This document shows, piece by piece, positions 1-64,000 of a DNA stretch of 64,000 nucleotides. Source of the stretch: Candidatus Bathyarchaeota archaeon (lineage in GTDB: Archaea > Thermoproteota > Bathyarchaeia > Bathyarchaeales > Bathycorpusculaceae); NCBI GenBank assembly GCA_963832745.1, contig CAWHVC010000004.1, positions 64,001-128,000 on the forward strand. Direction: 5' to 3'. The notes beneath the pieces were generated by a model. The model made no database searches, was not told the DNA's origin, and saw nothing but the letters and a program-made list of their open reading frames with translations. Within the stretch, counting starts at the first letter, position 1; the number at the start of each line of letters is the position of its first letter. Both the position numbers and the translations under genes were made by a program.

Positions 1-1
1 G

Positions 2-946
2 ATGGATGCTGCTTTGACTTTCCGTTGCCAAAATGACTGCATCCACTGTTATGCAGGGGGACCACACGAAACGCCTGAACTTTCCACCGCACAATGGAAA
101 CAGATCATTGACAAACTTAGCGAAATCGGAGTTTTCATTATAACCTTCACAGGCGGCGAACCCACCTTACGCGATGACCTACCAGAACTGCTACTTTACG
201 CTCAAAAGAAAGGCATAGTCACTGGTTTGATTTCTAATGGCCGTAAACTCAAAGATGCCGCATACGTTAAGGTGCTTGAAGATTCAGGATTAGACTTTGT
301 CCAGGTAACATTGGAGTCGGATAAGCCTGAAATTCATGACGCAATGACTAAGGCGGTTGGCAGTTGGGCTGAAACTGTTGAAGGCATTAAAAACGCGGCT
401 AAATCATTAATCTACGTTTCAACCAACAGCACGCTTAGCAAACAAAACGTGGACGGGTTCATGTCTACTGTTGATTTTATCAAGAGTTTAGGTGTGGACG
501 CGTTTGGCTGCAACAGCCTAATTTATTCTGGTAAAGGGGATAAAGTAAGTGAAGAGTTTGCCCTGTCCGCTGACGAGTTAAAAGATTTATTGCCGAAGAT
601 TCATGACCGAGCGCATGAGGTTGGCTTAAAATTTCTATGGTATACACCTACCCAGTACTGCATTTTTAATCCTGTCCAAGTAGGGTTAGGAATTAAGTCG
701 TGCACTGCAGCCATGATTAACGCCTGTGTGGGACCCAACGGCGACGTTTACCCCTGCCAAAGCTACTTTGAAAGCCTCGGCAACATCCTAACTGAGCCTT
801 GGGAAAAAATTTGGAACAGCCCCCTCGCCCAGAGCCTTCGCAAACGTGAATACGTGGAACCTAAATGCAAAGACTGCCCAACCTTGCAAGAATGCGGTGG
901 AGGCTGTCCCTTGGAGCTGCAGAGTAAGCAACATATTTGTAGCTAA
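2..946 (+). CDS. Radical SAM/SPASM-domain protein (PqqE-like), 5'-truncated by the window edge
   Basis: CxxxCxxC (CQNDCIHC), GGEP motif, C-terminal SPASM cysteines (CTAA..GDVYPC..CKDCPTLQECGGGC). Confidence 0.9.
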   Translation: MDAALTFRCQNDCIHCYAGGPHETPELSTAQWKQIIDKLSEIGVFIITFTGGEPTLRDDLPELLLYAQKKGIVTGLISNGRKLKDAAYVKVLEDSGLDFVQVTLESDKPEIHDAMTKAVGSWAETVEGIKNAAKSLIYVSTNSTLSKQNVDGFMSTVDFIKSLGVDAFGCNSLIYSGKGDKVSEEFALSADELKDLLPKIHDRAHEVGLKFLWYTPTQYCIFNPVQVGLGIKSCTAAMINACVGPNGDVYPCQSYFESLGNILTEPWEKIWNSPLAQSLRKREYVEPKCKDCPTLQECGGGCPLELQSKQHICS

Positions 947-1024
947 ACAGTATTATAGACTCTTTAGCGGTTAATCAAACCCTCTTTTAACCATTAAACC
1001 CAGAGTATAGCAGGCAAAAACGCT

Positions 1025-2263
1025 ATGGATATTCAAGAGAAAACGCGGCTCATTATTTTCGACGTTGAAGGAGTCTTAATTCCCAAAAACATGTTCTTCT
1101 ACAAGATGGGCAGAACACTTGGCTTCTTCACTTTAATGCAGATTCTGATATACGGGTTTCTATATGAAATCGGCGTGTCATCTCTTGAAACATCACTTAA
1201 ACGTATTTTCAACAAACTAAAAGGGCAGAAAATGCAAACACTGCTGTGCGTTTTTGACCAAATCCCAGCTACTCCAAGACTGCAAAGTTTTTTTGCGCAA
1301 GTAAAAGAAAGAAATTACCGTGTTGCTCTGATTAGTTCAGGTTTGCCCACGGTAATTGTTGAAAGTTTAGCAAAATGTTTAGGAGCAGACTATGCGTACG
1401 GTATTGATGTTTGTGTGAATGCTGCTGGCGAAGTTACTGGTGAAATCAGCGGGGAAGCCATAGAAGTTAACGGTAAAATGAAGATTTTACAGCATATATT
1501 AACGGTTGAAGGCTTAACTTTAAACGATTGCACGGTGGTGGCTGATGACCGAAACAATCGTTGTCTCTATACACGTGAAACCAAAAAAATCGGTTACAAC
1601 CCAGACTTTATCATCCGAGTAAAATCAGACTATGTTGTAATGGGGAAACTTGCAAGCATCCTGCCAATTTTAGACGCGAAAAAGGTTAAGCGGGCTTTCC
1701 CATCAACAAACGATTTCGTCAGGGAAGACATTCACGCTGCAGGCTTCTTTATGCCTGTAATAGCCCAAATAGTCGGCGTCCTGCCAGTAGCCATTTTCAT
1801 CAGTGCAGTATCAATTGTTTACCTTATATCTGAAATTATTCGGCTAGACGGCAAAAGATTACCATTCATCTCAGACGTAACATGTCATGCAGCTTCACAA
1901 TCAGAGTTTTACGGATTTGCCGCTGCTCCACTTTTCTACGCTTTGGGAATCCTGTTAACATTGTTGATTTTTCCTTTTCCAGCAAGTGCCGCTGCAATCG
2001 CCATTTTTGCTTTAGGGGACAGTACAGCTTCAATCTTCGGGGGCTTGCTGGGCATACGTTTGCCGTTCAATAAGGGTAAAACTTTGGAGGGTTCGCTTTC
2101 GGGTTTTGTCTTCGCGTTTTTGGCGGGCAGCTTGTTTGTTGCACCCTGGATTGCAGCTGTTGGAGCAGCAATTGCCATGTTTGTTGAGTATCTGCCGTTG
2201 CCAATAAATGATAACGTTGTAATTCCAATTGTTACAGCAGTGGCTTTAACACTGCTAATATAG
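1025..2263 (+). CDS. HAD (phosphoserine-phosphatase-like) domain fused to a CTP-dependent dolichol/phytol kinase-like membrane domain
   Basis: N-terminal IFDVEGVL and ISSG HAD motifs; C-terminal TM helices with GDSTASIFG, KTLEGS and INDN kinase motifs. Confidence 0.8.
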   Translation: MDIQEKTRLIIFDVEGVLIPKNMFFYKMGRTLGFFTLMQILIYGFLYEIGVSSLETSLKRIFNKLKGQKMQTLLCVFDQIPATPRLQSFFAQVKERNYRVALISSGLPTVIVESLAKCLGADYAYGIDVCVNAAGEVTGEISGEAIEVNGKMKILQHILTVEGLTLNDCTVVADDRNNRCLYTRETKKIGYNPDFIIRVKSDYVVMGKLASILPILDAKKVKRAFPSTNDFVREDIHAAGFFMPVIAQIVGVLPVAIFISAVSIVYLISEIIRLDGKRLPFISDVTCHAASQSEFYGFAAAPLFYALGILLTLLIFPFPASAAAIAIFALGDSTASIFGGLLGIRLPFNKGKTLEGSLSGFVFAFLAGSLFVAPWIAAVGAAIAMFVEYLPLPINDNVVIPIVTAVALTLLI

Positions 2264-2281
2264 CTGCTATGCGAAATTATT

Positions 2282-2566
2282 TTATTTTTTAGAATCTATT
2301 AAATCCTGTTTTTGTTGATGACTTAGTTTTTTGATTTCACGTTCACGCTTCATTGCAACTCCTCGGCAATTATGCGTTTCAACGTAAGCGAGTTTTTGGG
2401 GTTTATGGGCTTTAGTGTATCTTGCACCTTTACCATTTTGATGCTGACGTGTTCTTGCCTCAACATCTTTAGTGTATCCAGTGTAAAAACTGCCGTCACT
2501 GCAAAGCAGTATGTAAACGTAAAACGCCACTGTCTGTTTACTACTCCTCTTGGGGCATGTATTCAA
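2282..2566 (-). CDS. GIY-YIG nuclease family protein (UPF0213-like)
   Basis: YVYILLCSDGSFYTGYT..R..QH..GKGARYT..AMKREREIK. Confidence 0.9.
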   Translation of the reverse strand: MNTCPKRSSKQTVAFYVYILLCSDGSFYTGYTKDVEARTRQHQNGKGARYTKAHKPQKLAYVETHNCRGVAMKREREIKKLSHQQKQDLIDSKK

Positions 2567-3212
2567 AAGCGATGCCTTTTTGCATTGCCCTTTTCAAGTA
2601 AGCTTCTGGATCAATTTCTTGAACAGTTAACTTGTCAACATCTATAATGTAGATTTCATGAAGGTGTGCATTACGAATTTCATCAACAGTTACGGGGGGC
2701 TTTTTGTAGTAAGCGTCAACAAGACGTTTAACACAGGCGATTTCTTCATCTGTCCGGTTACGCGGAGGCTTAGCAAGCGCCTGAGGAAAAGGCAAAATGT
2801 AATGTGGCGTAACACCTAAAGCGAATTTGCCGGCGAAACTGCTGTAACGTATGATTTTGCTTGCTAACCGTGCAGACGTGTAAGTCATGGGTGCCAACGC
2901 GTTTTCGGGTGGAATGAAACCTGTTTCGATTTCTACTATGAGGTTGCCGTAGCCTTTAGTGGCAAATATGTCGCAGTTCAGTATCTCGTTAAGGGGATAC
3001 TCGAGTTGGACGTCGTAGTCTCTTTGGATTAGGTATTTGGCGCAGACAAGTTCCATGACTGAATGGTTAATTTTTACAACGTTCTCTTTTTGTAGTTTAA
3101 TAAGCCAATCTTTTAATCCAATTATTTTAGTTATGGTGGATTCTGGCGTGTTTATTGTTAGTTTTGAAATTAATTTTAAAATGTCAGCTTCAAATTTTTG
3201 TCTGCCGCTCAT
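2541..3212 (-). CDS. Conserved archaeal hypothetical protein, PD-(D/E)xK nuclease-like
   Basis: CDIFATKG..IVEIETG resembles a PD-(D/E)xK core; overlaps the GIY-YIG gene. Confidence 0.55.
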   Translation of the reverse strand: MSGRQKFEADILKLISKLTINTPESTITKIIGLKDWLIKLQKENVVKINHSVMELVCAKYLIQRDYDVQLEYPLNEILNCDIFATKGYGNLIVEIETGFIPPENALAPMTYTSARLASKIIRYSSFAGKFALGVTPHYILPFPQALAKPPRNRTDEEIACVKRLVDAYYKKPPVTVDEIRNAHLHEIYIIDVDKLTVQEIDPEAYLKRAMQKGIAFEYMPQEE

Positions 3213-3307
3213 CTACTGCGACCAACCAAGATTAAGAATGGTTAACTGTTTGTTTAAGCCTTCTGTTGGGTGGTAGTGTTTTGTTTTTCAAAATATTAAT
3301 TGCTTGG

Positions 3308-3490
3308 AAAATTGCCATTAAGAACCTACCCTCTATAGGTTTCTGCATAGAACCTCTAATAGGCTCCAAATATGAAGGTTGGAAATAATTTGTTTTTTAT
3401 TAATTGTAGGATTATTTTTTGAAAAGTTTGGTGAGTTTGTTAAAGCTGTTCTTTTTTTATGGAAATTTATTGAGTCTTAATGGCAAATTT
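3308..3490. repeat. 16-bp imperfect inverted repeat bracketing ~180 bp of non-coding DNA
   Basis: AAAATTGCCATTAAGA (3308-3323) versus TCTTAATGGCAAATTT (3475-3490), 15/16 complementary. Confidence 0.6.
3324..3372 (+). repeat. Dispersed bipartite intergenic motif, copy 1
   Basis: ACCTACCCTCTATAGGTTT ... TAGGCTCCAAATA; related copies at 18192 and 26003. Confidence 0.65.
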
Positions 3491-3699
3491 TTTGTCTGTT
3501 TGTTTCTTTTTTGTGTCTTTTGTTCTGTATTTTTTACTATTTTATTTTCTGTGTCGCTTGCTTTTTTGTGTCTATTTTTTAGTACAGAGTGTTAGAAGAT
3601 AAAATTCTTAAGCCAAAGATTACAATTCATTGTCCAGCGATAACATGCTCGCGGGATAGACAGAAGCAAGTCTAAAACTTAACCTATAGGTCGGTACTA

Positions 3700-4303
3700 G
3701 TGAAGAAAAGCAATATTCGAAGAAAAACTTTTGTTGCTCGAGAGGACTTGCTAAACCGTCTTGCTGAAGTTGCAGAAGCCCAAGGAAGCAGCCTATTTGA
3801 ATTAGTTAACGACCTTTTTCAGTTAGCAATAGATTCCGACGAGCTTAACTTTAGCTTAAAACGGGTAGTTGAAGAACGAAAAACTTTAGAAACAGCTAAA
3901 GGCGCCGGTTTCATTTTGGGGCTGGAAAGCCTATGGTATGAAATGGCTGATACAGCTTACAAAAAAGATAAACGGATAGCTTTGAAAAGCTGGTTTGACT
4001 CTAGGGGTCTGGTTTGCAACACGCTATATGACTAATGGAGTTAATTCTCCTCCGCTTGACCAATTTAAAAATGACTTATCTGCTTTTACTTGGAATGCCC
4101 CCGAGTTTGAGCTTAAAATGAGAGGAAATAAAGCATCAGTAAGGGTAACAAGTCCACGATTTACCGAGGCTTACACTTTTCTTTTTGCCTCATTTTTGCT
4201 TGGTGCAATGGGAAAATTTGGGTATCAACCTGTTGAACAGCAAGTTTCCCGTGGCGTAATTCGTTTAGACACAGTAAGGAATGGTGTAAATGGTACAGCG
4301 TAA
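3700..4303 (+). CDS. Putative ribbon-helix-helix plus V4R-like regulator; one frameshift near 4000
   Basis: ORFs 3700..4035 and 3995..4303 join at SWFDS/GVWFA and together parallel the downstream paralogue (WFESGKWHG). Confidence 0.55.
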
Positions 4304-4865
4304 AGATAAGAAATTAGTTTACGTTAATTATGACTTGCTTGAAGAAGTTGCAAAGGCGTCAAGAAGCCGCGGAGAAACAATTACCAAATTCTTAGAGGAA
4401 GCATTAACCCAAGCGGTAAGAGTCACAACAGCAGGTTATGACATTAAACAACTAGGCGAATTCTTTGAAGTGATGTATGCTCAACGAATTCTCGGAGGTG
4501 CCTTTGTACCCTTAGATGTGCTAAATTACCTGACTGATTCTGCTTGCAAAGACGGAAAGGAATCCCTTGCAAATGTGTGGTTTGAAAGCGGAAAATGGCA
4601 CGGCAAATATCTAAAAGAACGCTTTGATGACCCTGTTCAGTCTTTAGAGAGTTTCTTGGAAGCTAGTCGTTGGGATTTAAGTGAGGTTGAAGTGAAACGT
4701 TTTGGTGTAACGGCGCGGGTGCGTTGTGTTTCTACAGTTCTTACAGAGGAGGCAACGCAGTTGCTTGCACGGTTTATTGAAGGTATAATGCAGGGTTTTG
4801 GTTATCAAATCCAGAAAAGTGATGTTTTGAAAGGTATGATTATTCAAGAATTTCTCAGTAAATGA
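4290..4865 (+). CDS. Putative ribbon-helix-helix plus V4R-like regulator (paralogue of the upstream gene)
   Basis: N-terminal KLVYVNYDLLEEVAKASRSRGETITKFLEEAL RHH-like pattern; C-terminal FIEGIMQGFGY. Confidence 0.55.
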   Translation: MVQRKDKKLVYVNYDLLEEVAKASRSRGETITKFLEEALTQAVRVTTAGYDIKQLGEFFEVMYAQRILGGAFVPLDVLNYLTDSACKDGKESLANVWFESGKWHGKYLKERFDDPVQSLESFLEASRWDLSEVEVKRFGVTARVRCVSTVLTEEATQLLARFIEGIMQGFGYQIQKSDVLKGMIIQEFLSK

Positions 4866-4972
4866 TTTTTTTTGATGTTTTAATTGTAGTTTTGGATTTG
4901 CCTTTTTTTGTATTTTTTTATCTTTTTTTAAGCTTTTTTTGCCTTTTTTTGGATGAGCATTTATTAAGGGTT

Positions 4973-5010
4973 TGTGCACATTTCCTTACACGTGTAACTA
5001 AACGTGTACA
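4973..5010. promoter_or_regulatory. Candidate operator upstream of the surface-protein gene
   Basis: Palindromes TGTGCACA (4973) and TTACACGTGTAA (4986-4997); ACGTGTA repeated at 4990 and 5002; TATA-like GGTATAAGTA near 5044. Confidence 0.45.
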
Positions 5011-5111
5011 TTTAGCGCTGACTTGTGAATTGTGTCTACAGTAGGTATAAGTACTCAAATCGCTAACTTAACAACCACTAATAAGTTATAGAAATAGGAA
5101 GAAATCAAAAA

Positions 5112-7515
5112 ATGAATACAATCAAATCAAAAAATAAGATTATAGCAGCAATAACAGTAATGCTACTAATGGTATCCATGGCGATAGCAATAGCGCCAGC
5201 AAATGCCGCTCCAGCAATAACTGCTCCAACAACAGGAACAGATGTTACTGTCGGACAAAAAGTTACAGTGTCTGGATCAGGTGCAGCTATAGGCAGTCTA
5301 GTGGAAATCTACTGGGGAACCACTGCAGCCGCAAACAAATTGGGTGAAGTCTACGCCGATGGCGCAGGCGCTTACTCAAAGCAGGTAACCATTCCTGATG
5401 CAGTTGCAGGTGCTCACTACCTCATCGTTAGAGACTCCAGTGGCTCAACAGCAGTATCAGTTGATGTTGTGGCAAACATTAAATTGTCCATGACCTCCGG
5501 CATTCAAGGTGATCGAAGTTACCGTAACCGGTACAGGCTTTGCAGGTGCAGCAGTTGGCAGTGCAGCAAGCAATGTTACAATCACCTTCACAGACGATGA
5601 CGAATATCGCAGTTGATGTTGCAGCAGTAAATGCATCTGCAACAGGCAGCTTCTGCAGTAAGTTTCAACAGTTCCAGAAGATGCAGTCTATGGTGAATAC
5701 CTCGTCATTGCAACAGACCAAGCAGCAACACCTAACACAGATAATGCAATCTTCACCGTTGGCGCTGCAATCGAGTTAGAACAAACAAAAGGCCCAACCG
5801 GTACAGTTGTTGACATTTCAGGTCGTGGCTTTGATGCAAACTCAAACATTACAATCTCTATCAACTCAACACCAGAAACAATCGCCAAATTAGTTAGTGC
5901 AATAAAAACTAACGCAAATGGTGTATTCACTGGTCAATTCATCGTTCCAACAATCGCTAAAAACACAACAACAGCATACACTATCACCGCATCAGATGAC
6001 GGTGTTGAAGAATACTCAGCAACAGCATCATTCACCGTAAATGCTACTTCAACCATTACAATCGCTCCAGTTGCAGGTGCCCCAAGCTCTACAGCAACAG
6101 TTTCAGGTATGTACTTTACAGCTATTGAAGGAACCGATGTCACTATCAAATTCGACGGTGCCGCACTTCCAGTAACATTCACAACTGCAGCAGACGGTTC
6201 ATTCACTGGTAACATATCTATCCCAACACGCCCAGAAGCAGCCTATCCAGTACTAGCAGTTGATGACTACGGCTTAAATGCAACTGCATCATTCACCGTT
6301 GCAATTGTCTCATTAGTGGTTTCACCCTCAAGTGTTGTAACTGGCGGTCAAATGACCATAACCGGTTATGGATTTGTTGGTCCACTAGTAAACATCACAA
6401 TGAACGGTCAACTTATCTTCAAGAACCTTGCAGTCGCTTCATTAGCCGGCGGTCAAATCTACACAGTCCCAACTAAAGCAGTAGGCACATACACAATCAT
6501 TGCAACCGACGAAGCAGGCAGAACAGCATCTGACACTGTCCAAATAACAGCAACAACAACCGTAACAGTAACACCAGCAAGCGCACCAAGAAGCTCACTA
6601 GTAACAGTTGAAGGTCTCTACTACCAACCAAGCCAATCATTAACAATCCTGTTGCTCAACACAACAGATAACACTAGAGTTAGCACATTAGTCACAACAA
6701 CAACCAACACAACCGGTGGATTCAAAGCAACATTCATAGTTGACTCAGACCTCCAATTAGACAACTACATCATTAAAGCAAACACAACAATCACATCAGC
6801 AACAGCACCATTCACAGTAGCAATCCTGCAAGTAACAGTTGCAACAGGCGCAGACTCATACCAGCAAGGTGCAATCGGCAGCTTCAGACTGACAAGCTCA
6901 ATGACCCCAGAAGGACGGATTGGAATCTATGATCCAGACGGAAACTTATTCGAATATCACGAATACGTATCAGTGACAATGACTGGGTACCAGCAGAAGG
7001 CTATATATTTGAAGCATATCATTGCAGAGGCAGGAGTGACATCAGGCAGCTACATCTATCCAACAGGCGGATACGGCTTGCTCAGCGGAACAATGTTCCG
7101 ACTGCCATCACGACGCAAAACTTGGCAACTGGACATGGACAGCAATGTTCTTCGGTGAAGACGAATTAGCAATCAATGGCATGTTCGCAGTCACTAACGG
7201 TACAGTCGTAGGCGTTGCAGGTCCAGCAGGTCCACAAGGCGAAGCAGGTCCAAAAGGTGACAAGGTGCAACTGGCGCTTCAGGTGCAACTGGCGCTACCG
7301 GCGCAACAGGCGCTTCAGGTGCAGCAGGCCCAACAGGCGCAACTGGTCCAACCGGTCCAGTAGGTGCTACAGGTCCAGCAGGCTCTGACGCTGAAGGCGT
7401 TATTGGCGGTCCAGCAATGCCAGCAGCATCAATCGGTCTAGCAATTGTTGCATTGATCGTTGGTCTGTTAGCAGCATTCGTTGCAATCACACTGCGACGC
7501 AAAATCGCTAGCTGA
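5112..7515 (+). CDS. Large multi-Ig-like cell-surface/S-layer-type protein with collagen-like stalk and C-terminal TM anchor; several frameshifts
   Basis: Signal peptide; repeated Thr/Val/Ala-rich beta-sandwich units (VTVTGTGF, G.F...F.VP); Gly-X-Y run at ~7218-7385; TM helix ending RRKIAS* (TGA 7513-7515); strongly biased codon usage. Confidence 0.75.
7218..7385 (+). repeat. Collagen-like Gly-X-Y coding repeat
   Basis: 9-nt periodic GGT/GGC-GCA/CCA-ACT/GCA units encoding GPAGPQGEAGPKGDKG..GATGASGATGATGATGASGAAGPTGATGPTGPVGATGPAG. Confidence 0.85.
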
Positions 7516-7534
7516 AAAAACCTAAAAAAACCAA

Positions 7535-7560
7535 ACCCCTTTCTCTTTTTATTTTTTTGT
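7535..7560 (+). terminator. Archaeal T-tract terminator
   Basis: CCCCTTTCTCTTTTTATTTTTTTGT just after the stop codon. Confidence 0.55.
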
Positions 7561-7650
7561 CAAACTTTGCTTTTTAACACGCTTATTTCTACGCATGAAA
7601 CTTTGCTTATCTCAACTTAAACAACAGCAAAATCAGGATGTAAGCAGATT

Positions 7651-9470
7651 TTAGTGACTATTTTTTTTAAGCCAAACAAGAACTGTAACGGCTGCAAATG
7701 CTGAAACTGAAATTATAACGATGATAACCCAAAAAATTGTTTGTTCAGGCGGCGAAGGTTCGTTTGGTGTGCTGGTTGGTATCAGGCTTGTTGTAGGCTC
7801 AATAGTCTATACTGCTATCTATTGTTATATTATCTATTATTTTGTGTGGCGTTTCTTGGTTGCCTGCGTAGTCTTCGCTCCAGTATTCCAGTTTATTTGC
7901 CCCTTCCAAATTGATGTATGGTTGCCCGTTTATAGTGACTGTTTGAGTTGGGCCATCATTAATTTTGTAGTAAATTTCAGCTACGCCGCTTAGGTCGTCT
8001 GTGGCTGTTAAATTTATTGTGAAAGCTGTAGTGTGTGTTTTTCCGTCATAGTTGTCCACTGTAACTGGTGCTTCTGTGTCAAGCGTTACCGAAACGGTTT
8101 GGCCGATGCTGTCTTGGAAGCCAAAAGCATCACTTACTGCAAGATTTACGTTGTAAGTTCCTTCTGAAGTGAAAACATGCTCAACCGCTGGAGAATCAGT
8201 TGTTAGGGATGTTGTGCCATCACCGAAATTCCACGTGTAACTGGTGAATCCGGTTGCTCCACCAAAACTTGCTGATGCATCAAAAACTGTGCCGCCGCCA
8301 ACATAAGCTGAATGTGGCGTCCACGAGAAGATGGCGTTGAAATTGCTTGGTGTAGCGAAAACTGCGGCTGAAGCGTTAACTAATCCGTAACCAAAAAATA
8401 TGTCTCTATCCGAACCGTCGGCTGGCTGTAAATCAACGGCTGTTGTGTCTAAAATGTTTCTTACTTGAATGTTTGTTAACGAGGGGTTTTTAGCCCAAAC
8501 AAGTGCTGCAGTGCCTGATACGTAACCTGTTGAATAGGATGTTCCAGTGCCCCAATAAGTTGTGTTGGTTAAACCTATTGAATACACATTTTCTCCTGGC
8601 GCCGCAAGCTCAATTTCTGGACCGCAGCATGAGTCTTCAAGGCGTCGATTGTTTTCTTTAACTGCTGATACAGCGATTACTGAATCGTAGCAGGCTGGGC
8701 ATCCGACTCCTGTTAAGATTTCGCCTATGTTTCCTGCTGCGCCAACTAGCAAGAGTCCTCTGCTATAAGCCGTGTCAACAGCTTGTTTTAAAGCATAGTT
8801 TTCGTCGATAAGGTTCCAACTCATCGATATGATTTGCATGTCGTGGTCTATTGCCCACTGTATTCCCAAAATTGCCTGATTCAAGTTGCCGACGCCTTCA
8901 TCGTTTAATATTTTTACAGCATAAATCTGCGCGTTTGGGGCAACCCCGGCGGCTCCTAAAGCTGAACTTGATGAAGTAGCAATTATTCCCGCTACCATTG
9001 TGCCGTGGCCATAAACGTCGTTTGTATCTAAATTGTTATCAATAAAGTTGTAGCCGCCATAAACTGTTAAGTCATTGACTGGACCGACGCCTGAATCTAA
9101 AACTGCGACTTTGACGCCTGCACCTGTGCTTTGGCTCCACGCTTGGGGTGCTCCAATATTTTCAATTGCCCAACGTATAGTACCTGATGCTTGTATCTGA
9201 CTGTTTTCCGTTATGTAAGCTATTTGAGAATTTTCTTTTAACTGTGCTACTGCAGTTTTGGGTAAGATGGTGTGAACTGCTGGAATAACATTGTAGACTT
9301 CAAGTATTACGTGCGCCTTTGCTGGTTAGTAATTCAACGTTTGGTGTACCGTTAAAGCCAACTATTGCATCTACGGTTTGGGCTGTTGAACCTGATGCGG
9401 GAGAGCTTGCGAAGGCACCTAAAAGAATACATGTCAAAAGTAAAATAGCGGTGCATTGCTTGTTTTTCAT
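7651..9470 (-). CDS. Membrane-anchored subtilisin-like (S8) serine protease with propeptide and PKD domain; frameshifted
   Basis: Signal peptide from ATG 9470; KVAVLDSG, GHGTMVAG and GTGTSYS catalytic motifs; YTWNFGDG PKD motif; TM tail ending KKNSH* at 7651. Confidence 0.85.
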
Positions 9471-9586
9471 CAGGTTCCCTTTTTGTCCTAACTAACCACT
9501 GTAGCGATTTAAGTTTTGCCACATTGCGTTAAAAGTGAAGGTTTTATTTTGGGAATCAATGTTCTATACTGGTTGGGGACCTGAAA

Positions 9587-9829
9587 ATGAAGTTTGCTGA
9601 ACTTGCAATTTTGCTAAGAGAAATCGTTGACAGTTGCCCAGGTCTAGATGGTAGCACTATTTCTTTGATACCGCAAAAAGCAATGTACCACCTGTACACT
9701 GGATACCATATCGTGATTAAAGATTCAATTAGTCAAGATAGCATGGGCTGTTTAAGAAAAATTGTTGAAGGACATGATTTAATGATGAAAATCAAAATAG
9801 ACTCCATTGTTATCTATGAACCAAGGTAA
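9587..9829 (+). CDS. Small hypothetical protein, paralogue of 59707..59979
   Basis: Shared pattern MK..E....L.EI...G..I.I.......I....L.......I.IY. Confidence 0.55.
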   Translation: MKFAELAILLREIVDSCPGLDGSTISLIPQKAMYHLYTGYHIVIKDSISQDSMGCLRKIVEGHDLMMKIKIDSIVIYEPR

Positions 9830-10739
9830 TCAGGTTAAACGTTTAAGGGGTAATTATGCTGTGAATGAAACTGGCAAGCTGGAAAATTTAACTAAAGTAA
9901 AAATCACAAATTTAGAAAAAATGCTTTACCCCCAAATCGGCGTTAAGAAAGCCCAAGTAATCGAATACTACATTTGGTTAGCCCCTAAAATTTTGCCCTT
10001 AATCGCAAATCGCCCACTGGTTCTAACAAGGTACCCCAACGGCATCCAAGGCTCAGTAAGTTTCTTTGAAAAAAACGCTCCCGAAGGCAAACCTGACTGG
10101 GTAAAAACAGTTCCCCTTTATTCAGAAACCAGCAAACGCGAAGTTGACTACATCATATGCAATGATCTTGATACGCTAATTTGGCTGGCAAACCTTGCTG
10201 CACTTGAAATTCACATGCCTTTCGCCAAAGTCGCCAATCGAGAGCAACCTGACTTTTTGTTTTTTGATGTTGACCCTGAACCGCCAGCAACGCTTGGTGA
10301 TGGTGCTGAAGTGGCGCTTTTGCTTAAAGACAAGCTTTGCAGCATGGGGCTTGAACCGTTCATTAAAACTTCAGGCAAGAAGGGTTTGCATGTAATTGTT
10401 CCAATTGTTGAGGGCTGCACGTTTGAGCAGACGCGCTCCTTTGTGCATAAAATCGGTGTTGAATTAGCTAAAGAGACTCCTCTTGTAGTTTCCGAGTTTA
10501 AGGATACCAAGAAGCCCGGTAAAGTGTTTGTTGATTACTTGCAGAATTCTCAAGGTCGAACAATGGTGATTCCCTACAGTTTGCGTCCTACCCTGCAGGC
10601 GACGGTTTCTACGCCGCTCGAATGGGCTGAGGTCAAACGGGGACTTAACGCAGAAGAATACACCATCAAGACAGTTCCAGAACGTAAATATGACCCTTGG
10701 AAAGAAATTTTTAAGAGAAAAGCCAAACTGCCCGTCTGA
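9807..10739 (+). CDS. ligD: LigD primase-polymerase domain, stand-alone
   Basis: RYPNGI..FFEK, NLAALEIH, PDFLFFDVDP, KTSGKKGLHV, FVDYLQN..G.T...PYS.R motifs; true start may be GTG ~9861. Confidence 0.92.
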   Translation: MLSMNQGNQVKRLRGNYAVNETGKLENLTKVKITNLEKMLYPQIGVKKAQVIEYYIWLAPKILPLIANRPLVLTRYPNGIQGSVSFFEKNAPEGKPDWVKTVPLYSETSKREVDYIICNDLDTLIWLANLAALEIHMPFAKVANREQPDFLFFDVDPEPPATLGDGAEVALLLKDKLCSMGLEPFIKTSGKKGLHVIVPIVEGCTFEQTRSFVHKIGVELAKETPLVVSEFKDTKKPGKVFVDYLQNSQGRTMVIPYSLRPTLQATVSTPLEWAEVKRGLNAEEYTIKTVPERKYDPWKEIFKRKAKLPV

Positions 10740-10813
10740 GAGTTTGGGGCAAAATTTTTTAATAATCGTAAACTTCGCTATTAATCAGTATCAGACTTTC
10801 TGGATGTGTTAAT

Positions 10814-12007
10814 TTGCAGTATCGTGTAGTTCCAAAAAATGGTGATAAACTATCTGTGCTCGGCTTTGGTTGCATGCGTTTACCCTTAAATGGGCAAGCC
10901 ATTGATGAGTCGCGTGCTATAAAACAAATCCGTCTTGCAATCGATAACGGCGTAAATTATGTTGACTCCGCGCCGCCCTATCACGGTGGAGAAAGCGAAA
11001 AAGTCCTTGGTAAAGCCCTGCTCGATGGTTACCGCGAAAAAGTAAAAGTAGCAACCAAACTCACCCCTTTCATGCTTAACAAGGCTGAAGATATGCAGAA
11101 AATGCTTGATTTGCAACTGCAAAAACTTCAAACCAACCACATCGACTACTATTTGGCTCACGGGTTAGATGAGGATTCTTGGCGTAAAATGCAGGATTTT
11201 GGTGTGCTAAAATTTTTAGAGAAAGCAAAAGCTGACGGCAAAATCGTTAACATTTGCTTTTCTTTCCATGGAACGCTTGAAACTTTCAAGGAAATCGTTG
11301 ATTCTCACGATTGGGTGATGTGTCAAATTCAATACAACTTTTTAGATGAGCATTTTCAGGCTGGCACGGAGGGTTTAAAGTATGCTGCTAAAAGGAATCT
11401 TGCGGTTGTGGTTATGGAGCCACTGCGTGGCGGGTCATTAACCTGCAAGGTTCCACCAGAAGTGAAGCAGCTTTATGACGCTTCAAACGTTGGCTGGTCT
11501 CCGGCTGAATGGGCGCTTCGTTGGGTTTGGAATCATCCTGAAGTTACGTTGGCGCTTAGCGGCATGAATGATGAAGCCCAAGTAGTGGAAAACATCAAAA
11601 TCGCAGAGGCAGCGTTGCCAGGCAGCATGACACCTGACCAGTTGGCTTTAATCAAAAACGTTCAAGTAACCTATAGGCATCTTAGGCAGATTCCCTGCAC
11701 TGGGTGTGAATACTGTATGCCCTGCCCTCAAGGAGTAGATATCCCTCGCAGCTTCAGCGTTTACAATGATTACTGCATGTTCGGTGACGAACAACAAGCT
11801 CGTGCCTCCTACGCGTTTGCTTTATTGGGTGCTTTTGGAGGTGAACGGTCTGATGCCACACTTTGCAAGGACTGTAAACAATGCGTGGAACGTTGCCCAC
11901 AGCACATTAATGTTCCGGGGGAGCTCAAGAAAGTTTCTGACACCATTGGCGGTCAAAAAACAGAAGCAATCGCTGCTGCCATAAAAAGTCAACACAAAAA
12001 ACCTTAA
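10814..12007 (+). CDS. Aldo/keto reductase with C-terminal 4Fe-4S dicluster domain
   Basis: LGFGCMRLP, ATKL, QIQYNFLD, VMEPLRGG; CTGCEYCMPCP and CKDCKQCVERCP. Confidence 0.9.
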   Translation: MQYRVVPKNGDKLSVLGFGCMRLPLNGQAIDESRAIKQIRLAIDNGVNYVDSAPPYHGGESEKVLGKALLDGYREKVKVATKLTPFMLNKAEDMQKMLDLQLQKLQTNHIDYYLAHGLDEDSWRKMQDFGVLKFLEKAKADGKIVNICFSFHGTLETFKEIVDSHDWVMCQIQYNFLDEHFQAGTEGLKYAAKRNLAVVVMEPLRGGSLTCKVPPEVKQLYDASNVGWSPAEWALRWVWNHPEVTLALSGMNDEAQVVENIKIAEAALPGSMTPDQLALIKNVQVTYRHLRQIPCTGCEYCMPCPQGVDIPRSFSVYNDYCMFGDEQQARASYAFALLGAFGGERSDATLCKDCKQCVERCPQHINVPGELKKVSDTIGGQKTEAIAAAIKSQHKKP

Positions 12008-12055
12008 CCATTTTTATTTTTTCCTTTTTTTGTTTTAGAAAGCGTTAAAACCATC

Positions 12056-12958
12056 GTGAACAAATACTTTAATGGTCAAGCCTTTAAGCTTGAGGTTGCA
12101 GTTTTTGAGGTGACATTTTTGGGTTTAGAAGAACAAACTCGTGAAGATGCTGGGTCTGAGGAAAAGCAGGTTAGCGCTAGTGTTCCAAGGCGTTCAATTT
12201 GGTCGGGAAGTATAACAATTGGGCTTGTTAATGTTCCTGTAAAGTTGTATTCGATGATTTATGATAAGGGTGTTAGTTTCCATTTTCTGCATAAGACTGA
12301 TGGGCAACCTTTGAAATACGTGAAAATGTGCACCAAGGAAGAAAAAATTGTGCCTTGGAATGAGGTTGCTCGGGGCTATGAAGTCTCAAAAAACGAGTAT
12401 ATTCTCTTTGACAAGAAAGAGCTTGATGCTGTAAAACCTGAATCAGACAGGCGCATACGCATCAGCAAATTTGTTGACTACTTTAGTGTGGACCCAATCT
12501 ATTTTGACCGCACGTACGCTTTGATGCCTGACAAAAGCAAGGATGCCTACAACCTGCTGCTGACGGCGCTTGAGAAGAAAAACAAAGCTGGGGCAGGACG
12601 CATTACTTTGCGAACCAAAGAGTACCCAGCGTTACTGCATACTTACAAGGGCGCTCTTGTTTTAACCACTTTGCGCTATGCCTACGATGTAGTTAACCCT
12701 CAGGATTTCGAGGAAATCCACAAACTCAAAGAACCTGAAAAAGCTGAACTTGATTTAGCAGTAAAAATTGTAACAGACCTTAGCGGTGAGTTTGATATAA
12801 CGGAGTTTGAGGACACTTACCAAAAGAAGGTTGAAGCTCTTGTTGCCCAAAAAATGAAGGGTGAAAAAATAACTGTTGAAAAGCCTCCTGAAGAAGAAGC
12901 TAAAGGTCTCATGGTTGCATTGCGGGAAACTCTTAAGCAGTTGGAAAAGCAGAAATGA
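12056..12958 (+). CDS. ku: Ku non-homologous end-joining protein
   Basis: RSIWSGSITIGLVNVPVKLY, RGYEV, VDPIYFDRTY.L.P; true start may be TTG ~12119. Confidence 0.95.
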   Translation: MNKYFNGQAFKLEVAVFEVTFLGLEEQTREDAGSEEKQVSASVPRRSIWSGSITIGLVNVPVKLYSMIYDKGVSFHFLHKTDGQPLKYVKMCTKEEKIVPWNEVARGYEVSKNEYILFDKKELDAVKPESDRRIRISKFVDYFSVDPIYFDRTYALMPDKSKDAYNLLLTALEKKNKAGAGRITLRTKEYPALLHTYKGALVLTTLRYAYDVVNPQDFEEIHKLKEPEKAELDLAVKIVTDLSGEFDITEFEDTYQKKVEALVAQKMKGEKITVEKPPEEEAKGLMVALRETLKQLEKQK

Positions 12959-14399
12959 GCCGTCATCGCCACCTGTATAAGCCGATGCTTGCCAAAGTTG
13001 CAGAGAAACCGTTTTCTGGTAAAGACTGGGTTTTTGAAATCAAATGGGACGGATTTCGCGCAATCGCTTATGTTGAGGAACCGTTTAGTGTTAAAAGCCG
13101 TAACCAGAAAGAGCTTAAACAAAACTTTCCCGAACTTGAACAGCTAAAGCATTTGGCGCGTGGTCTTGTGGTTGATGGAGAAATTGTTGTGATGAAAAAT
13201 GGTAAGCCAGATTTTCAATCGTTGCTTGAGCGTGGGCAAGCTGTTTCGTCGCGTGAGATTGACCGGCAAATGGGTCGGGTGCCGGCGGTTTACATTGTTT
13301 TTGACGTGTTGGAGAAGGATGGCGAAAGTTTGACTGGGTTGCCGTTGGTGGAGAGGAAACGGGTTCTTAAAGAGTCGCTTACTGAAGGCTCTAATGTGCT
13401 GTTGTCTGATTTTATCGAAGAGAACGGTGAAGCTTATTATCAGCTTGCGTTGGAACAAGGTTTAGAAGGAGTCGTCGCTAAACGTAAAGACAGCCTTTAC
13501 GAGGAGGGTTTGCGGACTGGTAGTTGGCTGAAAATTAAGCAGTTAAAAACTTGTGACTGCATTATTTTCGGTTACACCGAGGGCGGTGGGGTGCGGGGAA
13601 AAACTTTTGGTGCTCTGCTGCTTGGAGTTTATGATAAAGAGGGAAAACCAGTTTATCTTGGTAAGGTTGGAACAGGTTTTAGTGAGCAAACACTTGGAAC
13701 GTTAATGGATAAGTTTGAAAAAGTTAAGACTGATGCTGAACCGTTTAAGTCTGACGTGGGCGATGTTGTAACGTGGCTAGAGCCCAAACTGGTTTGTGAA
13801 GTAGGCTATCAAGTTTTGACGCATGATTTTAAGCTGCGTATGGCACGTTTCCATAACCTGCGTGAAGATAAAGCGCCGGAAGACTGCACAATTGACCAAT
13901 TCATGGAAGCCAACCCCAAACAGGTGCCAGCAAAGGCTACTGGCGAAAAGCTGTCTGAGTACAAGTCAAAACGCGACTTCCTTCAAACCAGCGAACCCCC
14001 ATGCGGAAGTAGAAAGAAACTGGTGGTGCACCCATTTTTGTTGTTCAGGAGCATCATGCAAGTCATCTTCATTGGGATTTTAGGTTGGAAAGCGGTGGTG
14101 TTTTGAAAAGTTGGGCTGTTCCTAAAGGTGTTCCAGAGGACACGAAACAGCGGCATCTTGCTGTGGAAACTGAGGACCATCCGTTGGAGTATGCAAATTT
14201 TGCGGGCACTATTCCCGCGGGTCAGTATGGGGCTGGGACAGTTATTATTTGGGATAAGGGGCATTACTCAGTTAAGGAGTGGGAGCAGGACAAAATTGAA
14301 GTGGTTCTTGATGGTCAACGCCTAAAGGGACGCTATGTACTGGTGCGGCTTAAGCGTGGGGATGCTAAAAACTGGTTGATGCTTAAAGGAAAAGAGTAG
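12955..14399 (+). CDS. ligD: LigD ATP-dependent ligase fused to the LigD 3'-phosphoesterase domain; frameshift near 14000-14015
   Basis: EIKWDGFR motif I, EGVVAK, WLKIK, GKVGTGF; then LSEYKSKRDF..T.EP and, in the shifted frame, FVVQEHHASHLHWDFRLE..VLKSWAVPKG..EDHPLEY. Confidence 0.88.
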
Positions 14400-14401
14400 C
14401 C

Positions 14402-15163
14402 ATGGCGGTTTATGCTGGGACGATTGGGTGGAGCTACAATTTCTGGAAAGGCTCTTTCTATCCAGCTAAACTTGCCAACAATAAACTTCTCTCTTATTAT
14501 GCAACCCAGTTCAACACGGTAGAGGTTGACAACACCTTTTACCGTATCCCAAACCCTCAAACAATGCTAAACTGGAAACAACAAACCCCCAGCAACTTCA
14601 TCTTCGCCCTAAAATTCCCCAACCTAATCACGCATGTAAAGATGCTCAAGGACTGCCAAAGAGAAACAGCCCTTTTTCTTGAACGTGCACAGTTGCTTAA
14701 AGAAAAGTTGGGTCCAATGTTGTTACAGTTTCCGCCCAGTTTTGGTGAGGCGCATTTTTCTGATTTAGAGGCTTTTTTGGCTGGGTTGCCGCGGGATTTG
14801 CGGTTTGTGGTTGAAGTGCGAAACAAAAGCTTGCTTAATGAACGCTTTTTTGAGGTTCTAAAAAGCAATAATGTTGCGCTTGCTTGGGTAGACAGCCCCA
14901 TAATGCCGCCGACTTTGGAGTTGACTTCTTGTTTTGCTTATTTGCGTTTGGAAGGTGACCGTGGAAAAGTAAATGGTTTGCTTGGCAAGGTTGAGGTTGA
15001 CCGTTCAGCCGACGTTAAGGGTTGGGCTGAAAAACTTGCGCCATTCAAAGGGCGAGGAGTTGGGGTTTTTGGGTATTTTGGCAAGTTTTATTCTGGTTTT
15101 CCACCTTTGGATGCTCGGCGTTTTTTGGAAGATTTGGGTGTTGGTTACCAGACTCTGCTATAA
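14402..15163 (+). CDS. DUF72 family protein
   Basis: GTIGWSY..W...FYP, FNTVEVDNTFYR, LLQFPPSF, VEVR. Confidence 0.9.
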   Translation: MAVYAGTIGWSYNFWKGSFYPAKLANNKLLSYYATQFNTVEVDNTFYRIPNPQTMLNWKQQTPSNFIFALKFPNLITHVKMLKDCQRETALFLERAQLLKEKLGPMLLQFPPSFGEAHFSDLEAFLAGLPRDLRFVVEVRNKSLLNERFFEVLKSNNVALAWVDSPIMPPTLELTSCFAYLRLEGDRGKVNGLLGKVEVDRSADVKGWAEKLAPFKGRGVGVFGYFGKFYSGFPPLDARRFLEDLGVGYQTLL

Positions 15164-15320
15164 TCAGTTGTGTTTCTGCGTGTTTTGCTTCTTTTTTAGC
15201 TATGACTATTTTTTTTAATTGAATTAATTTTTTGTATGGACACTTTATTCATACATTTATTGTTAAAAAATTATTTGTAAGTAGGTTAATACTTACTTTA
15301 TTTAAGCTGTGATTTTGACA

Positions 15321-15430
15321 AATTATATAAGCAAAACGTGTCAATGTGCATACTTTGTTGAGAGTAGCGCTATCAATTGTCTGGCTTCAGCGTTAGGCTA
15401 GACAGTAGACGAAGCTTTCTCAAAAGGAGA
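15321..15430 (+). promoter_or_regulatory. TATA box, structured 5' leader hairpin and SD-like site
   Basis: AATTATATAA 15321-15330; nested stems 15358-15368/15414-15423 and 15376-15387/15395-15406; AGGAGA at 15425. Confidence 0.55.
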
Positions 15431-15442
15431 GATTAAAACAAA

Positions 15443-18006
15443 TTGGAAAATAAAATCAAAAAAATGTCGAGACAAAAACTGATAACAGCGTTAATAATAC
15501 TGCTTTTTGCTTCTTCAGCAATTATTGCCTTTGATGCTCAACCTATACAGGCTCAACCTTCAGCTCAACAACCAACCATTATAGTGCCTGCAGGTACTAC
15601 TCCTGAAGTAAATGCTGAAACAATTGCACACCTTAGCTTTAGGCCAAGAATTGTTGGTGTAAACCAACCTGTTCTTGTGAACATATGGCTTCAATCAGTT
15701 ACTTTAGGTGCCAACTACAAGTATACCCAATCATACAAGGTTACAATAACTAAACCTGACGGTTCAGAAGAGGTATTTATTAAAGACTCATATGTGGCAG
15801 ACGCGACAGCATGGTTAGAATATACACCAAAAACAACAGGGACTTACAGCATAAAATTTGACTTCCTTGGTCAATTCTTCCCCAACGGAACCTACTTTGA
15901 AGGTGTAAACTATGATAGCGTAGCAGCAATCGGTCCTTACACGGCAGGACAATTTAATAGACCCGCATATTTCCGTTCAACATACTACCCGCCTAGTTCT
16001 GATGGTCCATACACTCTTGTAGTTCAGGATGATGCAGTTCAATCTTGGCCTTCAATGCCACTACCAACGGATTACTGGACAAGACCTGTTACAACACACA
16101 ATCGTGACTGGTGGTCAATTCTTGGCAATTATCCCTCCACAGGCATCGTCGGAGGTGGCGATTACTGGCCAGCAGACACTAACACTTACGCTCAACCAAG
16201 ATACGGTTACTTGCCCTATGTTGTCGGACCTAAATCTGCACACGTAGTCTGGAAGCAACCCTTCAATATCGGTGGACTTGTCGGAGGAGATATGGGACAA
16301 CAAACAATCTGGGAAAGCGCCAGAGTCATCTACGGTCACCCAACACTAATCTACTCAGGTAGAGCATACTGGACAACCACAAAAGTAGTTGACGGACAAA
16401 CACAAAGCGTTTGGCAGTGCTATGATTTAAGAACCGGCGAAGTATACTGGGAAAAATACCCGGCTGTGCAAACACCAACTTTCCTCATTTATGATGCAGG
16501 TACCTCAGAAATTGCTGAAGCAGAACCGCACCTAGCCACAGTGTATCTTGGATACATGGGTAATGGATTCTTCATTAAATATGACCCATGGAACGGCAAC
16601 ATCATTGGTAACTACTCAACCGCCCCAATAACGTCAGCTAGCACATACTTTGCTGAACCCTACGCTTATGGTATACAAACTATCGGGTCTGGCTCAACTG
16701 CTCAACGTCAATTAATCAAATGGACAACTGCCGGAACAAGTAACGATTTCAGTACACGCATAATCAGCAATGTAAGTTGGCCACTTAGCAGTCTACCTGC
16801 AACAGTTGATTATGAAGCAGGTTTAGCTGTCAGCGCGTCTGCTTCAAGTATCCTTTCCTACAGTCTTGAAACAGGAAAACTTGTTGCCAATATTACTACC
16901 GGAATGGCTTATGGCACTGAAGGAACACCCGCTCAAGTAGATCACGGCAAAATTGCACAACGCTATAACGACGGTTACTGGCATTGCTGGGACTTAAGAA
17001 CTGGACAATACCTGTGGAAGAGTGAATTGTCAAGTTATCCATGGGGCACTTTTGGAACTTATGGCTCATGTAGTTACGGCGGTATGATAATGTCTAATCA
17101 ATTCGATTCAGTTACAGCACTTAACTGGACTAACGGCAAAGTTGTCTGGTCTTACTATGATCCTGCTGCTTCACCATACGAAACACCCTACACGGCAGGC
17201 AACGAAACAGTTAACCCATGGCACGCTTGCGGAATGATTGCTGATGGTGTTTATTACACAATGAATGCTGAGCACTCAGCTGATATGCCAATCAAACGAG
17301 GTTGGAGAATGCATGCAATAAACATAACCACTGGCGAAAACATCTGGAGCTTTGCGGGAACCCAATCAGGCTCAACTGATGGTTCACGTGTATTCCAAGG
17401 AGCAATCGCTGATGGATACTTAGCCTACTCAGACGCTTACACCTGCATGGAGTATGTAATCGGTAAGGGTCAAAGTCAAACAACCGTTACAGCCCCAGAC
17501 GTTGATGTTTCTATAGGAAGCGGCCTAATGATTAAAGGCACAGTTCTAGATCTGTCACCAGCACAACCCGGAACCGCCTGCGTCTCTAAAGACTCAATGA
17601 CCACCGTTATGGAAAGCATACACTTACAATTGCCAATCAGCGGCATCTATAACAACGAAACAATCGTTGGTGTTCCAGTTTCAATTGATGCTGTTGACCC
17701 TAACGGAAACCCAATACATCTTGCAACAATCACATCTGACGGATACAGCGGCACTTTCGGCTACAACTGGAAACCAACCATGGCGGGACAGTACACTATA
17801 ACTGCAACTTTTAGTGGAGACGATTCATACGGTAGCTCTTTTGCAACAACCTACGTTAACATAGTTGAAGCACGCAACAACATCAACACCAGCATCTACA
17901 CAGCTAATCACAATGCCACCCATACGAAATCTACACCATCGGAACAGGCTTAGCAATAATCATAACCGTAATTGCTGTTGGTTTATTCTTAAGAAAACGC
18001 CCATAA
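15443..18006 (+). CDS. Secreted, membrane-anchored PQQ-binding-like beta-propeller protein; frameshifted near the 3' end
   Basis: Signal peptide; repeated CYDLRTGEVYW / CWDLRTGQYLW / AINITTGENIW blades; Ig-like C-terminus; TM tail LRKRP* at 18006. Confidence 0.85.
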
Positions 18007-18191
18007 AATCATAATCTACACACTCTTTTCTTTTTTTGGCAACTCCATTTCTGTACTGTCTCAAATGTTAACATACTCAGACATACCAAAAGACATTTTC
18101 AAAGCAACCATTTTTATTGCTTAAGTAAGTATATGCAAAAAATTATGATTATCTTAAAATAGTTTCCTGGGGCGTGAAATTTCGTAATAGC

Positions 18192-18267
18192 ACCTACCCC
18201 TTAGAGATTTTCTTAGCCCCCTCCTATCTCTACTGCATTGTTTGGGTCTTAGGCTCCAAATAGGTTG
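18192..18267 (+). repeat. Dispersed bipartite intergenic motif, copy 2
   Basis: ACCTACCCCTTAGAGATTT ... TAGGCTCCAAATAGGTTG. Confidence 0.65.
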
Positions 18268-18373
18268 ATTCGATTTTTCTATTGGGTTGTTTGGTTTTTT
18301 TTGTTAGAAACATCTTTAAATAAAAGTAAATAATTATGTGTTTATAATAAAGCGATAAAGCAGTTGGTAACCA

Positions 18374-18868
18374 ATGAGACAAACGTTCACAATAACATCA
18401 CCCTTAAGCCAGACACAAAAAACCGTCTGGCAAATGATAACCCAAGGATTACCAATAACAACAATAGCAGAAAAACTCCATACCACCCGCCAATTCGTAA
18501 ACCAAACAAAAATCTCTGCAGAAGCAAAACTCTCCACAACCCTAATGGATATAGCTCAAGCAAACGATTTCCAAGTCACCAAACTGTACTCCCAACAAGG
18601 CATGCTCTTAGGCTACCATCCTGTACTGAAACGCAAGGCTATTCTCACGTACAGCACCAATTATGGCATAAAAGTGTGGTACTGGCACAACAACGCCGAA
18701 GAAGTCACAAACGAAGAATTCCTGCACCAAACACGCGTATACCTGCTCGATGTTGCCAAAGAAAGAGGCATAGAAATCCAAGACGCAGAAAAAATGCATC
18801 CCGCCAAACTGGCAACCATAATTTTTTCCAAACTAATGCCTGACGCAGGCCTAGGTGACCAACAATGA
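18374..18868 (+). CDS. HTH transcriptional regulator (sigma-70 region 4/LuxR-like N-terminus)
   Basis: LSQTQKTVWQM..GL.ITTIAEKLHTTRQFVNQ; translationally coupled to the ABC ATPase. Confidence 0.65.
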   Translation: MRQTFTITSPLSQTQKTVWQMITQGLPITTIAEKLHTTRQFVNQTKISAEAKLSTTLMDIAQANDFQVTKLYSQQGMLLGYHPVLKRKAILTYSTNYGIKVWYWHNNAEEVTNEEFLHQTRVYLLDVAKERGIEIQDAEKMHPAKLATIIFSKLMPDAGLGDQQ

Positions 18869-19794
18869 TTGCCCAAGCAAACATTTTAGGCATTTTTGAG
18901 GGCATAACAAAGAGTTTTGGCAGCCATAAAGCCTTGGATGGACTGAACTTTAAGGTTTACAAGGGCGTCAACGGTTTAATAGGTCCCAACGGTGCAGGGA
19001 AAACCACCACAATCAAGCTGCTTTTAGGTTTAATTAAAGCAAATTCTGGACAGGCGGAAATGTTTGGGCTAAACTGCTGGAGCCAGTCACAACAGGTTCG
19101 TTGCCGAATAGGTGTACTCTATGAAAAATTAGCTTTTTATGAGCACCTTTCAGGGTTTGAACACCTAAAGTTTATGGCAAAAATAAAAGGTGTTCCTGAC
19201 CCGGCGGCGGAAAGCAAAGAGGTGCTCAAACTTGTCGAACTTGACGGTGAAGCGCAAAACAAGCGCATAGGCACCTACTCGGCAGGTATGAAACAAAGAA
19301 TAGGTTTAGCACACGCCCTTTTGGGCAAACCTGACCTTGTAATTCTTGATGAGCCCACATCTAATTTAGACCCTTTGGGCAGGGAACATGTAATCAGTTT
19401 AGTTAATGAACTTAAAAAAGAGGGGTATTCTTTTTTGATTTCAAGTCACATTTTGCCTGAACTGGAAAAGGTTTGTGAACACATCGTTTTGATGAATAAA
19501 GGTCGAGTCGTAAAGCATGGGCTGCTTACAGAGTTGCTTGGAGATATTTCTCCTCAGACATTTGCGATTAAGGTTCAACCAATTACACCGCTGTTTGAAC
19601 TGCTGAAAAAAGAGGCAAGCGTAAAAGCAGTAACCCTAAACAACGGCACACTAATCGTTGACACAAAAGACCACCATGCCTTCAAGCAGCGACTTCCGTC
19701 GCTTGCCTCTGAGGCGCATGTTTCTCTTGAAGAAGTCAAAGCGGGCGGTAAGGATTTGGATTCCTTGTTTAAACTTGCGGTTGAGGAGGCTTAA
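18865..19794 (+). CDS. ABC-2 transporter ATP-binding protein (copy A)
   Basis: GPNGAGKTT, YSAGMKQR, ILDEPT, ISSH. Confidence 0.95.
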   Translation: MIAQANILGIFEGITKSFGSHKALDGLNFKVYKGVNGLIGPNGAGKTTTIKLLLGLIKANSGQAEMFGLNCWSQSQQVRCRIGVLYEKLAFYEHLSGFEHLKFMAKIKGVPDPAAESKEVLKLVELDGEAQNKRIGTYSAGMKQRIGLAHALLGKPDLVILDEPTSNLDPLGREHVISLVNELKKEGYSFLISSHILPELEKVCEHIVLMNKGRVVKHGLLTELLGDISPQTFAIKVQPITPLFELLKKEASVKAVTLNNGTLIVDTKDHHAFKQRLPSLASEAHVSLEEVKAGGKDLDSLFKLAVEEA

Positions 19795-19798
19795 AAGT

Positions 19799-20632
19799 AT
19801 GGAATCAAATGGTGTAAAGTTGGCGTTGCTTAGGACCGAGATTAGGCGAGTTTGGGGTTTTCCAGTTCTTGAATTGGCTGTGGGCTTTTTGGCTTTTATT
19901 GCCGTTACAACTATTCCTACTCTACAAGAAATAACGATTCAAAGTGAGGCTCAAGCTATCTTTAATGGGCTGGTAGCAAACTCGGTCTACGACACGATGG
20001 GCGCACAGTTGTTACCTATGGGTTTGTTTTGCGGTATATTAGTTGCGTTGTCGTTTGCCAAAGATTACGAGCAGGGTTTAATGCAGACGCTACTGTCTTC
20101 GCCGTTGTCCCGCTCAACAGTGTTTATTGTAAAATTTGTCGCTGTAACGGTTCCGTTAACGCTGTTGACTTGGGGTGTAACTACGTTTATGATAGCCCTT
20201 AACTATAGCTTAGGTGGAGCTACTGTTTCTTTGATGCTCCAAGTGGCGGCAGCTTCATTGTTAACGACGTTTTTGACGGTGTTTTTCTTTGGCGGTTTAG
20301 CCACCCTAATTGCGTTAACAATTAAACGAACCATCCCAACAGCCCTTGGGACAATGATGCTCAGTTTTCTAATGTTTTTTATAACTACGCTAAGAGCTGA
20401 AACAATAGGACCTTTAGCGAATTATATTGCGGTTACTCCTTTCAAGGCGTCGCTATTGGGGCTGGGTAAACTGTTGGGTGCAGATTCTGCGAGGGTCATA
20501 GGTCTTGCGGAGAATACGCTTGAGAGTTCCGTGCCTGCCCTTGGATTCTTGACTATTGCTCTGGTTTATGGATTGGCGCTTCTGGTGCCAATGTATCTTT
20601 ATTTCACTAGGAGGTTTGAAGTACGAGAATAA
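19799..20632 (+). CDS. ABC-2 transporter permease (copy A)
   Basis: SFAKDYEQGLMQTLLSSPLSR, multiple TM helices; start most likely ATG 19799. Confidence 0.85.
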   Translation: MESNGVKLALLRTEIRRVWGFPVLELAVGFLAFIAVTTIPTLQEITIQSEAQAIFNGLVANSVYDTMGAQLLPMGLFCGILVALSFAKDYEQGLMQTLLSSPLSRSTVFIVKFVAVTVPLTLLTWGVTTFMIALNYSLGGATVSLMLQVAAASLLTTFLTVFFFGGLATLIALTIKRTIPTALGTMMLSFLMFFITTLRAETIGPLANYIAVTPFKASLLGLGKLLGADSARVIGLAENTLESSVPALGFLTIALVYGLALLVPMYLYFTRRFEVRE

Positions 20633-21201
20633 ACATAACCCGTTTAGGCCTTGTTTGCCTTATCATCGGTTTAATCATAATGGTTAACGCTGCCTCATCA
20701 CATGTGGCTCGAGCATCGATTTCCAACAACGGCGAGGTGGACCCGGGCGAGACAGCGTGTAAAATCCTGTTTATGGCGCCTGTAGGTCAAGGCAACCTGA
20801 CAGTAGGATACAACGTAGAACCAGGAAAGCCTAGCCCAATGCCTGAATTTTTCCCTGCATTTGTTGAGTTGCCTGTTCACCTAAAAATCATAGGCCCCAG
20901 CGACAAGACGATACTTGAACAAGACATAATCACACCCGCCAGCATCCCAATTAATTTCGATACAAGAGGCGAATACAAAATATACGTAACCAACAATGGT
21001 TCGGAACGCACTGGCATAGCAATCGGCAAAACATTTGAAATGAACAATCCTCAAAACCGTGAAGCAGACAAATACTTGCTTTCAGAAACTCTGATTGTTG
21101 TCGGTGCGGTTGTTGTAGCCGTTGGGTTAACGTTGAATCTGGTATCTAAGCTGAGAAATAATGCCAGGTCTAAAAGCTACGTGGGAAGTGTGAAACAATG
21201 A
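20623..21201 (+). CDS. Membrane protein with an extracellular beta domain (copy A)
   Basis: Paralogue of 24717..25286 (LFMAPVG.GN.T, RGEY, READK.L.S); homology extends upstream to an ACG at 20623. Confidence 0.7.
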   Translation, partial: TRINITRLGLVCLIIGLIIMVNAASSHVARASISNNGEVDPGETACKILFMAPVGQGNLTVGYNVEPGKPSPMPEFFPAFVELPVHLKIIGPSDKTILEQDIITPASIPINFDTRGEYKIYVTNNGSERTGIAIGKTFEMNNPQNREADKYLLSETLIVVGAVVVAVGLTLNLVSKLRNNARSKSYVGSVKQ

Positions 21202-21923
21202 AACGCTATCTCCCCATTCTTACCCAAGGCTGGCTTCCACAAGACCCGTATATTCCGAGTCACCTAAAAATTGTCTCTAATAGGCATAGACGGATAGGCA
21301 AGGCAAAAACTATTGCTGGATCAACTTTGTTACTTATAGGCCTAATTGCGCTGGTAGCGTCGGTTATGGCTATACAGCAGACGCGCGAGATCCATAGTGA
21401 CTCTTATGTCTTGGAACCTAACCAGAAAAGCGGCGAGGTTTCAACAGGAGGCGGACACCATTCTGTAACCGTAGTGCACTCCTTTGAGGGTAAAATTATT
21501 GTTGAAGGGAAAAATGTAGAGTTTAAAGTCGTTAGTAGAGAACCGACAGTGATGACGTTTGATTTTAATGGAAAAAAGAGAAATCAAACTGTTTATTTGC
21601 GGGATTCAGAAACTCATGAAGTACTCAGCCAAACAGTCGATGGCACATACGCATTCAATCTTCCTGCAAACGGGGACTATCACTACGAATATATTGTCCA
21701 AAATACAGGTAGCCAGCAAGCAAGAATAAACTTTCAACTAAACGAGACACAAATAACTATTGGCATGCTGATGCTCGGCGCAATTGTACTTTTAGTTACT
21801 GCTCTTCCGGGAACACTTCTAATCGTAAGTGGACGTAGAAGCAGAAAAGCTACATCCAGCAAAGCTGGCAAACTTAATTTTTCCAAACTTATGCCTGATG
21901 CAGGGCTGGGTGGCCAACAATGA
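21198..21923 (+). CDS. Membrane protein with N-terminal GWLPQDP motif (copy A)
   Basis: Paralogue of 25283..25966; two TM helices. Confidence 0.7.
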   Translation: MKRYLPILTQGWLPQDPYIPSHLKIVSNRHRRIGKAKTIAGSTLLLIGLIALVASVMAIQQTREIHSDSYVLEPNQKSGEVSTGGGHHSVTVVHSFEGKIIVEGKNVEFKVVSREPTVMTFDFNGKKRNQTVYLRDSETHEVLSQTVDGTYAFNLPANGDYHYEYIVQNTGSQQARINFQLNETQITIGMLMLGAIVLLVTALPGTLLIVSGRRSRKATSSKAGKLNFSKLMPDAGLGGQQ

Positions 21924-21944
21924 TTGCTCAAACAAAAGTTTTAA
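21841..21944 (+). repeat. Diverged copy of the regulator 3' end and ABC-gene start (18785..18889); duplication scar
   Basis: GCAGAAAAGCTACATCCAGCAAAGCTGGCAAAC..TTTCCAAACTTATGCCTGATGCAGGGCTGGGTGGCCAACAATGATTGCTCAA matches 18785-18889. Confidence 0.85.
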
Positions 21945-22951
21945 GCCGCTTACAAAAGCCAGTCTTAGCAGTATCTTGCATGTTGCTTTGTCTGCTTCCT
22001 ATCTTCTTTATCTCTCCTGCAACAGGCGTAACGGATAATTCTTTTCCGTCGTCATTTTATGTTACATTCAAAGGAGACCTGCAACTTGGTCACTCACCCG
22101 GTGACGATACAACAGAGGACGCACATGCTGTGCAATTTTTGAATGGAACATATTACTTAGCTAAAACTGTACTTTTCACTTTCGCCATGGAAGAATCCCT
22201 TAATGGTGAATACACTGTCAAGTTTATGCTTACCCTTGATGACTTTTATTATGAAGTAACTTTACCTGCTACTGTTTCAAATGGACGGGTTTACATAGAT
22301 TCCACTCCAACAATGTTTGTCGTAAATCCCAACGAATTAATTAATGATAACATTATCCAGATCTTTCAAACAGAAAACTGGTCTTTTTCTGGCACTGTTA
22401 TGGATGATGGGCGACCAGCGCGAGTAATTACTTTAATTGAAGATTACCATGTGTCTTCAAAAAGAGTTAACGCGTTCTATCAGCAACCTGACGGATCAAA
22501 ATTAATGTTCCAGCCTTTAGTGTTTTATGATCTAACAACGGGTGTACTTGTTGACGCTCCTGAGTACATTATGGATGAGGTGCTTTTTAACAAGGTGGGC
22601 GTGGCTCTTCTCTACAACGGAAACTTTCGTTTGTCGGATTATTCAGAAAACTTGAACTTCACCTTATGGGATTTTACGGATTCATTGAATCCATCCATCG
22701 TATCTAAGCCATCAAATCCGTCGAATCCATCATCATCAAGTGGTGGACAATTAGGCACAACAACACCTTCCTCTCCTTCGAATACTTCATCTGATTCATC
22801 TATTTGGCTAATTTCAATACCTGTACTTGTTGCAGCGTTTATTTTGGTTGGATTTTTAACCTATAAATCAACTTCAAAGAAAAAGAGCGACACGCAAAAA
22901 ACTAACTCAGACAAATTTTCAAAAATCTATCCCACTTATGCATCAAAATAG
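21920..22951 (+). CDS. Secreted protein with Ser/Pro-rich linker and C-terminal TM anchor
   Basis: Hydrophobic N-terminus; SKPSNPSNPSSSSGG linker; TM helix followed by a basic tail. Confidence 0.7.
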   Translation: MIAQTKVLSRLQKPVLAVSCMLLCLLPIFFISPATGVTDNSFPSSFYVTFKGDLQLGHSPGDDTTEDAHAVQFLNGTYYLAKTVLFTFAMEESLNGEYTVKFMLTLDDFYYEVTLPATVSNGRVYIDSTPTMFVVNPNELINDNIIQIFQTENWSFSGTVMDDGRPARVITLIEDYHVSSKRVNAFYQQPDGSKLMFQPLVFYDLTTGVLVDAPEYIMDEVLFNKVGVALLYNGNFRLSDYSENLNFTLWDFTDSLNPSIVSKPSNPSNPSSSSGGQLGTTTPSSPSNTSSDSSIWLISIPVLVAAFILVGFLTYKSTSKKKSDTQKTNSDKFSKIYPTYASK

Positions 22952-23906
22952 GAGGACACAGCTTATGGGTTCTAAAGTTATTGGTGAATTTAAATCTGTA
23001 ACAAAACGGTTTGGCGCTACAACTGCACTTGACGGCCTTAGTTTAGAAATACACCGCGGCATCAATGGGTTAATTGGCCCAAACGGCGCAGGCAAAACAA
23101 CAGCCATCCGACTAAGCTTAGGACTAATCAAACCTAATGCAGGCAAAGCAGAACTATTTGGATTCGACTGCTGGAACAACTCTTACGCAATCCGCAGCAA
23201 AGTAGGCGTTCTATACGAAAAACTCGCCTTCTACGACAACCTCTCAGGACTTGAACAACTAAAGCTAATGGCAAAACTAAAAGGTGCATCCGAGTCTTTA
23301 ACTGAACTAAAAACGCTTTTGAAGCTTGTTGAACTTGACCAGGCAGCTCATGACCGACGTATCGGCGGCTATTCAGCTGGTATGCGTCAAAGACTTGGCT
23401 TAGCACAAGCACTCTTAGGTAATCCGGAGTTGGTGTTTCTTGATGAACCCACTTCAAATTTAGACCCGCTAAATCGAGCCAAAATTCTTGAATTAATAAC
23501 TTTTTTGAATAAAGAAAAAGGCACTTCTTTTTTGATTTCAAGTCACATATTGCCTGAGCTTGAAAGGGTCTGTGACAATTTTATTTTGATGAATAAGGGT
23601 AAATTGTTGCGTCAAGGGGGTTTAGAGCAGATGATTGATAAAACTTGTACAACAAAATTCATTGTTAAAGTACAGCCAATTGGGTCGGTGGCGGCTCTTT
23701 TGAAAGATGAAGATTATGTTGAGGATTTGTCGGCAGTTGATGATTCTTTGCATGTTACAGTGAGTGATGTTGGATTGTTTAAGCAGCGTTTGCCTTTGCT
23801 TATAGGCCAAGCCGGTGCATCTTTGGATGAAGTGAAAATGGTAAAGTCTGATTTAGAAGCCGTTTTTAAATCAGCTGTTGAGGAGGTTCAAGCAGTTGTC
23901 TCTTAA
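22938..23906 (+). CDS. ABC-2 transporter ATP-binding protein (copy B)
   Basis: GPNGAGKTT, YSAGMRQR, FLDEPT, ISSH. Confidence 0.95.
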   Translation: MHQNRRTQLMGSKVIGEFKSVTKRFGATTALDGLSLEIHRGINGLIGPNGAGKTTAIRLSLGLIKPNAGKAELFGFDCWNNSYAIRSKVGVLYEKLAFYDNLSGLEQLKLMAKLKGASESLTELKTLLKLVELDQAAHDRRIGGYSAGMRQRLGLAQALLGNPELVFLDEPTSNLDPLNRAKILELITFLNKEKGTSFLISSHILPELERVCDNFILMNKGKLLRQGGLEQMIDKTCTTKFIVKVQPIGSVAALLKDEDYVEDLSAVDDSLHVTVSDVGLFKQRLPLLIGQAGASLDEVKMVKSDLEAVFKSAVEEVQAVVS

Positions 23907-24726
23907 AGCAGGTTTAGCGTTGCTAAAAGCTGAACTGGGAAAAGTTTGGGCCAGACCAATACTAGAAATTACCGTTGCACTAATGGCAGTAATGGCCACA
24001 TATTTAGTACAGCCTATTACAAAGATTGTTAGTCACTCGACTTTTTCAGTTACTCTTCAATCCGTGGTGACTGAAAATGTGAGTTCTGTTGTATCTTCTT
24101 TGATGCTGCCTTTAGTTGTTATGTGTGCAGTTTTAATGTCTTTATCGTTTGCCCGGGACTATGAGTCGGGGTTAATGCAATCAATTTTATCTGCCCCTGT
24201 ATCTCGTAAAATGCTTTTTACTGTAAAGTTTTTTGCGGTAGTGTTGCCTTTAGCTTTGCTTACTTGGATTTTTACCACATTTTTTGTGGGTCTTACTTTT
24301 TATTCAAGTCCTTGGATTGTTTTACAGTTTTCCTTGTTTGCTCTGCCTGTTTCTTTCTTGTTTTTGATGCTTTGCGGAGGCATAGGCGTTTTAGTTGCTT
24401 TAATGGTAAAGCGTACAATTCCAGCAGTGCTGACATCATTTCTTGTAAACTTTGCCCTTTGGTACCCATCAACAATAATTACTGGAATTGCGTTTATCAG
24501 GGGTGATTTTTTTGCTAATTATTTGTGTTTAACTCCTTATAAAGGGGCTTTGGTTTTTTTGGATAAATTACTTGGTATAGATCCCAAGGTACTTCTTGAA
24601 TATCCATATGCATTGGAACTTTCTCTTTCTGCAGTTGATTTTGGTGTTTTGCAGATTGTTTATGTGTGTATTTTGGTGATTCCATTGTTTGTTTATTTCA
24701 GTCGGAGGTTTGAAATATGCGAATAA
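23878..24726 (+). CDS. ABC-2 transporter permease (copy B)
   Basis: SFARDYESGLMQSILSAPVSR; ends RRFEICE like copy A (RRFEVRE). Confidence 0.85.
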   Translation: MRRFKQLSLKAGLALLKAELGKVWARPILEITVALMAVMATYLVQPITKIVSHSTFSVTLQSVVTENVSSVVSSLMLPLVVMCAVLMSLSFARDYESGLMQSILSAPVSRKMLFTVKFFAVVLPLALLTWIFTTFFVGLTFYSSPWIVLQFSLFALPVSFLFLMLCGGIGVLVALMVKRTIPAVLTSFLVNFALWYPSTIITGIAFIRGDFFANYLCLTPYKGALVFLDKLLGIDPKVLLEYPYALELSLSAVDFGVLQIVYVCILVIPLFVYFSRRFEICE

Positions 24727-25286
24727 ATACTAAAAGACTTGGCTTAATATTGGTGATTCTCGGGGCAATTTTGTTATTTAATGTTTGGACTGCACGAGTT
24801 TGTGAAACAGGAACCCAGCTTGATCCTATTAAGTCTGGTGAGACTTTTGCTTATGGTTTGTTTATGGCTCCAGTTGGTTTGGGGAACATTACTTTTGACG
24901 GAGAGGTTATGAAGGTGATTCCTGGGTCTTCTGGTCCGATAACGGTTAATGCTGCAGTACCTATACATGTGGCGGTTGTTAGTCCGTCAGGTGTTGTTTT
25001 GGTTGATGCGGAAGCTGTTACTCCATGCAGTTTTAAGGTTAATTTTGTCGAGCGTGGCGAATATGTAGTTAATGTAACTAATCTGAGCGATGAAGATAAT
25101 CCTATTCCAGTTGATGTAGAGTATCCAAAGGATACTGGTGTTGTTTATAGGGAGGCTGACAAGTTTCTTGTTAGCGTAATTTTAACGGTAAGTGGAGTGG
25201 TGCTCTTTTGTTTGGGTTTAATTACGTCTTTATTTTTACACAAAAGACAAAGCATAACGAAACAAATTAGAAGTGAGAATCCATGA
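24717..25286 (+). CDS. Membrane protein (copy B)
   Basis: Paralogue of 20623..21201. Confidence 0.7.
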   Translation: MRINTKRLGLILVILGAILLFNVWTARVCETGTQLDPIKSGETFAYGLFMAPVGLGNITFDGEVMKVIPGSSGPITVNAAVPIHVAVVSPSGVVLVDAEAVTPCSFKVNFVERGEYVVNVTNLSDEDNPIPVDVEYPKDTGVVYREADKFLVSVILTVSGVVLFCLGLITSLFLHKRQSITKQIRSENP

Positions 25287-25966
25287 AACTCCACATGCAT
25301 ATCAGAACTCAAGGTTGGCTTCCACAAGACCCCTATATTCCGAGCCACGTAAAAATTGTCTCCAGCAGGCATAGGTGGATAGGTAAAGCAAAGATTGTTA
25401 CTGGGTCAACTTTGCTGTTGATAGGCTTGATTGCGTTGTTGGTATCGATTATGGCTGTGCAGCAGATACGTGAAATTCATAGTGAATCTTGTGTCTTGGA
25501 GTCTAACGAGAAAAGCTTAGTAGGGTCATCAGGCGGCGTATCTTTTTCTCATCCTTACTATAATCGCTGTTTTGAGGGTCGAATAATTGTTGAAGGCAAG
25601 AATGTGGAGCTTAAGGTCGTTAGTAGAGAACCGGTAGTGAAAACGTATGATGTTGATGGAACAAAGGGATACAGCACCGTTTATTCACTGGATTCACCAA
25701 CTCAGGAAATACTCGGTACATTCGTTGATGGTGCATACAAGTTTAATCTTCCCGCGAATGGGGACTATTATGATTATGAATGTAACCTCCAAAATAATGA
25801 CAGTCAGCAGGCAAAAGTAACCTTCCAGGTAAACGAGATACAAACAGATATCGGCAAGCTGATACCCGGCGCAATAGCACTGTTAGTTACTGCTATTCCA
25901 GGAACAGTTCTAATAATAAGTGGGCGTAAAGGGAAAAAGGGCAACTTAGCTGCTCTAACTGCATAA
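25283..25966 (+). CDS. Membrane protein with GWLPQDP motif (copy B)
   Basis: Paralogue of 21198..21923. Confidence 0.7.
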   Translation: MKLHMHIRTQGWLPQDPYIPSHVKIVSSRHRWIGKAKIVTGSTLLLIGLIALLVSIMAVQQIREIHSESCVLESNEKSLVGSSGGVSFSHPYYNRCFEGRIIVEGKNVELKVVSREPVVKTYDVDGTKGYSTVYSLDSPTQEILGTFVDGAYKFNLPANGDYYDYECNLQNNDSQQAKVTFQVNEIQTDIGKLIPGAIALLVTAIPGTVLIISGRKGKKGNLAALTA

Positions 25967-26002
25967 TTTTAACATACCTTTTTCTTGATTTTTTGTATCA
26001 AC

Positions 26003-26048
26003 ACCTAATCCCTGTAGGTTTAGTTTTTACTAAGCTCCAAATAGGTTG
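26003..26048 (+). repeat. Dispersed bipartite intergenic motif, copy 3
   Basis: ACCTAATCCCTGTAGGTTT ... TAAGCTCCAAATAGGTTG. Confidence 0.65.
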
Positions 26049-26132
26049 TTGGTCAAGCGCTTTTTATTCAAAAACTTGTGCTTCACTGTAGTGTTTTGCT
26101 GAAAGACTTAAAATTAGGTTAATGTTTGATTA

Positions 26133-27332
26133 TTGTTGGCGATAGTTATGGATATTGACCAGCGCAAAATCGCTAACATTCACAATTTTTATTCAGACTT
26201 CGAGGAGATGTCAAACCAGCTTTTAGCTTTAAAAGACAATTTTCCCTCAGGCCTAATCATACCTGTTTTTGGCAGTGACATAAAAAGTCCCGGCTTAACA
26301 AAAATAATCAGCGAAATCAACCAATGCACATACCTAAGCAAAATTTTTATTGCACTTTCTGCCCAAACGCCTGAAGATTATGACGAGGCACTAAGGATTA
26401 GTCGAGCCTTCAAGGTTCCCTGCGACGTAGTATGGTGCAATAAGCCAGAAGTTGTAACGGTTTTTGAGGAATTAAAAGCCAAAGGCCTTGACGTTACCCA
26501 GTCATACGGTAAAGGTAAAGACGTCTGGATAGCCATGGGAATCGCGTCACTGGACCTTTTTGCTTTTGCAGTTCACGATGCAGACATTGTTTCTTACACC
26601 AAAATGTTGCCTACACGGATGCTTTACCCGCTTATTGAGCCTAAACTTGACTTTTTCTTCTCCAAAGGTTATTATGCAAGAATTAACCAAGACACCCGAA
26701 AACTGTACGGAAGAATACAACGCCTATTTATCAACCCCCTGCTTGAAGTCCTGCAAGAAAAACTTCGTTACTCCAAGTTTTTAACTTATTTGCAGTCGTT
26801 TAGTTATCCGCTTGCAGGAGAAATTGCTCTTTACTGCGATTTAGCTACACATTTACGGGTGCCAAGTGATTGGGGTTTGGAGATTGGGCTGCTCTCAGAA
26901 GTCTACCGTAATGCTTCCTACGGCAGAATCTGTCAAGTAGACTTGGGCTTTTATGATCATCGCCATAAAGAAATTAGTCACGACGGACTTCTGAAAACCG
27001 CTGAAGACACTCTTATCACGTTGCTTAGAACTTTAACTGAAACAGAAAACGTGGATATTTCCGAATCTTTCCTTACCAGTCTTCAAGTTTCTTACCGGCG
27101 GCTTGCGCAGGATAAGATACGGCAGTACCACGCTGACGCCACATGTAATAAGCTTGTTTTCGACCGTCATGAAGAAGAAGTAAATTTAGAGTCCCTATCT
27201 ACAGTTATTCTTAGTGGCGGGAAGAAGTATCTTGAAAATCCTGTTAGGGCGCAGTTGCCTGACTGGTTACGTACAATGGCTGCGATGCCAAATATTCGCG
27301 AGAAATTGAGGGAGAAAGCGATTGAGCAATAA
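26133..27332 (+). CDS. gpgS: Glucosyl-3-phosphoglycerate synthase-like glycosyltransferase
   Basis: GKGKDVW, HDADI, KGYYAR, LYGR..RL, YPLAGE, DWGLEIG, YDHRH. Confidence 0.8.
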   Translation: MLAIVMDIDQRKIANIHNFYSDFEEMSNQLLALKDNFPSGLIIPVFGSDIKSPGLTKIISEINQCTYLSKIFIALSAQTPEDYDEALRISRAFKVPCDVVWCNKPEVVTVFEELKAKGLDVTQSYGKGKDVWIAMGIASLDLFAFAVHDADIVSYTKMLPTRMLYPLIEPKLDFFFSKGYYARINQDTRKLYGRIQRLFINPLLEVLQEKLRYSKFLTYLQSFSYPLAGEIALYCDLATHLRVPSDWGLEIGLLSEVYRNASYGRICQVDLGFYDHRHKEISHDGLLKTAEDTLITLLRTLTETENVDISESFLTSLQVSYRRLAQDKIRQYHADATCNKLVFDRHEEEVNLESLSTVILSGGKKYLENPVRAQLPDWLRTMAAMPNIREKLREKAIEQ

Positions 27333-28083
27333 AAAAATCGTTATTTTTTCTGACATGGATGGCAGCCTGCTTAATAGTAAGTTTGAGTATGCTGAGGTTG
27401 AGCCGTTTTTGCAGAGGATTTTGTCTCTTGGTGCGGCGTTGGTTCTTGCTAGCAGCAAAACACGTTTTGAACTTGCCTACTACCGGCAACAACTTCACAT
27501 CCAAGATCCATACATAGCCGAAAACGGGTCAGTAATAATAGTGCCCAAACAATACTTCAAGCAAGAACCCAAATTCTCAAAACAATCCCTTGAAGAAGGA
27601 CTAATCGAACTTGGCATACCCTACCAACTTATCCGTGAAAGGTTGGCATGCGTAAAAAACCAAACCGGCGCAGACATCGTTGGGTTTGGCGATTTAACAG
27701 TTGAAGAGGTGGCCAAAGACACCTTGTTGCCTTTGGATTTAGCTGTTTTAGCTAAAAAGCGAGAATACAGTGAACCCTTCAAAATCGTGAGTGGTGATAA
27801 AGCTCAGGTTTTGCAGGCGTTGTGGGCTTCTGGGGTTTGTTATGTTGAGGGTGGCCAGTTTTTAACTGCTTCTGGCTGCGTTGATAAAGGTGATGCTGTA
27901 TCTGTTTTAAGGGATTTGTACTTGGAACAGTTTGACACCGTTTTTACTGTTGGTGTTGGTAATGGGCAAAACGATTTAACCATGTTGGATGTGGTCGATA
28001 AACCCTTTTTCATACGTAATCCTGCCATGATTCGGTCTGTTTGGGCGGAAATCCTGCGTATAGTTGAATCAAATGCGCTTTAA
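27322..28083 (+). CDS. mpgP: Mannosyl/glucosyl-3-phosphoglycerate phosphatase (HAD IIB)
   Basis: FSDMDGSLL, SSKTRFE, IAENGS, REYSEPF, GNGQNDLTML. Confidence 0.85.
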   Translation: MSNKKIVIFSDMDGSLLNSKFEYAEVEPFLQRILSLGAALVLASSKTRFELAYYRQQLHIQDPYIAENGSVIIVPKQYFKQEPKFSKQSLEEGLIELGIPYQLIRERLACVKNQTGADIVGFGDLTVEEVAKDTLLPLDLAVLAKKREYSEPFKIVSGDKAQVLQALWASGVCYVEGGQFLTASGCVDKGDAVSVLRDLYLEQFDTVFTVGVGNGQNDLTMLDVVDKPFFIRNPAMIRSVWAEILRIVESNAL

Positions 28084-28149
28084 TATGCATAATAACTGCG
28101 TTAATGCCTTTGTTTGGTTATCGAATGATTTTTTTATAATAACTCTGTA

Positions 28150-29406
28150 TTGAATTATGGGGAGTTGATTAAAATAACCATTGAATCTTTATCTTTAGAT
28201 GCTAAAGTTTATCTTCATGACATAGAAAGAGCCGACATTATCGTTGGTATTCCAAGTTTTAACAACGTGTTAACGGCTAGTTACGTGATTAGCCAAGTAA
28301 CTAAAGGTTTAGACACATATTTTCCCCAATATCGCTCTGTGGTTTTTGTTTCAGATGGAAACTCTAAAGATGATACTTTAAACTCTATCAAAAAAGTCAA
28401 TTTGCCCTCAGAAGTTAAACTGATTCCAGCAATTTACATTGGTACCTCGGGGAAAGGCAGCGCTGTTCGGGCCATTTTTGAAGCCGCTCGTTACCTGAAA
28501 GTTAAAAGTGTCGCCCTTGTTGATTCGGACCTTCGCAGCATTACTCCTGACTGGATGGATATGCTAATTACTCCAACTCTTAACGGCACCGACTTTGTTG
28601 CCCCATACTATAACCGCCGAAAATATGACGGAACTATTACCAATTTTCTCTGTTACCCCGTAATGCGTAGCCTGTTTGGGAAAGATATTCGGCAACCTAT
28701 CGGTGGCGACTTTGGCTTATCTATTGGGTTGGTTGAGAAGCTTTTAGATTCTCCTCTCTGGGATGCAAGTAATGATGTTTGCCGTTTTGGTATCGACATT
28801 TTTGAAACTTGCACAGCAGTCGCTGGAGGCTTCCGTGTTAAGCAGGCGCTTTTAGGGGTCAAAAATCATGATGCTAAGGATCCTTCGAGTCAGTTGGCAT
28901 CTATGTTTAGGCAAGTAATGAGTACAATGTTTGCTTGCATTGAGCATTATGAGTCTGTCTGGAAGAATGTTCATGGTGTTACTGGAACAGGTTTTGTTGG
29001 CGAAGCAAACTATAAAGAGATTCCAGAGACAATTGAAGTTTCGCTTAAAGAAACAATAGATGCTTACAGTGCCAACTATGACGGTTTTACGGATGTTTAT
29101 CGAGCGGTTTTGGACAGTAGTCTTGTTGGCAAGTTTGAAGAGTTAAAACAAATAGAAACTAAAGCGGTTGATTTTGTGTCTGAAGATTGGGCAAAAACCG
29201 TTTACTCCTTCATAGCTGCTTACCACAAAACCCCTCCAGATGGCAGAGCTAAACTGATTGATGCGTTGCGTGTGCTTTGGATTGGCAGAGTCGCAGTTTT
29301 TCTAAAGGACACTTGGACTGAAACTCGTGTGGAAGCAGAGGCAAAAATTGTCTCCGAAGCCAAGGTTTTTGAAAACTTGAAGGATTACTTTGTGAAAAAA
29401 TACTAA
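28150..29406 (+). CDS. GT2-like glycosyltransferase resembling single-step glucosylglycerate/mannosylglycerate synthase
   Basis: VGIPSFN, SDGNSKD, GKGSA, VDSDLRSITP.W, DGTITN, IRQPIGGDFG, FGIDI. Confidence 0.75.
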   Translation: MNYGELIKITIESLSLDAKVYLHDIERADIIVGIPSFNNVLTASYVISQVTKGLDTYFPQYRSVVFVSDGNSKDDTLNSIKKVNLPSEVKLIPAIYIGTSGKGSAVRAIFEAARYLKVKSVALVDSDLRSITPDWMDMLITPTLNGTDFVAPYYNRRKYDGTITNFLCYPVMRSLFGKDIRQPIGGDFGLSIGLVEKLLDSPLWDASNDVCRFGIDIFETCTAVAGGFRVKQALLGVKNHDAKDPSSQLASMFRQVMSTMFACIEHYESVWKNVHGVTGTGFVGEANYKEIPETIEVSLKETIDAYSANYDGFTDVYRAVLDSSLVGKFEELKQIETKAVDFVSEDWAKTVYSFIAAYHKTPPDGRAKLIDALRVLWIGRVAVFLKDTWTETRVEAEAKIVSEAKVFENLKDYFVKKY

Positions 29407-29679
29407 AAACTTTTTTCTTGTATTCCTCTTAAACTATGAATCAATTTCTGCTGGATTCCAAATTATTTTGAGCAGTTAGCCAGGTTATCGCATGTATACC
29501 GTTTGATTGTTAGTGTAGGTTAGCAGTCACAAGCATTTAACTCAGTCGATTGCTCTCTATATGGTAAATTAAATTTTGGGTATAGAACTCAAATTAGGAT
29601 AATTATCAAAAGCAATGAATCTTTTTTGAGGAGATTTTTTGAAATTGATGAAAATCGTTAAAATCAAAAAAGGTATTAG

Positions 29680-29937
29680 GTGAAAGATATGGGGTTTGGA
29701 AGTTTCATTGGTGGTTTAGGTCTCTGTGTATTAGCAGTTCTGTTTGGATTTTTTGGACTTGTAGATTTATTGGGATTTCTTATTTTTGTTCCGATAGGCT
29801 ATGTTGTTCCATTGGGAATGGGCGTGATAGTAATAGCACTCTTCTTGTTTCTATTTGGGTGGTATTCTTACAAATCGGGCAAACCACAAGGAACAATAAA
29901 TTTCGTAATCAATAGATTTAGGGTTGTTAAGTGGTGA
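29680..29937 (+). CDS. Small membrane protein
   Basis: Two hydrophobic helices. Confidence 0.5.
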   Translation: MKDMGFGSFIGGLGLCVLAVLFGFFGLVDLLGFLIFVPIGYVVPLGMGVIVIALFLFLFGWYSYKSGKPQGTINFVINRFRVVKW

Positions 29938-30044
29938 ATGCAGTGAATAAAGAGCTTAAAAATAAGACAGAAATATCTGAGAAGCTTCTAAAGCAAGGCT
30001 GTTCGCTCCAAGCAAAAGAGGCAATACTCAGATGGTATTCATAA
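29934..30044 (+). CDS. Possible 36-aa micro-protein (..KLLKQGCSLQAKEAILRWYS)
   Basis: Open frame overlapping the upstream stop; below the ORF-track cutoff. Confidence 0.3.
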   Translation: MNAVNKELKNKTEISEKLLKQGCSLQAKEAILRWYS

Positions 30045-30169
30045 TGGGCTATGTTTTTCTCTATATTTTGAATACTTTTGAGCTATCTTAATCGTTTAAT
30101 GTATGCTCGAACTGACTTTCTTTAAAATATGTTTAATTATTTTTCAGCCGTTGAGTTGCTACTGTTTAT

Positions 30170-30333
30170 CTATGCTTTTCTTTTAGCTTTTCCAGTTGCT
30201 TCTTGGATTTTGTCTTTCACTTGTTCTACTTTGATCTTAACCTGATAGTTTTTATCACCTGTGAATTTGCCTATTTCTCACGAATTTTACTTTTTGTCTT
30301 TTTAATTTTATTATTAGTTTTTTCTTTGTTCAT
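30170..30333 (-). CDS. csbD: CsbD-like stress protein; one frameshift, absent from the ORF track
   Basis: Adding 1 nt near 30275 gives MNKEKTNNKIKKTKSKIREKIGKFTGDKNYQVKIKVEQVKDKIQEATGKAKRKA*. Confidence 0.65.
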
Positions 30334-30459
30334 TAAAAATCATCAATTTCTTGCTCTATAGGCAATTGATAAATGGGCTGTTGATGTTGGCTAACAGTCA
30401 CAAGGGCTTAACTCCTACAATGACCCTTAATAGGGTATAAGGTATTTCGTTGGGAATAT

Positions 30460-30621
30460 TTGTTAACTCTTGTCATTATTCTTGTTGTACTTTGGGCGGT
30501 TGGATTCTTTGCTTTACCTGGCATAGGTGCATTAATACACGTTTTGCTGGTAATCGCTGTAGTATTACTGCTTGTCTGGCTGCTCACGGGCAAAAATTAT
30601 GGAAATGAAATTAATCTTTAA
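30460..30621 (+). CDS. lmo0937 family (DUF5670) small membrane protein; absent from the ORF track
   Basis: LLTLVIILVVLWAVGFFALPGIGALIHVLLVIAVVLLLVWLLTG. Confidence 0.75.
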   Translation: MLTLVIILVVLWAVGFFALPGIGALIHVLLVIAVVLLLVWLLTGKNYGNEINL

Positions 30622-30635
30622 GGAGATATGAATGT

Positions 30636-30851
30636 ATGTCGGTTGTAAAAATTATTGAGCTTATAGGTAGCTCACCAAACAATTGGGAAGACGCAGTTAA
30701 GAGTGCATTAGCAGAAGCTGCAAAAACAGTTCACAATATAAAATCTATCTATGTGAAGAGTTGCAAGGCCAAAATTGAAAACAATAAAATCATTGAATAC
30801 AGGGCTGTCGTCAAAATAGCTTTTGTTGTAGAGCGCGAAAAAATCAACTAA
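30636..30851 (+). CDS. Dodecin family flavin-binding protein
   Basis: SVVKIIELIGSSPNNWEDAV..A..T..NI..I.EYR..VKIAF. Confidence 0.9.
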   Translation: MSVVKIIELIGSSPNNWEDAVKSALAEAAKTVHNIKSIYVKSCKAKIENNKIIEYRAVVKIAFVVEREKIN

Positions 30852-30875
30852 CTAGACTTTTAGGGGCTGAATCAA

Positions 30876-31190
30876 TTGGTAAATTGTGTAAACTGTGGAG
30901 CAGAACTGCATGAAGGATTCAAATTTTGTTCAAACTGTGGGACTCCAATAGGTGTAAAAGAAGAGTTTACAGTGCCTTCAGAGGATCTTGTTGCGAAAAT
31001 CAAGGAACTATTCCATGAAGGGGATATTTCAAGAATCATAGTGAAGGACGAGAACAGCAAAACTCTCTTAGAGATACCCGTGTGGGCGGGCATTGTAGGA
31101 ACAATACTGGCTCCATGGTTAGCGGCCTTGGGTGCAATAGCAGCTTTAGCAACAAAATGCACTGTCACTGTTATTAGGCAAAAAAGTTAA
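30876..31190 (+). CDS. Zinc-ribbon plus DUF4342 protein
   Basis: CVNCG..FCSNCG; KIKELFHEG..RIIVK..LLEIPV. Confidence 0.85.
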   Translation: MVNCVNCGAELHEGFKFCSNCGTPIGVKEEFTVPSEDLVAKIKELFHEGDISRIIVKDENSKTLLEIPVWAGIVGTILAPWLAALGAIAALATKCTVTVIRQKS

Positions 31191-31381
31191 CGCACGTGTT
31201 AGGTATTAGAATCTTGGGCTTGTCTTTGTAATCTTGATAGTAGTTTGGTTTTTTATTTGGAAAAAACTTTGGAATTAACTATTCCATTTTTAAGTTGCCA
31301 GTGTTACCTTGCAAGTAAAGAAATTATTTTTAAACCCAAATCCCCAGTTAATTAGTAACCAGAAACAAAAGCTGAGGCAAA

Positions 31382-31996
31382 ATGTTCTTTAAACAAATTC
31401 AGCAGCATGGCGATAATTTTTCTTACATTATAGCAGACGAGTCCACTAAAGAAGCTGCAGTTGTTGATTCCAGTTTTAACGCAGCCGAAATTATTGGTGA
31501 ACTAAAAGCGCAAGGTTTCACTCTAAAGTACATTATAAATACTCATGGGCACTCTGACCATACTGCGGGTAACTATGAGCTTCATGCAGCGTTTGGCGCA
31601 AAAATTGTTGCCTACCGCGATTCAAGAGCACGCTACGATATCCCCGTTGAAGATGGCGAAATCCTGCAAGTTGGTGGTATCCAAATTAAAGTGATTTATA
31701 CGCCTGGTCACACAACTGATGGCATAAGCTTGCTGGTTGATGGCAAAAAAGTGTTAACGGGCGACACTTTGTTTGTTGGGGAATGTGGTAGAACGGATTT
31801 TGCGGGCGGCAATACTCGTAGTATGTATGATAGCTTGTTTAACAAGCTTTTGAGGCTTGATGATCAAGTGGAGGTTTATCCGGGTCATGATTATGGTGAT
31901 AAAAAATCGTCAACTATTGGTGATGAGAGGCGCCTGAATTATACACTGAAGCCTCGCTCGGTGGAAGAGTTTATCGTGTTTATTAATGAACCCTAA
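31382..31996 (+). CDS. MBL-fold metallo-hydrolase (glyoxalase II-like)
   Basis: THGHSDH, TPGHT, GDTLF, PGHDY. Confidence 0.9.
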   Translation: MFFKQIQQHGDNFSYIIADESTKEAAVVDSSFNAAEIIGELKAQGFTLKYIINTHGHSDHTAGNYELHAAFGAKIVAYRDSRARYDIPVEDGEILQVGGIQIKVIYTPGHTTDGISLLVDGKKVLTGDTLFVGECGRTDFAGGNTRSMYDSLFNKLLRLDDQVEVYPGHDYGDKKSSTIGDERRLNYTLKPRSVEEFIVFINEP

Positions 31997-32226
31997 ACTT
32001 TTTTAACAAAATGTGCTTATTTCTCGTAAACTTTTTGCTGTAAATAGCTCTTTCATGGTAGCTTTTTATGTTTGCTTGGTTAAAAGTCAAGTAATGCCTG
32101 CTTTTCTTATGGTATTATAGATACTTATTGTAAGTAAAGGTTTTTACTTCATAAAGACAAAATAGAGCCTCAATCTAACTATCCCCAAAGGACACTTTAC
32201 CCCTAAATTAGAAGGTCCACCACCTC

Positions 32227-32619
32227 GTGAAAAAAAGCTTCCCTCAAGAAAGGAAAACCCGTTTCGTGGAAAAAATAAGCCTCGTAAAACTACGCTTAAG
32301 AGCCATGCGCAGCGGCGTATGGTACAGAGCCCTCAACAGAATAGACCGCGTACTTGTAGATTTAACGATAAAAGTCGCCAAAACAAGCATCAAAAGCACT
32401 TCACTGATAAACCAGTTGCTATCTGTAACCACGAAAATTGAGACCCTTCTTGAAAACAAACTTTCCCGAACAACAAGAGAATATGGTCTCCCGCAAGCCT
32501 GCAAACTAAGCGGCATCGCGCAAAGCTGGGGAAACAAACACGCCCACGCTTGGAGTAGCGATTTTGGGTTTGCAACGTTTTTGGCGGCGCTAAAACTTAA
32601 TGCTAGCCATGTCACGTAG
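32227..32619 (+). CDS. Basic hypothetical protein heading the glycosylation locus
   Basis: KLRLRAMRSGVWYRALNRIDR..QSWGN..A..W pattern. Confidence 0.55.
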   Translation: MKKSFPQERKTRFVEKISLVKLRLRAMRSGVWYRALNRIDRVLVDLTIKVAKTSIKSTSLINQLLSVTTKIETLLENKLSRTTREYGLPQACKLSGIAQSWGNKHAHAWSSDFGFATFLAALKLNASHVT

Positions 32620-32643
32620 TTTATTGATGCTGGAAAATTTGGT

Positions 32644-33912
32644 TTGGAATTAGTTAACATAGCTTTACTTTGCGTTTTCGGGGTCATTTACGCTTGGGTA
32701 CTTTATAATATGCCTATCTTGGCTGTTGGCGTAAGGAACCTGCGTGCAACAAAGAAAAAAGAGCCTCCTGTACTAATGGACTCCAAGTTGCCTTTCTATT
32801 CGATTATTGTGGCTGCTAAAAATGAAGCAAAAACAATCGGCAGACTGCTTGAGTCTTTAGTGCATCTTTATTATCCAATTGATAACATGGAAATTATTGT
32901 TGTTGAGGATGGGTCAAACGATAGCACTTTTGAAATTTGTCAGCAATATGCTCAGAAGTATAGTTGCATTCAGGTTTTGCAGAAGCTTGATTCCACTGGT
33001 AAACCAGCTGCTTTGAATTTTGGTCTTAAAGAGGCTCGTGGTGAATTAATCGCTGTTTTTGATGCTGATAATGTTCCAGCTAAAGACGCGTTGTTAAATT
33101 CTGTAAAATATTTTCATGATCCAAAAGTTGCTGCTGTTCAGGGTAGGACTCAGTCAATTAATTCTAAAGAGAACATGTTAACTCAATTTATTTCATATGA
33201 AGAAGCGGTTTGGTGTGAAGCCTATCTAAGAGGTAAAGATGCCCTTGGCCTGTTTGTTCACCTAAAAGGCAGTTGCCAGTTCATCCGTGGGAATGTGCTT
33301 AGGAAGTTGGCTGGTTTTGATGAAAGTGTTCTTTCAGAAGATATGGAATTATCTGCGCATTTAGCGGAAAATGATTATCAAATTAAGTATGCTGGTGATG
33401 TGTGCACTTGGCAAGAAAGTCCCGCTAACCTTAAAGGTCTCTTTAAGCAGCGTACTCGCTGGTTTAGGGGTACAATGGATGTTGCAGTAAAATATGGTAA
33501 ACTGATTACAAAGCCCAGTAAGGTAAATTTTGATGCGGAAGTAACGCTGTTTGGTCCCTTTATCCTGATTGCTTCTTTGCTTTCTTACCTGATTGGTTTT
33601 GGTGCCTTTCTAACAGAGTATCCTTATAGCGTAATCTGGACTGCCTTCACATACTTCTCCTTATTTGCGATGACTGCGACCGTTTTATTGTGTGGTTTTG
33701 CTTTAGTTTTTGTTTCAAAGCCTCATAAGGCAAGTAATCTGCTTTGGTTGCCTTTTGTTTTTGGTTACTGGTTTATTCAAGGTTTTATTGCGTTTTATGC
33801 TGGAATACTTAACTTGTTACGTAGACCGAAAAACTGGTTGAAAACTGAAAAAAGCGGCAAAATATCTGATCCGGCCTTTATTGTGGAGGAGCCTTTATGC
33901 ATCGAGAAATGA
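32644..33912 (+). CDS. Membrane GT2 glycosyltransferase (cellulose-synthase-like)
   Basis: DGSND, GKPAALN, FDAD, SEDMEL, QRTRW motif. Confidence 0.9.
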   Translation: MELVNIALLCVFGVIYAWVLYNMPILAVGVRNLRATKKKEPPVLMDSKLPFYSIIVAAKNEAKTIGRLLESLVHLYYPIDNMEIIVVEDGSNDSTFEICQQYAQKYSCIQVLQKLDSTGKPAALNFGLKEARGELIAVFDADNVPAKDALLNSVKYFHDPKVAAVQGRTQSINSKENMLTQFISYEEAVWCEAYLRGKDALGLFVHLKGSCQFIRGNVLRKLAGFDESVLSEDMELSAHLAENDYQIKYAGDVCTWQESPANLKGLFKQRTRWFRGTMDVAVKYGKLITKPSKVNFDAEVTLFGPFILIASLLSYLIGFGAFLTEYPYSVIWTAFTYFSLFAMTATVLLCGFALVFVSKPHKASNLLWLPFVFGYWFIQGFIAFYAGILNLLRRPKNWLKTEKSGKISDPAFIVEEPLCIEK

Positions 33913-34856
33913 ATGTGTTAGTTACTGGTGGTGCAGGGTTTATCGGAAGCCACTTGGTCGATCGTTTGGTAAATAGTGGCTACCACGTTAAAGTGTTTGA
34001 TAATCTCTCTACAGGGAATTTGTCCAATATACAGGGTCATATTGATAGTGGTAAAATTGATTTTGTTAAAGGTGACATAAGAAACCTTGAACAAGTTAAA
34101 ACTTGCGTTCAAGGTATGGATGCTGTGTTCCATCTTGCTGCCGTGGTAAGTGTGCCTTTATCTGTAAAAGATCCCAAGTTTACTTACGAGACAAACGTTT
34201 CAGGAACTATTAACCTACTTTCTGCGCTTGCAAGCAAGAATTCAAACGGAAAATTCATTTTCGTTTCATCCTGTGCAGTTTATGGTGAACCTCAATATTT
34301 GCCAGTTGATGAGAAGCATCCTACTAACCCCATTTCGCCTTACGCTGACTCAAAACTTTTGGGCGAATATTATACTTTGGGCTTTAATCAAAACAAGCTT
34401 CTAAGAACCGCTGCTTTACGCTTCTTTAATGTTTATGGCCTGCGACAAGGCTTAAGTGAATACAGCGGGGTTATGACCAAATTTATTGATTGCATAAAAC
34501 AAAAAATGCCCTTAACAATCTATGGTGATGGTACTCAAACCCGCGATTTTGTGCACGTTTCAAATATCGTTGATGCGATTGTTGCTTGCTTAGAAAATCC
34601 GGCGGCTGAAGGTCAAGTCTTTAACATTGGTACAGGAAACGCCCTAACAATTGAGGATTTGGCAAAAAGTCTCATTCAGCTTTCTGGTGCCTCTTGTTCA
34701 ATTGCTCATGCGCCGATTAGGGAAGGCGACATTAAACATAGCTATGCAAATATTTCGAAAGCTAAAAGCTTGCTTGATTATCAGTCGACAATGCAGTTAA
34801 ACACTGGCTTGCAAGAGTTGCTTGCAGCTGCCAACGCTTTGAACCTAGAAAAGTAG
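33897..34856 (+). CDS. NAD-dependent nucleotide-sugar epimerase (GalE/WbpP-like)
   Basis: GGAGFIGSH, YADSK, GDGTQTRDF. Confidence 0.9.
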   Translation: MHREMNVLVTGGAGFIGSHLVDRLVNSGYHVKVFDNLSTGNLSNIQGHIDSGKIDFVKGDIRNLEQVKTCVQGMDAVFHLAAVVSVPLSVKDPKFTYETNVSGTINLLSALASKNSNGKFIFVSSCAVYGEPQYLPVDEKHPTNPISPYADSKLLGEYYTLGFNQNKLLRTAALRFFNVYGLRQGLSEYSGVMTKFIDCIKQKMPLTIYGDGTQTRDFVHVSNIVDAIVACLENPAAEGQVFNIGTGNALTIEDLAKSLIQLSGASCSIAHAPIREGDIKHSYANISKAKSLLDYQSTMQLNTGLQELLAAANALNLEK

Positions 34857-34874
34857 GCGAGAAGAAAGTTCAAA

Positions 34875-36446
34875 TTGAATCTTAGCTTTAATTCGTCTTT
34901 AAGTATCAATAAGCTTGGTGACTACAAGCTCCTTGGTCTCTGCTTAAGCTTGGGTTTCTTAATTCGTTTAGTTCCTGAAGTTTTGGCTTACTGGACACCA
35001 ATCGGGTTTGACACAATCTATTATGGTTACGTGATGAAAGCCGGCATCATATTGCCCCATTTGAGTAGCTTCTTTACTTCCACGTGGTTACTTTCTGCAT
35101 TAATCGTGCCAGCTTACAGCCTCATACAAGGTGACCCCTTTCTGATACTGAAAATCACGGGCCCATTGCTGTTTGGGTTAAATGTTGCAGGCGTTTACTG
35201 GTTTAGCCGAAAAATGTTGGGCTGGAGTCCTCTGATGGGATTGGCGGCAGGAGTGTTTTTCGCGTTGCAACTTGCGTCGCTTAGAATTAGCTGGGACTTG
35301 TTGCGTAACACGTTAGGTTTGGGTGTATTGCTCTTTGCGCTTTCATACGTTAAAGAAGTCGATACTAAACGTGGTTTTGCTCTCTTCACTGGGCTCTCCC
35401 TGTTGGCGGTTTTTGCGCATGAGTATGCAGCTGTGATTTTGCTGTTCACCGTGGGCAGCTTGTTTGCATGGAAACTTGTTAAGAAGCAGCTTAATCGTAA
35501 TTATAAACTGTTGGCTTTGGGTTTGTTGCCTGCATTGTCAGTATTCATTGTCGGACTCCTCCTAAGAATAAACCCCATACATTACGGTTCAACCTCAAAC
35601 GTTATCACTGCAAGCGATACAATAAGCGGCACATCAGGCTTATTCTTCTTAACAAACTACCTCCAAGTGCAAAACTCTATCGATTACTATTCAAGCTACT
35701 GGATGCTCGCCCTAAACGTCATACTGCTTTTCACTGTATTGTTTGTGCCCTACATTTACTTGGTAAAGAAAGGTTACTTCAAAAACGGCATCCTAACCTC
35801 GTGGACAGTTCTGTTGTTGGTTGGCGCTTTTGGCTGCTTGATAATGCCCTTTTTTGCTTTGCAGTATTGGCATCGTTGGATGTTCATGCTTGTTTACCCC
35901 TTTACTTTCTACGCCATATACGGAATCGCAAAAATCGTTGCCAAATCATCTGCCACAGGGAAACCGCTTTTGTCCGCGTTCTTTTCTAACAAGAAAGCCT
36001 CAGGCATGATCCTCTTAACCATAGGCTTAGGCGTAGCCTACCTATTCACGCCCATAACAATGATGTATGCAAACAAAAGCATACCAAACATGACAGCAAC
36101 CCAAGTTTACTTTTCAACCGACCCAGCTGTACCTTATCAGGATGAACAAAACGTGGTCTTAGCCATGGACTGGATAAACCAGAACGCAAGCCCTGATTCC
36201 TGTGTTATTCTACAGCATCATTTTCTCGAATATGGCAGGTTGTATGTTTCAAGTTCCGAATCAGTCGTGCATTATGATTTGGATGTTGACCAAGCAGTCA
36301 ACAAAGCATCCGAATCAGGATACAACACAGTCTATTTCGTCTGGTGGAACACGCCAATCGGCTGGAATGAAACCCCTGTACCCACAGGTTTTGTTAGCGT
36401 CGCCGATTTTGGCAGAATCTCAGTTTACAGTTACATGAAGGCATAA
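34875..36446 (+). CDS. Polytopic membrane protein, possibly a GT-C glycosyltransferase
   Basis: More than 10 TM helices, PIGFDT in the first loop, soluble C-terminal domain. Confidence 0.55.
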   Translation: MNLSFNSSLSINKLGDYKLLGLCLSLGFLIRLVPEVLAYWTPIGFDTIYYGYVMKAGIILPHLSSFFTSTWLLSALIVPAYSLIQGDPFLILKITGPLLFGLNVAGVYWFSRKMLGWSPLMGLAAGVFFALQLASLRISWDLLRNTLGLGVLLFALSYVKEVDTKRGFALFTGLSLLAVFAHEYAAVILLFTVGSLFAWKLVKKQLNRNYKLLALGLLPALSVFIVGLLLRINPIHYGSTSNVITASDTISGTSGLFFLTNYLQVQNSIDYYSSYWMLALNVILLFTVLFVPYIYLVKKGYFKNGILTSWTVLLLVGAFGCLIMPFFALQYWHRWMFMLVYPFTFYAIYGIAKIVAKSSATGKPLLSAFFSNKKASGMILLTIGLGVAYLFTPITMMYANKSIPNMTATQVYFSTDPAVPYQDEQNVVLAMDWINQNASPDSCVILQHHFLEYGRLYVSSSESVVHYDLDVDQAVNKASESGYNTVYFVWWNTPIGWNETPVPTGFVSVADFGRISVYSYMKA

Positions 36447-36451
36447 CATAA

Positions 36452-37422
36452 ATGGTTGAAGTACAAGAAACCCCTCAAGTACTGCTAAACAGCACAGCAG
36501 TACAAGAACATCCCTTTATAGTCGTGGGCATCCCCGCGTTTAATGAAGAACACTCAATCGCACGCATAGTGATTGAAGCACAAAAATACGCCGACGACGT
36601 CATAGTCTGCGACGATGGCTCATCAGACTTTACCTCAAAAATCGCTCAACACTTAGGCGCAGTAGTAATACGTCACAAACAAAACATGGGCTATGGTGCA
36701 GCCATCAAAAGCCTCTTCGAACGTGCATTAACTTTAGGCGCCGACGTACTTATCACCATAGACGGCGATGGACAACATGACGCATTAGAAATCCCCCAAG
36801 TCATAAAACCAATCACAGACGGATCAGCCGATGTTGTAATAGGCAGCAGATTCATCGATCAAGAAGGTACAAAAGAAATGCCCTTCTACAGACGACTCGG
36901 AGCCCAAGTAATCACAAAACTTGTAAACGGCTCCTCACAGACAGGTGTCAAAGATTCACAAAGCGGCTTTAGAGCCTACAATCGGCGTAGCACTTGAACG
37001 CCTTTGTGTTTCTGAAGCGGGTATGGGTGCAAGCGTACAAATCCTTCTTGAAGCAAGCAAACAGGATCTACGAATAAGCGAAGTTGCAAGCACATGCAAG
37101 TACGAAACCAGCGGTGGTTCCACTTCAACAGAAAACCCTGTAACCCATGGTGTAGGCGTCATAATGTCGCTGGTTCGTCTTATCGTTGAAGAACGACCCT
37201 TAACTGTCTTAGGAATTCCTGGTGTATTCTGTCTTATTGCAGGGGTATTTCTTCGGAGTTTGGCTACTGCAAATCTATGCAGAAACACATGCGATAGTAA
37301 CTAACATTGCTATTGCAACGCTTGGTTTCACTGTAATCGGATTCTTCATGATATCAACATCAATAACACTGTATGCCATTACGCGGATTACTGATAAAAT
37401 GAACAAAATTAAAACCCTCTGA
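36452..37422 (+). CDS. Dolichol-phosphate mannose synthase-like GT2; two frameshifts
   Basis: IPAFNEE, DDGSSD, DGDGQH, GSRF, DSQSGFRAY; continues through ORFs 36945 and 37222 to two TM helices. Confidence 0.8.
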
Positions 37423-37437
37423 GGAGAAATTAAAACC

Positions 37438-38289
37438 TTGAAAATATCTATAAGGGCGTTTTTGCAGCGCCTATTAACCTATCCGCTTCTAATGCCTCTT
37501 ATGGTTCTTTATAGTGTAGTCGATAATAAACAGGTGGTTCTCGATATCTTCTACCTGATTAGAGGTACTCCGCATGGCTATTTGACTGGAAAAACACGCG
37601 TTGCTTCATATGGCGGGTTAAAAATGGTTTTTCCATTTAATGAAGACCCTTTCTTTGATGATGTATGGTTAAGAAATGTCTATCAAGCATATACTCCACA
37701 GAAGGGTCACATAGTCATTGATATAGGTGCCCACATGGGTTTCTTTTCTATGAGTCTTATTAAAAAAACGAAAAAGGTAATAGCTATTGAACCCGACCCA
37801 ATTAATTTCAAGTTTCTAAGTCAAAACATTGCTTCAAATAGTGAATTTGGGCAGATTGAACCGTATAATTTAGCTCTTGGAGAAAAATCTGGGAACGTAT
37901 ATCTTGATAGGGATATTTATGGTCATGGTCGCTCATCTATAGTTGGCATAGCCACGAATTTTCCGTGTAAAATGCAGACATTAGACGAATTTTTGCCTCA
38001 ATTAGCTCTAGAAAAAGTAGATTTGATAAAAATTGACACTGAAGGTTTTGAACTTAACATTCTTAAAGGCTCTGTTAAAGTTCTTAAATCGTATCGACCC
38101 GACCTTATCATAGCTGCTTATCATTCTCCCGAAGAGTATATTGTTGTAAGCAATTTTTTAAAAATGCATGGTTACTCTGTCTTGTATTATTATAGTCCAC
38201 TTTTTCTTAGCGGCGGCAAAGAAATCTATCTTTATGCAAAGGCTTTAGAAAGCTCTGTAGAGTCACAAAATTTTTCGCAATCTCGTTAG
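37438..38289 (+). CDS. FkbM family methyltransferase
   Basis: IDIGAHMG, IEPDP.N, IKIDTEGFE. Confidence 0.9.
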   Translation: MKISIRAFLQRLLTYPLLMPLMVLYSVVDNKQVVLDIFYLIRGTPHGYLTGKTRVASYGGLKMVFPFNEDPFFDDVWLRNVYQAYTPQKGHIVIDIGAHMGFFSMSLIKKTKKVIAIEPDPINFKFLSQNIASNSEFGQIEPYNLALGEKSGNVYLDRDIYGHGRSSIVGIATNFPCKMQTLDEFLPQLALEKVDLIKIDTEGFELNILKGSVKVLKSYRPDLIIAAYHSPEEYIVVSNFLKMHGYSVLYYYSPLFLSGGKEIYLYAKALESSVESQNFSQSR

Positions 38290-38305
38290 GTCAACACTGA
38301 TTGAC

Positions 38306-39526
38306 ATGAAAGTTGCTTTTCTATTGATGCATCCTTTTTCTGAATCTATGGGCTCAGTTGTAAGAGTGCGAGAGCTTGCTTTAGCACTTGAAACGAAAAG
38401 TGTAGAGTCGTACATTTTTACGCCGTATGAGCAATCTTTCGATTTGTCAACAAATGTTCATGTAACCTCATTGAGTAGTTTTATGAATCGTTTTGGGGTT
38501 TCCAGTAAAATCTATAATCTTTCAAAAGCGTTGTATTACAACCAAGCTTTTCCAAGCATCTTTTCGAAGTTTACTTCTAACTCTAACATTGTAGTCGCTA
38601 AAATTGTTAATAATATAGCTAAGATGATTAAGGATGAAGCGATTGATATTATACAAATAGAACAGGACGCAGCATTACCCTTTGCCTTAGGCTTAAAAGA
38701 AAAAACAGAATTGCCTGTTGTAGTTGATGTGCACAATATTTCTTCCGAAGAATTGGTGTCTGTCGGTTTACTTGAAAGAAACAGTAAAAAATATGCAGCG
38801 CTTCAGCAGGCAACCAAATTTGGGCTTTCTACCGTTGACCATGTGATTGTTGTAAGTGAAGTTATGAAAGATTATGTTACTGCCAATTATGGCCTGAGCA
38901 GAAAAAATGTTTCAGTGGTTCCCCCTGGAGGAAGATCAAACGTTGAATGTCTCAGCGGCGTTAAACGTGGTCTTCCACCTAAGGTGGTTTATGCTGGTCT
39001 AGTAGCGTCTCGTGAGCATGTTGATCTTTTCGTTAAAAGCATCCCTGTCGTGCTAAGTAAGCATCCAGATGCAGAATTTTATATTACTAAAAAAGGTGAA
39101 GATATCCACTGTATTAAGAAATTAGCTCAGAATTTACAAGTGAAACCAAATTTTTTCTGGTTCAATAAGTATTCAGAATTGAACAATTTCTTATCGTCTT
39201 GTGATGTCGGCGTTTTACCCTCCTCTTCCGATCTTGCGAGGCGTATGGGAACACCTGCAAAACTATTCACCTATTTATCTGCAGGGCTTCCTATAGTAGC
39301 CAACGATGTTGGAGGATGGACTGACATAATTAAGAATTCCCATGTTGGCCTGTTAACTCCTGATGACCCTAAAGAGTTCGGCGCCGCAATAATAGACTTA
39401 TTAGATAACCCTCAGCATAGACAGGAGTATGCCCTTAACGGCTTAGAATTGATCGCCAGAAAGTATAATTGGGGCAAATCAGCGCAAATCCTACTTGATA
39501 CCTATTGCAATTTGTTAACTAATTGA
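38306..39526 (+). CDS. GT4 family glycosyltransferase
   Basis: PAKLFTYLSAGLPIVA, YNW. Confidence 0.9.
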   Translation: MKVAFLLMHPFSESMGSVVRVRELALALETKSVESYIFTPYEQSFDLSTNVHVTSLSSFMNRFGVSSKIYNLSKALYYNQAFPSIFSKFTSNSNIVVAKIVNNIAKMIKDEAIDIIQIEQDAALPFALGLKEKTELPVVVDVHNISSEELVSVGLLERNSKKYAALQQATKFGLSTVDHVIVVSEVMKDYVTANYGLSRKNVSVVPPGGRSNVECLSGVKRGLPPKVVYAGLVASREHVDLFVKSIPVVLSKHPDAEFYITKKGEDIHCIKKLAQNLQVKPNFFWFNKYSELNNFLSSCDVGVLPSSSDLARRMGTPAKLFTYLSAGLPIVANDVGGWTDIIKNSHVGLLTPDDPKEFGAAIIDLLDNPQHRQEYALNGLELIARKYNWGKSAQILLDTYCNLLTN

Positions 39527-39538
39527 CTGAAGATAAAG

Positions 39539-40558
39539 ATGGCTTCCAACATTTCCTTTAAGAAAGACTGTTTGCCCTTTGTGTCACTTATTATTCCAAT
39601 GAAAAATGAAGAGGCATACATTACTAACTGTTTAGAGTCTTTTGTTAACCAAAGTTATCCAAGGGATCATTATGAGATTTTAATAGTTGATGATCATTCA
39701 ATTGACAACTCTACCAAAAAAGTTGAAGCTTTGATTGATAGATATCCCGAGACAAGAATCACTCTTTTAACATCTGACAGAGTTGGTGTATCTAACGCCT
39801 ATAGAACCGGTATCGGTCTTGCAAAAGGTGTAATCATTTTACGCGCCACTGCGCATTTAATCGCGGAAAAGAATACTATGTTAGAATTGGTTACCAAGCT
39901 CTCGGATTTACCTAGCGAATATGTTGGTACCACTTGCCCCTTAGTGGTATACCCAAAAGATAAGACCTTTTCACGAGCGACAGTGGCTCTTCTTGCATCC
40001 TCACTGGGTGGTTATGGAACCTCTCATTATTCTCCCAAGCAATCAGGCCCTACTCGTGAGGGAAAAACGATTATGGCTTTGAGAGCCGACATTTTTGGCC
40101 TTATTGGCGGTTATCCTGAGGGTGACGATTCGGAATTGAATGCCTTAATTCAAAAGGCTGGTTATAAATTTTGGTTAGTGAAAGAAACACACGCATTTTA
40201 CCGATACAAGCATTTTGGGCTTGTTCGGCATTTTAAACGGATGTTTTCATATGGCGAATCAAGAGCTCGTGAGTTCAGAAAGCACAACTCTTCCAAGAAA
40301 TTGGTTTATATAATTCCTTCAATCCTTACTTTGTCAATATTATTTTTGTTTGCCTCATTGTTTTTCAATAATTGGCTTATTAGACTCATTGCTGGTTCGT
40401 TAATTGTGTCATACTTAATTATTGTCCTGGCATTATCTCTTTCTATTTCTCTAAAAAACCGTAGTTCTTCCTTTCTTCTCATCTTGCCAATAATCATGTT
40501 ATTGACTTATGTCGGATATGGTGCAGGCTTCCTTAAAGGGCTCTTTTTCCGCAGATAA
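39539..40558 (+). CDS. GT2 glycosyltransferase with C-terminal TM helices
   Basis: IIPMKNEE, VDDHSID, GDDSEL. Confidence 0.85.
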   Translation: MASNISFKKDCLPFVSLIIPMKNEEAYITNCLESFVNQSYPRDHYEILIVDDHSIDNSTKKVEALIDRYPETRITLLTSDRVGVSNAYRTGIGLAKGVIILRATAHLIAEKNTMLELVTKLSDLPSEYVGTTCPLVVYPKDKTFSRATVALLASSLGGYGTSHYSPKQSGPTREGKTIMALRADIFGLIGGYPEGDDSELNALIQKAGYKFWLVKETHAFYRYKHFGLVRHFKRMFSYGESRAREFRKHNSSKKLVYIIPSILTLSILFLFASLFFNNWLIRLIAGSLIVSYLIIVLALSLSISLKNRSSSFLLILPIIMLLTYVGYGAGFLKGLFFRR

Positions 40559-40586
40559 TCTCCCAATCCGCTTGATTGATGAAAAA

Positions 40587-41591
40587 ATGTCTGTGAGTAT
40601 TATAATAGTAAATTATAATGGCTTGCTTTATATGAATAAACTTTTAACAAGCCTTCAGAATCAGACTTATACTCATTTTGAGATTGTTTTGATAGATAAC
40701 GCATCAAGTGACGATTCTTTGAGGTTGGTAGATAAGTATGCAGAAATTTTATCTCTCAAGATTATCAAGAACAGAGTTAATGTTGGCTTTTGTGAGGCTG
40801 TTAATCAAGGATTAAACCAATCTAACGGCAAATGGGTTGTGCTTCTTAATAATGATACTTATCTTGATATTCATTGGCTTGAAGAATTAGTCAAAAGAGC
40901 CAATTTAGGCGATAAGCCTGTAGCAGTTGTTAGCCGCATACTTGACGAGGGTTCTAAATTGTCAATATATGGTAATAATTATGACTTTTACGGTGCTACG
41001 CTTGCACAGAATACCTTAAGCCGTGCCAATTTTTTTTACGGTTCTGGGGCATCTCTAATGGTTGAGCGAGAGGTGTTTAAAAAGATAGGTGGATTGGACT
41101 CTGCTTTATTTATGTACCAAGACGATCCGGATTTATGTTGGCGTTTAAGATTAATTAACCGTAAAATTGTGTGTGCCGACCGTTCAATTTGTTATCATAT
41201 GCAATCTTCAGGGACTGTCCTGGTATCTAACATGAGTATGCCCGTTTGGAAGTTCTATTTCGCTCACCCTCGAAACCGCATTCGAGTATTGACCAAGAAT
41301 TATTCAGGTCTAAATATATTGAAACGCTTGCCTCAAGTGGTTGTTTTGATTGAATTTCGTGCAATCCTTCTTACAACTGTGAATAAGAACCCAAATTATT
41401 TGAGTGCAGTAATGAAAGGTTTCGTGTGGAATCTTCGACATCTTAGTGAAACATTAAAGCAACGGCATATTATTCAGCACTCTCGACGAGTGACTGACGG
41501 CGAAATAGAAAGTTTTATGCAACCTTATTCGATTGAGCTTTGGGGTTTTCGAAATTATTCATTACAAACAAAAAACTGCGAAGTTAAGTGA
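40587..41591 (+). CDS. GT2 glycosyltransferase (rhamnosyltransferase-like)
   Basis: IIVNYNG, IDNASSD, LLNNDT, FMYQDDPDLCWR; start most likely ATG 40587. Confidence 0.85.
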   Translation: MSVSIIIVNYNGLLYMNKLLTSLQNQTYTHFEIVLIDNASSDDSLRLVDKYAEILSLKIIKNRVNVGFCEAVNQGLNQSNGKWVVLLNNDTYLDIHWLEELVKRANLGDKPVAVVSRILDEGSKLSIYGNNYDFYGATLAQNTLSRANFFYGSGASLMVEREVFKKIGGLDSALFMYQDDPDLCWRLRLINRKIVCADRSICYHMQSSGTVLVSNMSMPVWKFYFAHPRNRIRVLTKNYSGLNILKRLPQVVVLIEFRAILLTTVNKNPNYLSAVMKGFVWNLRHLSETLKQRHIIQHSRRVTDGEIESFMQPYSIELWGFRNYSLQTKNCEVK

Positions 41592-41600
41592 TATTCAAAG

Positions 41601-42560
41601 ATGATACAAGGAAAGCTTCCTAGTATAATCATTCCCATGTTAAACGAGGCTGAACATGTTGAGAAATTATTAGATAGTATATTGGAACAAACTTACAGGC
41701 CATTAGAATTACTCTTAGTTGACGGTGGATCAAACGATGGGTCCACTGAGATTACTCAAAAATATTCAACGCGTTTTATAGATTCAAGCATTGATATGCA
41801 AATATTTGATGAAACAAAGTTTTCGGGGTTTTTAGGTCCAGCGCATGCTCGTAACGTAGGCATTTTAAATTCTTTGGGAGAATGCCTCCTTTTTATAGAT
41901 GCAGATTTTCTATTATCCGATGACTCAATTGTCAAAAAGGTTATGGCTGCCTTAGAAGTCAATTCTGCCGTAGCGGTTGAAATAAAACCTTTAATTGACA
42001 ATTTTGTGGAAGAACAAGTGGCAATGGACGATTATAACACAAAATACCATAAGACTATACATTATTATTTTGCGCTTCAAAAAAGCGCGTTAGAGGGTCA
42101 GTTGTTTGATGAGCATCTAGGGTTTGGCGAAGACTCCGACTTCTTCGAACGCATAAATGCAAAGCCAATTCTAATAGATGCTACGCTTAGTAGGCATTAC
42201 TGCCATTCATTAAGTGAATATAGCAAACAGTGGCGTTGGTATGGTAAAACAACTGTTCCCCTATTAAGAAAGTATTCTTATAATCCAAAAACGATTTTGA
42301 ACACTGTTGTTTTGTTAGCTCCTTTTTTCTTATTGATATGCGCTGTTTTGATAGGTCTCTTTGAAATCAAATTTAGTATTGCTTTAATTGTGCTCTATTT
42401 TATGTTTATAGCACTTAGATTCTGGAGGTCTCCAGCTAAAACGCTTTCAAGATTTATGTATTTAATGTTTGGAACAATCTTTCGTTCATATTTCTACGCT
42501 GTTGGACTCTGGTTGTATCTGATAAAGCCGCATATAGGGCTAAATAGGCAACGCAGCTAA
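41601..42560 (+). CDS. GT2 glycosyltransferase
   Basis: IIPMLNE, VDGGSNDG, ARN.G, IDAD, GEDSDF. Confidence 0.85.
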   Translation: MIQGKLPSIIIPMLNEAEHVEKLLDSILEQTYRPLELLLVDGGSNDGSTEITQKYSTRFIDSSIDMQIFDETKFSGFLGPAHARNVGILNSLGECLLFIDADFLLSDDSIVKKVMAALEVNSAVAVEIKPLIDNFVEEQVAMDDYNTKYHKTIHYYFALQKSALEGQLFDEHLGFGEDSDFFERINAKPILIDATLSRHYCHSLSEYSKQWRWYGKTTVPLLRKYSYNPKTILNTVVLLAPFFLLICAVLIGLFEIKFSIALIVLYFMFIALRFWRSPAKTLSRFMYLMFGTIFRSYFYAVGLWLYLIKPHIGLNRQRS

Positions 42561-42675
42561 ATTGATTCCATTAATAAGGAATAAATAGTTGGCTTAAAAA
42601 AGAGTTTGAAGATAATGGTAAATGGGACTATCATAAGCCTTTTTAGTATATTTGCAACTTGAGTAGTGATTTGTC

Positions 42676-43590
42676 TTGAACGAAGTCACTGATTATTATT
42701 CATGCTTAGAAAAAAAGGCAAAATTTATAATCGTTACATGCACCAAGAATGAAGAAAGCATGTTACCCCTTCTTAGTGCTTCTATCTGTAACAGTAATAT
42801 CTTGCCTATGCTTTGGGTTATTGCAGATGGCGGAAGTACGGATTCCACAGTTAAATTAATTCAGGAAAATGAACATGAATGTCCCTTCGTAAAAGGTTTC
42901 TTAATTAAAGATGAACATATCTTGCCCATTGAAAGATATGGTTTTACTGTACGAAAAGGCTTTGACTATGCTGAACGAATTTGTAAAGAAAAAGGATGGG
43001 CTTACGATTTTCTTTGTTTGGTAGATGTAGACGTTATTTTTCCAAAAGATTACTTCACTGCTTTGCTTAACGAATTCAGCAATGACCCCAAACTAGGTTT
43101 AGCAAGCGGAGCTTTCTGCGACGAACATAAAAATTTAGTGTTGAAAAACAAATTTAACGAGCCTAAAGGTCCAATATTAGTTTTTCGAAAGGAATGCTAT
43201 GAGGATATTAGTGGTTTTCCTAATGTGGCTTCGCCTGATACAGTTTCTATCTTAAAAGCTAAAAATAGAGGTTGGACTGTAAAAGAATTCCCTAATATCC
43301 GTGCAGTTCACAGGAGGGAATTTGCCAGTAAGAAAGGTCTTTGGAGGGGCTATTTTATGAGTGGAAAAACGAATTACTACTTAAATTATCATCCAGTTAA
43401 CGCTTTGTTAACTAGTTTGTACTATTTAGTTTTTAAAAGTCATAGATACATAGGACTCGCTTATTTGTTAGGCTATATAACAAGTGCACTTTCTAGAGAG
43501 CAAAAAATAAGCGACCCTGAGGTAAAAAACTATTTTTGGTTAAGTTTTTACCGGCTTACTTTGAAAGTTCTATTAAAAAAGGCAAGTTGA
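42676..43590 (+). CDS. GT2 glycosyltransferase
   Basis: KNEE, ADGGSTDST, VDVD, DPKLGLASG. Confidence 0.85.
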   Translation: MNEVTDYYSCLEKKAKFIIVTCTKNEESMLPLLSASICNSNILPMLWVIADGGSTDSTVKLIQENEHECPFVKGFLIKDEHILPIERYGFTVRKGFDYAERICKEKGWAYDFLCLVDVDVIFPKDYFTALLNEFSNDPKLGLASGAFCDEHKNLVLKNKFNEPKGPILVFRKECYEDISGFPNVASPDTVSILKAKNRGWTVKEFPNIRAVHRREFASKKGLWRGYFMSGKTNYYLNYHPVNALLTSLYYLVFKSHRYIGLAYLLGYITSALSREQKISDPEVKNYFWLSFYRLTLKVLLKKAS

Positions 43591-43599
43591 TAGTTTCTA

Positions 43600-44877
43600 A
43601 TGAATAGCGCTAATTCTTTGAGAATTCTGTTTATAGCTGATGAAAGTACGCATATTGCTATCTTTCATAAAATTATAGTTGAATTAAATAAAATAATGCC
43701 TGTATGGTTTAAGATAATATATTCAAATAGCCTGTCAACCAATCCTCTTAGTATCAGGTTTTACTGTAAATATGAACTTAAAAATTACAAAAAAATTATC
43801 GAGAAAGTTCATCCTGACTTACTAATAGTAGCTAACGATCAAGGAATAAAAACTGCATTTATTAGAATTTGTAAGCTAAAAAAAATTCCTTCGATAGTTA
43901 TACAGGATGGTCTTCTCATCAATAATGAGCCGAAGGGAATTAAGCGCTTTCTTGCTTACCAAAATTACTTACTTTGGAGTGTATTCTCACGTTTAACCGA
44001 AATTTCAGTAATAGCCAAGTTGTCGTTTTTGGTTGGACGCCAGTGGTGCATTCCCTCCTGGGGAACTGGTAATGCTGACTATATCACGGCTATGGGTAAC
44101 TATTCAAGGCAAGTTCTGATATCAAGAGGTGTTTCTTCTGATAGAATAGTTGTTACTGGTTATCCTTTACTTGATGACTTTTATTTTAGCAATTTGGAAA
44201 CTGAATTCACACGTTTTAAGTGGCAAACAGCCGAAGGCAATCAGCCTGTAGTGCTTTTATTTACTCAGCCTTTGGTTGAGGATGGTTTGTGGGCTTTGCC
44301 GTTGCGATCCTTGCATTTTAATTCAGTAGTTGATGCTGTTAAACATGTTAATGGTAAGCTTGTTGTGAAAGTGCATCCTAGAGAAGATATTAAAACTTAC
44401 CAATTGTTAGCCAGTAAATATAGTGGAGTTTCGATAGAGGTAGTAAAAGAGTTTAGCGTTGATACTTTGATTTTGGACTCCGATGTTGTGGTAACTGTTA
44501 GTTCAACGGTTGGGTTGTGGGCAATAGCTTATAATAAACCGCTAATAGTTGTAAACTATTTTCCGCAAGGAAACACAGAAAACTTGCTTAAGAACTTGGC
44601 AACTACCATAAACGACCCACAAGAATTATCCGGAGTTTTAAGCCAGATTTTAACCGATAGGATCTATCGAGTAAAATTGATAGAAAAACAAATGTGCCAC
44701 ATTCAAGACCACTTATACCGTTTAGATGGCTGCGCCTGCCAACGGATTGCAAAACTAATACTATCTATCACTAAAAACAAGCTCGCCCTTGAACAGAAAA
44801 CCCCCCAACCCCTTAAATGCTGTGACCCTTTTAACCTTTTTAAAGGTCGTTTTTCACTAACAAGGTACAATAGGTAA
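43600..44877 (+). CDS. GT-B fold protein (UDP-GlcNAc 2-epimerase/capsule-biosynthesis-like); candidate nonulosonate transferase
   Basis: IQDG, VTGYP..D, VKVHPRE, TVSSTVG..A..KP, DG.A..RI. Confidence 0.65.
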   Translation: MNSANSLRILFIADESTHIAIFHKIIVELNKIMPVWFKIIYSNSLSTNPLSIRFYCKYELKNYKKIIEKVHPDLLIVANDQGIKTAFIRICKLKKIPSIVIQDGLLINNEPKGIKRFLAYQNYLLWSVFSRLTEISVIAKLSFLVGRQWCIPSWGTGNADYITAMGNYSRQVLISRGVSSDRIVVTGYPLLDDFYFSNLETEFTRFKWQTAEGNQPVVLLFTQPLVEDGLWALPLRSLHFNSVVDAVKHVNGKLVVKVHPREDIKTYQLLASKYSGVSIEVVKEFSVDTLILDSDVVVTVSSTVGLWAIAYNKPLIVVNYFPQGNTENLLKNLATTINDPQELSGVLSQILTDRIYRVKLIEKQMCHIQDHLYRLDGCACQRIAKLILSITKNKLALEQKTPQPLKCCDPFNLFKGRFSLTRYNR

Positions 44878-44886
44878 AGAGATGGC

Positions 44887-47800
44887 ATGAAAAGAACGAC
44901 CTATTGGATAATACTCAGTGGAATAGCTGCTTTATTTATACTGTTTTTACTAGGGTCATTTCCGTTAGCATTATGCTTTTCAATACTTTTCTTTTTATTA
45001 TCAGTCACTATCGGCAAGATGCTTTTTACTAACAACGACACTGTTAACGGTATTACGCTTCCAAAAGTAAACGTTAACAAAATTTTTGAAAGCATCCCAT
45101 ATCTTTTGGCAATAGTCGGTAGCATTTTAATTGCGTTCTCGCCTCCATTAAATTTGACCCTTGCCAATAATTCGGTTTTACTTACTTTCTCTTCTCTTTC
45201 AACCGTTTTAATTGTAAAAATACTTTTCAGTCTTTTTCTTATGAGTTTTTTCCCTGGATACATTCTATGTAGACGATTCTTTAACTCTTTTTCAGGAGTT
45301 GAGAAAGCCGGTTTAACTCTTGCTTTAAGCTACTGCTTTAATGCAATCTTAGGGCTACTCCTATCAAGCCTTAACGTATTATCTCCCGTTTCATACTTAA
45401 TTTCCACATGGCTTTTTGTCATAATAATCCTGATAACTAACATTTCAAAAAACTTAGTGCATACGGCTCAAGTATCCTCACAGTATATTCTACGTTGGGA
45501 AACTATTTTGGTACTTTTAACAAGCATAACATTGTTGATTGGAAGCTATGGCATGGCAGTATCCATTGGCCCAATAAGCGGATTGTTCGGTGGCGATCCT
45601 GCTAGGTATATGGTTTATACAAATCAGTATTTTCAGTTAAACATAGCTTCCTATATACCTTGGTTAAGCTCTTACATGCTTATAGGCACGGTTCTAACTG
45701 GTCTGCCTTTGATTTATGTCTATTCTATTATTCAATACTTAGTTCTGCTAGTACCATTCTCCGTTTACTTCTTCATTAAAACATTATTTCCCCAACAAAA
45801 AAAGGCTGCAAGTATAAGTGCATTCATGGTTTCGGTGTTATATGGCTTAAGCAGTTTGCCATTTGTAGCAAGACTTGCAGGGGCACCCTCTCTTTTCACT
45901 GGTTATCTTAACGGTGAGGTTCAATCAACTCTCAGCCAATTCATAAAAATTTTTTGGGCAAACACTCAAAGTTATGTATTATGGAATAGGACAATCGAGT
46001 ATGGCTTAGCTTTTCTAGCATTGGCTTTGCTTTTCAACTACCTGCATAACGATAAGAGAAACGGAAACTTTTCATGTCTTTTAGTAGGCATTTTATTTCT
46101 TAACGCTGCACTCTTTACGCATAGTGCATTTCTAGCCATTCCAGTTTTGAGTACAATTCTTATTTATTCCTTACTTCAGCCCAGTTGCAAGCGTAAACTG
46201 CTTAACATCTCTATTGTATTTGCACTGTTTTTCCTTTCTTTAATTTTAATAACTAACTCGTCATTTTTAAACCAGTTATTAACTCTCGTCGAATATTCCT
46301 TGTTTTCTATTGGAGACTCCAATGCTATACAGAAGTTAGGTATTTTGATGTTAATTTTGTTTCCTACATTTATATTAATACTTTTTAGAGATGAGCTCAA
46401 AATAAAAATTAACTTTTCAAGTTTTCGAAAGGTTAAAAAATTCCATTTGACTATGCCCAACAAGATCCAACGTTGGATAATAGCGTTGCTATTTGTTTCA
46501 TTGTCACTTTTTCTTTGCTATTTAAACTATGATAATTTGTACACTAATACAATGGCTTCTGCTTCAAATCCTTGGTTTGTCTGGGTTGCCTACTTTGGTT
46601 TACAAATAGCTTTAATAATAGTATACCTTCCAATAGTATTTAGAAAATCTGAGCGACGGTCAATATTTTTTTTGTTATCTTTCATCTTTTCGATAGTGGC
46701 TCTATCAGTATTATCATGCCTTCAAATAGTTGTTTTCGTGTCAGGCCTTGGTGCCATGTATCTGTTTTTTATGGCGTATCCGTTAAGTTGTATAGCTGGT
46801 ATAGCTTTAAGTATCTACTCTTCAAGCTCTACTAACCCTCCCAAAGAGCCAACAAAAAATAAACCTTTTAGAATAGGTTTATCTAAAAACAAGCGAAAAC
46901 TATTCTATACCATCGTCACTACTTTTTTACTATTATCAATTGCTGCCTCATTTCTTTCTTACGCTTACTCAGTGTCAATTGATTACCCTCAAGATTTGAC
47001 TCGTCCACGCTTATCAACTTCTGATGCAACGATTCTCCAATTGATGTACAATTCTCTTCCCAAAAGTTCCGTAATAATAGCTCTCTCTGAAAATAGTTAC
47101 CAAATGCTATGTAGTATTTTACCCAACAAAATTCTGCCAATCTATCTAAACATAAACGAAGGCCCTGCGGGTGGTACATGGGCAAGAAACGCAGTTTTGG
47201 AATCTAGTTTACCTGAAGCTGTATTATCAAGTTTGTACCAGTTAGGTGCTACAGATGTTTTTGTGAGTTCAGCTGATGCTTCGTTATTTTCTAATTCAAA
47301 TACTACGTTTGTCTTTAGTAAATGATTTTCCGATAAAATATTCATCAGATAATGTAAAATTGTATAAAATTCCATCTATTCTGTATAGTGACTCAAACTA
47401 TCATTTGGTTTCTGGATTAAATGGTTATCCCTCAAAACAGCCTGTATTCATTGATGTTGACCCTTCCCCAACTGTTATTTTTCCTACTAATCAAAGTACA
47501 TTTTGGGAAGTTACTGCCTTAGATGAAGGAAAAGGCTCTATAGGGTTGCCTGTACTTTCAGAGGATTCTGTAGAGGCATGCGGGAATAGGCGTTTGATGA
47601 TAAGCGTTGGTTCCGGAACTTATTCGAGATGGCAAATTAAACATTCATTTAATGTATCTCAAGATTGGTCACAGTATGACTACCTAGGTTTCTATTGGTT
47701 TGGCACAAATACTAGTGCAACCCTGAGTCTAGGGGCTAACAGTCAACTTAGTGGCTATAATTATCAAAGATATGATTTTGTAGATAATTGGATTGGTTGG

Positions 47801-49229
47801 AAACTGCTTGTAGCCCCACTGAATAAACCGGATGAATCTAGTGCAGGCTGGGTCCGGACGTCACAAGAATAAACAAGATAACTATCGGATTTTGGAACTC
47901 CAGAAACGTTAACGGCACTTTTTCGTTAAATAATGTTACACTAGGTATAGGTCGTTGGATTGAACAGGATTCGTTTGTTCCATCTGACCAATTCCTTACC
48001 AAGTTGCTAGTGAGGGGTTCAGTGCCTTATTCAATAACTCCCGAAAATAGTTTGAATACTCTAGACTCTAACAATGTCTATTTTTTCGCAAATAACCCTT
48101 GTTATGTTTCTTCAGGGCTCTTTAGTAATTTAACCTATTTTGTTAAAAATGGGGCTAATGTCATTTTTACAAATCCTAATTTTGAAGTTCCATGTGCTGA
48201 TTCTACAATTGAGTATTCAATTCCAAATTTGATGAATTACACTTTGACGCTGAATCCCTTGCATGAAAAGTCAATAACTCTAAATAGTAATAGCCAATCA
48301 ATTAATCTCCTTGTTAATGACGCCTTATCGATTGTGTTTTGGGAACTAAGCAGGAATAGAAACAATTGCAAGTTTTAACTTTTCAGACGGGACTAGCGCT
48401 CCTTATATTCTTAGGGAAAAAATTGGCAGTGGATCAATTATATTTGTCGATTTTTCTGTTATATCAGGTCTTTCAATGACTTCTAAAAATGAAATATTAG
48501 ATTTTACTATAGCAATATTGTTAGAAATAATTCCGCCGGCGAATGATTCATTCAATTTTCAACAATTGTCAATTCCTTCACAGGTTTTTAGTGATAAAGC
48601 TTTCAGTGGTACGACCTTTGATTTGTGGAGCAGCCCGGACTTACGCAATAAGTTAACAATATGATAGTGATGTAATAATTCAGGGATCTTTTTCTGTTTC
48701 TTCTGGTTGTATGAAGATGAATTCTGATAGTTTCTATATTGACAAACTACTAATAACTCAAGGTAACAATAGCTATTTTATCGACGATGAATCGGTACGT
48801 AATATTAGCATCTATGGGTCTGGCCAAATATCGTTTAATTCCTCAATTGCAGAATTACACAATTGGCCAACGGGTCAATATAGCATACTTAACGTTACTG
48901 ATTATAGTTCTTCATTAGTTGTTATTACTTGTTACAATGCGACTATTTCGTATGAAACTCAATCAAATGAGACAATATCTTATAGAGGCAATTTTAATCT
49001 TACTTATATTTCAACAGGTAATCCAATATTTATTCGAGCTGAAAAACCTATTTTTGAGATAAATGGGAGTGTTGATGGACGCATGCATGGGGGTTTAATT
49101 TATGATAATTATTACATATACAAGCGTGCAGAACAAACTTCAATTAAAGGTAATTTTTCATTAGTTATACAGTATTCTTCTGGCATTATTTTCGCTGAAA
49201 TGAAAGATGTATGCAATATATTCAATTAG
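44887..49229 (+). CDS. Very large polytopic membrane protein with a long extracellular C-terminus, split by several frameshifts
   Basis: Contiguous ORFs 44887, 47276, 48004, 48476 and 48711 in shifted frames; many TM helices followed by beta-rich domains. Confidence 0.55.
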
Positions 49230-49393
49230 TGAATCTTCTAATGACTGCTCAATAGGGTACTACACTGTTATCAGAAAAACAAATTAGCCAACCTTCTTAG
49301 CCAAGTATTCTCAAAATATATAACTTGCAAAGATAGTTTATCCCTCATGTTAGGTAGCAGATACGCATTTGACGGTCAAACGGTAATAAACCT

Positions 49394-50310
49394 TTGAAAT
49401 CGCAAGTCAATTCAAAAGAGGAATTACTTCAAAACATAACTGTAGGAAAATATCGGCGCGAAGAGATAAAATGTGAATGCGATTCAAACTCTTTTGAATT
49501 ACTATCTGAAAAAGACCGGTACGGTATTCCAGTGAAAACTGTTATCTGCAAAAAATGTGGGCTCATCCGCCAAAATCCCCGTTTAAATGCAGAATCATTA
49601 AGCGATTTTTATGCTAAGCTATATAGGGGTTTGTATGAAAGTTCATCTGTTTCTGCGTTATTTAACAACCAATTACATAGAGGAAAAAAATAATAAAGTG
49701 GATAAACCAAAAATTGGGTTACCTTCCCGAAAAAGTTATTGAAATTGGTTGTGGAGCTGGGGGCATTCTTAAAGCATTTCAGAACATGGGTTGTAAGACG
49801 TTAGGTATAGATTTTAATCAAAAATATCTCGATTTTGGAATTGCAAACGGTTTAGATTTGCGACTTGGTGGCACAGGTGTATTAAAAGACTATACCGCTG
49901 ACCTAGTTATTCTTTCCCATGTTGTTGAACACTTTTCAGACCTGAACAAAGAATTAAGTGCTATTGGTAACTTGCTAAAAGCATCTGGTCATTTGTACGT
50001 GGAAGTTCCTGGAGTTTTTAATTTACGCCCTTATTCTTTTGATTTCCTTCGAAGCCTTCAAAATGCCCATAACTACTATTTTACGCTAGGGACTTTAACG
50101 CAAGTTATGGCGAAATATAGTTGGAGTCTAAAATATGGCGACGAAAGGGTTCGCTCACTATTTATTTTAACTAATAAGAAAGACGACATATCGCAAAACC
50201 ATTACTTTGTAACTATGCATAAACTAAATCAATACGAAAGAATACGTCCCTTATTGCGACCGCAATTAAGCAGTTTGATGAATAACCTTTTGTGGTTAAT
50301 CGATATATAA
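49394..50310 (+). CDS. Class I SAM methyltransferase with N-terminal Zn-binding motif; frameshift in poly-A near 49684-49690
   Basis: CECD..CKKCGLIRQNPR; EIGCGAG, SHVVEH, YVEVP. Confidence 0.8.
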
Positions 50311-50404
50311 TTTATTTAAAAAACGCTTGTAGTTAAGCCTTTCATTTTTTCAATATTTTTAAATATCATAGAATAGCCTACGTAACCTAAGCGGTCGTTT
50401 CACT

Positions 50405-51580
50405 GTGTATAAAGGTCATTACATCATATCTATTATTCCTGCACGTGGGGGAAGTAAAGGTGTTCCGCGCAAGAATATCAAAGAGTTATGTGGCAAACCT
50501 TTGGTTGCTCATTCGATAATACACTCTTTGCACTCTCAGTATGTTGATAAGACTATTGTTTCGACTGAGGATCTAGAAATTGCCGATGTTAGCCTAAAAT
50601 ATGGTGCTGAGGTAATTTTACGACCGCAGGAACTGGCTACCGATGAAACTCCGACTGAACCCGTTATGATCAATGTTTTATCTCAACTCGCTAAGGATAA
50701 TATTGTTCCTGATTATGTTGTTCTGTTACAACCTACTTCACCCATCCGGTTGTCTGCTGACATTGATCAAGCAATTAGAAAAATTATTGATGATAAAGCT
50801 GATTCATTGATTAGTGTCCGTGAAAACAGTTCCTTCTTCTGGTCTAAGGAAAACGAACCTTTAAATTATGACTATCAAAAAAGGCCACGCAGGCAAGATA
50901 AGCAATGGGAACTAATTGAGAATGGTTCGATATACATAACCAAAAGAGAGATTTTAGTTAATGAAAAGAACCGGATAGGTGGGCGTATATTAACTTACCT
51001 TATGCCTGAATGGGCTTCATTTGAGATAGATACTGCCTTTGACTTTGATTTGATAGAATTTATCGCACGAAAATATTTTTCTAACTCTATTACTGGACTT
51101 GAAGGCATAAAGCTTGCTATTTTTGATGTTGATGGTGTTTTTACCGATGGCTCTGTTTATTTGGGTGAAAATGGTCAAGAAATGTTAAAGTTTTCTAGAG
51201 TAGATGGCAAGGGCATTGAATTGTTACAGAGAACAGCTATCGAAATTGCTGTAATAACATCGGAAGATAACGCTATAGTTAGAGAAAGAATGAAGAAATT
51301 GAGTATTAATCGTGTTTATACTGGTATAAAAGATAAAAAATGCATTTATGACTTATTAAAAAAAGAACTAAACATAACAGATGAGGCAGTTGCCTACTGT
51401 GGTGATGATACAGGTGATTTAGTTCCAATTAAAAATGCAGGATTCACTGCTTGCCCTCGTAATGCCGTTGATGTAATAAAGCATGAATGCATGTACGTTT
51501 CATCCCTTACCGGTGGTTCAGGTTTTGTTCGGGAAATATGTGACTTAATCATTGCTTCTAAGGAGAAATCTAAAGAATGA
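50405..51580 (+). CDS. neuA: Acylneuraminate cytidylyltransferase fused to a KdsC-like HAD phosphatase
   Basis: IPARGGSKGVPRKN, LQPTSP.R, ENGSIY, EIDT..D; then FDVDGVFTDG, GDDTGD, GG.GFVRE. Confidence 0.9.
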   Translation: MYKGHYIISIIPARGGSKGVPRKNIKELCGKPLVAHSIIHSLHSQYVDKTIVSTEDLEIADVSLKYGAEVILRPQELATDETPTEPVMINVLSQLAKDNIVPDYVVLLQPTSPIRLSADIDQAIRKIIDDKADSLISVRENSSFFWSKENEPLNYDYQKRPRRQDKQWELIENGSIYITKREILVNEKNRIGGRILTYLMPEWASFEIDTAFDFDLIEFIARKYFSNSITGLEGIKLAIFDVDGVFTDGSVYLGENGQEMLKFSRVDGKGIELLQRTAIEIAVITSEDNAIVRERMKKLSINRVYTGIKDKKCIYDLLKKELNITDEAVAYCGDDTGDLVPIKNAGFTACPRNAVDVIKHECMYVSSLTGGSGFVREICDLIIASKEKSKE

Positions 51581-52452
51581 ATTTAAAAATAGGAAACAAA
51601 GAAATTTCTAATAATAGTCCAATTTTTTTCATAGCTGAAATTGGCATAAATCATAATGGTGACATTGAAAAAGCAAAAGAGCTAATTGATTTAGCTAGTT
51701 TCTGTAAATGCGACGCTGTTAAGTTTCAAAAAAGAACCCCTGAACTTTGCGTCCCCGAAAAACAAAGAGACACCCTTAAGGACACTCCATGGGGCAAAAT
51801 GACTTATTTTGACTATAAAAGAAAAATCGAATTTGAGGAAGAAGAATATAAAATAATTGATGATTACTGTAAAAGGAAAGACATAGTTTGGTTTGCTTCA
51901 CCTTGGGATACGCCCAGTGTCGATTTTTTGGAAAAGTTTGATGTACCTTGTTATAAAATACCTTCAGCAATGATTACAAACAAGGCTCTTTTGCAAAAGA
52001 TTAAAGATACCGATAAACCGATTTTTCTATCTACGGGAATGAGCACTGTAGATGAAATTGACAATGCGATAAACGCTCTTAGCGGTCAACCCATAGTTTT
52101 GATGCATTGTAATTCTTCGTATCCTTCTGATGCTTCAGAACTAAATTTGCGAGTGATCGAACTGTATCGGCAAAAATACTCCGATTGTATTATTGGCTAT
52201 AGTGGTCATGAAAAAGGTTACGCTGCATCCCTCGTTGCTGCAGTCTTAGGTGCAAAAGTTGTCGAACGACATATTACCCTTGATAGAACAATGTGGGGGA
52301 GTGACCAAGCAGCAAGTTTAGAACTAGATGGGTTACGGCGGTTAGTTAGAGATTTATCTTCTCTTGATATGTGGTTGGGTGATGGTGAGAAAAAAATTTA
52401 CCCTTCTGAACTTCCGATAAGAGCAAAACTAAGACCGTCCAATGATACTTAA
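51577..52452 (+). CDS. neuB: N-acetylneuraminate/nonulosonate synthase family protein lacking the C-terminal antifreeze-like domain
   Basis: IAEIGINHNGD, AVKFQKR, STGMS, HCNSSYP, GYSGHE, ERHITLD. Confidence 0.92.
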   Translation: MNLKIGNKEISNNSPIFFIAEIGINHNGDIEKAKELIDLASFCKCDAVKFQKRTPELCVPEKQRDTLKDTPWGKMTYFDYKRKIEFEEEEYKIIDDYCKRKDIVWFASPWDTPSVDFLEKFDVPCYKIPSAMITNKALLQKIKDTDKPIFLSTGMSTVDEIDNAINALSGQPIVLMHCNSSYPSDASELNLRVIELYRQKYSDCIIGYSGHEKGYAASLVAAVLGAKVVERHITLDRTMWGSDQAASLELDGLRRLVRDLSSLDMWLGDGEKKIYPSELPIRAKLRPSNDT

Positions 52453-52719
52453 TTCTTTTCTACTTCCTTACTTTGTTGGTATCAGTTATTACTTTAGGAT
52501 TATTTTGGTAAGCGAAGAGTAAATAGTTAAGATGGATTATTTTTTCGACGCTTCAGGCAGCAACTATTCTTCTTTTTTAAGGGCTTTTTAGCCTTTTATT
52601 TACTTTATGATGCGAGGTCTTAGTTGATTTGATTTTGCTTCAAAAAACAACCCACAATAAAGCAATTGAAAAAACAAAAAATGGCTTGTTTTACTGCTTT
52701 TTTCAGATACTTATTTGTG

Positions 52720-52736
52720 TGTGCATAATGTGCACA
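52720..52736. promoter_or_regulatory. Palindromic operator-like site TGTGCA-N5-TGCACA
   Basis: TGTGCATAATGTGCACA; related TGTGCATAAAATGCAAC at 53066-53082. Confidence 0.45.
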
Positions 52737-52771
52737 AATTGCTTTATGTGCATATAACATTTCAATTGATT

Positions 52772-52914
52772 ATGGCGACTCAGAGGCCAACAGTAAAAGC
52801 GAGAACACATCACGGCACCAGTTCCTTGGATATATCTATACTGCCGATGTAATCAAAGAGTGCAACATACACTCGGGCGATATTTTTGAGGTCACAACCA
52901 TCAACGCGAGCTAA
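52772..52914 (+). pseudogene. AbrB/MazE-like small regulator, frameshifted or degenerate
   Basis: MATQRPTVKARTHHGTSSLDISI then, in a shifted frame, ADVIKECNIHSGDIFEVT. Confidence 0.45.
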
Positions 52915-53057
52915 AATCGTTACAAAGAGTTTACTCTCAACCCCGTGTATATCTGCATTAAAATGGGTTGGCATCTGGTGACTTAGTCAATTCGTACCTT
53001 ATCTTTTCATATTTTGGATTTATTGCAGTGAAATTGCACAAATTATAAATTCTTTAT

Positions 53058-53925
53058 ATGTATAATGTGCATAAAATGCAACCGACTTTAACAAAGCCTG
53101 AGCGATCTCCTCAATCGTTTGGTAGTTGTGGTTTGGGTGATGTTGGTGTTTTGGTTGGTTTGGGTTTGTCTGTTAGGCAGGCTAAGGTTTATTTGGCGTT
53201 GCTTAGGGCGGGTGTGGCTAAGGTGCAGTTGGTTTCTGATTTGTCAGGTGTGCATCGTCAGGAAGTGTATCGTGTGCTTGATGGGTTGCAGCATATGGGG
53301 CTTGTTCAAAGAAAAGTCAGTAATCCTGCAACGTTTAGTGTTACACCGTTAAGTGAGGCGGTTAAGTTGTTGCTTGGCCAGAGGGCAAGTGAGCTTGATT
53401 TGGTGGCTAGGAGGGCTGAGTTGTTGGCTAAGCGTTTAGGTAAGGGGGTTGGTTTGTCGGGGTTGGAGTTTTCGCTTAGGCCGTGTTTTGGTACTATTGT
53501 TGAGGCTGATCGGGGTAGGCATTTTCGGGTTGCACTTAAGGGTGTGCATGAAGTTTTTGAGGCAGCTACGAGTTGGCGTCGTTTTAAACAGTTAAGCATA
53601 CATTTTGAAGCTCAACTGCTCAGTGCAATGCGGCGGGGCGCATCTGTTCATGTGGTAACCGAAAAACCCATCTGGGCAAACGCTTCCAAAATGGATCTCT
53701 GCTGCCCAAACCAAGTATCCATGTTTTGAACTACGCACCCTGCCAGCTCCGCCTGCGGCTGCAGTTACCATTTTCGACCACACAAAAGCAGCGATAGCCT
53801 ACAACCCCAACATCAGCTTAACAAAGGGGCCTGAACTTTGGACAGAAAACCCTACAATGACCACTTTGGCACAAGCATACTTCAAAACAGTCTGGATGCA
53901 ACCACTTGCTTTAGAAGAAAGTTGA
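53058..53925 (+). CDS. TrmB family transcriptional regulator; frameshift near 53675
   Basis: LGLSVRQAKVYLALL..SGVHRQEVYRVL..L...GLV; shifted frame continues VTIFD..A...LWTENP...LAQAYF..W to TGA 53925. Confidence 0.85.
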
Positions 53926-54172
53926 ACAATAAAAAATTGTTAGCACTACTGCTTCTAAGAAACAAGTTGACTAACACGGCTGATTATACCCTTTTTAGCA
54001 AAACAAAACCAATATTGCCAAGGCATTCATCTTGTCATTAAAAACATTTCAAGTTATAAGTCGTTTAACCTTAGACTTTCTATCTAAAATTTTTTATTTT
54101 AACCATAAAACTTTGTAATTAAAACTTAAATATCCATCAAATGCATAAGCATTTTTACATTCAGGGGATTGG

Positions 54173-54295
54173 GTGCCAAATTTGACAAGAATTGACAAAC
54201 TTCCGCTGTTAATAAAAATATTGGAAGAGCTAGAAAGATATGGCTTTGATGCGGTTATAGATTATGAGAATTGCAAGGTCCTAATACTTGATTAA
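54173..54295 (+). CDS. Possible 40-aa micro-protein MPNLTRIDKLPLLIKILEELERYGFDAVIDYENCKVLILD
   Basis: GTG start preceded by AGGGGA; protein-like composition; below the ORF-track cutoff. Confidence 0.4.
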   Translation: MPNLTRIDKLPLLIKILEELERYGFDAVIDYENCKVLILD

Positions 54296-54332
54296 ATGAA
54301 ACGTGCTCTTCTTGCCAAGTAAATGCCAAGGG

Positions 54333-54725
54333 CTAGTAAGCCGAAGAATCAAATATTTTGGAAGTAAAAAGTTCAATTTCTTTTTTGGATTCAAGAATGT
54401 TAGTAAGCAAAAGTTTGCCCTTGGGTGTCAAAGAGTAAACAGTCTTTGCGTTTTCATCCAGTTTCCTTTCTATAAACTGATCCTCTTCAAGAGAATGCAA
54501 AACACGATAAATTTCACTTACATTAAGTCTGATACCTTGCTTTTGTAAAATAATTTTTAGAATATCATAACCCGTTACTGGTTTCTTCTTGTTTAAAATC
54601 ATTAGACTTACGATGTTCAAATAATTTTTTAGAATTTTAGTCTGTATTTCTTTTGATTTTTTAGAGGCACCCTGTTTTGAAGATGTCGTTGTTTCAAGAC
54701 ATTTTTGATCAAATATGAGCGTCAA
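54333..54725 (-). CDS. PadR family transcriptional regulator
   Basis: GYDIL..I..K.GI.L..SEIY..LHSLE...I........YSLTPKG. Confidence 0.85.
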   Translation of the reverse strand: MTLIFDQKCLETTTSSKQGASKKSKEIQTKILKNYLNIVSLMILNKKKPVTGYDILKIILQKQGIRLNVSEIYRVLHSLEEDQFIERKLDENAKTVYSLTPKGKLLLTNILESKKEIELFTSKIFDSSAY

Positions 54726-55500
54726 GCTTCTCTATTACCCCCAGTAAGTCCATCACAAAGGGATGCTGCCCTTTTTCGATAGATAAGATACAGGTGCGTT
54801 TTGTTTGAAGAACATCACAGTAACAGGGAACTGCACCTATAACCGGTCGCTTGAAGGTTGACTGTGCTTGGGTTATCGCATCTGTTTTCCAATCACTTGG
54901 TAAATCAATGGCTGAAGGAAAAACTTTGTTGAGCAATATGACAGCTTTCTTTTCTATCGCATCATAAAGATCAACTAGGAGACTTTTAGTGCCTTGAGTG
55001 TCCAATGAATCAAGCGTTGTAACAATTATTGATAAATCTGAACTTATTGCAGCATTCACCGATGTATACTGGAAACCGGGACTGGTATCCAATATGCAAT
55101 AATCAACATTCATTTCATTGAATAATTGCGACCGTAGAGCGAGAAGTCTTTTAACTGCTGAAACTTCCCAAGCTCGACTCTTCTCAGTAATACTGCGAAT
55201 AGCCCCACCGTCAGGGTCTGAAAAACCAACCAATAATCTGCCACTTAATTTATACCTCGAGGACAAATCGACCGTTGCAACCTCAGCAGGACATCGACCG
55301 TCAAAATAAGAATTCAAGTAACAATCAATAGGTAACGCTTCCCCCCGTGAAAACACGCCTGCTAAACTTGGCGCTCTAAAATCAAGGTCAAGAAGTGCAA
55401 CATTCAAGCCTTTTTTTGCCATCAATGCAGCTAGATTTGTTGACAGAAGTGTTTTACCTGTCCCGCCCCTAGAAGAGTGAATCGAGATACACTTGCCCAT
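54709..55500 (-). CDS. MinD/ParA family ATPase
   Basis: SSRGGTGKT deviant Walker A, LDLDFRAPSL, LDTSPG, LNK. Confidence 0.9.
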   Translation of the reverse strand: MGKCISIHSSRGGTGKTLLSTNLAALMAKKGLNVALLDLDFRAPSLAGVFSRGEALPIDCYLNSYFDGRCPAEVATVDLSSRYKLSGRLLVGFSDPDGGAIRSITEKSRAWEVSAVKRLLALRSQLFNEMNVDYCILDTSPGFQYTSVNAAISSDLSIIVTTLDSLDTQGTKSLLVDLYDAIEKKAVILLNKVFPSAIDLPSDWKTDAITQAQSTFKRPVIGAVPCYCDVLQTKRTCILSIEKGQHPFVMDLLGVIEKLDAHI

Positions 55501-55502
55501 TA

Positions 55503-55934
55503 TTATTCCTCCTTGGATGCTTCAATGTAAAAATAAACTTCATGACCAACTCTTTTTTTCTTAAAAAAACCCAGACGGGCAAGCTCATTTGCAGCGGCGC
55601 TTTCTACAGCACGCATTCTGTTAGTTTCTTTCGCTAAATCATCAGCCGTAGCCTGCTCAAGCTTGTACAAAACCAACGCTGTTTTTCTTAGAGCCGCAGG
55701 TAATGACAGAAGCGCCATTGAATCAGGCTGGATTTCTATTTTTCCTTTTTTCCCTTGTAATCCAGTGGGCATTCTTTGCAAGATGGTCTCATTAATTTCT
55801 AGAATTCGTTCATTTATTTTTATTAATTTGTTTAATCTATCGTTAATCTGGTTAAGTACACTCACTGTTTGAAAAAGTGGTTGTTCCGACGTTTGTTCTG
55901 AACTCGAATCTTTTGTTTCAGGTGTGATTTCCAT
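55503..55934 (-). CDS. Coiled-coil plus winged-helix DNA-binding protein
   Basis: ATADDLAKETNRMRAVESAAANELARLGFFKKKRVGHEVYF; N-terminal heptad repeats. Confidence 0.75.
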   Translation of the reverse strand: MEITPETKDSSSEQTSEQPLFQTVSVLNQINDRLNKLIKINERILEINETILQRMPTGLQGKKGKIEIQPDSMALLSLPAALRKTALVLYKLEQATADDLAKETNRMRAVESAAANELARLGFFKKKRVGHEVYFYIEASKEE

Positions 55935-56048
55935 GTGTCAATACTCCAGATATGAGTGTATTTCTGTATATGCAAAAATACACTTTTAAATTTTGCCTTT
56001 CTCTGGAAAAGCTAAAAAACAATTACACAACAATGGATAACAGAGAAT

Positions 56049-57035
56049 ATGAACGCTCGCGAGCAACTTCAAAACATTCTTGAAACTTATGGCGCACACA
56101 ATGCATATCAGGCAACAAAAACCCTAACAACCTTAGACGTTCAAGAAAATCTCAAACCAATTTTTAATTACATATCAAAAACATGGCGCGACCCTTTAAC
56201 ACCGGCAATGATGAATCTATCCTGTAAAGTTGTTGGTGGCGAACCTGAAGAAACTCAAAAATACGCAATAGCTGTAAGCCTGCTAAACCTGAGCATGAGA
56301 ACCTGGGATGACGTTATAGACAAAACAACCGTAAGAAGCCTTAAAAAAACCACAGTTGGGGAAATCGGAGAGAAAAACTCCATCATCATTGGCGGGTTAA
56401 TATCTGCTAAAGCATTTCTTACCCTAAACCAAACAAGAATAAACTTAAAAAAAGAAGAAGCAATAGCAAAAATCTTATGGACCTATTTATCCACGATGTC
56501 AGAAGCCGAGATTATTGACAATGGCATTAAACCAGAATTTTATTTACCAAAAAATAAACTGCAAAAAATCAAGACTGAAGCAATAGGCTTAGAAACATGC
56601 CTTAGCATCGGAGGCATTGTTGGCAATGGCTCTGAAGAAGAAATAAACGCTTTAGGGAACTATGGTAGAATTCTTGGAACACTACTTGAATTATGGAAGG
56701 ATCTGCTAGTTTCTTTAAACCTGACAATGGAATTAGAACAAAAAATCCGGAACAAAAAATTGCCCTATTTTATCTTAAGAACCAAAAAATACAGTCTTGA
56801 AACACGAGAACTGCTCAAAAAAATGTCAAAAAACGATATTGAAGGCCAGGATATAGGAATCTTGGTTGAAAATGTTCTAAAGAATAACACAAAAATAATT
56901 AAAACTAAAGTTGAATCATTAACAACCCGTGGAATAAATCTCCTTGAACCATTTAGAGGCTGTGAAGAAAAAGAGAATCTGAAAAAAATTCTAAGCATTC
57001 AACCAAAAATATTTGATGAATGCTTAAACGGTTGA
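56049..57035 (+). CDS. Class I isoprenoid synthase/polyprenyl synthetase-fold protein with a degenerate second Asp motif (ComQ-like)
   Basis: WDDVIDKT..R first motif, KIKTEA, LGNYGRILG; second motif reads LWKDLLV instead of DDxxD. Confidence 0.8.
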   Translation: MNAREQLQNILETYGAHNAYQATKTLTTLDVQENLKPIFNYISKTWRDPLTPAMMNLSCKVVGGEPEETQKYAIAVSLLNLSMRTWDDVIDKTTVRSLKKTTVGEIGEKNSIIIGGLISAKAFLTLNQTRINLKKEEAIAKILWTYLSTMSEAEIIDNGIKPEFYLPKNKLQKIKTEAIGLETCLSIGGIVGNGSEEEINALGNYGRILGTLLELWKDLLVSLNLTMELEQKIRNKKLPYFILRTKKYSLETRELLKKMSKNDIEGQDIGILVENVLKNNTKIIKTKVESLTTRGINLLEPFRGCEEKENLKKILSIQPKIFDECLNG

Positions 57036-57043
57036 AATTTCTG

Positions 57044-57262
57044 TTAATATTCCTCAGGCCATTTTTGAGGACTTACCGACATAATGACGGAAACAACTGA
57101 GCTTATGTGAGCGCTGGGTATTTTGGCTTTTCTGCAAACTTTAACTAACGAATTTTTGTCGTTTTTGTTTACTGCAGCTTGAATTTCGCTTGAAAACTCT
57201 GGCTTCGATAATGTTTGAAGACTACTGGCAACGCCACTTATTTTTGTATTTAAATTTATCAT
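57044..57262 (-). CDS. 72-aa peptide, candidate RiPP/pheromone precursor
   Basis: SD-like GGTGG upstream; helical Nif11-like leader; C-terminal SPQKWPEEY. Confidence 0.65.
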   Translation of the reverse strand: MINLNTKISGVASSLQTLSKPEFSSEIQAAVNKNDKNSLVKVCRKAKIPSAHISSVVSVIMSVSPQKWPEEY

Positions 57263-57356
57263 TTAAACCCACCATATTTTAAATCATTTGATTCTGTTTT
57301 TAAGCTTTCTTAACAATTTAAAATACTTTAAATGCTCTTAGACGCTATCTCTAAAG

Positions 57357-58583
57357 ATGTGCCATAACATGCTTGGCCTTCCTGAAATTAGGACAAAAAT
57401 GAAGTTTTTTAACAGCAATTTTCTTGTAAACGTTTTCTTGTTCGCAAGCTTCTTCAGCTTTTATTACATTTTTTCACTCCATGTTATCCCTCAAGTTTTT
57501 GCAGCAAGCATTAGTTTGCCATTACAAGCTCTGTTTAGCTTTACCATAATTATTGCTTTACTTATGATTAGTCATTCTTTAATAAAAGCCAGCGAAAAAG
57601 AGCGCATAATAATTCCTTGTTTAAGCATTTCTATCTCCCTTTTAGGTTTATTTACTATTCCATTATTTGCCGTAAAATTGGCTTGTGTTTTGGTTATAGG
57701 TGTTGCATTTGCGGTGGGGCAACTTTCGGCTTATACATATTTTTGGCGTACGACTAAAGCTGAAGAAAGGGGGCGTGTGGGTGGACTAATCAGTTTCATA
57801 GGCTTGCCGATTTACTTTGTTGCCAGTAATCTTTTGGCTGCTAACTTTGGTCTTATTGAAAAAATTACTCTTTGTTTGTTTCTTTGCGGCTTAGCAGTTG
57901 TCTCTATTTCCTTCACAAAACCCCTGATTCTTCAGGAGAATAAAAATAAAGGTGGATACTATCCTGAGAAGCGAACAATCCTCTTATACTCAATCCCCTG
58001 GATCATTTTTACGTTCGTAAACGCCACCTTTGCTAAAAACATTTCTGAAATAACTTCAACACTAATTCTGCCCTCATTGTATAACCAGCTAATACTTATC
58101 CAAACATTTGCAGCATTAATAGGCGCTTTAAGCGGCGGGTTCATAGCTGATTATTTTGGAAGAAGGTTGACTTTGGTCTTAAGTGTCACATTATATGGCG
58201 TGAGCATGACATTACATGGAATTACCAGTAGTGAAGTTTTAAACTTTTTTGGATTTGCCGCTGAGGGTTTAAGCTGGGGCATTATTCTGACATTATTCGT
58301 GTTTGTGATTTGGGGTGATCTCGCCAATAAGGTAAATTGTTCAAGAATCTTTGCAGTCGGGTTATCAATTTTTTATTTTTTTACCGGTATTGGAATTTCA
58401 AACTTCTTTGTTATTGATTCATTAACAACTAATACGCTAATTAGTTGTTTGCTTATCTTTTTATCAAATATTCCGATTGTGCTTGCTCCCGAATTATTGC
58501 CTTCTGACACAAAAGAGAAAATGAGACTAAAAAAATACATGAAAAACGTAAAACAAATCGTTAAAGACACAGAAAAAAAATAG
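57357..58583 (+). CDS. MFS transporter
   Basis: About 12 TM helices, EERGRVGG, GGFIADYFGRR motif A. Confidence 0.85.
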   Translation: MCHNMLGLPEIRTKMKFFNSNFLVNVFLFASFFSFYYIFSLHVIPQVFAASISLPLQALFSFTIIIALLMISHSLIKASEKERIIIPCLSISISLLGLFTIPLFAVKLACVLVIGVAFAVGQLSAYTYFWRTTKAEERGRVGGLISFIGLPIYFVASNLLAANFGLIEKITLCLFLCGLAVVSISFTKPLILQENKNKGGYYPEKRTILLYSIPWIIFTFVNATFAKNISEITSTLILPSLYNQLILIQTFAALIGALSGGFIADYFGRRLTLVLSVTLYGVSMTLHGITSSEVLNFFGFAAEGLSWGIILTLFVFVIWGDLANKVNCSRIFAVGLSIFYFFTGIGISNFFVIDSLTTNTLISCLLIFLSNIPIVLAPELLPSDTKEKMRLKKYMKNVKQIVKDTEKK

Positions 58584-58591
58584 TTGACTTA

Positions 58592-59515
58592 CTATTTCAG
58601 CCTGAACAGGGAAACCTGCTTGATACTTTCCAGTCTACATATCCATTGCAAAGCACGTTCTACGCCCAAAGCAAAACCTGCCTGAGGTACACTACCAAAC
58701 CTTCTCAGATCCAAGTACCACTTTTGAGCTTCAGGGCTAATCTCAAGCTCTTTCAACTTATTTATTACGACATTTTTTTGTCTTAACATTTCTCCGCCGC
58801 TGGCAATTTCACCATAACCACCCGGAGCTATTAGGTCACAAGACAAGGTTAATTCTGGTTTGCGAAAAACAGGTTTATGAAAATAGTTTTCGCCATTTAG
58901 TGGAAACTCGGTGATGAAAAAAGGTTTTGTAAACGTCTTGCTAAGTTCACTTTCTTGAGACCAATCAATAGTCTCGCCCCAGAAAACCTTGAATCCTAAT
59001 TTTTGCAGTCTATTAATTGCTTCATCATATGTTAATCGACAAAAGGGTGGCTTAACTAGTTTTAACGTTTCAACCAAACTAGAGCCATTTAAAAATAATA
59101 ACTCTTCTGAAACATCTTCCAATAACTTGGAACATACAAAAGAAATCATTTTCTCCTGAAAATCCATAATTTTTTCAAAAGTAAAATTTAACGCAGACAC
59201 TTCCACTCGCCAAAACTCAATCAAGTGCCTATCCGTGTCATGTTCCGGTCGAAAAGTTGGTGATACAGTATAAATTTTATTAAACATCTCAAGGAAGCGG
59301 TCTGAGTAGGGCTGTAACCTTCCACTTAAATCCATTTTTCTATTTCCATAAGAAACCTCAAAACTAGCCTTTCCCTCAATAATTGGCACTAACAAGGGCG
59401 CTTGAACTTCTGTGAATTCTTGAGCTCCTAACCAGAATCTTGTAGATTCTAACATTTTTGCTCTTACTTTCAAAATTGCTCGATAGCGCTTCACGTCAGC
59501 GTAATCCAGTGTCAT
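58592..59515 (-). CDS. Class IIb aaRS paralogue (AsnRS/AspRS catalytic domain only, no anticodon-binding OB fold)
   Basis: FTEVQAP motif 1, PTFRPE..RHLIEF motif 2, DLIAPGGYGEIASGG, GFALGVER motif 3; only 307 aa. Confidence 0.85.
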   Translation of the reverse strand: MTLDYADVKRYRAILKVRAKMLESTRFWLGAQEFTEVQAPLLVPIIEGKASFEVSYGNRKMDLSGRLQPYSDRFLEMFNKIYTVSPTFRPEHDTDRHLIEFWRVEVSALNFTFEKIMDFQEKMISFVCSKLLEDVSEELLFLNGSSLVETLKLVKPPFCRLTYDEAINRLQKLGFKVFWGETIDWSQESELSKTFTKPFFITEFPLNGENYFHKPVFRKPELTLSCDLIAPGGYGEIASGGEMLRQKNVVINKLKELEISPEAQKWYLDLRRFGSVPQAGFALGVERALQWICRLESIKQVSLFRLK

Positions 59516-59622
59516 AAATAACTGTTGTCAAAAATCGTTTTTAAGTATTAACAAAAATAAAAATTGAACATTAAAAAAATTTAAATTCTTAAAGTTGTAA
59601 TTGCAAATAAGGGCTCGATTGA

Positions 59623-59793
59623 TTGGTCACCTGTCCTAATTGTGGAAAAGCCATTGAAAAACCAGAGAAAATAGTGAGCAACTCGTTTTTTGTTATTGCC
59701 GTTTATTCATGTGACCGCTGTGGAAACAAGTTTAAGGTATCCGTTAAATTCTTTTTTGTAAATTATCACTTGGTTTTCAAGTTCAATAACTGA
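59623..59793 (+). CDS. Small zinc-ribbon protein (Cren7-like shape); absent from the ORF track
   Basis: TTG start; VTCPNCGKAIEKPEKIVSNSFFVIAVYSCDRCGNKFKV. Confidence 0.6.
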   Translation: MVTCPNCGKAIEKPEKIVSNSFFVIAVYSCDRCGNKFKVSVKFFFVNYHLVFKFNN

Positions 59794-59979
59794 CAACCCA
59801 AAATTTTTTGTGATCGAGTTTATTTTTCTTCGAAATTCCTCATCCATGTTTGCATATATTTTGATTTTAAATCCTTCATTGACTGAATCATCGGAGCCAA
59901 ATATTGAAAATATCTCAGGAAGAACATCCGAGCGCAACAAAATCTCTTTTAGACAAGTTACGGCTTCGTTTCTCTTCAT
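59707..59979 (-). CDS. Small hypothetical protein, paralogue of 9587..9829
   Basis: MKRNEAVTCLKEI..GFKIKI..INSI..FGLSV..VIIYK. Confidence 0.55.
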   Translation of the reverse strand: MKRNEAVTCLKEILLRSDVLPEIFSIFGSDDSVNEGFKIKIYANMDEEFRRKINSITKNFGLSVIELENQVIIYKKEFNGYLKLVSTAVT

Positions 59980-60146
59980 TCAATTTTTCACATACCACGC
60001 TTTTGGTTCTTTAGCTTTTAAAATTTAGTAACAAAATTAACTATTAAAAAAAATATAACTTGCCTTTTGTTGACTGCAAAATTAGGCTAATCGAGCTACC
60101 GCATCCCGTGGAAACTGGGAATGAGCAGATTTATCTGGAAGTGTGT

Positions 60147-60159
60147 ATACATTATGTAT
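60147..60159. promoter_or_regulatory. Palindromic operator upstream of vapBC
   Basis: ATACAT-T-ATGTAT, 12 nt before ATG 60171. Confidence 0.5.
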
Positions 60160-60170
60160 GTGTGGACTGC

Positions 60171-60398
60171 ATGGCAAGACAAATTTCAGTCTCAAACGAA
60201 GTCTATGAACTCCTTTTGGAACGAAAAGGCAAAAAAAGCTTTTCACAGGTAATTAAAGAAAACCTTTGCATCAAAGAGGAAAAAGTTGACATCATGAGTC
60301 TAGCAGGCATCTTAAAAGATGACAAGGAAGAGCTTGAACGATTAAAGCAGCAAATAGCCGCTGAAAGAGAGGCAAATTACGGAAGGACATTTGAGTGA
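60171..60398 (+). CDS. vapB: VapB-type antitoxin (DUF217-like)
   Basis: RQISVSNEVYELL..K.KKSFSQVI; coupled to the PIN gene. Confidence 0.85.
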   Translation: MARQISVSNEVYELLLERKGKKSFSQVIKENLCIKEEKVDIMSLAGILKDDKEELERLKQQIAAEREANYGRTFE

Positions 60399-60770
60399 CT
60401 TTTCTTGATACAAGCGTCATAATAGATTTCTTGGCAGGAGACCAAAAAATTGTTGCATTAATACAAGAAATCTTAAAAAAAGAAGAGGTGAAAACCACAA
60501 CAATAACCGAGTACGAGCTGCTTAGGCATAAGACTAAAATAAAAAAACAAGCAGCTCAACGATTCCTCTCCGGAGCAACCGTCTGCTCTTTCGACCGAAC
60601 TGCCGCCCAAAAAGCTGCTGCTCTTTTTGAAGAACTCAGAGAAGCTGGAAAAATGATTAACGAAAACAGATTTGCTTATTGCAGGCATTTCCCTTGCTCA
60701 CGATGAGGTTTTACTAACAAGAGACCAAAAACTATCCAATGTTAACAAAGATAACATAAAAATGGTCTAA
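60395..60770 (+). CDS. vapC: VapC PIN-domain toxin; frameshift near 60667
   Basis: FLDTSVIIDFL, ITEYEL; shifted frame DLLIAGISL..LLTRD to TAA 60770. Confidence 0.88.
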
Positions 60771-60845
60771 TAATAATGTGCGCGGTTTGGCCGCTGGTGT
60801 GTTGGTCTACTATTTACTGAATCCCTGAAAAGCTCTATTGCGTTT

Positions 60846-61142
60846 TTAGTCTTTGCATTCTGCAATCTCTTGAGAGTTTTCCAACTCTTCCATAGATCTA
60901 GAGATTGTTACAACGTGCCCGACTGCTTGAACCATGCTAACTGGAATGCATATTGTGGAACTTCTAAATCGCTTCTTCATTCCAAAACTTTCAGCAGCAT
61001 CACCCGTAAGCTTAACGTTCAAGAATTTTATAACCCAAGTTTCGGCGTCAATTTTCGCGCCCTTTACTTCCCCAATAATACTTGCCCCAGAAGTTACTAC
61101 CTCTAAACCAATAATTTCTTCAAAATTTATCACATAAAACAC
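60846..61142 (-). CDS. PRC-barrel domain protein
   Basis: IIGLEVVTSGA.IIGEV....ID..TW.I..L.V; IPVSMVQAVGHVVTI. Confidence 0.85.
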   Translation of the reverse strand: MFYVINFEEIIGLEVVTSGASIIGEVKGAKIDAETWVIKFLNVKLTGDAAESFGMKKRFRSSTICIPVSMVQAVGHVVTISRSMEELENSQEIAECKD

Positions 61143-61539
61143 CTACATATAGATATGATTCGATTCAAAATATATTGTTTACCATTTTAGCACCAGTTAA
61201 CGGCGTAAATCAGCACTATTTTACTAAACGGATTAAAAGCTGAAGACAGCGTCCCCTGTATTCCTTGAGATAGAAAGAGGATTTAGAGGTCAAAGCGCTA
61301 CACTGATTCTTCAGAGTCTATGGGTAAATTATCCGAAGGTCAAGAGGAGTTAGGAACGATGAGAATTAGACGGGTGAGCTTGGTGTGTTGGTTGTAACCC
61401 GCCTTTGAGATTAGTAAATTACCTTCCTCACTCATCAAAAATCCCTATATTAGTTCTTACTGTTCTCTCTAGTTATAAGCTTTAATCACATTTGCTCACG
61501 AGTAATTAACCCTTAAAAAAGAAACGCATGGAGATTGGT

Positions 61540-61926
61540 TTACTCCCATACTGGGTCGGCTGCTGTATAGGTTACGCGCACTGAATCACTGGGAAATTCA
61601 ATGGCGATATTGATGTTTTTTGAGTTTTCTGCTGCAATGTCACCAAAAGAGATTATTTCTGTTTTTAGTGCCTGTTGATTGTCTGCGTTAAAGAACGTAA
61701 TTTCCACACTTACGTTTTTTGCATCTTTTTGTCCAAGGTTTTCTGCGGTGCCTTCCAACTGATAGGCTCCAGTTTGCATGTCATATCCGCCGCCAAAAGA
61801 TGTAGCAATTGAAGCGTCTAAGATTTGAGGGGTCTCTGTAGGGTTAAATACTGCTCCAAGCATTCCTGAAATTAAGGCTACACCAACAACCGATACAACA
61901 ATAACTGCAGAAACAACCGCAAGCAA
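61540..61926 (-). CDS. Membrane-anchored Ig-like (FxLYD-like) protein
   Basis: N-terminal TM helix; GTAENLG..DAKNVSVEITFFNAD. Confidence 0.55.
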   Translation of the reverse strand: MLAVVSAVIVVSVVGVALISGMLGAVFNPTETPQILDASIATSFGGGYDMQTGAYQLEGTAENLGQKDAKNVSVEITFFNADNQQALKTEIISFGDIAAENSKNINIAIEFPSDSVRVTYTAADPVWE

Positions 61927-62629
61927 TAATTATATGTGATTTTTGCATAAATCATAGCAGCCATATTCTCCACCTAATAAGCTTTTAAGCGTTAAAAGGA
62001 TAATATCATGGATTCTTTGAATTTTTTTAATTGCTCTTACTTTTTTGTATTAAAAAAATAAAGCATTCATTTGTTTATTTTAAAAGTAGCAAATCATTTT
62101 ACAAAAAATAGTTTTATCAAGAGGAGACGCCATTTTGGCAAGTGTTTTCACTACTTGAAGTTTAAGTCCCTTTGTTCCCTAAGATAGAGAAGGAAATTTA
62201 GGTGTTAAAATGTGTGGTTCTTTACTTAGAGACGGTGGGTGAATTGCCTGGGGGCAAGGGGGAGTCGGGAGCGATGTGCGTTGCCTTGTCCAGATATTGG
62301 AAGTTGACATAGGTTATAGGTTCGCTATGATTCAAGGAATCATAATATTACCGGTTTATGAGGTTTGTAGATGGAGGATTACAGTCACACGTAGTTATAT
62401 TATCGTGCCCGTTAATTCAATTATAAGAGAGGAAATTTTATGGTACACTGTCATGATATGAAATTAGGTCAGGTTTATTTCTGTGAAGAATGCGGACTCG
62501 AACTGAAAGTTGCTAAGAGCTGCACTGTGGACGGTAACCATCCAAAAGGAGTAACTTGTACTGTTTGCACTCATGTCTGCTGCGATAAAGACATGAAATT
62601 GAAAGCATAGTTAAGGATAGAAAAGAGTT

Positions 62630-63139
62630 ATGGAAGAAAAACTTGAAGCTAAAACAAAATATAAAGTTGATGGCTCCTTTGGAGATAGAATTAATTACTT
62701 TTTCAGCGACATAGGTCTTGCGCCTCTACAAGTGCCCATCACCATTCTTGAAAATTCTGAATATAGCCGCTTTATAGACAGACACTCAATGGCGTCTATG
62801 CGCTTTAGCGACAATGATTCGAAAGCAACGAGCCTTTGCGAGGAAACTGAACAAGACCGTAACAAAATTTATCTTAGAGAACTTGATGGCGCAATAGATT
62901 TGAGCGCAGCAATTCAGGGATTTCTACAGGCATATATTCCAAATTACGAAAAAGCATTGATAGATAGGGCAACAGATGTCTTTGTAAGTGCGTTTAGATG
63001 TTATGACAAACTGTATAGCGAAAAAGTACTTAGAGACTTTTTTGTTTCGATATGCAAACAAGACAGCAATCTCTTCAAACTAGCTCAACTTAAACGCAAT
63101 AGCCAAACAACTACAATTCCAACAACACATTCAACCTAA
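62630..63139 (+). CDS. Hypothetical protein
   Basis: 169-aa ORF, no recognised motif. Confidence 0.45.
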   Translation: MEEKLEAKTKYKVDGSFGDRINYFFSDIGLAPLQVPITILENSEYSRFIDRHSMASMRFSDNDSKATSLCEETEQDRNKIYLRELDGAIDLSAAIQGFLQAYIPNYEKALIDRATDVFVSAFRCYDKLYSEKVLRDFFVSICKQDSNLFKLAQLKRNSQTTTIPTTHST

Positions 63140-63587
63140 AACCACAGTCTCCTCCATATTTTCTAAAATAATCAAAACCGCGAACCAGATAGGGCTTGCG
63201 AAAGGGCGCAAGCGAAGTGCCATCGAGTAAGGCTTACGAATAGCGAGTAGCACTCTAAAAAAGCTGTAATTGGTAGCTAATGAAAAAAACCGCTTCTGGA
63301 CTTTAGAAAACGATATCTTAATTCTTAAATCCTAACAAGTTAAACTAACTCCAATTAAATTAAGCTGACCTATAGGCAAAACTGGTTTAAAAAAATATTT
63401 ACAGATGATTTTTCAGCTTCTTCCAAGTTCAAGTTATATTTGAATGAGCTAACAAGGTCAGTCAAATCAGAATATCGACATACAACCTATTGAGCCCTTT
63501 TTACGGAGGGAATAAATATTTGTAGTTGCTGAGTTAACTTCCTTGACAGTTCAATTCATTGATTGAATTAGTGGTTGACGCTATCTG

Positions 63588-64000
63588 ATGACCGAAAAGG
63601 ATGAATCCAAAGACAAAGAAAATTATGGATTGAACAGGGTTTTAGCTTTAACAGATGGCGTATTTGCCATAGCAGCTACACTGCTTGTTGTTGACTTGTT
63701 TGTTCCCACTCTTTCACCAGATGCAACATCCGCAGACCTATGGAATGCATTATCTGGCGAGTTTCACACATTCTTAGCTTACCTTCTAAGCTTTTTCATT
63801 CTTGGAGTTTGGTGGAACGCTCACCACAGACATTATAGTTTAATACGCAACTCAGATGCAAAGTTAAGATGGTTGAATCTTTTTCTTTTACTCTGGATTG
63901 GGTTGCTTCCGTTTTTTACTAAAATTTTAGCTGAGTATGGACCACTTCAATCGGCTGTTGCTCTTTACGCCTTAGACCAAGGAGCCGCAGGCCTGTGTGT
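63588..64000 (+). CDS. TMEM175 family (DUF1211) potassium channel, 3'-truncated by the window edge
   Basis: RVLALTDGVFAIAATLLVVDL, AYLLSFFILGVWWNAHHR, WLNLFFLL...LPF.T. Confidence 0.9.
   Translation, partial: MTEKDESKDKENYGLNRVLALTDGVFAIAATLLVVDLFVPTLSPDATSADLWNALSGEFHTFLAYLLSFFILGVWWNAHHRHYSLIRNSDAKLRWLNLFLLLWIGLLPFFTKILAEYGPLQSAVALYALDQGAAGLC

Follow-up and report, generated by a model that had tools for sequence, protein, structure and literature searches.

A six-gene module of Bathyarchaeia with a candidate peptide-prenylating enzyme and a small Trp/Tyr-tailed protein

Analysis of a 64,000-nucleotide stretch of DNA from a Candidatus Bathyarchaeota archaeon (contig CAWHVC010000004.1; hereafter the window, to which all positions refer) revealed a module of six genes coding for a ParA/MinD-like ATPase, a wHTH protein, an IDS-like enzyme, a protein of 72 aa, an MFS transporter, and an AsnRS-core paralogue. 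Since the degenerate IDS-like enzyme is paired with a small protein carrying Trp or Tyr in its tail, we regard the module as a good candidate for a peptide-prenylating system. We give about even chances to the reading that it is an accessory module with a core like that of the ComQ, StheQ, and PalQ systems, in which the enzyme prenylates the tail of the small protein; if true, peptide prenylation as known from bacterial ComQ/ComX would have its first archaeal example here. The catalytic steps, the acceptor residue, the export, and the biological role set out below are what we infer for the module, and signalling, which none of the observations favours, is only one possible role.

Gene content and conservation of the module

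A first-pass annotation had described four adjacent genes, from the IDS-like enzyme to the AsnRS-like protein, as a candidate prenylated-peptide cluster. The ORF listing with its translations contained all four together with their motifs, and they are indeed neighbours, but they do not form the full unit, as the wHTH and ParA/MinD-like genes upstream are conserved as well. The region is organized as follows:

54333..54725, minus strand: PadR-family winged-helix regulator (PF03551 PadR, 42.9 bits)
54709..55500, minus strand: ParA/MinD-family P-loop ATPase (Pfam matches to AAA_31, CbiA, and ParA)
55503..55934, minus strand: wHTH protein, 143 aa (C-terminal winged-helix-like region)
55935..56048, no strand: 114-nt spacer separating the wHTH gene from the divergently transcribed enzyme gene (ORF coordinates)
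56049..57035, plus strand: IDS-like enzyme, 328 aa (PF00348, FARM, pseudo-SARM)
57044..57262, minus strand: small protein, 72 aa (ORF, homologues, dN/dS)
57263..57356, no strand: 94-nt spacer separating the small-protein gene from the divergently transcribed MFS gene (ORF coordinates)
57357..58583, plus strand: MFS-type transporter, 408 aa (MFS_1, synteny)
58592..59515, minus strand: AsnRS-core paralogue, 307 aa (tRNA-synt_2, PDB alignment)

The spacer 55935..56048 is presumed to be a shared promoter region of the wHTH and enzyme genes, and 57263..57356 likewise one of the small-protein and MFS genes. Rfam gave no match within 52000-62000, and no ComP/ComA two-component pair was found in the surveyed 51.5-64 kb of the window.

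The six-gene order is kept across about 100 Bathyarchaeia loci and down to an enzyme identity of 37%. With the same order in 18 GTDB-species loci and 80 metagenome loci, the arrangement lies far beyond chance. The module is accessory, occurring in about 12 of the 401 genomes sampled from the class. All synteny fractions given here count only loci whose contig leaves room for the gene in question.

The ParA/MinD-like gene (58 of 60 loci) encodes an ATPase with the Walker A motif SSRGGTGKT; of the solved structures, Mrp, MinD, and Soj come closest to it, the match being limited to the surroundings of the P-loop. The wHTH gene lies divergent from the enzyme gene and is syntenic in 82/84 loci; weaker paralogues exist in 53 of the 61 genomes of the genus. 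Its product had no match in Pfam and only a sub-threshold Sta1-family match in NCBIfam, and it probably partners the ATPase as a DNA-binding regulator or adaptor. The PadR gene, the last of a wHTH-ParA-PadR run, overlaps with the ParA-like gene at the 3' end of the latter; it was found by tblastn in 21 of 100 related loci and belongs to the module only sometimes.

On the other side of the small-protein gene, the MFS gene was present in 61/61 loci. It diverges from the 72-aa gene, as described before, and the 94-nt spacer lies between the two. Its product matches MFS_1 at 31.2 bits, just below the Pfam cut-off of 33.4, while a b-type homologue (see below) scores 60.2 bits, and it shares 27-34% identity with the b-type and family-2 copies. 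It belongs to a cluster-specific subfamily, and we propose it as a candidate exporter of the processed product. Translation of the MFS gene may in fact begin some codons after 57357.

The AsnRS-like gene was syntenic in 52/52 loci and is restricted to cluster-bearing genomes (7/61 in the genus). Its 307-aa product matches tRNA-synt_2 at 153.9 bits (Pfam), and its alignment with the Pyrococcus AsnRS 1x54_A (434 aa, E 2e-55) covers residues 130-425 of that chain, so that the N-terminal anticodon-binding part is missing, in agreement with its earlier description as an anticodon-less aaRS paralogue. It falls short of every curated NCBIfam cut-off (AsnRS 214.5 vs 414 bits, AsnA 167 vs 368) and matches the EpmA model at 41.5 bits. 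It retains class II motifs 2 and 3 (FRxE..HLxE.WR and GFA.G.ER), while the pocket is altered: the "QS.QLY" loop reads "G-L-Q-P-Y", the Arg of "GGxR" is mostly Met, and the pocket residues differ from the ones in the AsnRS and AspRS of this genome. We propose a putative adenylate-forming ligase.

The IDS-like enzyme and its small partner protein

The enzyme matches PF00348 (polyprenyl_synt) at 40.8 bits against a Pfam cut-off of 27 and stays far below the NCBIfam IDS equivalog cut-offs (e.g., IdsA, 66.8 vs 468). Its first Asp-rich motif is intact (RTWDDVIDKT) and its second degenerate (LELWKDLLVSL), just as first annotated. The FARM consists of D87-D88-x-x-D91, and the pseudo-SARM of K217-D218 followed by conserved S222, N224, T226, and E228. 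Among 66 non-redundant orthologues, each counted with its partner, D87 and D88 are kept in 65 and D91 in all; D218, the second Asp of the second motif, in 64; N224 and T226 are found in 66/66, and all four residues from S222 to E228 are nearly invariant. The first pseudo-SARM position is Lys in 48/66 (K217) and Asn in 7/66 (N217), and one turn upstream Glu (E214 here) replaces the Gln corresponding to StheQ Q212 in 56/66. With its first motif kept and only the second Asp left in the second, the hallmark of a pseudo-SARM, the enzyme resembles ComQ-type peptide prenyltransferases, and we propose it as a candidate transferase that would use a prenyl diphosphate to modify the adjacent small protein. 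The ComQ likeness claimed at first stands for the intact FARM and the lone second Asp but not for the first pseudo-SARM residue, as Lys prevails there.

Homologues are labelled "geranylgeranyl pyrophosphate synthase" in the source databases. The genome possesses a canonical GGPP synthase elsewhere (G000:C3:783805; 218 bits to PF00348), which adjoins an IPP isomerase-like gene and has both DDIED and DDILD intact; aligned with it, the enzyme shows no counterpart of the SARM, the "KT" Lys, or the region-I basic residues. In the tree, the enzyme forms its own clade on a long branch apart from this synthase. The solved sequences closest to the family profile are archaeal GGPP synthases (1wy0, E 4.7e-27 in the PDB), and Ord1 (9v4g) is also among the solved relatives (E 2.8e-14). 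Membership of the ComQ family by sequence was considered and rejected, the nearest solved relatives being these archaeal GGPP synthases.

The sole Trp of the 72-aa protein is the fifth residue from the C-terminus (SPQKWPEEY), and its stop lies 8 nt (57036-57043) from that of the enzyme, the two genes being convergent; both points had been noted before. AlphaFold2 with 18 sequences (pLDDT 80.5) placed helices at residues 3-18, 21-32, 36-45, and 50-63, with the last blocks of the model at pLDDT 66 and 51, which predicts a four-helix domain (residues 3-63) followed by a disordered tail, Q66-K67-W68-P69-E-E-Y72. Since the median dN/dS over 1003 small-ORF pairs is 0.19 (983/1003 below 0.5), the ORF is a real gene under purifying selection. 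The protein is conserved along its full length with a mean column identity of 67%, above that of the enzyme, and no NHLP or Nif11 model matched it. It has 479 homologues at E<=0.01. The tail ends in K-[W/Y]-P-x-x-x in fixed register to the C-terminus: the best 120 of these homologues contain KWP in 119 cases and KYP once, and in 116 of these 120 exactly three residues follow Pro. The aromatic residue is Trp in 58 and Tyr in 8 of the 66 non-redundant pairs, with neither Phe nor any other residue, it switched at least five times on their tree, and KYP occurs in 9 of 40 sequenced representatives at 50% identity (41 matches). The Trp is nearly always kept among the closest homologues but is not strictly conserved. 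Trp and Tyr are both nucleophilic aromatics, and an invariant Lys (K67) stands beside the aromatic residue in all a-type tails. Overall, the neighbourhood and synteny expected by the first-pass annotation were largely borne out, while strict Trp conservation and the full ComQ pattern were not. We propose the small protein as a putative substrate of the enzyme.

The two genes are tightly linked. A small ORF stands beside the enzyme homologues in 76/77 loci, as predicted, the orientation is convergent in 78/78 pairs, and in 77 of these pairs the distance between the 3' ends ranges from -41 to +19 nt. At the 10 loci with an enzyme and no small ORF, the contig stops at most 189 nt past the enzyme stop, and in the class sample of 401 genomes, the small gene adjoins the enzyme gene in 11/11 genomes that have an a-type enzyme (>=337 bits). 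D218 is retained with all 58 Trp-type partners, and its loss is confined to two Tyr-type loci of one clade (L029 and L087). One cluster (G347, locus L049), with a KYP tail, has lost the enzyme gene and kept those for the small protein, MFS, AsnRS-like, wHTH, and ParA proteins, so the rest of the module can persist without the enzyme. At another locus (L041), enzyme, small protein, and MFS have decayed together, with the AsnRS-like, ParA, and wHTH genes intact. Residue 182 of the enzyme is Gly in 5/8 Tyr-type compared to 1/58 Trp-type partners, and its change coincides with 3/5 W/Y changes on the tree; with a non-significant sign test (p 0.25-1), a tie between this residue and the partner type is suggestive only.

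Three genomes (L048, L051, L135) harbor a paralogous b-type cluster with an enzyme, a convergent small protein, and an MFS gene, but no AsnRS-like gene. A ParA-like gene was found in L048 and L051, the two with enough flank, and not within the roughly 3 kb of the L135 locus. The b-type tails are divergent, each with Trp in the last 5 residues (PGWFLK, NPWMTGA, and GDIIW), that of L135 having it as the final residue. On the tree, a- and b-type enzymes are sisters with an SH-aLRT of only 80. Enzyme relatives at E<=1e-30 occur in 123/401 genomes of the class, and the widespread ones of family 2 adjoin a homologous MFS gene with the small ORF absent in 11/12 loci, nearby ORFs being at chance level; based on this pairing, the ancestral acceptor may not have been a protein.

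The enzyme-peptide complex, whose modelling had been suggested, gave a median score of 0.51 (runs 0.00, 0.52, and 0.51) against 0.00 for the best of 3 controls, with runs agreeing in at least 14% of contacts and a partner pLDDT of at least 63. The mark used was reached by 58/80 solved complexes and 2/110 mismatched pairs, counts that hold only roughly here as own alignments were used. Scores of up to 0.60 comprised only 7/80 solved complexes and both passing mismatches, so that passes at such scores are wrong more often than not unless the guess was likely beforehand. The model thus weakly supports binding of the small protein by the enzyme.

Proposed mode of action and alternative explanations

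The enzyme would hold an allylic prenyl diphosphate via Mg2+ at D87, D88, and D91 and, with its IPP site lost, would not elongate chains. It would dock the folded four-helix domain of the 72-aa protein, whose flexible C-terminal tail could enter the active site, and the prenyl group would pass to the electron-rich aromatic side chain within the terminal K-[W/Y]-P-x-x-x motif, which is W68 in this protein. D218, the only Asp left in the pseudo-SARM, and polar residues near it would position the acceptor. The dedicated MFS transporter, whose gene would share a common divergent promoter region with the small-protein gene, may then handle the product, either the whole protein in its lipidated form or a short lipopeptide cleaved from the tail. 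The cluster-specific AsnRS-core ligase might add a further modification, and the ParA/MinD-like ATPase and wHTH protein (PadR in some loci) might regulate or localise the system. In favour of this reading are the conserved gene pair, the motif pattern shared with ComQ-type enzymes, the likeness of the small protein to StheX and PalX, the fixed register of the tail motif, the recurrence of the core in the b-type cluster, and the joint decay of enzyme and Trp, with weak support from the predicted complex and a mere suggestion from residue 182.

Several observations count against prenylation of the tail: the Tyr-for-Trp changes, because the characterised trans-IDS-like peptide prenyltransferases act on Trp; K217, because ComQ needs N or G there, together with Glu in place of the StheQ Gln one turn upstream; and the full-length conservation, as a function of its own fits the small protein as well as a leader domain does. 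The enzyme-less G347 cluster, the convergent gene order, the low range of the complex score, and the family-2 enzymes that have an MFS partner but no small ORF also weigh against it. So does the export step, since a folded 72-aa protein cannot pass an MFS transporter and would need a protease, and none is encoded in the a-type cluster.

A small-molecule prenyltransferase or terpene-synthase-like enzyme, with the MFS transporter moving a lipid or terpenoid product, is a distinctly less probable explanation. The small protein would then be an accessory (regulator, chaperone, immunity, or scaffold), and the AsnRS-core ligase would build or modify the acceptor. Small molecules are the typical cargo of MFS transporters, no unit is conserved more widely than the enzyme-MFS pair, family-2 enzymes adjoin an MFS gene without a small ORF, and G347 has the small protein without the enzyme. 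Moreover, the region of S222, N224, T226, and E228 could be a new kind of second metal or substrate site, and Ord1, a solved relative, prenylates a free indole substrate and provides a precedent. This explanation leaves unaccounted for, however, the Trp/Tyr-tailed ORF at the 3' end of the enzyme gene (78/78, and in the b-type too), the loss of D218 or of the enzyme only with Tyr-type tails, and the constant spacing between the motif and the C-terminal end.

We consider it improbable that the IDS-like protein is a non-catalytic subunit, either binding a prenyl diphosphate or purely structural, which would act as a sensor or scaffold in complex with the small protein and perhaps also the MFS transporter or the ParA-like ATPase. 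Heteromeric prenyl synthases are regulated by non-catalytic small subunits, and the loss of canonical residues for substrate binding (the SARM and the "KT" Lys among them), the very low curated IDS scores (e.g., 66.8 vs 468), and the small protein's conservation over its whole length would fit, as would a complex score of 0.51 against 0.00, which gives weak support to binding as such. Yet the FARM Asp residues (65-66/66), D218, N224, and T226 are kept, so a working active site is expected rather than a scaffold, and the known non-catalytic subunits have, to our knowledge, lost both Asp-rich motifs. We consider it highly implausible that the enzyme is an ordinary divergent GGPP/FPP synthase among unrelated housekeeping genes, the AsnRS-like protein being an archaeal-type asparagine synthetase A. 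The database names, a PF00348 match above cut-off, and the 167-bit match to the NCBIfam "asparagine synthetase A" models speak for it; against them stand the canonical GGPP synthase already in the genome, the family-wide lack of the second Asp-rich motif, the distribution over about 12/401 genomes, the altered pocket and confinement of the AsnRS-like gene to cluster-bearing genomes (7/61), and a six-gene order kept down to 37% enzyme identity.

Comparison with known systems

With canonical archaeal GGPP synthases (1wy0 and the genome's own copy), the enzyme shares the fold family and the FARM but lacks the SARM and "KT", with region I changed and an accessory distribution. EpmA/PoxA (GenX, acting on EF-P) and the archaeal AsnRS-derived asparagine synthetase A are class IIb cores without an anticodon-binding domain that perform non-translational ligation. 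The AsnRS-core paralogue gives weak to moderate matches to both models (EpmA 41.5 bits, AsnA 167 bits), and the invariant K67 adjoins the aromatic residue of a-type tails; unlike them, it misses the curated cut-offs, has an altered pocket, and occurs only with the cluster.

ComQ of Bacillus subtilis is a trans-IDS-like Trp prenyltransferase, and ComX is the pheromone precursor. Like ComX, the small protein is the product of a short neighbouring gene and carries Trp a few positions before its end; while the ComX sequence is highly variable, conservation extends across the whole small protein. The genes are convergent here and tandem in comQX, with the peptide gene next on the same strand. Tyr variants exist here, the MFS transporter, AsnRS-core ligase, ParA-like ATPase, and wHTH protein are extra conserved partners, and no ComP/ComA pair lies within 51.5-64 kb. 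According to the ComQ study (PMC5331326), the second Asp alone of the second motif is kept and essential, and the first pseudo-SARM residue must be N or G, N-to-D crippling ComQ. The archaeal enzyme shares the IDS fold, the intact FARM, and the lone second Asp, but mostly has K at that first position, and it was derived independently, its nearest solved relatives being archaeal GGPP synthases.

For PalQ and PalX of Paenibacillus alvei, a published study (PMC10853753) describes a precursor in which a folded NHLP domain and a Trp at the C-terminus are both conserved. As here, a trans-IDS-superfamily enzyme is combined with a precursor that has a folded leader-like domain and a conserved C-terminal Trp, found via genome context and a predicted complex. 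PalX is an NHLP-type peptide, whereas no NHLP or Nif11 match was obtained here, and a histidine kinase belongs to the PalQ cluster as described there. According to a review (PMC13290415), Trp is the target of all trans-IDS-like peptide prenyltransferases characterised so far, and PalQ does not accept other nucleophilic residues. PalQ, as portrayed in these sources, needs Trp at the very C-terminus and is abolished by extensions, while here three residues follow Pro (116/120); the L135 b-type small protein ends in Trp itself, like PalX.

StheQ of Sphaerobacter thermophilus, as described in a preprint (10.64898/2026.08.29.745113), binds metal at the FARM only and uses the pseudo-SARM to position the acceptor. 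Its activity has been demonstrated, while that of the archaeal enzyme is predicted; stheX lies directly downstream of stheQ on the same strand, whereas the genes here are convergent, and N215-D216-x-x-D219 and Q212 of StheQ face K217-D218-x-x-V and E214. The same preprint gives StheX 69 aa, with residues 1-59 ordered, the tail 60-69 disordered, and Trp at -2, and the small protein described here, with 72 aa, a predicted ordered part at residues 3-63, a 9-residue tail, and Trp at -5, resembles it closely in layout.

Gene content and conservation of the module

Listing of the open reading frames and comparison with Pfam revealed the four genes that the first-pass annotation had described, with the same coordinates and motifs. 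Comparison of related loci indicated that the conserved unit is larger than these four, since genes for a wHTH protein and a ParA/MinD-like ATPase belong to it as well:

54709-55500: ParA/MinD-like ATPase gene
55503-55934: wHTH gene
56049-57035, + strand: isoprenyl diphosphate synthase (IDS)-like enzyme, 328 aa, with W-D-D-V-I-D and L-W-K-D-L-L-V; Pfam polyprenyl_synt (PF00348), 40.8 bits (cut-off 27)
57044-57262, - strand: small protein, 72 aa, ending in ...SPQKWPEEY with its sole Trp; no Pfam match
57357-58583, + strand: membrane protein (MFS), 408 aa; MFS_1, 31.2 bits, just under the cut-off of 33.4
58592-59515, - strand: AsnRS-core paralogue, 307 aa; class II tRNA-synt_2 (PF00152), 153.9 bits

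The genes for the enzyme and the small protein are convergent, with 8 nt separating their stop codons, while the MFS gene is divergent from the small-protein gene and the gene for the 307-aa protein converges on the MFS gene. Related loci comprised 18 from one genome per GTDB species (all Bathyarchaeia MAGs), 80 from metagenomes, and two from genome searches, and the presence of a gene was counted only at loci whose contig reaches far enough. On this basis, the proposed synteny of the enzyme with a short aromatic-tailed ORF, an MFS gene, and an AsnRS-like gene was observed at 76 of 77 loci, 61 of 61 loci, and 52 of 52 a-type loci (those with a window-like cluster), respectively. The wHTH gene was present at 82 of 84 and the ParA/MinD-like gene at 58 of 60 loci, both being absent from loci L119 and L126. 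The single locus lacking the small-protein gene is degraded; in this locus (L041:6001-8612), a split IDS-like gene, a truncated small ORF, and a fragmentary MFS gene stand beside intact AsnRS-like, ParA-like, and wHTH genes. Ten loci have the enzyme without the small ORF, and at each of them no more than 189 nt of contig remain beyond the enzyme stop. The two genes are convergent at all 78 loci where both are complete, and in 77 of these the distance between the 3' ends is -41 to +19 nt. The module is accessory. The small protein (E ≤ 1e-15) was identified in 12 of 401 sampled genomes of the class, and the a-type enzyme (at least 337 bits) in 11 of 401, in all 11 of them with the small-protein gene adjacent.

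In regard to base composition, a G+C content of 0.34–0.38 at 38000-62000 (one 2-kb bin of 0.41), compared to mostly 0.40–0.45 in the first 36 kb, would fit a location of the cluster in a variable or acquired region. A NeuB-family sialic-acid-synthase-like gene (51577-52452) was found upstream of the cluster. Just downstream lie genes for a VapB-like antitoxin and a PIN-domain protein (VapBC pair, 60060-60706), with other small genes nearby, and a TMEM175-type potassium-channel homologue (63588-63998) runs past the window end. Rfam searches of 52–62 kb revealed no match at E ≤ 0.1. PADLOC gave no match for the enzyme, small protein, MFS, AsnRS-like, or wHTH proteins, and a weak P-loop match for the ParA-like proteins, so that a known defence system was set aside for lack of PADLOC support.

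The IDS-like enzyme and the tail of the small protein

Three PF00348 genes were found in the genome of the window, namely that of the enzyme described here (41 bits), a canonical GGPP synthase (218 bits), which displays intact DDIED and DDILD motifs and adjoins an IPP-isomerase-like gene, and a divergent copy on contig 5 (72 bits). Among 66 non-redundant orthologues of the enzyme, the first Asp-rich motif (FARM, W-D87-D88-V-I-D91) retains D87 and D88 in 65 and D91 in all 66. The second Asp-rich motif (SARM), DDxxD in chain-elongating synthases, where it positions IPP, reads K217-D218-L-L-V in the window. Its first position is K in 48 orthologues, N in seven, and otherwise R, Q, E, or H, with D in none of the 66, and its fifth position is not Asp. 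D218 is kept in 64 of 66 and followed by S222 (58/66), N224 (66/66), T226 (66/66), and E228 (62/66). Alignment with the genome's own GGPP synthase further revealed that the region-I 'GKRWRP', the 'KT' pair, and the C-terminal Lys-rich region, which in synthases serve IPP and diphosphate binding, are all replaced. The best IDS model in NCBIfam, IdsA, gave 66.8 bits against a cut-off of 468, and all 11 IDS models stayed far under their cut-offs. Since the substrate-binding regions are replaced and the synthase scores are this low, chain elongation by the enzyme seems unlikely. The first-pass annotation had named a chain-elongating synthase as the case that would speak against its own reading; what we found is a lost second motif, missed NCBIfam cut-offs, and a clade of its own away from the genome's canonical GGPP synthase. 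A search with the enzyme family profile against solved chains placed GGPP synthase 1wy0 (E 4.7e-27) ahead of Ord1 (9v4g, E 2.8e-14). Because its sequence is thus nearer to archaeal GGPP synthases than to Ord1, the enzyme may be read as an independent archaeal offshoot that would work like ComQ and be separate from the ComQ family, with ComQ and StheQ compared by their published descriptions.

The small protein revealed 479 homologues at E ≤ 0.01, nearly all of 72–75 aa, with a mean column identity of 67% along the entire length, and its gene showed a median dN/dS of 0.19; this ratio, together with the 479 homologues, ruled out an antisense or chance ORF. AlphaFold2 predicted helices at residues 3-18, 21-32, 36-45, and 50-63 (mean pLDDT 80.5), followed by a low-confidence tail. 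Neither Pfam nor NCBIfam gave a match at E ≤ 0.01, the Nif11 and NHLP models remained unmatched by 18 of 18 members at E ≤ 10, and Pfam at E ≤ 10 returned only scattered chance matches for the 18 proteins. Likewise, the ESM Atlas yielded no usable match and Foldseek none in the PDB at E ≤ 0.001. With VIA-align against 48,161 chains, the best Z was 6.4 (HAT1 C-terminal helices), within noise for helical models, and the Nif11 leader MppE (9zn4) ranked 27th at the same noise level (Z 4.2, rmsd 2.5 Å, 54 residues aligned).

At the C-terminus, K-W-P was found in 119 and K-Y-P in one of the best 120 of the 479 homologues, and exactly three variable residues, the final one usually hydrophobic, follow the Pro in 116 of these 120. 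Tyr is commoner among 50%-identity representatives, where 9 of 40 sequences fetched (of 41 hits) carry KYP. Remoter small proteins end in ...WP, ...WPPxxWW, or ...W, and the 'WPP' type, used as query in a phylum-wide search, was found in only 3 of 401 genomes, with no gene context obtained for this remote group. Across the paired loci, the tail aromatic is W in 58 and Y in 8 of 66, with no other residue, and the enzyme tree implies at least five exchanges between the two; conservation of the Trp, on which the earlier proposal relied, thus holds for the greater part of the family, with Tyr in its place in the rest. K67, directly before W68, is invariant in 18 of 18 aligned a-type small proteins. 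Another conserved residue is Cys43 (window 57134-57136; helix 3, ...V-C-R-K-A-K-I-P), which is shared by a-type, remote, and paralogous (b-type) small proteins, is replaced only in the library representatives P0186 and P0207, by Phe or Met, and may be a structural or second functional site. In one further representative, P0190 (220 aa), some 175 N-terminal residues from an a-type IDS-like enzyme are fused to about 45 C-terminal residues from the small protein, although the genes of the two are normally convergent; it probably arose by chimeric assembly or by rearrangement at a short 'EAV(D/E)K' stretch common to both.

Comparison of enzyme and tail at the paired loci showed that D218 was lost only in two sister rows (L029 and L087), both of the Tyr type, and kept with 58 of 58 Trp-type partners. 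The sole cluster that lacks the enzyme gene, in genome G347, likewise has a Tyr-type tail (KYP). At residue 182 of the enzyme (E or G), Gly occurs with 5 of the 8 Tyr-type tails compared to 1 of the 58 Trp-type tails; three of five W/Y changes coincide with a change at this position, which is not significant in a sign test, so that the covariation appears suggestive. Structure prediction for the enzyme with the small protein resulted in a median complex score of 0.51 (runs of 0.00, 0.52, and 0.51), the best of three controls scoring 0.00, and the runs shared at least 14% of contacts with a partner pLDDT of at least 63. Of 80 solved complexes, 58 attained the score mark used, as did 2 of 110 mismatched pairs, a calibration that holds only roughly, as the alignments were author-made; at scores of 0.60 or lower, just 7 of the 80 attained it, along with both passing mismatches. 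The prediction thus lends weak support to a complex of the two proteins.

The AsnRS-core paralogue and paralogous clusters

Alignment of the 307-aa protein to the 434-aa Pyrococcus AsnRS (1x54_A) is confined to residues 130-425 of the latter, so that the protein is a bare catalytic core. The N-terminal anticodon-binding domain is absent, and a separate 433-aa AsnRS copy is present in the genome, whose class IIb enzymes overall comprise full-length ones, encoded on contigs 3 and 5, and two short paralogues. In NCBIfam, the protein scored 214.5 for AsnRS (cut-off 414) and at best 167 for AsnA (cut-off 368). A short AsnRS-type paralogue (open frame of 306–343 aa) was identified in 7 of 61 genus genomes, all of which carry the cluster; apart from one 257-aa frame (genome G424), the other hits in the genus were full-length AsnRS of 397–468 aa with 32–36% identity. 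Asparagine synthetase A is not supported, as the AsnA cut-off was missed and the distribution is not that of a housekeeping gene. Across 17 family members, motif 2 (FRPE..RHLIEFWRVE) and motif 3 (GFALGVER) are conserved. The loop that reads 'QS.QLY' in the AsnRS and AspRS of the genome has become 'G-L-Q-P-Y', and Met mostly replaces the Arg of 'GGxR'. From these motifs, we read the protein as a putatively active, cluster-tied adenylate-forming ligase with a changed substrate. An acyl-carrier-like role of the small protein for this paralogue was set aside, as there is no conserved Ser and the near-invariant Cys43 is replaced in two representatives.

A paralogous, b-type cluster was found in three genomes (L048, L051, and L135). 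Its order is trypsin-like peptidase, IDS-like enzyme, small protein, MFS, ParA-like ATPase, and TIR-TRASH protein, with all six genes seen only in L048 (5147-10607, contig 3 of genome G030) and L051; L135, of about 3 kb, holds the MFS, small-protein, and enzyme genes. The b-type small proteins are again encoded convergently, have 86–97 aa, and share the central motif ...D/N-K..F.K.C...(I/V)P. Their tails are wholly different (...DDPGWFLK, ...NNNPWMTGA, and ...FGDIIW), with Trp within the last five residues and no Lys before it in all three. The AsnRS-like gene is absent from both b-type loci with enough flank. The MFS of the window and its b-type homologue, which reaches 60.2 bits for MFS_1, share 27% identity over 368 residues. 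As the b-type peptidase and TIR protein gave weak PADLOC protease and TIR matches, a tie of this cluster to a conflict system is possible. The enzyme tree joins the a-type enzymes (SH-aLRT 99) and the b-type enzymes (100) as sisters, with weak support (80), and both stand apart from family 2.

Family 2 is widespread and consists of SARM-less IDS-like genes (HDDIID, second motif AEYVD) located directly upstream of a homologous MFS gene, with no small ORF, e.g., L046:7104-9614 (contig 5 of the window's genome, at about 431 kb) and L011-L023. Within the class, 123 of 401 genomes contain relatives of the enzyme at E ≤ 1e-30, a- and b-types counted in. The family-2 MFS of the window's own genome is split into ORFs of 281 and 130 aa and is followed by a radical-SAM gene. 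A long hairpin is conserved between the family-2 IDS-like gene and the MFS gene (L046:8158-8226) and shows up as short, nearly identical 'ORFs' on either strand in L002, L021, L013, L019, and L020; for this hairpin, Rfam yielded only weak matches to miRNA-precursor hairpins, and a tRNA was not found.

Possible functions and comparison with peptide prenyltransferases

While the observations of the first-pass annotation stand and could be extended, its interpretation as a prenylation cluster was borne out only in part. By analogy with ComQ, StheQ, and PalQ, the most likely mechanism would be that the small protein is prenylated on its C-terminal Trp (or Tyr), a reading for which we see about an even chance. 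The enzyme, Trp-tailed small protein, MFS, and ParA would work together, for which their recurrence in two old lineages is the best argument. Against tail prenylation stand the first pseudo-SARM residue, usually K and not N or G, the conservation of the small protein along its full length, and the convergent gene pair. The Tyr variants are frequent, compared to characterised relatives that are Trp-specific in the part of a review used here (PMC13290415). Further, prenylation with subsequent export is at odds with the lack of a protease in the a-type cluster and with a folded 72-aa protein, which is beyond an MFS.

Two main rivals were considered. The enzyme could prenylate a small molecule, which we regard as rather unlikely; family 2, with the same kind of MFS partner and no small ORF, counts against prenylation of a tail. 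It could also be a non-catalytic binder, which appears improbable. One cluster bears on tail prenylation from another side, since genome G347 (L049:5110-9231, contig 9) carries AsnRS-like, MFS, wHTH, ParA, and PadR genes and a 75-aa KYP small protein without an enzyme gene, which speaks against it; at the expected place there is a 248-bp gap with no tblastn trace, and it is the only such cluster.

An extension of the tail-prenylation reading, which we consider a long shot, would be a doubly modified tail. In this case, the GGPP-synthase descendant would prenylate W68, while the AsnRS-core paralogue, in the manner of EpmA, would adenylate an amino or other carboxylic acid and ligate it to K67; the lipidated, branched C-terminal peptide, once released, would leave through the MFS and act between archaeal cells as a signal or as an antagonist, its variable last three residues serving as a specificity ('pherotype') code. 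A hint comes from the invariant K67 (18/18) and the AsnRS-like gene in 52 of 52 a-type loci, with no Lys before Trp in the three b-type tails and no AsnRS-like gene at the two b-type loci with enough flank; it is from this single contrast that ligation to K67, by analogy with EpmA acting on EF-P, is speculated. If true, archaea would have their first prenylated RiPP-like product, and an aaRS paralogue acting independently of tRNA would for the first time be known to tailor a RiPP. For a signalling role, we found nothing in support, the wHTH, ParA, and PadR genes being merely neighbours. No ComP-like histidine kinase or ComA-like response regulator was found among the ORFs of 51.5–64 kb, as had been stated earlier, nor in the conserved set of related loci.

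Bathyarchaeia are abundant, hardly cultivated sediment archaea, and we know of nothing on their cell-cell chemistry. To our knowledge, prenylation of peptides or proteins by enzymes with the isoprenoid-synthase fold is limited to a few bacterial systems (ComQ, StheQ, PalQ, and ChrPC). If prenylation holds, peptide prenylation would have evolved independently from an archaeal GGPP synthase, possibly with a Tyr-accepting variant, the aaRS catalytic core would have a new job, and new enzymes would be available for site-specific lipidation of protein C-termini. The module is compact and conserved, and its two core genes are suited to expression in E. coli and mass spectrometry. A full-text search of a limited literature collection found no archaeal ComQ-like system in print.

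In the part of the 2026 review drawn on here, the characterised trans-IDS-like peptide prenyltransferases all act on Trp and an archaeal case is not named (PMC13290415). As far as described in the cited portion of the ComQ study, ComQ has an intact FARM and a pseudo-SARM that keeps the second Asp alone, this Asp being essential, and activity requires N or G at the first pseudo-SARM position (PMC5331326). The archaeal enzyme displays the same pattern, with a near-invariant FARM and D218 alone of the second motif, but differs in the first pseudo-SARM residue, which is mostly K and N in only 7 of 66. In StheQ, according to the cited part of a preprint, metal is bound at the FARM alone and the pseudo-SARM helps to position the acceptor Trp (10.64898/2026.08.29.745113). 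At the site one helical turn ahead of the (pseudo-)SARM, StheQ and Ord1 carry a Gln; 56 of 66 archaeal sequences have Glu at the aligned position 214, the register being presumed. As with ComQ-type systems, a neighbouring gene encodes a short protein with a near-C-terminal Trp (58/66) or Tyr (8/66), although the pairs are tandem in the former and convergent here. [quoted passage not shown] The small protein described here is similar to both in its predicted organization, namely a folded, conserved N-terminal domain followed by a short, disordered tail that bears the aromatic residue.

Follow-up and report, generated by a model that had tools for sequence, protein, structure and literature searches.

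A conserved small protein of Bathyarchaeia as a plausible substrate of an adjoining, ComQ-like trans-isoprenyl-diphosphate-synthase paralog

[quoted passage not shown] According to that source, all characterized trans-IDS-like transferases target tryptophan, the second aspartate-rich motif is repurposed for tryptophan recognition, and a conserved glutamine directly upstream of this motif is tied to recognition of the indole; Ord1 acts on free tryptophan (PMC13290415). [quoted passage not shown] The second aspartate alone is preserved in the second motif, and the form NDxxx or GDxxx is required (PMC5331326). The proteases that cleave ComX are given as unknown (PMC10853753). PalQ, found by AlphaFold complex prediction, prenylates the conserved C-terminal tryptophan of PalX, a peptide with a folded NHLP leader (PMC10853753). 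Replacement of this tryptophan abolishes PalQ activity (PMC13290415), and so do C-terminal extensions, the tryptophan being the very last residue of PalX (PMC10853753, PMC13290415). Our literature searches, taken at the level of search results, returned no archaeal counterpart of these systems.

The window analyzed here, a stretch of 64,000 nucleotides from a Bathyarchaeota genome, contains a small gene for a protein of 72 amino acids, named P0001 (Table 1). Its position and its translation had both been given exactly in a preliminary description made from the sequence alone, and ORF calling found no overlapping ORF of at least 40 aa on either strand. The ORF is a genuine gene and more than a chance reading frame, since five close homologs, 28 cluster representatives and four genomic loci keep the frame open. 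The close homologs, retrieved by a word-indexed search, share 51–79% identity with P0001. HMMER, run exhaustively on 1.84 billion cluster representatives, returned 29 matches at E ≤ 0.001, 28 of them real; the remaining one, P0033, is a repetitive protein of 1101 aa and was rejected as spurious. A genome scan with P0001 as the single query, which reaches close relatives only, yielded four loci (L001 to L004), all in metagenome-assembled genomes of Bathyarchaeia. Between L002 and L003 the gene shows a pN of 0.123 and a pS of 0.663 (dN/dS about 0.08) and is thus under purifying selection. Six-frame translations searched with the family HMM contained one copy each for the window and for the four loci, and no paralogs. 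The family is hereafter represented by an alignment of 37 sequences, from which P0033 and a second protein, P0013, were left out.

Homologs therefore exist in number, and neither a PDB profile search nor Foldseek matched P0001 to a known folded housekeeping protein, two points on which the preliminary description had offered itself for rejection. Searches of P0001 against Pfam, NCBIfam, PHROGs and PADLOC yielded no meaningful match (the best was Trans_coact, E 0.095), the ESM Atlas held no usable match, and tblastn against plasmids and phages found none. The family profile reached only E 0.51 against PDB sequences. Foldseek comparison of the predicted structure with the PDB gave no match at E ≤ 0.001, the top one being PEX14 with E 2.7. 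Longer or fused forms of the family were not found by the searches, which is weak evidence. Two further identities were considered and dropped. With a peak 19-residue hydropathy of 1.17, P0001 is neither a membrane protein nor a signal peptide, as hydropathy analysis detected no transmembrane-grade segment and no signal peptide. An acyl-carrier-like protein charged by the neighboring aminoacyl-tRNA-synthetase-core paralog was rejected because an invariant serine is absent.

Table 1 Features of the small gene and its surroundings, in window coordinates
Feature	Position	Strand	Basis
Three co-directional genes: 143-aa protein, MinD/ParA-like ATPase, PadR regulator	54333..55934	-	4/4 loci, PadR 3/4
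Divergent trans-IDS paralog, 328 aa	56049..57035	+	PF00348 40.8 bits, AlphaFold2 fold
First Asp-rich motif of the paralog, D87-D88-V-I-D91	56307..56321	+	DDxxD 49/49; D87, D88, D91 invariant in 52 sequences
Pseudo-second Asp-rich motif, K217-D218-L-L-V221	56697..56711	+	only second Asp kept
Small gene, 72-aa protein P0001	57044..57262	-	ORF and translation; stop codon included
Flexible C-terminal tail VSPQKWPEEY, codons 63-72 (predicted)	57047..57076	-	non-helical, pLDDT blocks 67 and 57
K67-W68-P69, proposed modification site	57056..57064 (W68 = 57059..57061)	-	conservation in the 37-sequence alignment
Predicted four-helix domain, codons 1-62	57077..57262	-	AlphaFold2, 10-residue pLDDT blocks 71-88
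AT-rich 94-bp spacer between small gene and MFS gene (divergent)	57263..57356	.	read from sequence
MFS-type membrane protein, 408 aa	57357..58583	+	PF07690 31.2 bits, below gathering score 33.4
Class II aaRS catalytic-core paralog (AsnRS / asparagine synthetase A-like)	58592..59515	-	4/4 loci

P0001 is predicted to consist of a helical head followed by a loose tail. The AlphaFold2 model, computed from the 37-sequence alignment (mean pLDDT 80.5, pTM 0.61), places helices at residues 4–18, 21–32, 36–45 and 50–62. The last of these corresponds to the hydrophobic helix ISSVVSVIMSV noted in the preliminary description, and the polar tail mentioned there is non-helical in the model. Within the helical domain, L15, Q16, L18, A30, D35, C43 and I48-P49 are conserved. 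P49 and P69 are the only residues invariant in all 37 sequences, L18 is the sole residue in the 36 rows having that column, and A30 and C43 occur in 36 of 37 each. Position 68 is aromatic throughout, with tryptophan in 27 members and tyrosine in 10, so that the invariant tryptophan anticipated earlier was not borne out. K67 is kept in 30 of 37 members, and the aromatic residue is the fifth from the C-terminus in 29. It is followed by proline, two variable residues and a last residue that is mostly hydrophobic. Entropy at the last three positions (2.7–3.6 bits) is among the highest in the protein, and the linker preceding K67 carries both insertions and deletions. An invariant proline next to an aromatic residue at a fixed distance from the C-terminus is characteristic of a terminal recognition motif. 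Conservation is of similar degree in the leader and in the tail, which is also what an ordinary folded protein would show.

These data bear on the leader-core layout that had been proposed for P0001. A four-helix domain, a low-confidence tail and a C-terminally fixed aromatic-proline motif agree with it, while the assignment of the leader to Nif11 is not supported (see below). The proposed core of about 5–9 aa corresponds roughly to the flexible tail of 10 residues, in which true variability is limited to the final three positions. Pherotype-like variation of the flanks was likewise confined to these three residues, K67 and P69 being conserved.

The gene convergent with that of P0001, 8 bp away and absent from the preliminary description, encodes a divergent member of the trans-IDS. 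Its match to PF00348 is weak, no NCBIfam synthase model comes near its cut-off (the best gives 66.8 bits where 468 are required), and the AlphaFold2 model of the enzyme (pLDDT 93.7) shows a confident trans-IDS fold. TM-scores of 0.78–0.80 to the trans-IDS structures 5ze6 and 1wy0 and of 0.73–0.74 to Ord1 show no greater similarity of the enzyme to Ord1 than to ordinary synthases. There are 48 homologs with at least 39% identity, after which identity falls sharply to 24%; JGI labels these relatives 'geranylgeranyl pyrophosphate synthase'. The stretch K217-D218-L-L-V221 aligns with DDVLD within QIWDDVLD of 1wy0, and a DDxxD second motif is present in none of 49 enzyme homologs. At the position of its second aspartate an acidic residue is found in 48 of the 49 (Asp in 47, Glu in one), and in 47 the residue before it is K, N or H; the first residue of this pseudo-motif is mostly lysine. 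The exceptions are one KE and the EE of P0084, an outlier at 24% identity. Upstream of the motif, E214 (at least 90% conserved) replaces the canonical glutamine seen in FQIWDD of 1wy0. WRDPLTPA takes the place of the IPP-binding loop GKRxRP, where a canonical paralog in L004 reads GKRWRPA. An assignment as canonical short-chain trans-IDS (GGPP synthase) was rejected, as the second DDxxD and the GKRxRP loop are absent and the scores lie below the cut-offs. The L001 enzyme lacks even the single aspartate of the second motif (KG). In that locus (enzyme L001:10222-11247(-), peptide L001:10004-10219(+)) a tyrosine peptide is paired with the KG enzyme, a single case among the genomic loci.

The canonical synthase of L004 (L004:3282-4349(+), PF00348 216 bits, with GKRWRP, DDIED and QDDVL) lies 6 kb from the divergent copy of the same genome, which reads NDFL for QDDVL. 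Since L004 also carries this canonical gene, the divergent enzyme is, judged by sequence, an extra paralog and not the housekeeping synthase of the lipid pathway. Domain scans of the ORFs in the window detected no other PF00348 gene. By its predicted fold, its retained first motif and its lost second motif, the enzyme shares three of four sequence and structure hallmarks of trans-IDS-like peptide prenyltransferases; the fourth, the upstream glutamine, is not found. The departures are glutamate for this glutamine and mostly lysine for the Asn or Gly in front of the retained aspartate. If the pair works as proposed below, the annotation as geranylgeranyl pyrophosphate synthase hides an enzyme family.

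Another protein, P0013 (220 aa), starts with ~175 N-terminal residues of the enzyme family and, from a short shared EA-[VI]-D stretch on, continues as the ~45 C-terminal residues of the small-peptide family. Since enzyme and peptide genes lie on opposite strands in all five genomes, P0013 is probably a chimeric contig or a rearranged pseudogene; it was rejected as a Rosetta-stone fusion, a chimeric contig or gene call being likelier.

ComX is similar in length to P0001. Both are short ribosomal peptides with an aromatic residue, the candidate acceptor in P0001, a few residues from the C-terminus. In both systems the peptide gene adjoins a gene for a trans-IDS-derived enzyme that keeps the first motif and the second aspartate of the second, and in neither is there a Gly-Gly site or a dedicated protease gene found nearby. 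The differences are equally clear. Whereas comQ and comX overlap and are co-directional, the archaeal genes are convergent, and the block around them holds no two-component pair of the ComP/ComA type. The candidate acceptor is tyrosine in 10 of the 37 family members. Glutamate stands for the upstream glutamine, and lysine mostly occupies the position that is Asn or Gly in ComQ. Lastly, structure prediction gives P0001 a folded leader of four helices, and the host is an archaeon. The preliminary description had also suggested a comparison with ComX (PF05952, which we take to be the ComX Pfam accession). No ComX family was found by Pfam scans at E ≤ 10, either for P0001 or among the families shown for the 37 members, and the ComX pattern of an invariant tryptophan with variable flanks is not that of the P0001 family. 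Still, this remark proved a better lead than Nif11, because the adjoining gene shows the motif pattern of ComQ. The closest matches of the enzyme are archaeal GGPP synthases, and the NCBIfam scan returned no ComQ model; on these grounds it probably arose independently of ComQ.

With PalQ/PalX of Paenibacillus alvei the pair has in common a folded leader, a terminal aromatic acceptor (proposed for P0001) whose distance to the C-terminus matters, and an enzyme of the isoprenoid synthase superfamily that is mis-annotated as a synthase. The PalX tryptophan is, in the sources cited above, the last residue, whereas usually four residues follow the aromatic residue in P0001. The PalQ cluster includes a histidine kinase, and the archaeal block does not. 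The NHLP leader is reported to contain beta strands (bioRxiv 10.64898/2026.10.04.756588), in contrast to the all-helical prediction for P0001. A further resemblance is to the eukaryotic CaaX box, in which the acceptor is likewise set a constant few residues in from the C-terminus, with a few variable residues and a hydrophobic end after it. The resemblance is by analogy one of logic only: the candidate acceptor is Trp or Tyr and not Cys, and the trans-IDS fold stands against an unrelated alpha/beta heterodimer.

The two genes belong to a larger block, which was delimited by BLASTP of the window ORFs from 45 kb onward against the ORFs of the four loci. Order and orientation are the same in all four: aaRS-core paralog, MFS gene, small gene, enzyme gene, gene of a 143-aa protein, MinD/ParA-like ATPase and, in three of the four, PadR regulator. 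The block proteins share 30–66% identity (PadR 29–36%), and genes outside the block are unrelated between loci. The 3' ends of peptide and enzyme genes abut or overlap in five of five genomes, at 37–51% identity. P0002 and P0037 derive from contigs of equal length (71,208 bp), which suggests a sixth co-occurrence. Conserved order supports the view of the block as a conserved module. Adjacency alone is nevertheless weak evidence, because the block also holds genes without an obvious tie to peptide modification, namely the aaRS-core paralog, the MinD-like ATPase and two regulators. One of the latter may be represented by the 143-aa protein, which has a weak C-terminal match to the Sta1 family of regulators. 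The aaRS-core paralog is a constant member of the block, lacks an anticodon-binding domain and falls below all NCBIfam cut-offs. Domain scans detected no histidine kinase and no response regulator in the block. In L001 an Rce1-like intramembrane protease of the CAAX type (CPBP; L001:16204-16905(-)) and an exosortase/archaeosortase-like protein (L001:6209-7270(+)) are encoded 3–6 kb from the module, each in this one of the four loci only. Rce1-like proteases trim prenylated C-termini in eukaryotes and are common in prokaryotes for other reasons.

Upstream of the small gene, GGTGGG lies 6–11 nt before the ATG, preceded by the TATA-like TTTAAAATAT; the corresponding regions are AT-rich in all four related loci. 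From its sequence the spacer would act as a promoter. The MFS protein beyond it has about 10–12 hydrophobic segments, is encoded divergently from the small gene in synteny in all four loci, and is a possible candidate exporter of a peptide product.

We tentatively propose, at a little under an even chance, that P0001 is a ribosomal substrate of the adjacent enzyme and undergoes aromatic prenylation of the ComQ/ComX or PalQ/PalX kind in archaea. The proposal is made because the adjoining enzyme resembles the tryptophan prenyltransferase ComQ. From the gene family, the motif pattern, the synteny and the predicted fold we infer binding, prenyl transfer, processing and export as follows. The four-helix N-terminal domain would be a folded recognition (leader) domain that docks on the enzyme, and the flexible tail would bring aromatic residue 68 of K-[W/Y]-P into the active site. 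There the retained first Asp-rich motif, together with Mg2+, would bind and ionize an allylic diphosphate, and the former IPP and second-motif site, E214...[K/N/H]-D218, may accommodate the aromatic side chain. The prenyl group would end on the tryptophan (or tyrosine) of P0001. After trimming, the product might leave the cell as a lipopeptide that acts as a signal or antibiotic, with the MFS protein as a possible exporter; alternatively it might be kept whole as a lipid-anchored small protein. To our knowledge, no trans-IDS-like enzyme modifies tyrosine. Against prenylation stand the tyrosine at position 68 in part of the family, the glutamate in place of the indole-linked glutamine, the KG motif of the L001 enzyme, the lack of any special similarity of the enzyme to ComQ or Ord1 beyond the fold, and the fact that neither a Peptidase_C39 nor a histidine kinase gene was found beside the peptide gene. 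A bolder version, which we regard as quite unlikely, is a dedicated protein or peptide lipidation system of Bathyarchaeia that evolved, independently of ComQ, out of an archaeal GGPP synthase, recognizes a box K-[W/Y]-P-x-x-hydrophobic at the C-terminus and attaches the prenyl group to Trp or, in roughly one lineage in four, to Tyr. Its product would be the first archaeal prenylated peptide signal, exported by the MFS protein, or else a lipid-anchored four-helix protein.

Other observations that weigh against prenylation speak for P0001 as an ordinary small helical adaptor or regulator, whose K-[W/Y]-P-x-x-hydrophobic tail docks unmodified on a partner or a membrane while the enzyme has an unrelated job, e.g. 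as an IDS-derived terpene synthase or another small-molecule prenyltransferase. The genes are convergent and hence not co-transcribed like comQ-comX, the functions within the syntenic block are mixed, the helical domain is conserved over its whole length and as well as the tail, and an exchange of Trp and Tyr (27 against 10) is typical of an aromatic residue engaged in binding or packing. Moreover, the structural relative Ord1 is reported to use free tryptophan rather than a peptide (PMC13290415), and IDS-derived terpene synthases are on record (PMC6140472). Yet a mere adaptor leaves without account both the motif of the tail predicted to be disordered, which is the best conserved and fixed relative to the C-terminus, and the abutting 3' ends in five of five divergent genomes; nor did the ESM Atlas, the PDB profile search or Foldseek find a relative of known function by fold or sequence. 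We judge it somewhat unlikely. The conserved adjacency would also suit a non-catalytic partner or regulatory subunit that is bound by the enzyme and remains unmodified, as in heteromeric prenyl diphosphate synthases, and heteromeric trans-IDS with small subunits are among the structural neighbors of the enzyme (3aqb, hexaprenyl, and 9kp1, heptaprenyl synthases). Large subunits of such synthases keep both Asp-rich motifs for chain elongation, however, unlike the enzyme family with its consistently altered second motif, and nothing similar to P0001 was detected among solved structures, those of such small subunits included. A subunit role is accordingly improbable.

The Nif11-type leader recognized by eye in the preliminary description found no statistical support, and we consider a classical Nif11-leader RiPP precursor, with leader-dependent modification and cleavage by a C39 peptidase-transporter, very improbable. 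At E ≤ 10, PF07862 was neither among the Pfam matches of P0001 nor, in the scan of all 37 members, among the 25 families shown out of 32, each of the seven others matching at most one member. NCBIfam gave no match for P0001 either. Gly-Gly occurs in none of the 37 members, in agreement with the earlier remark that P0001 has no such site, L(X)4L is present in the last 30 residues of only three of them, and no window ORF scanned matched Peptidase_C39. What recommends a Nif11 leader is its architecture. The first structure of such a leader is reported as a tetrahelical bundle (residues 2–15, 17–25, 37–43 and 48–51) followed by disorder (bioRxiv 10.64898/2026.10.04.756588), which, compared by helix ranges and not by superposition, resembles the four helices and loose C-terminal region of P0001. 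The fourth helix measures 13 residues in P0001, however, against four in the Nif11 leader, the tail is only 10 residues long, and an enrichment of Nif11 leaders in cyanobacteria is reported (bioRxiv 10.64898/2026.10.04.756588). The structure 9ZN4 was not among the Foldseek matches of P0001, the PDB version searched ending on 2026-04-08; the RiPP precursor SonA (7lts_D) appeared at rank 22 with a non-significant E of 7.4. Nif11 membership of the family is hence not supported, although a distant relationship of the folds may exist.

P0001 is a real, conserved small protein, for which the role of substrate to a ComQ-like archaeal prenyltransferase of independent origin is plausible. If this were true, trans-IDS-based prenylation of tryptophan would extend to the archaea, and possibly to tyrosine, and an abundant, largely uncultured sediment lineage would hold a candidate for modified-peptide signaling or lipid anchoring. 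The automatic annotation of the enzyme relatives would then be corrected.

Several other features of the window and the loci were recorded. Radical SAM/SPASM proteins are encoded in the window at 2-943(+), at a distance of 55 kb from the peptide, and at L002:2676-3761(+), where the distance is 7 kb. Just outside the block, at 60060-60706(+), lie a VapB-like antitoxin and a PIN-domain toxin, the ORF of the latter being short-looking (103 aa). The window also contains a complete split set for non-homologous end joining at 9807-14396(+), in which the LigD primase-polymerase, an aldo/keto reductase with 4Fe-4S, Ku, an ATP-dependent DNA ligase and the LigD phosphoesterase are separate genes. A long co-directional surface-glycan cluster at 32644-52452(+) comprises many glycosyltransferases of families 2 and 1, an epimerase/dehydratase, FkbM-type and other methyltransferases, a polysialyltransferase-like protein, and a cytidylyltransferase with NeuB, indicative of a pathway for sialic or other nonulosonic acids.
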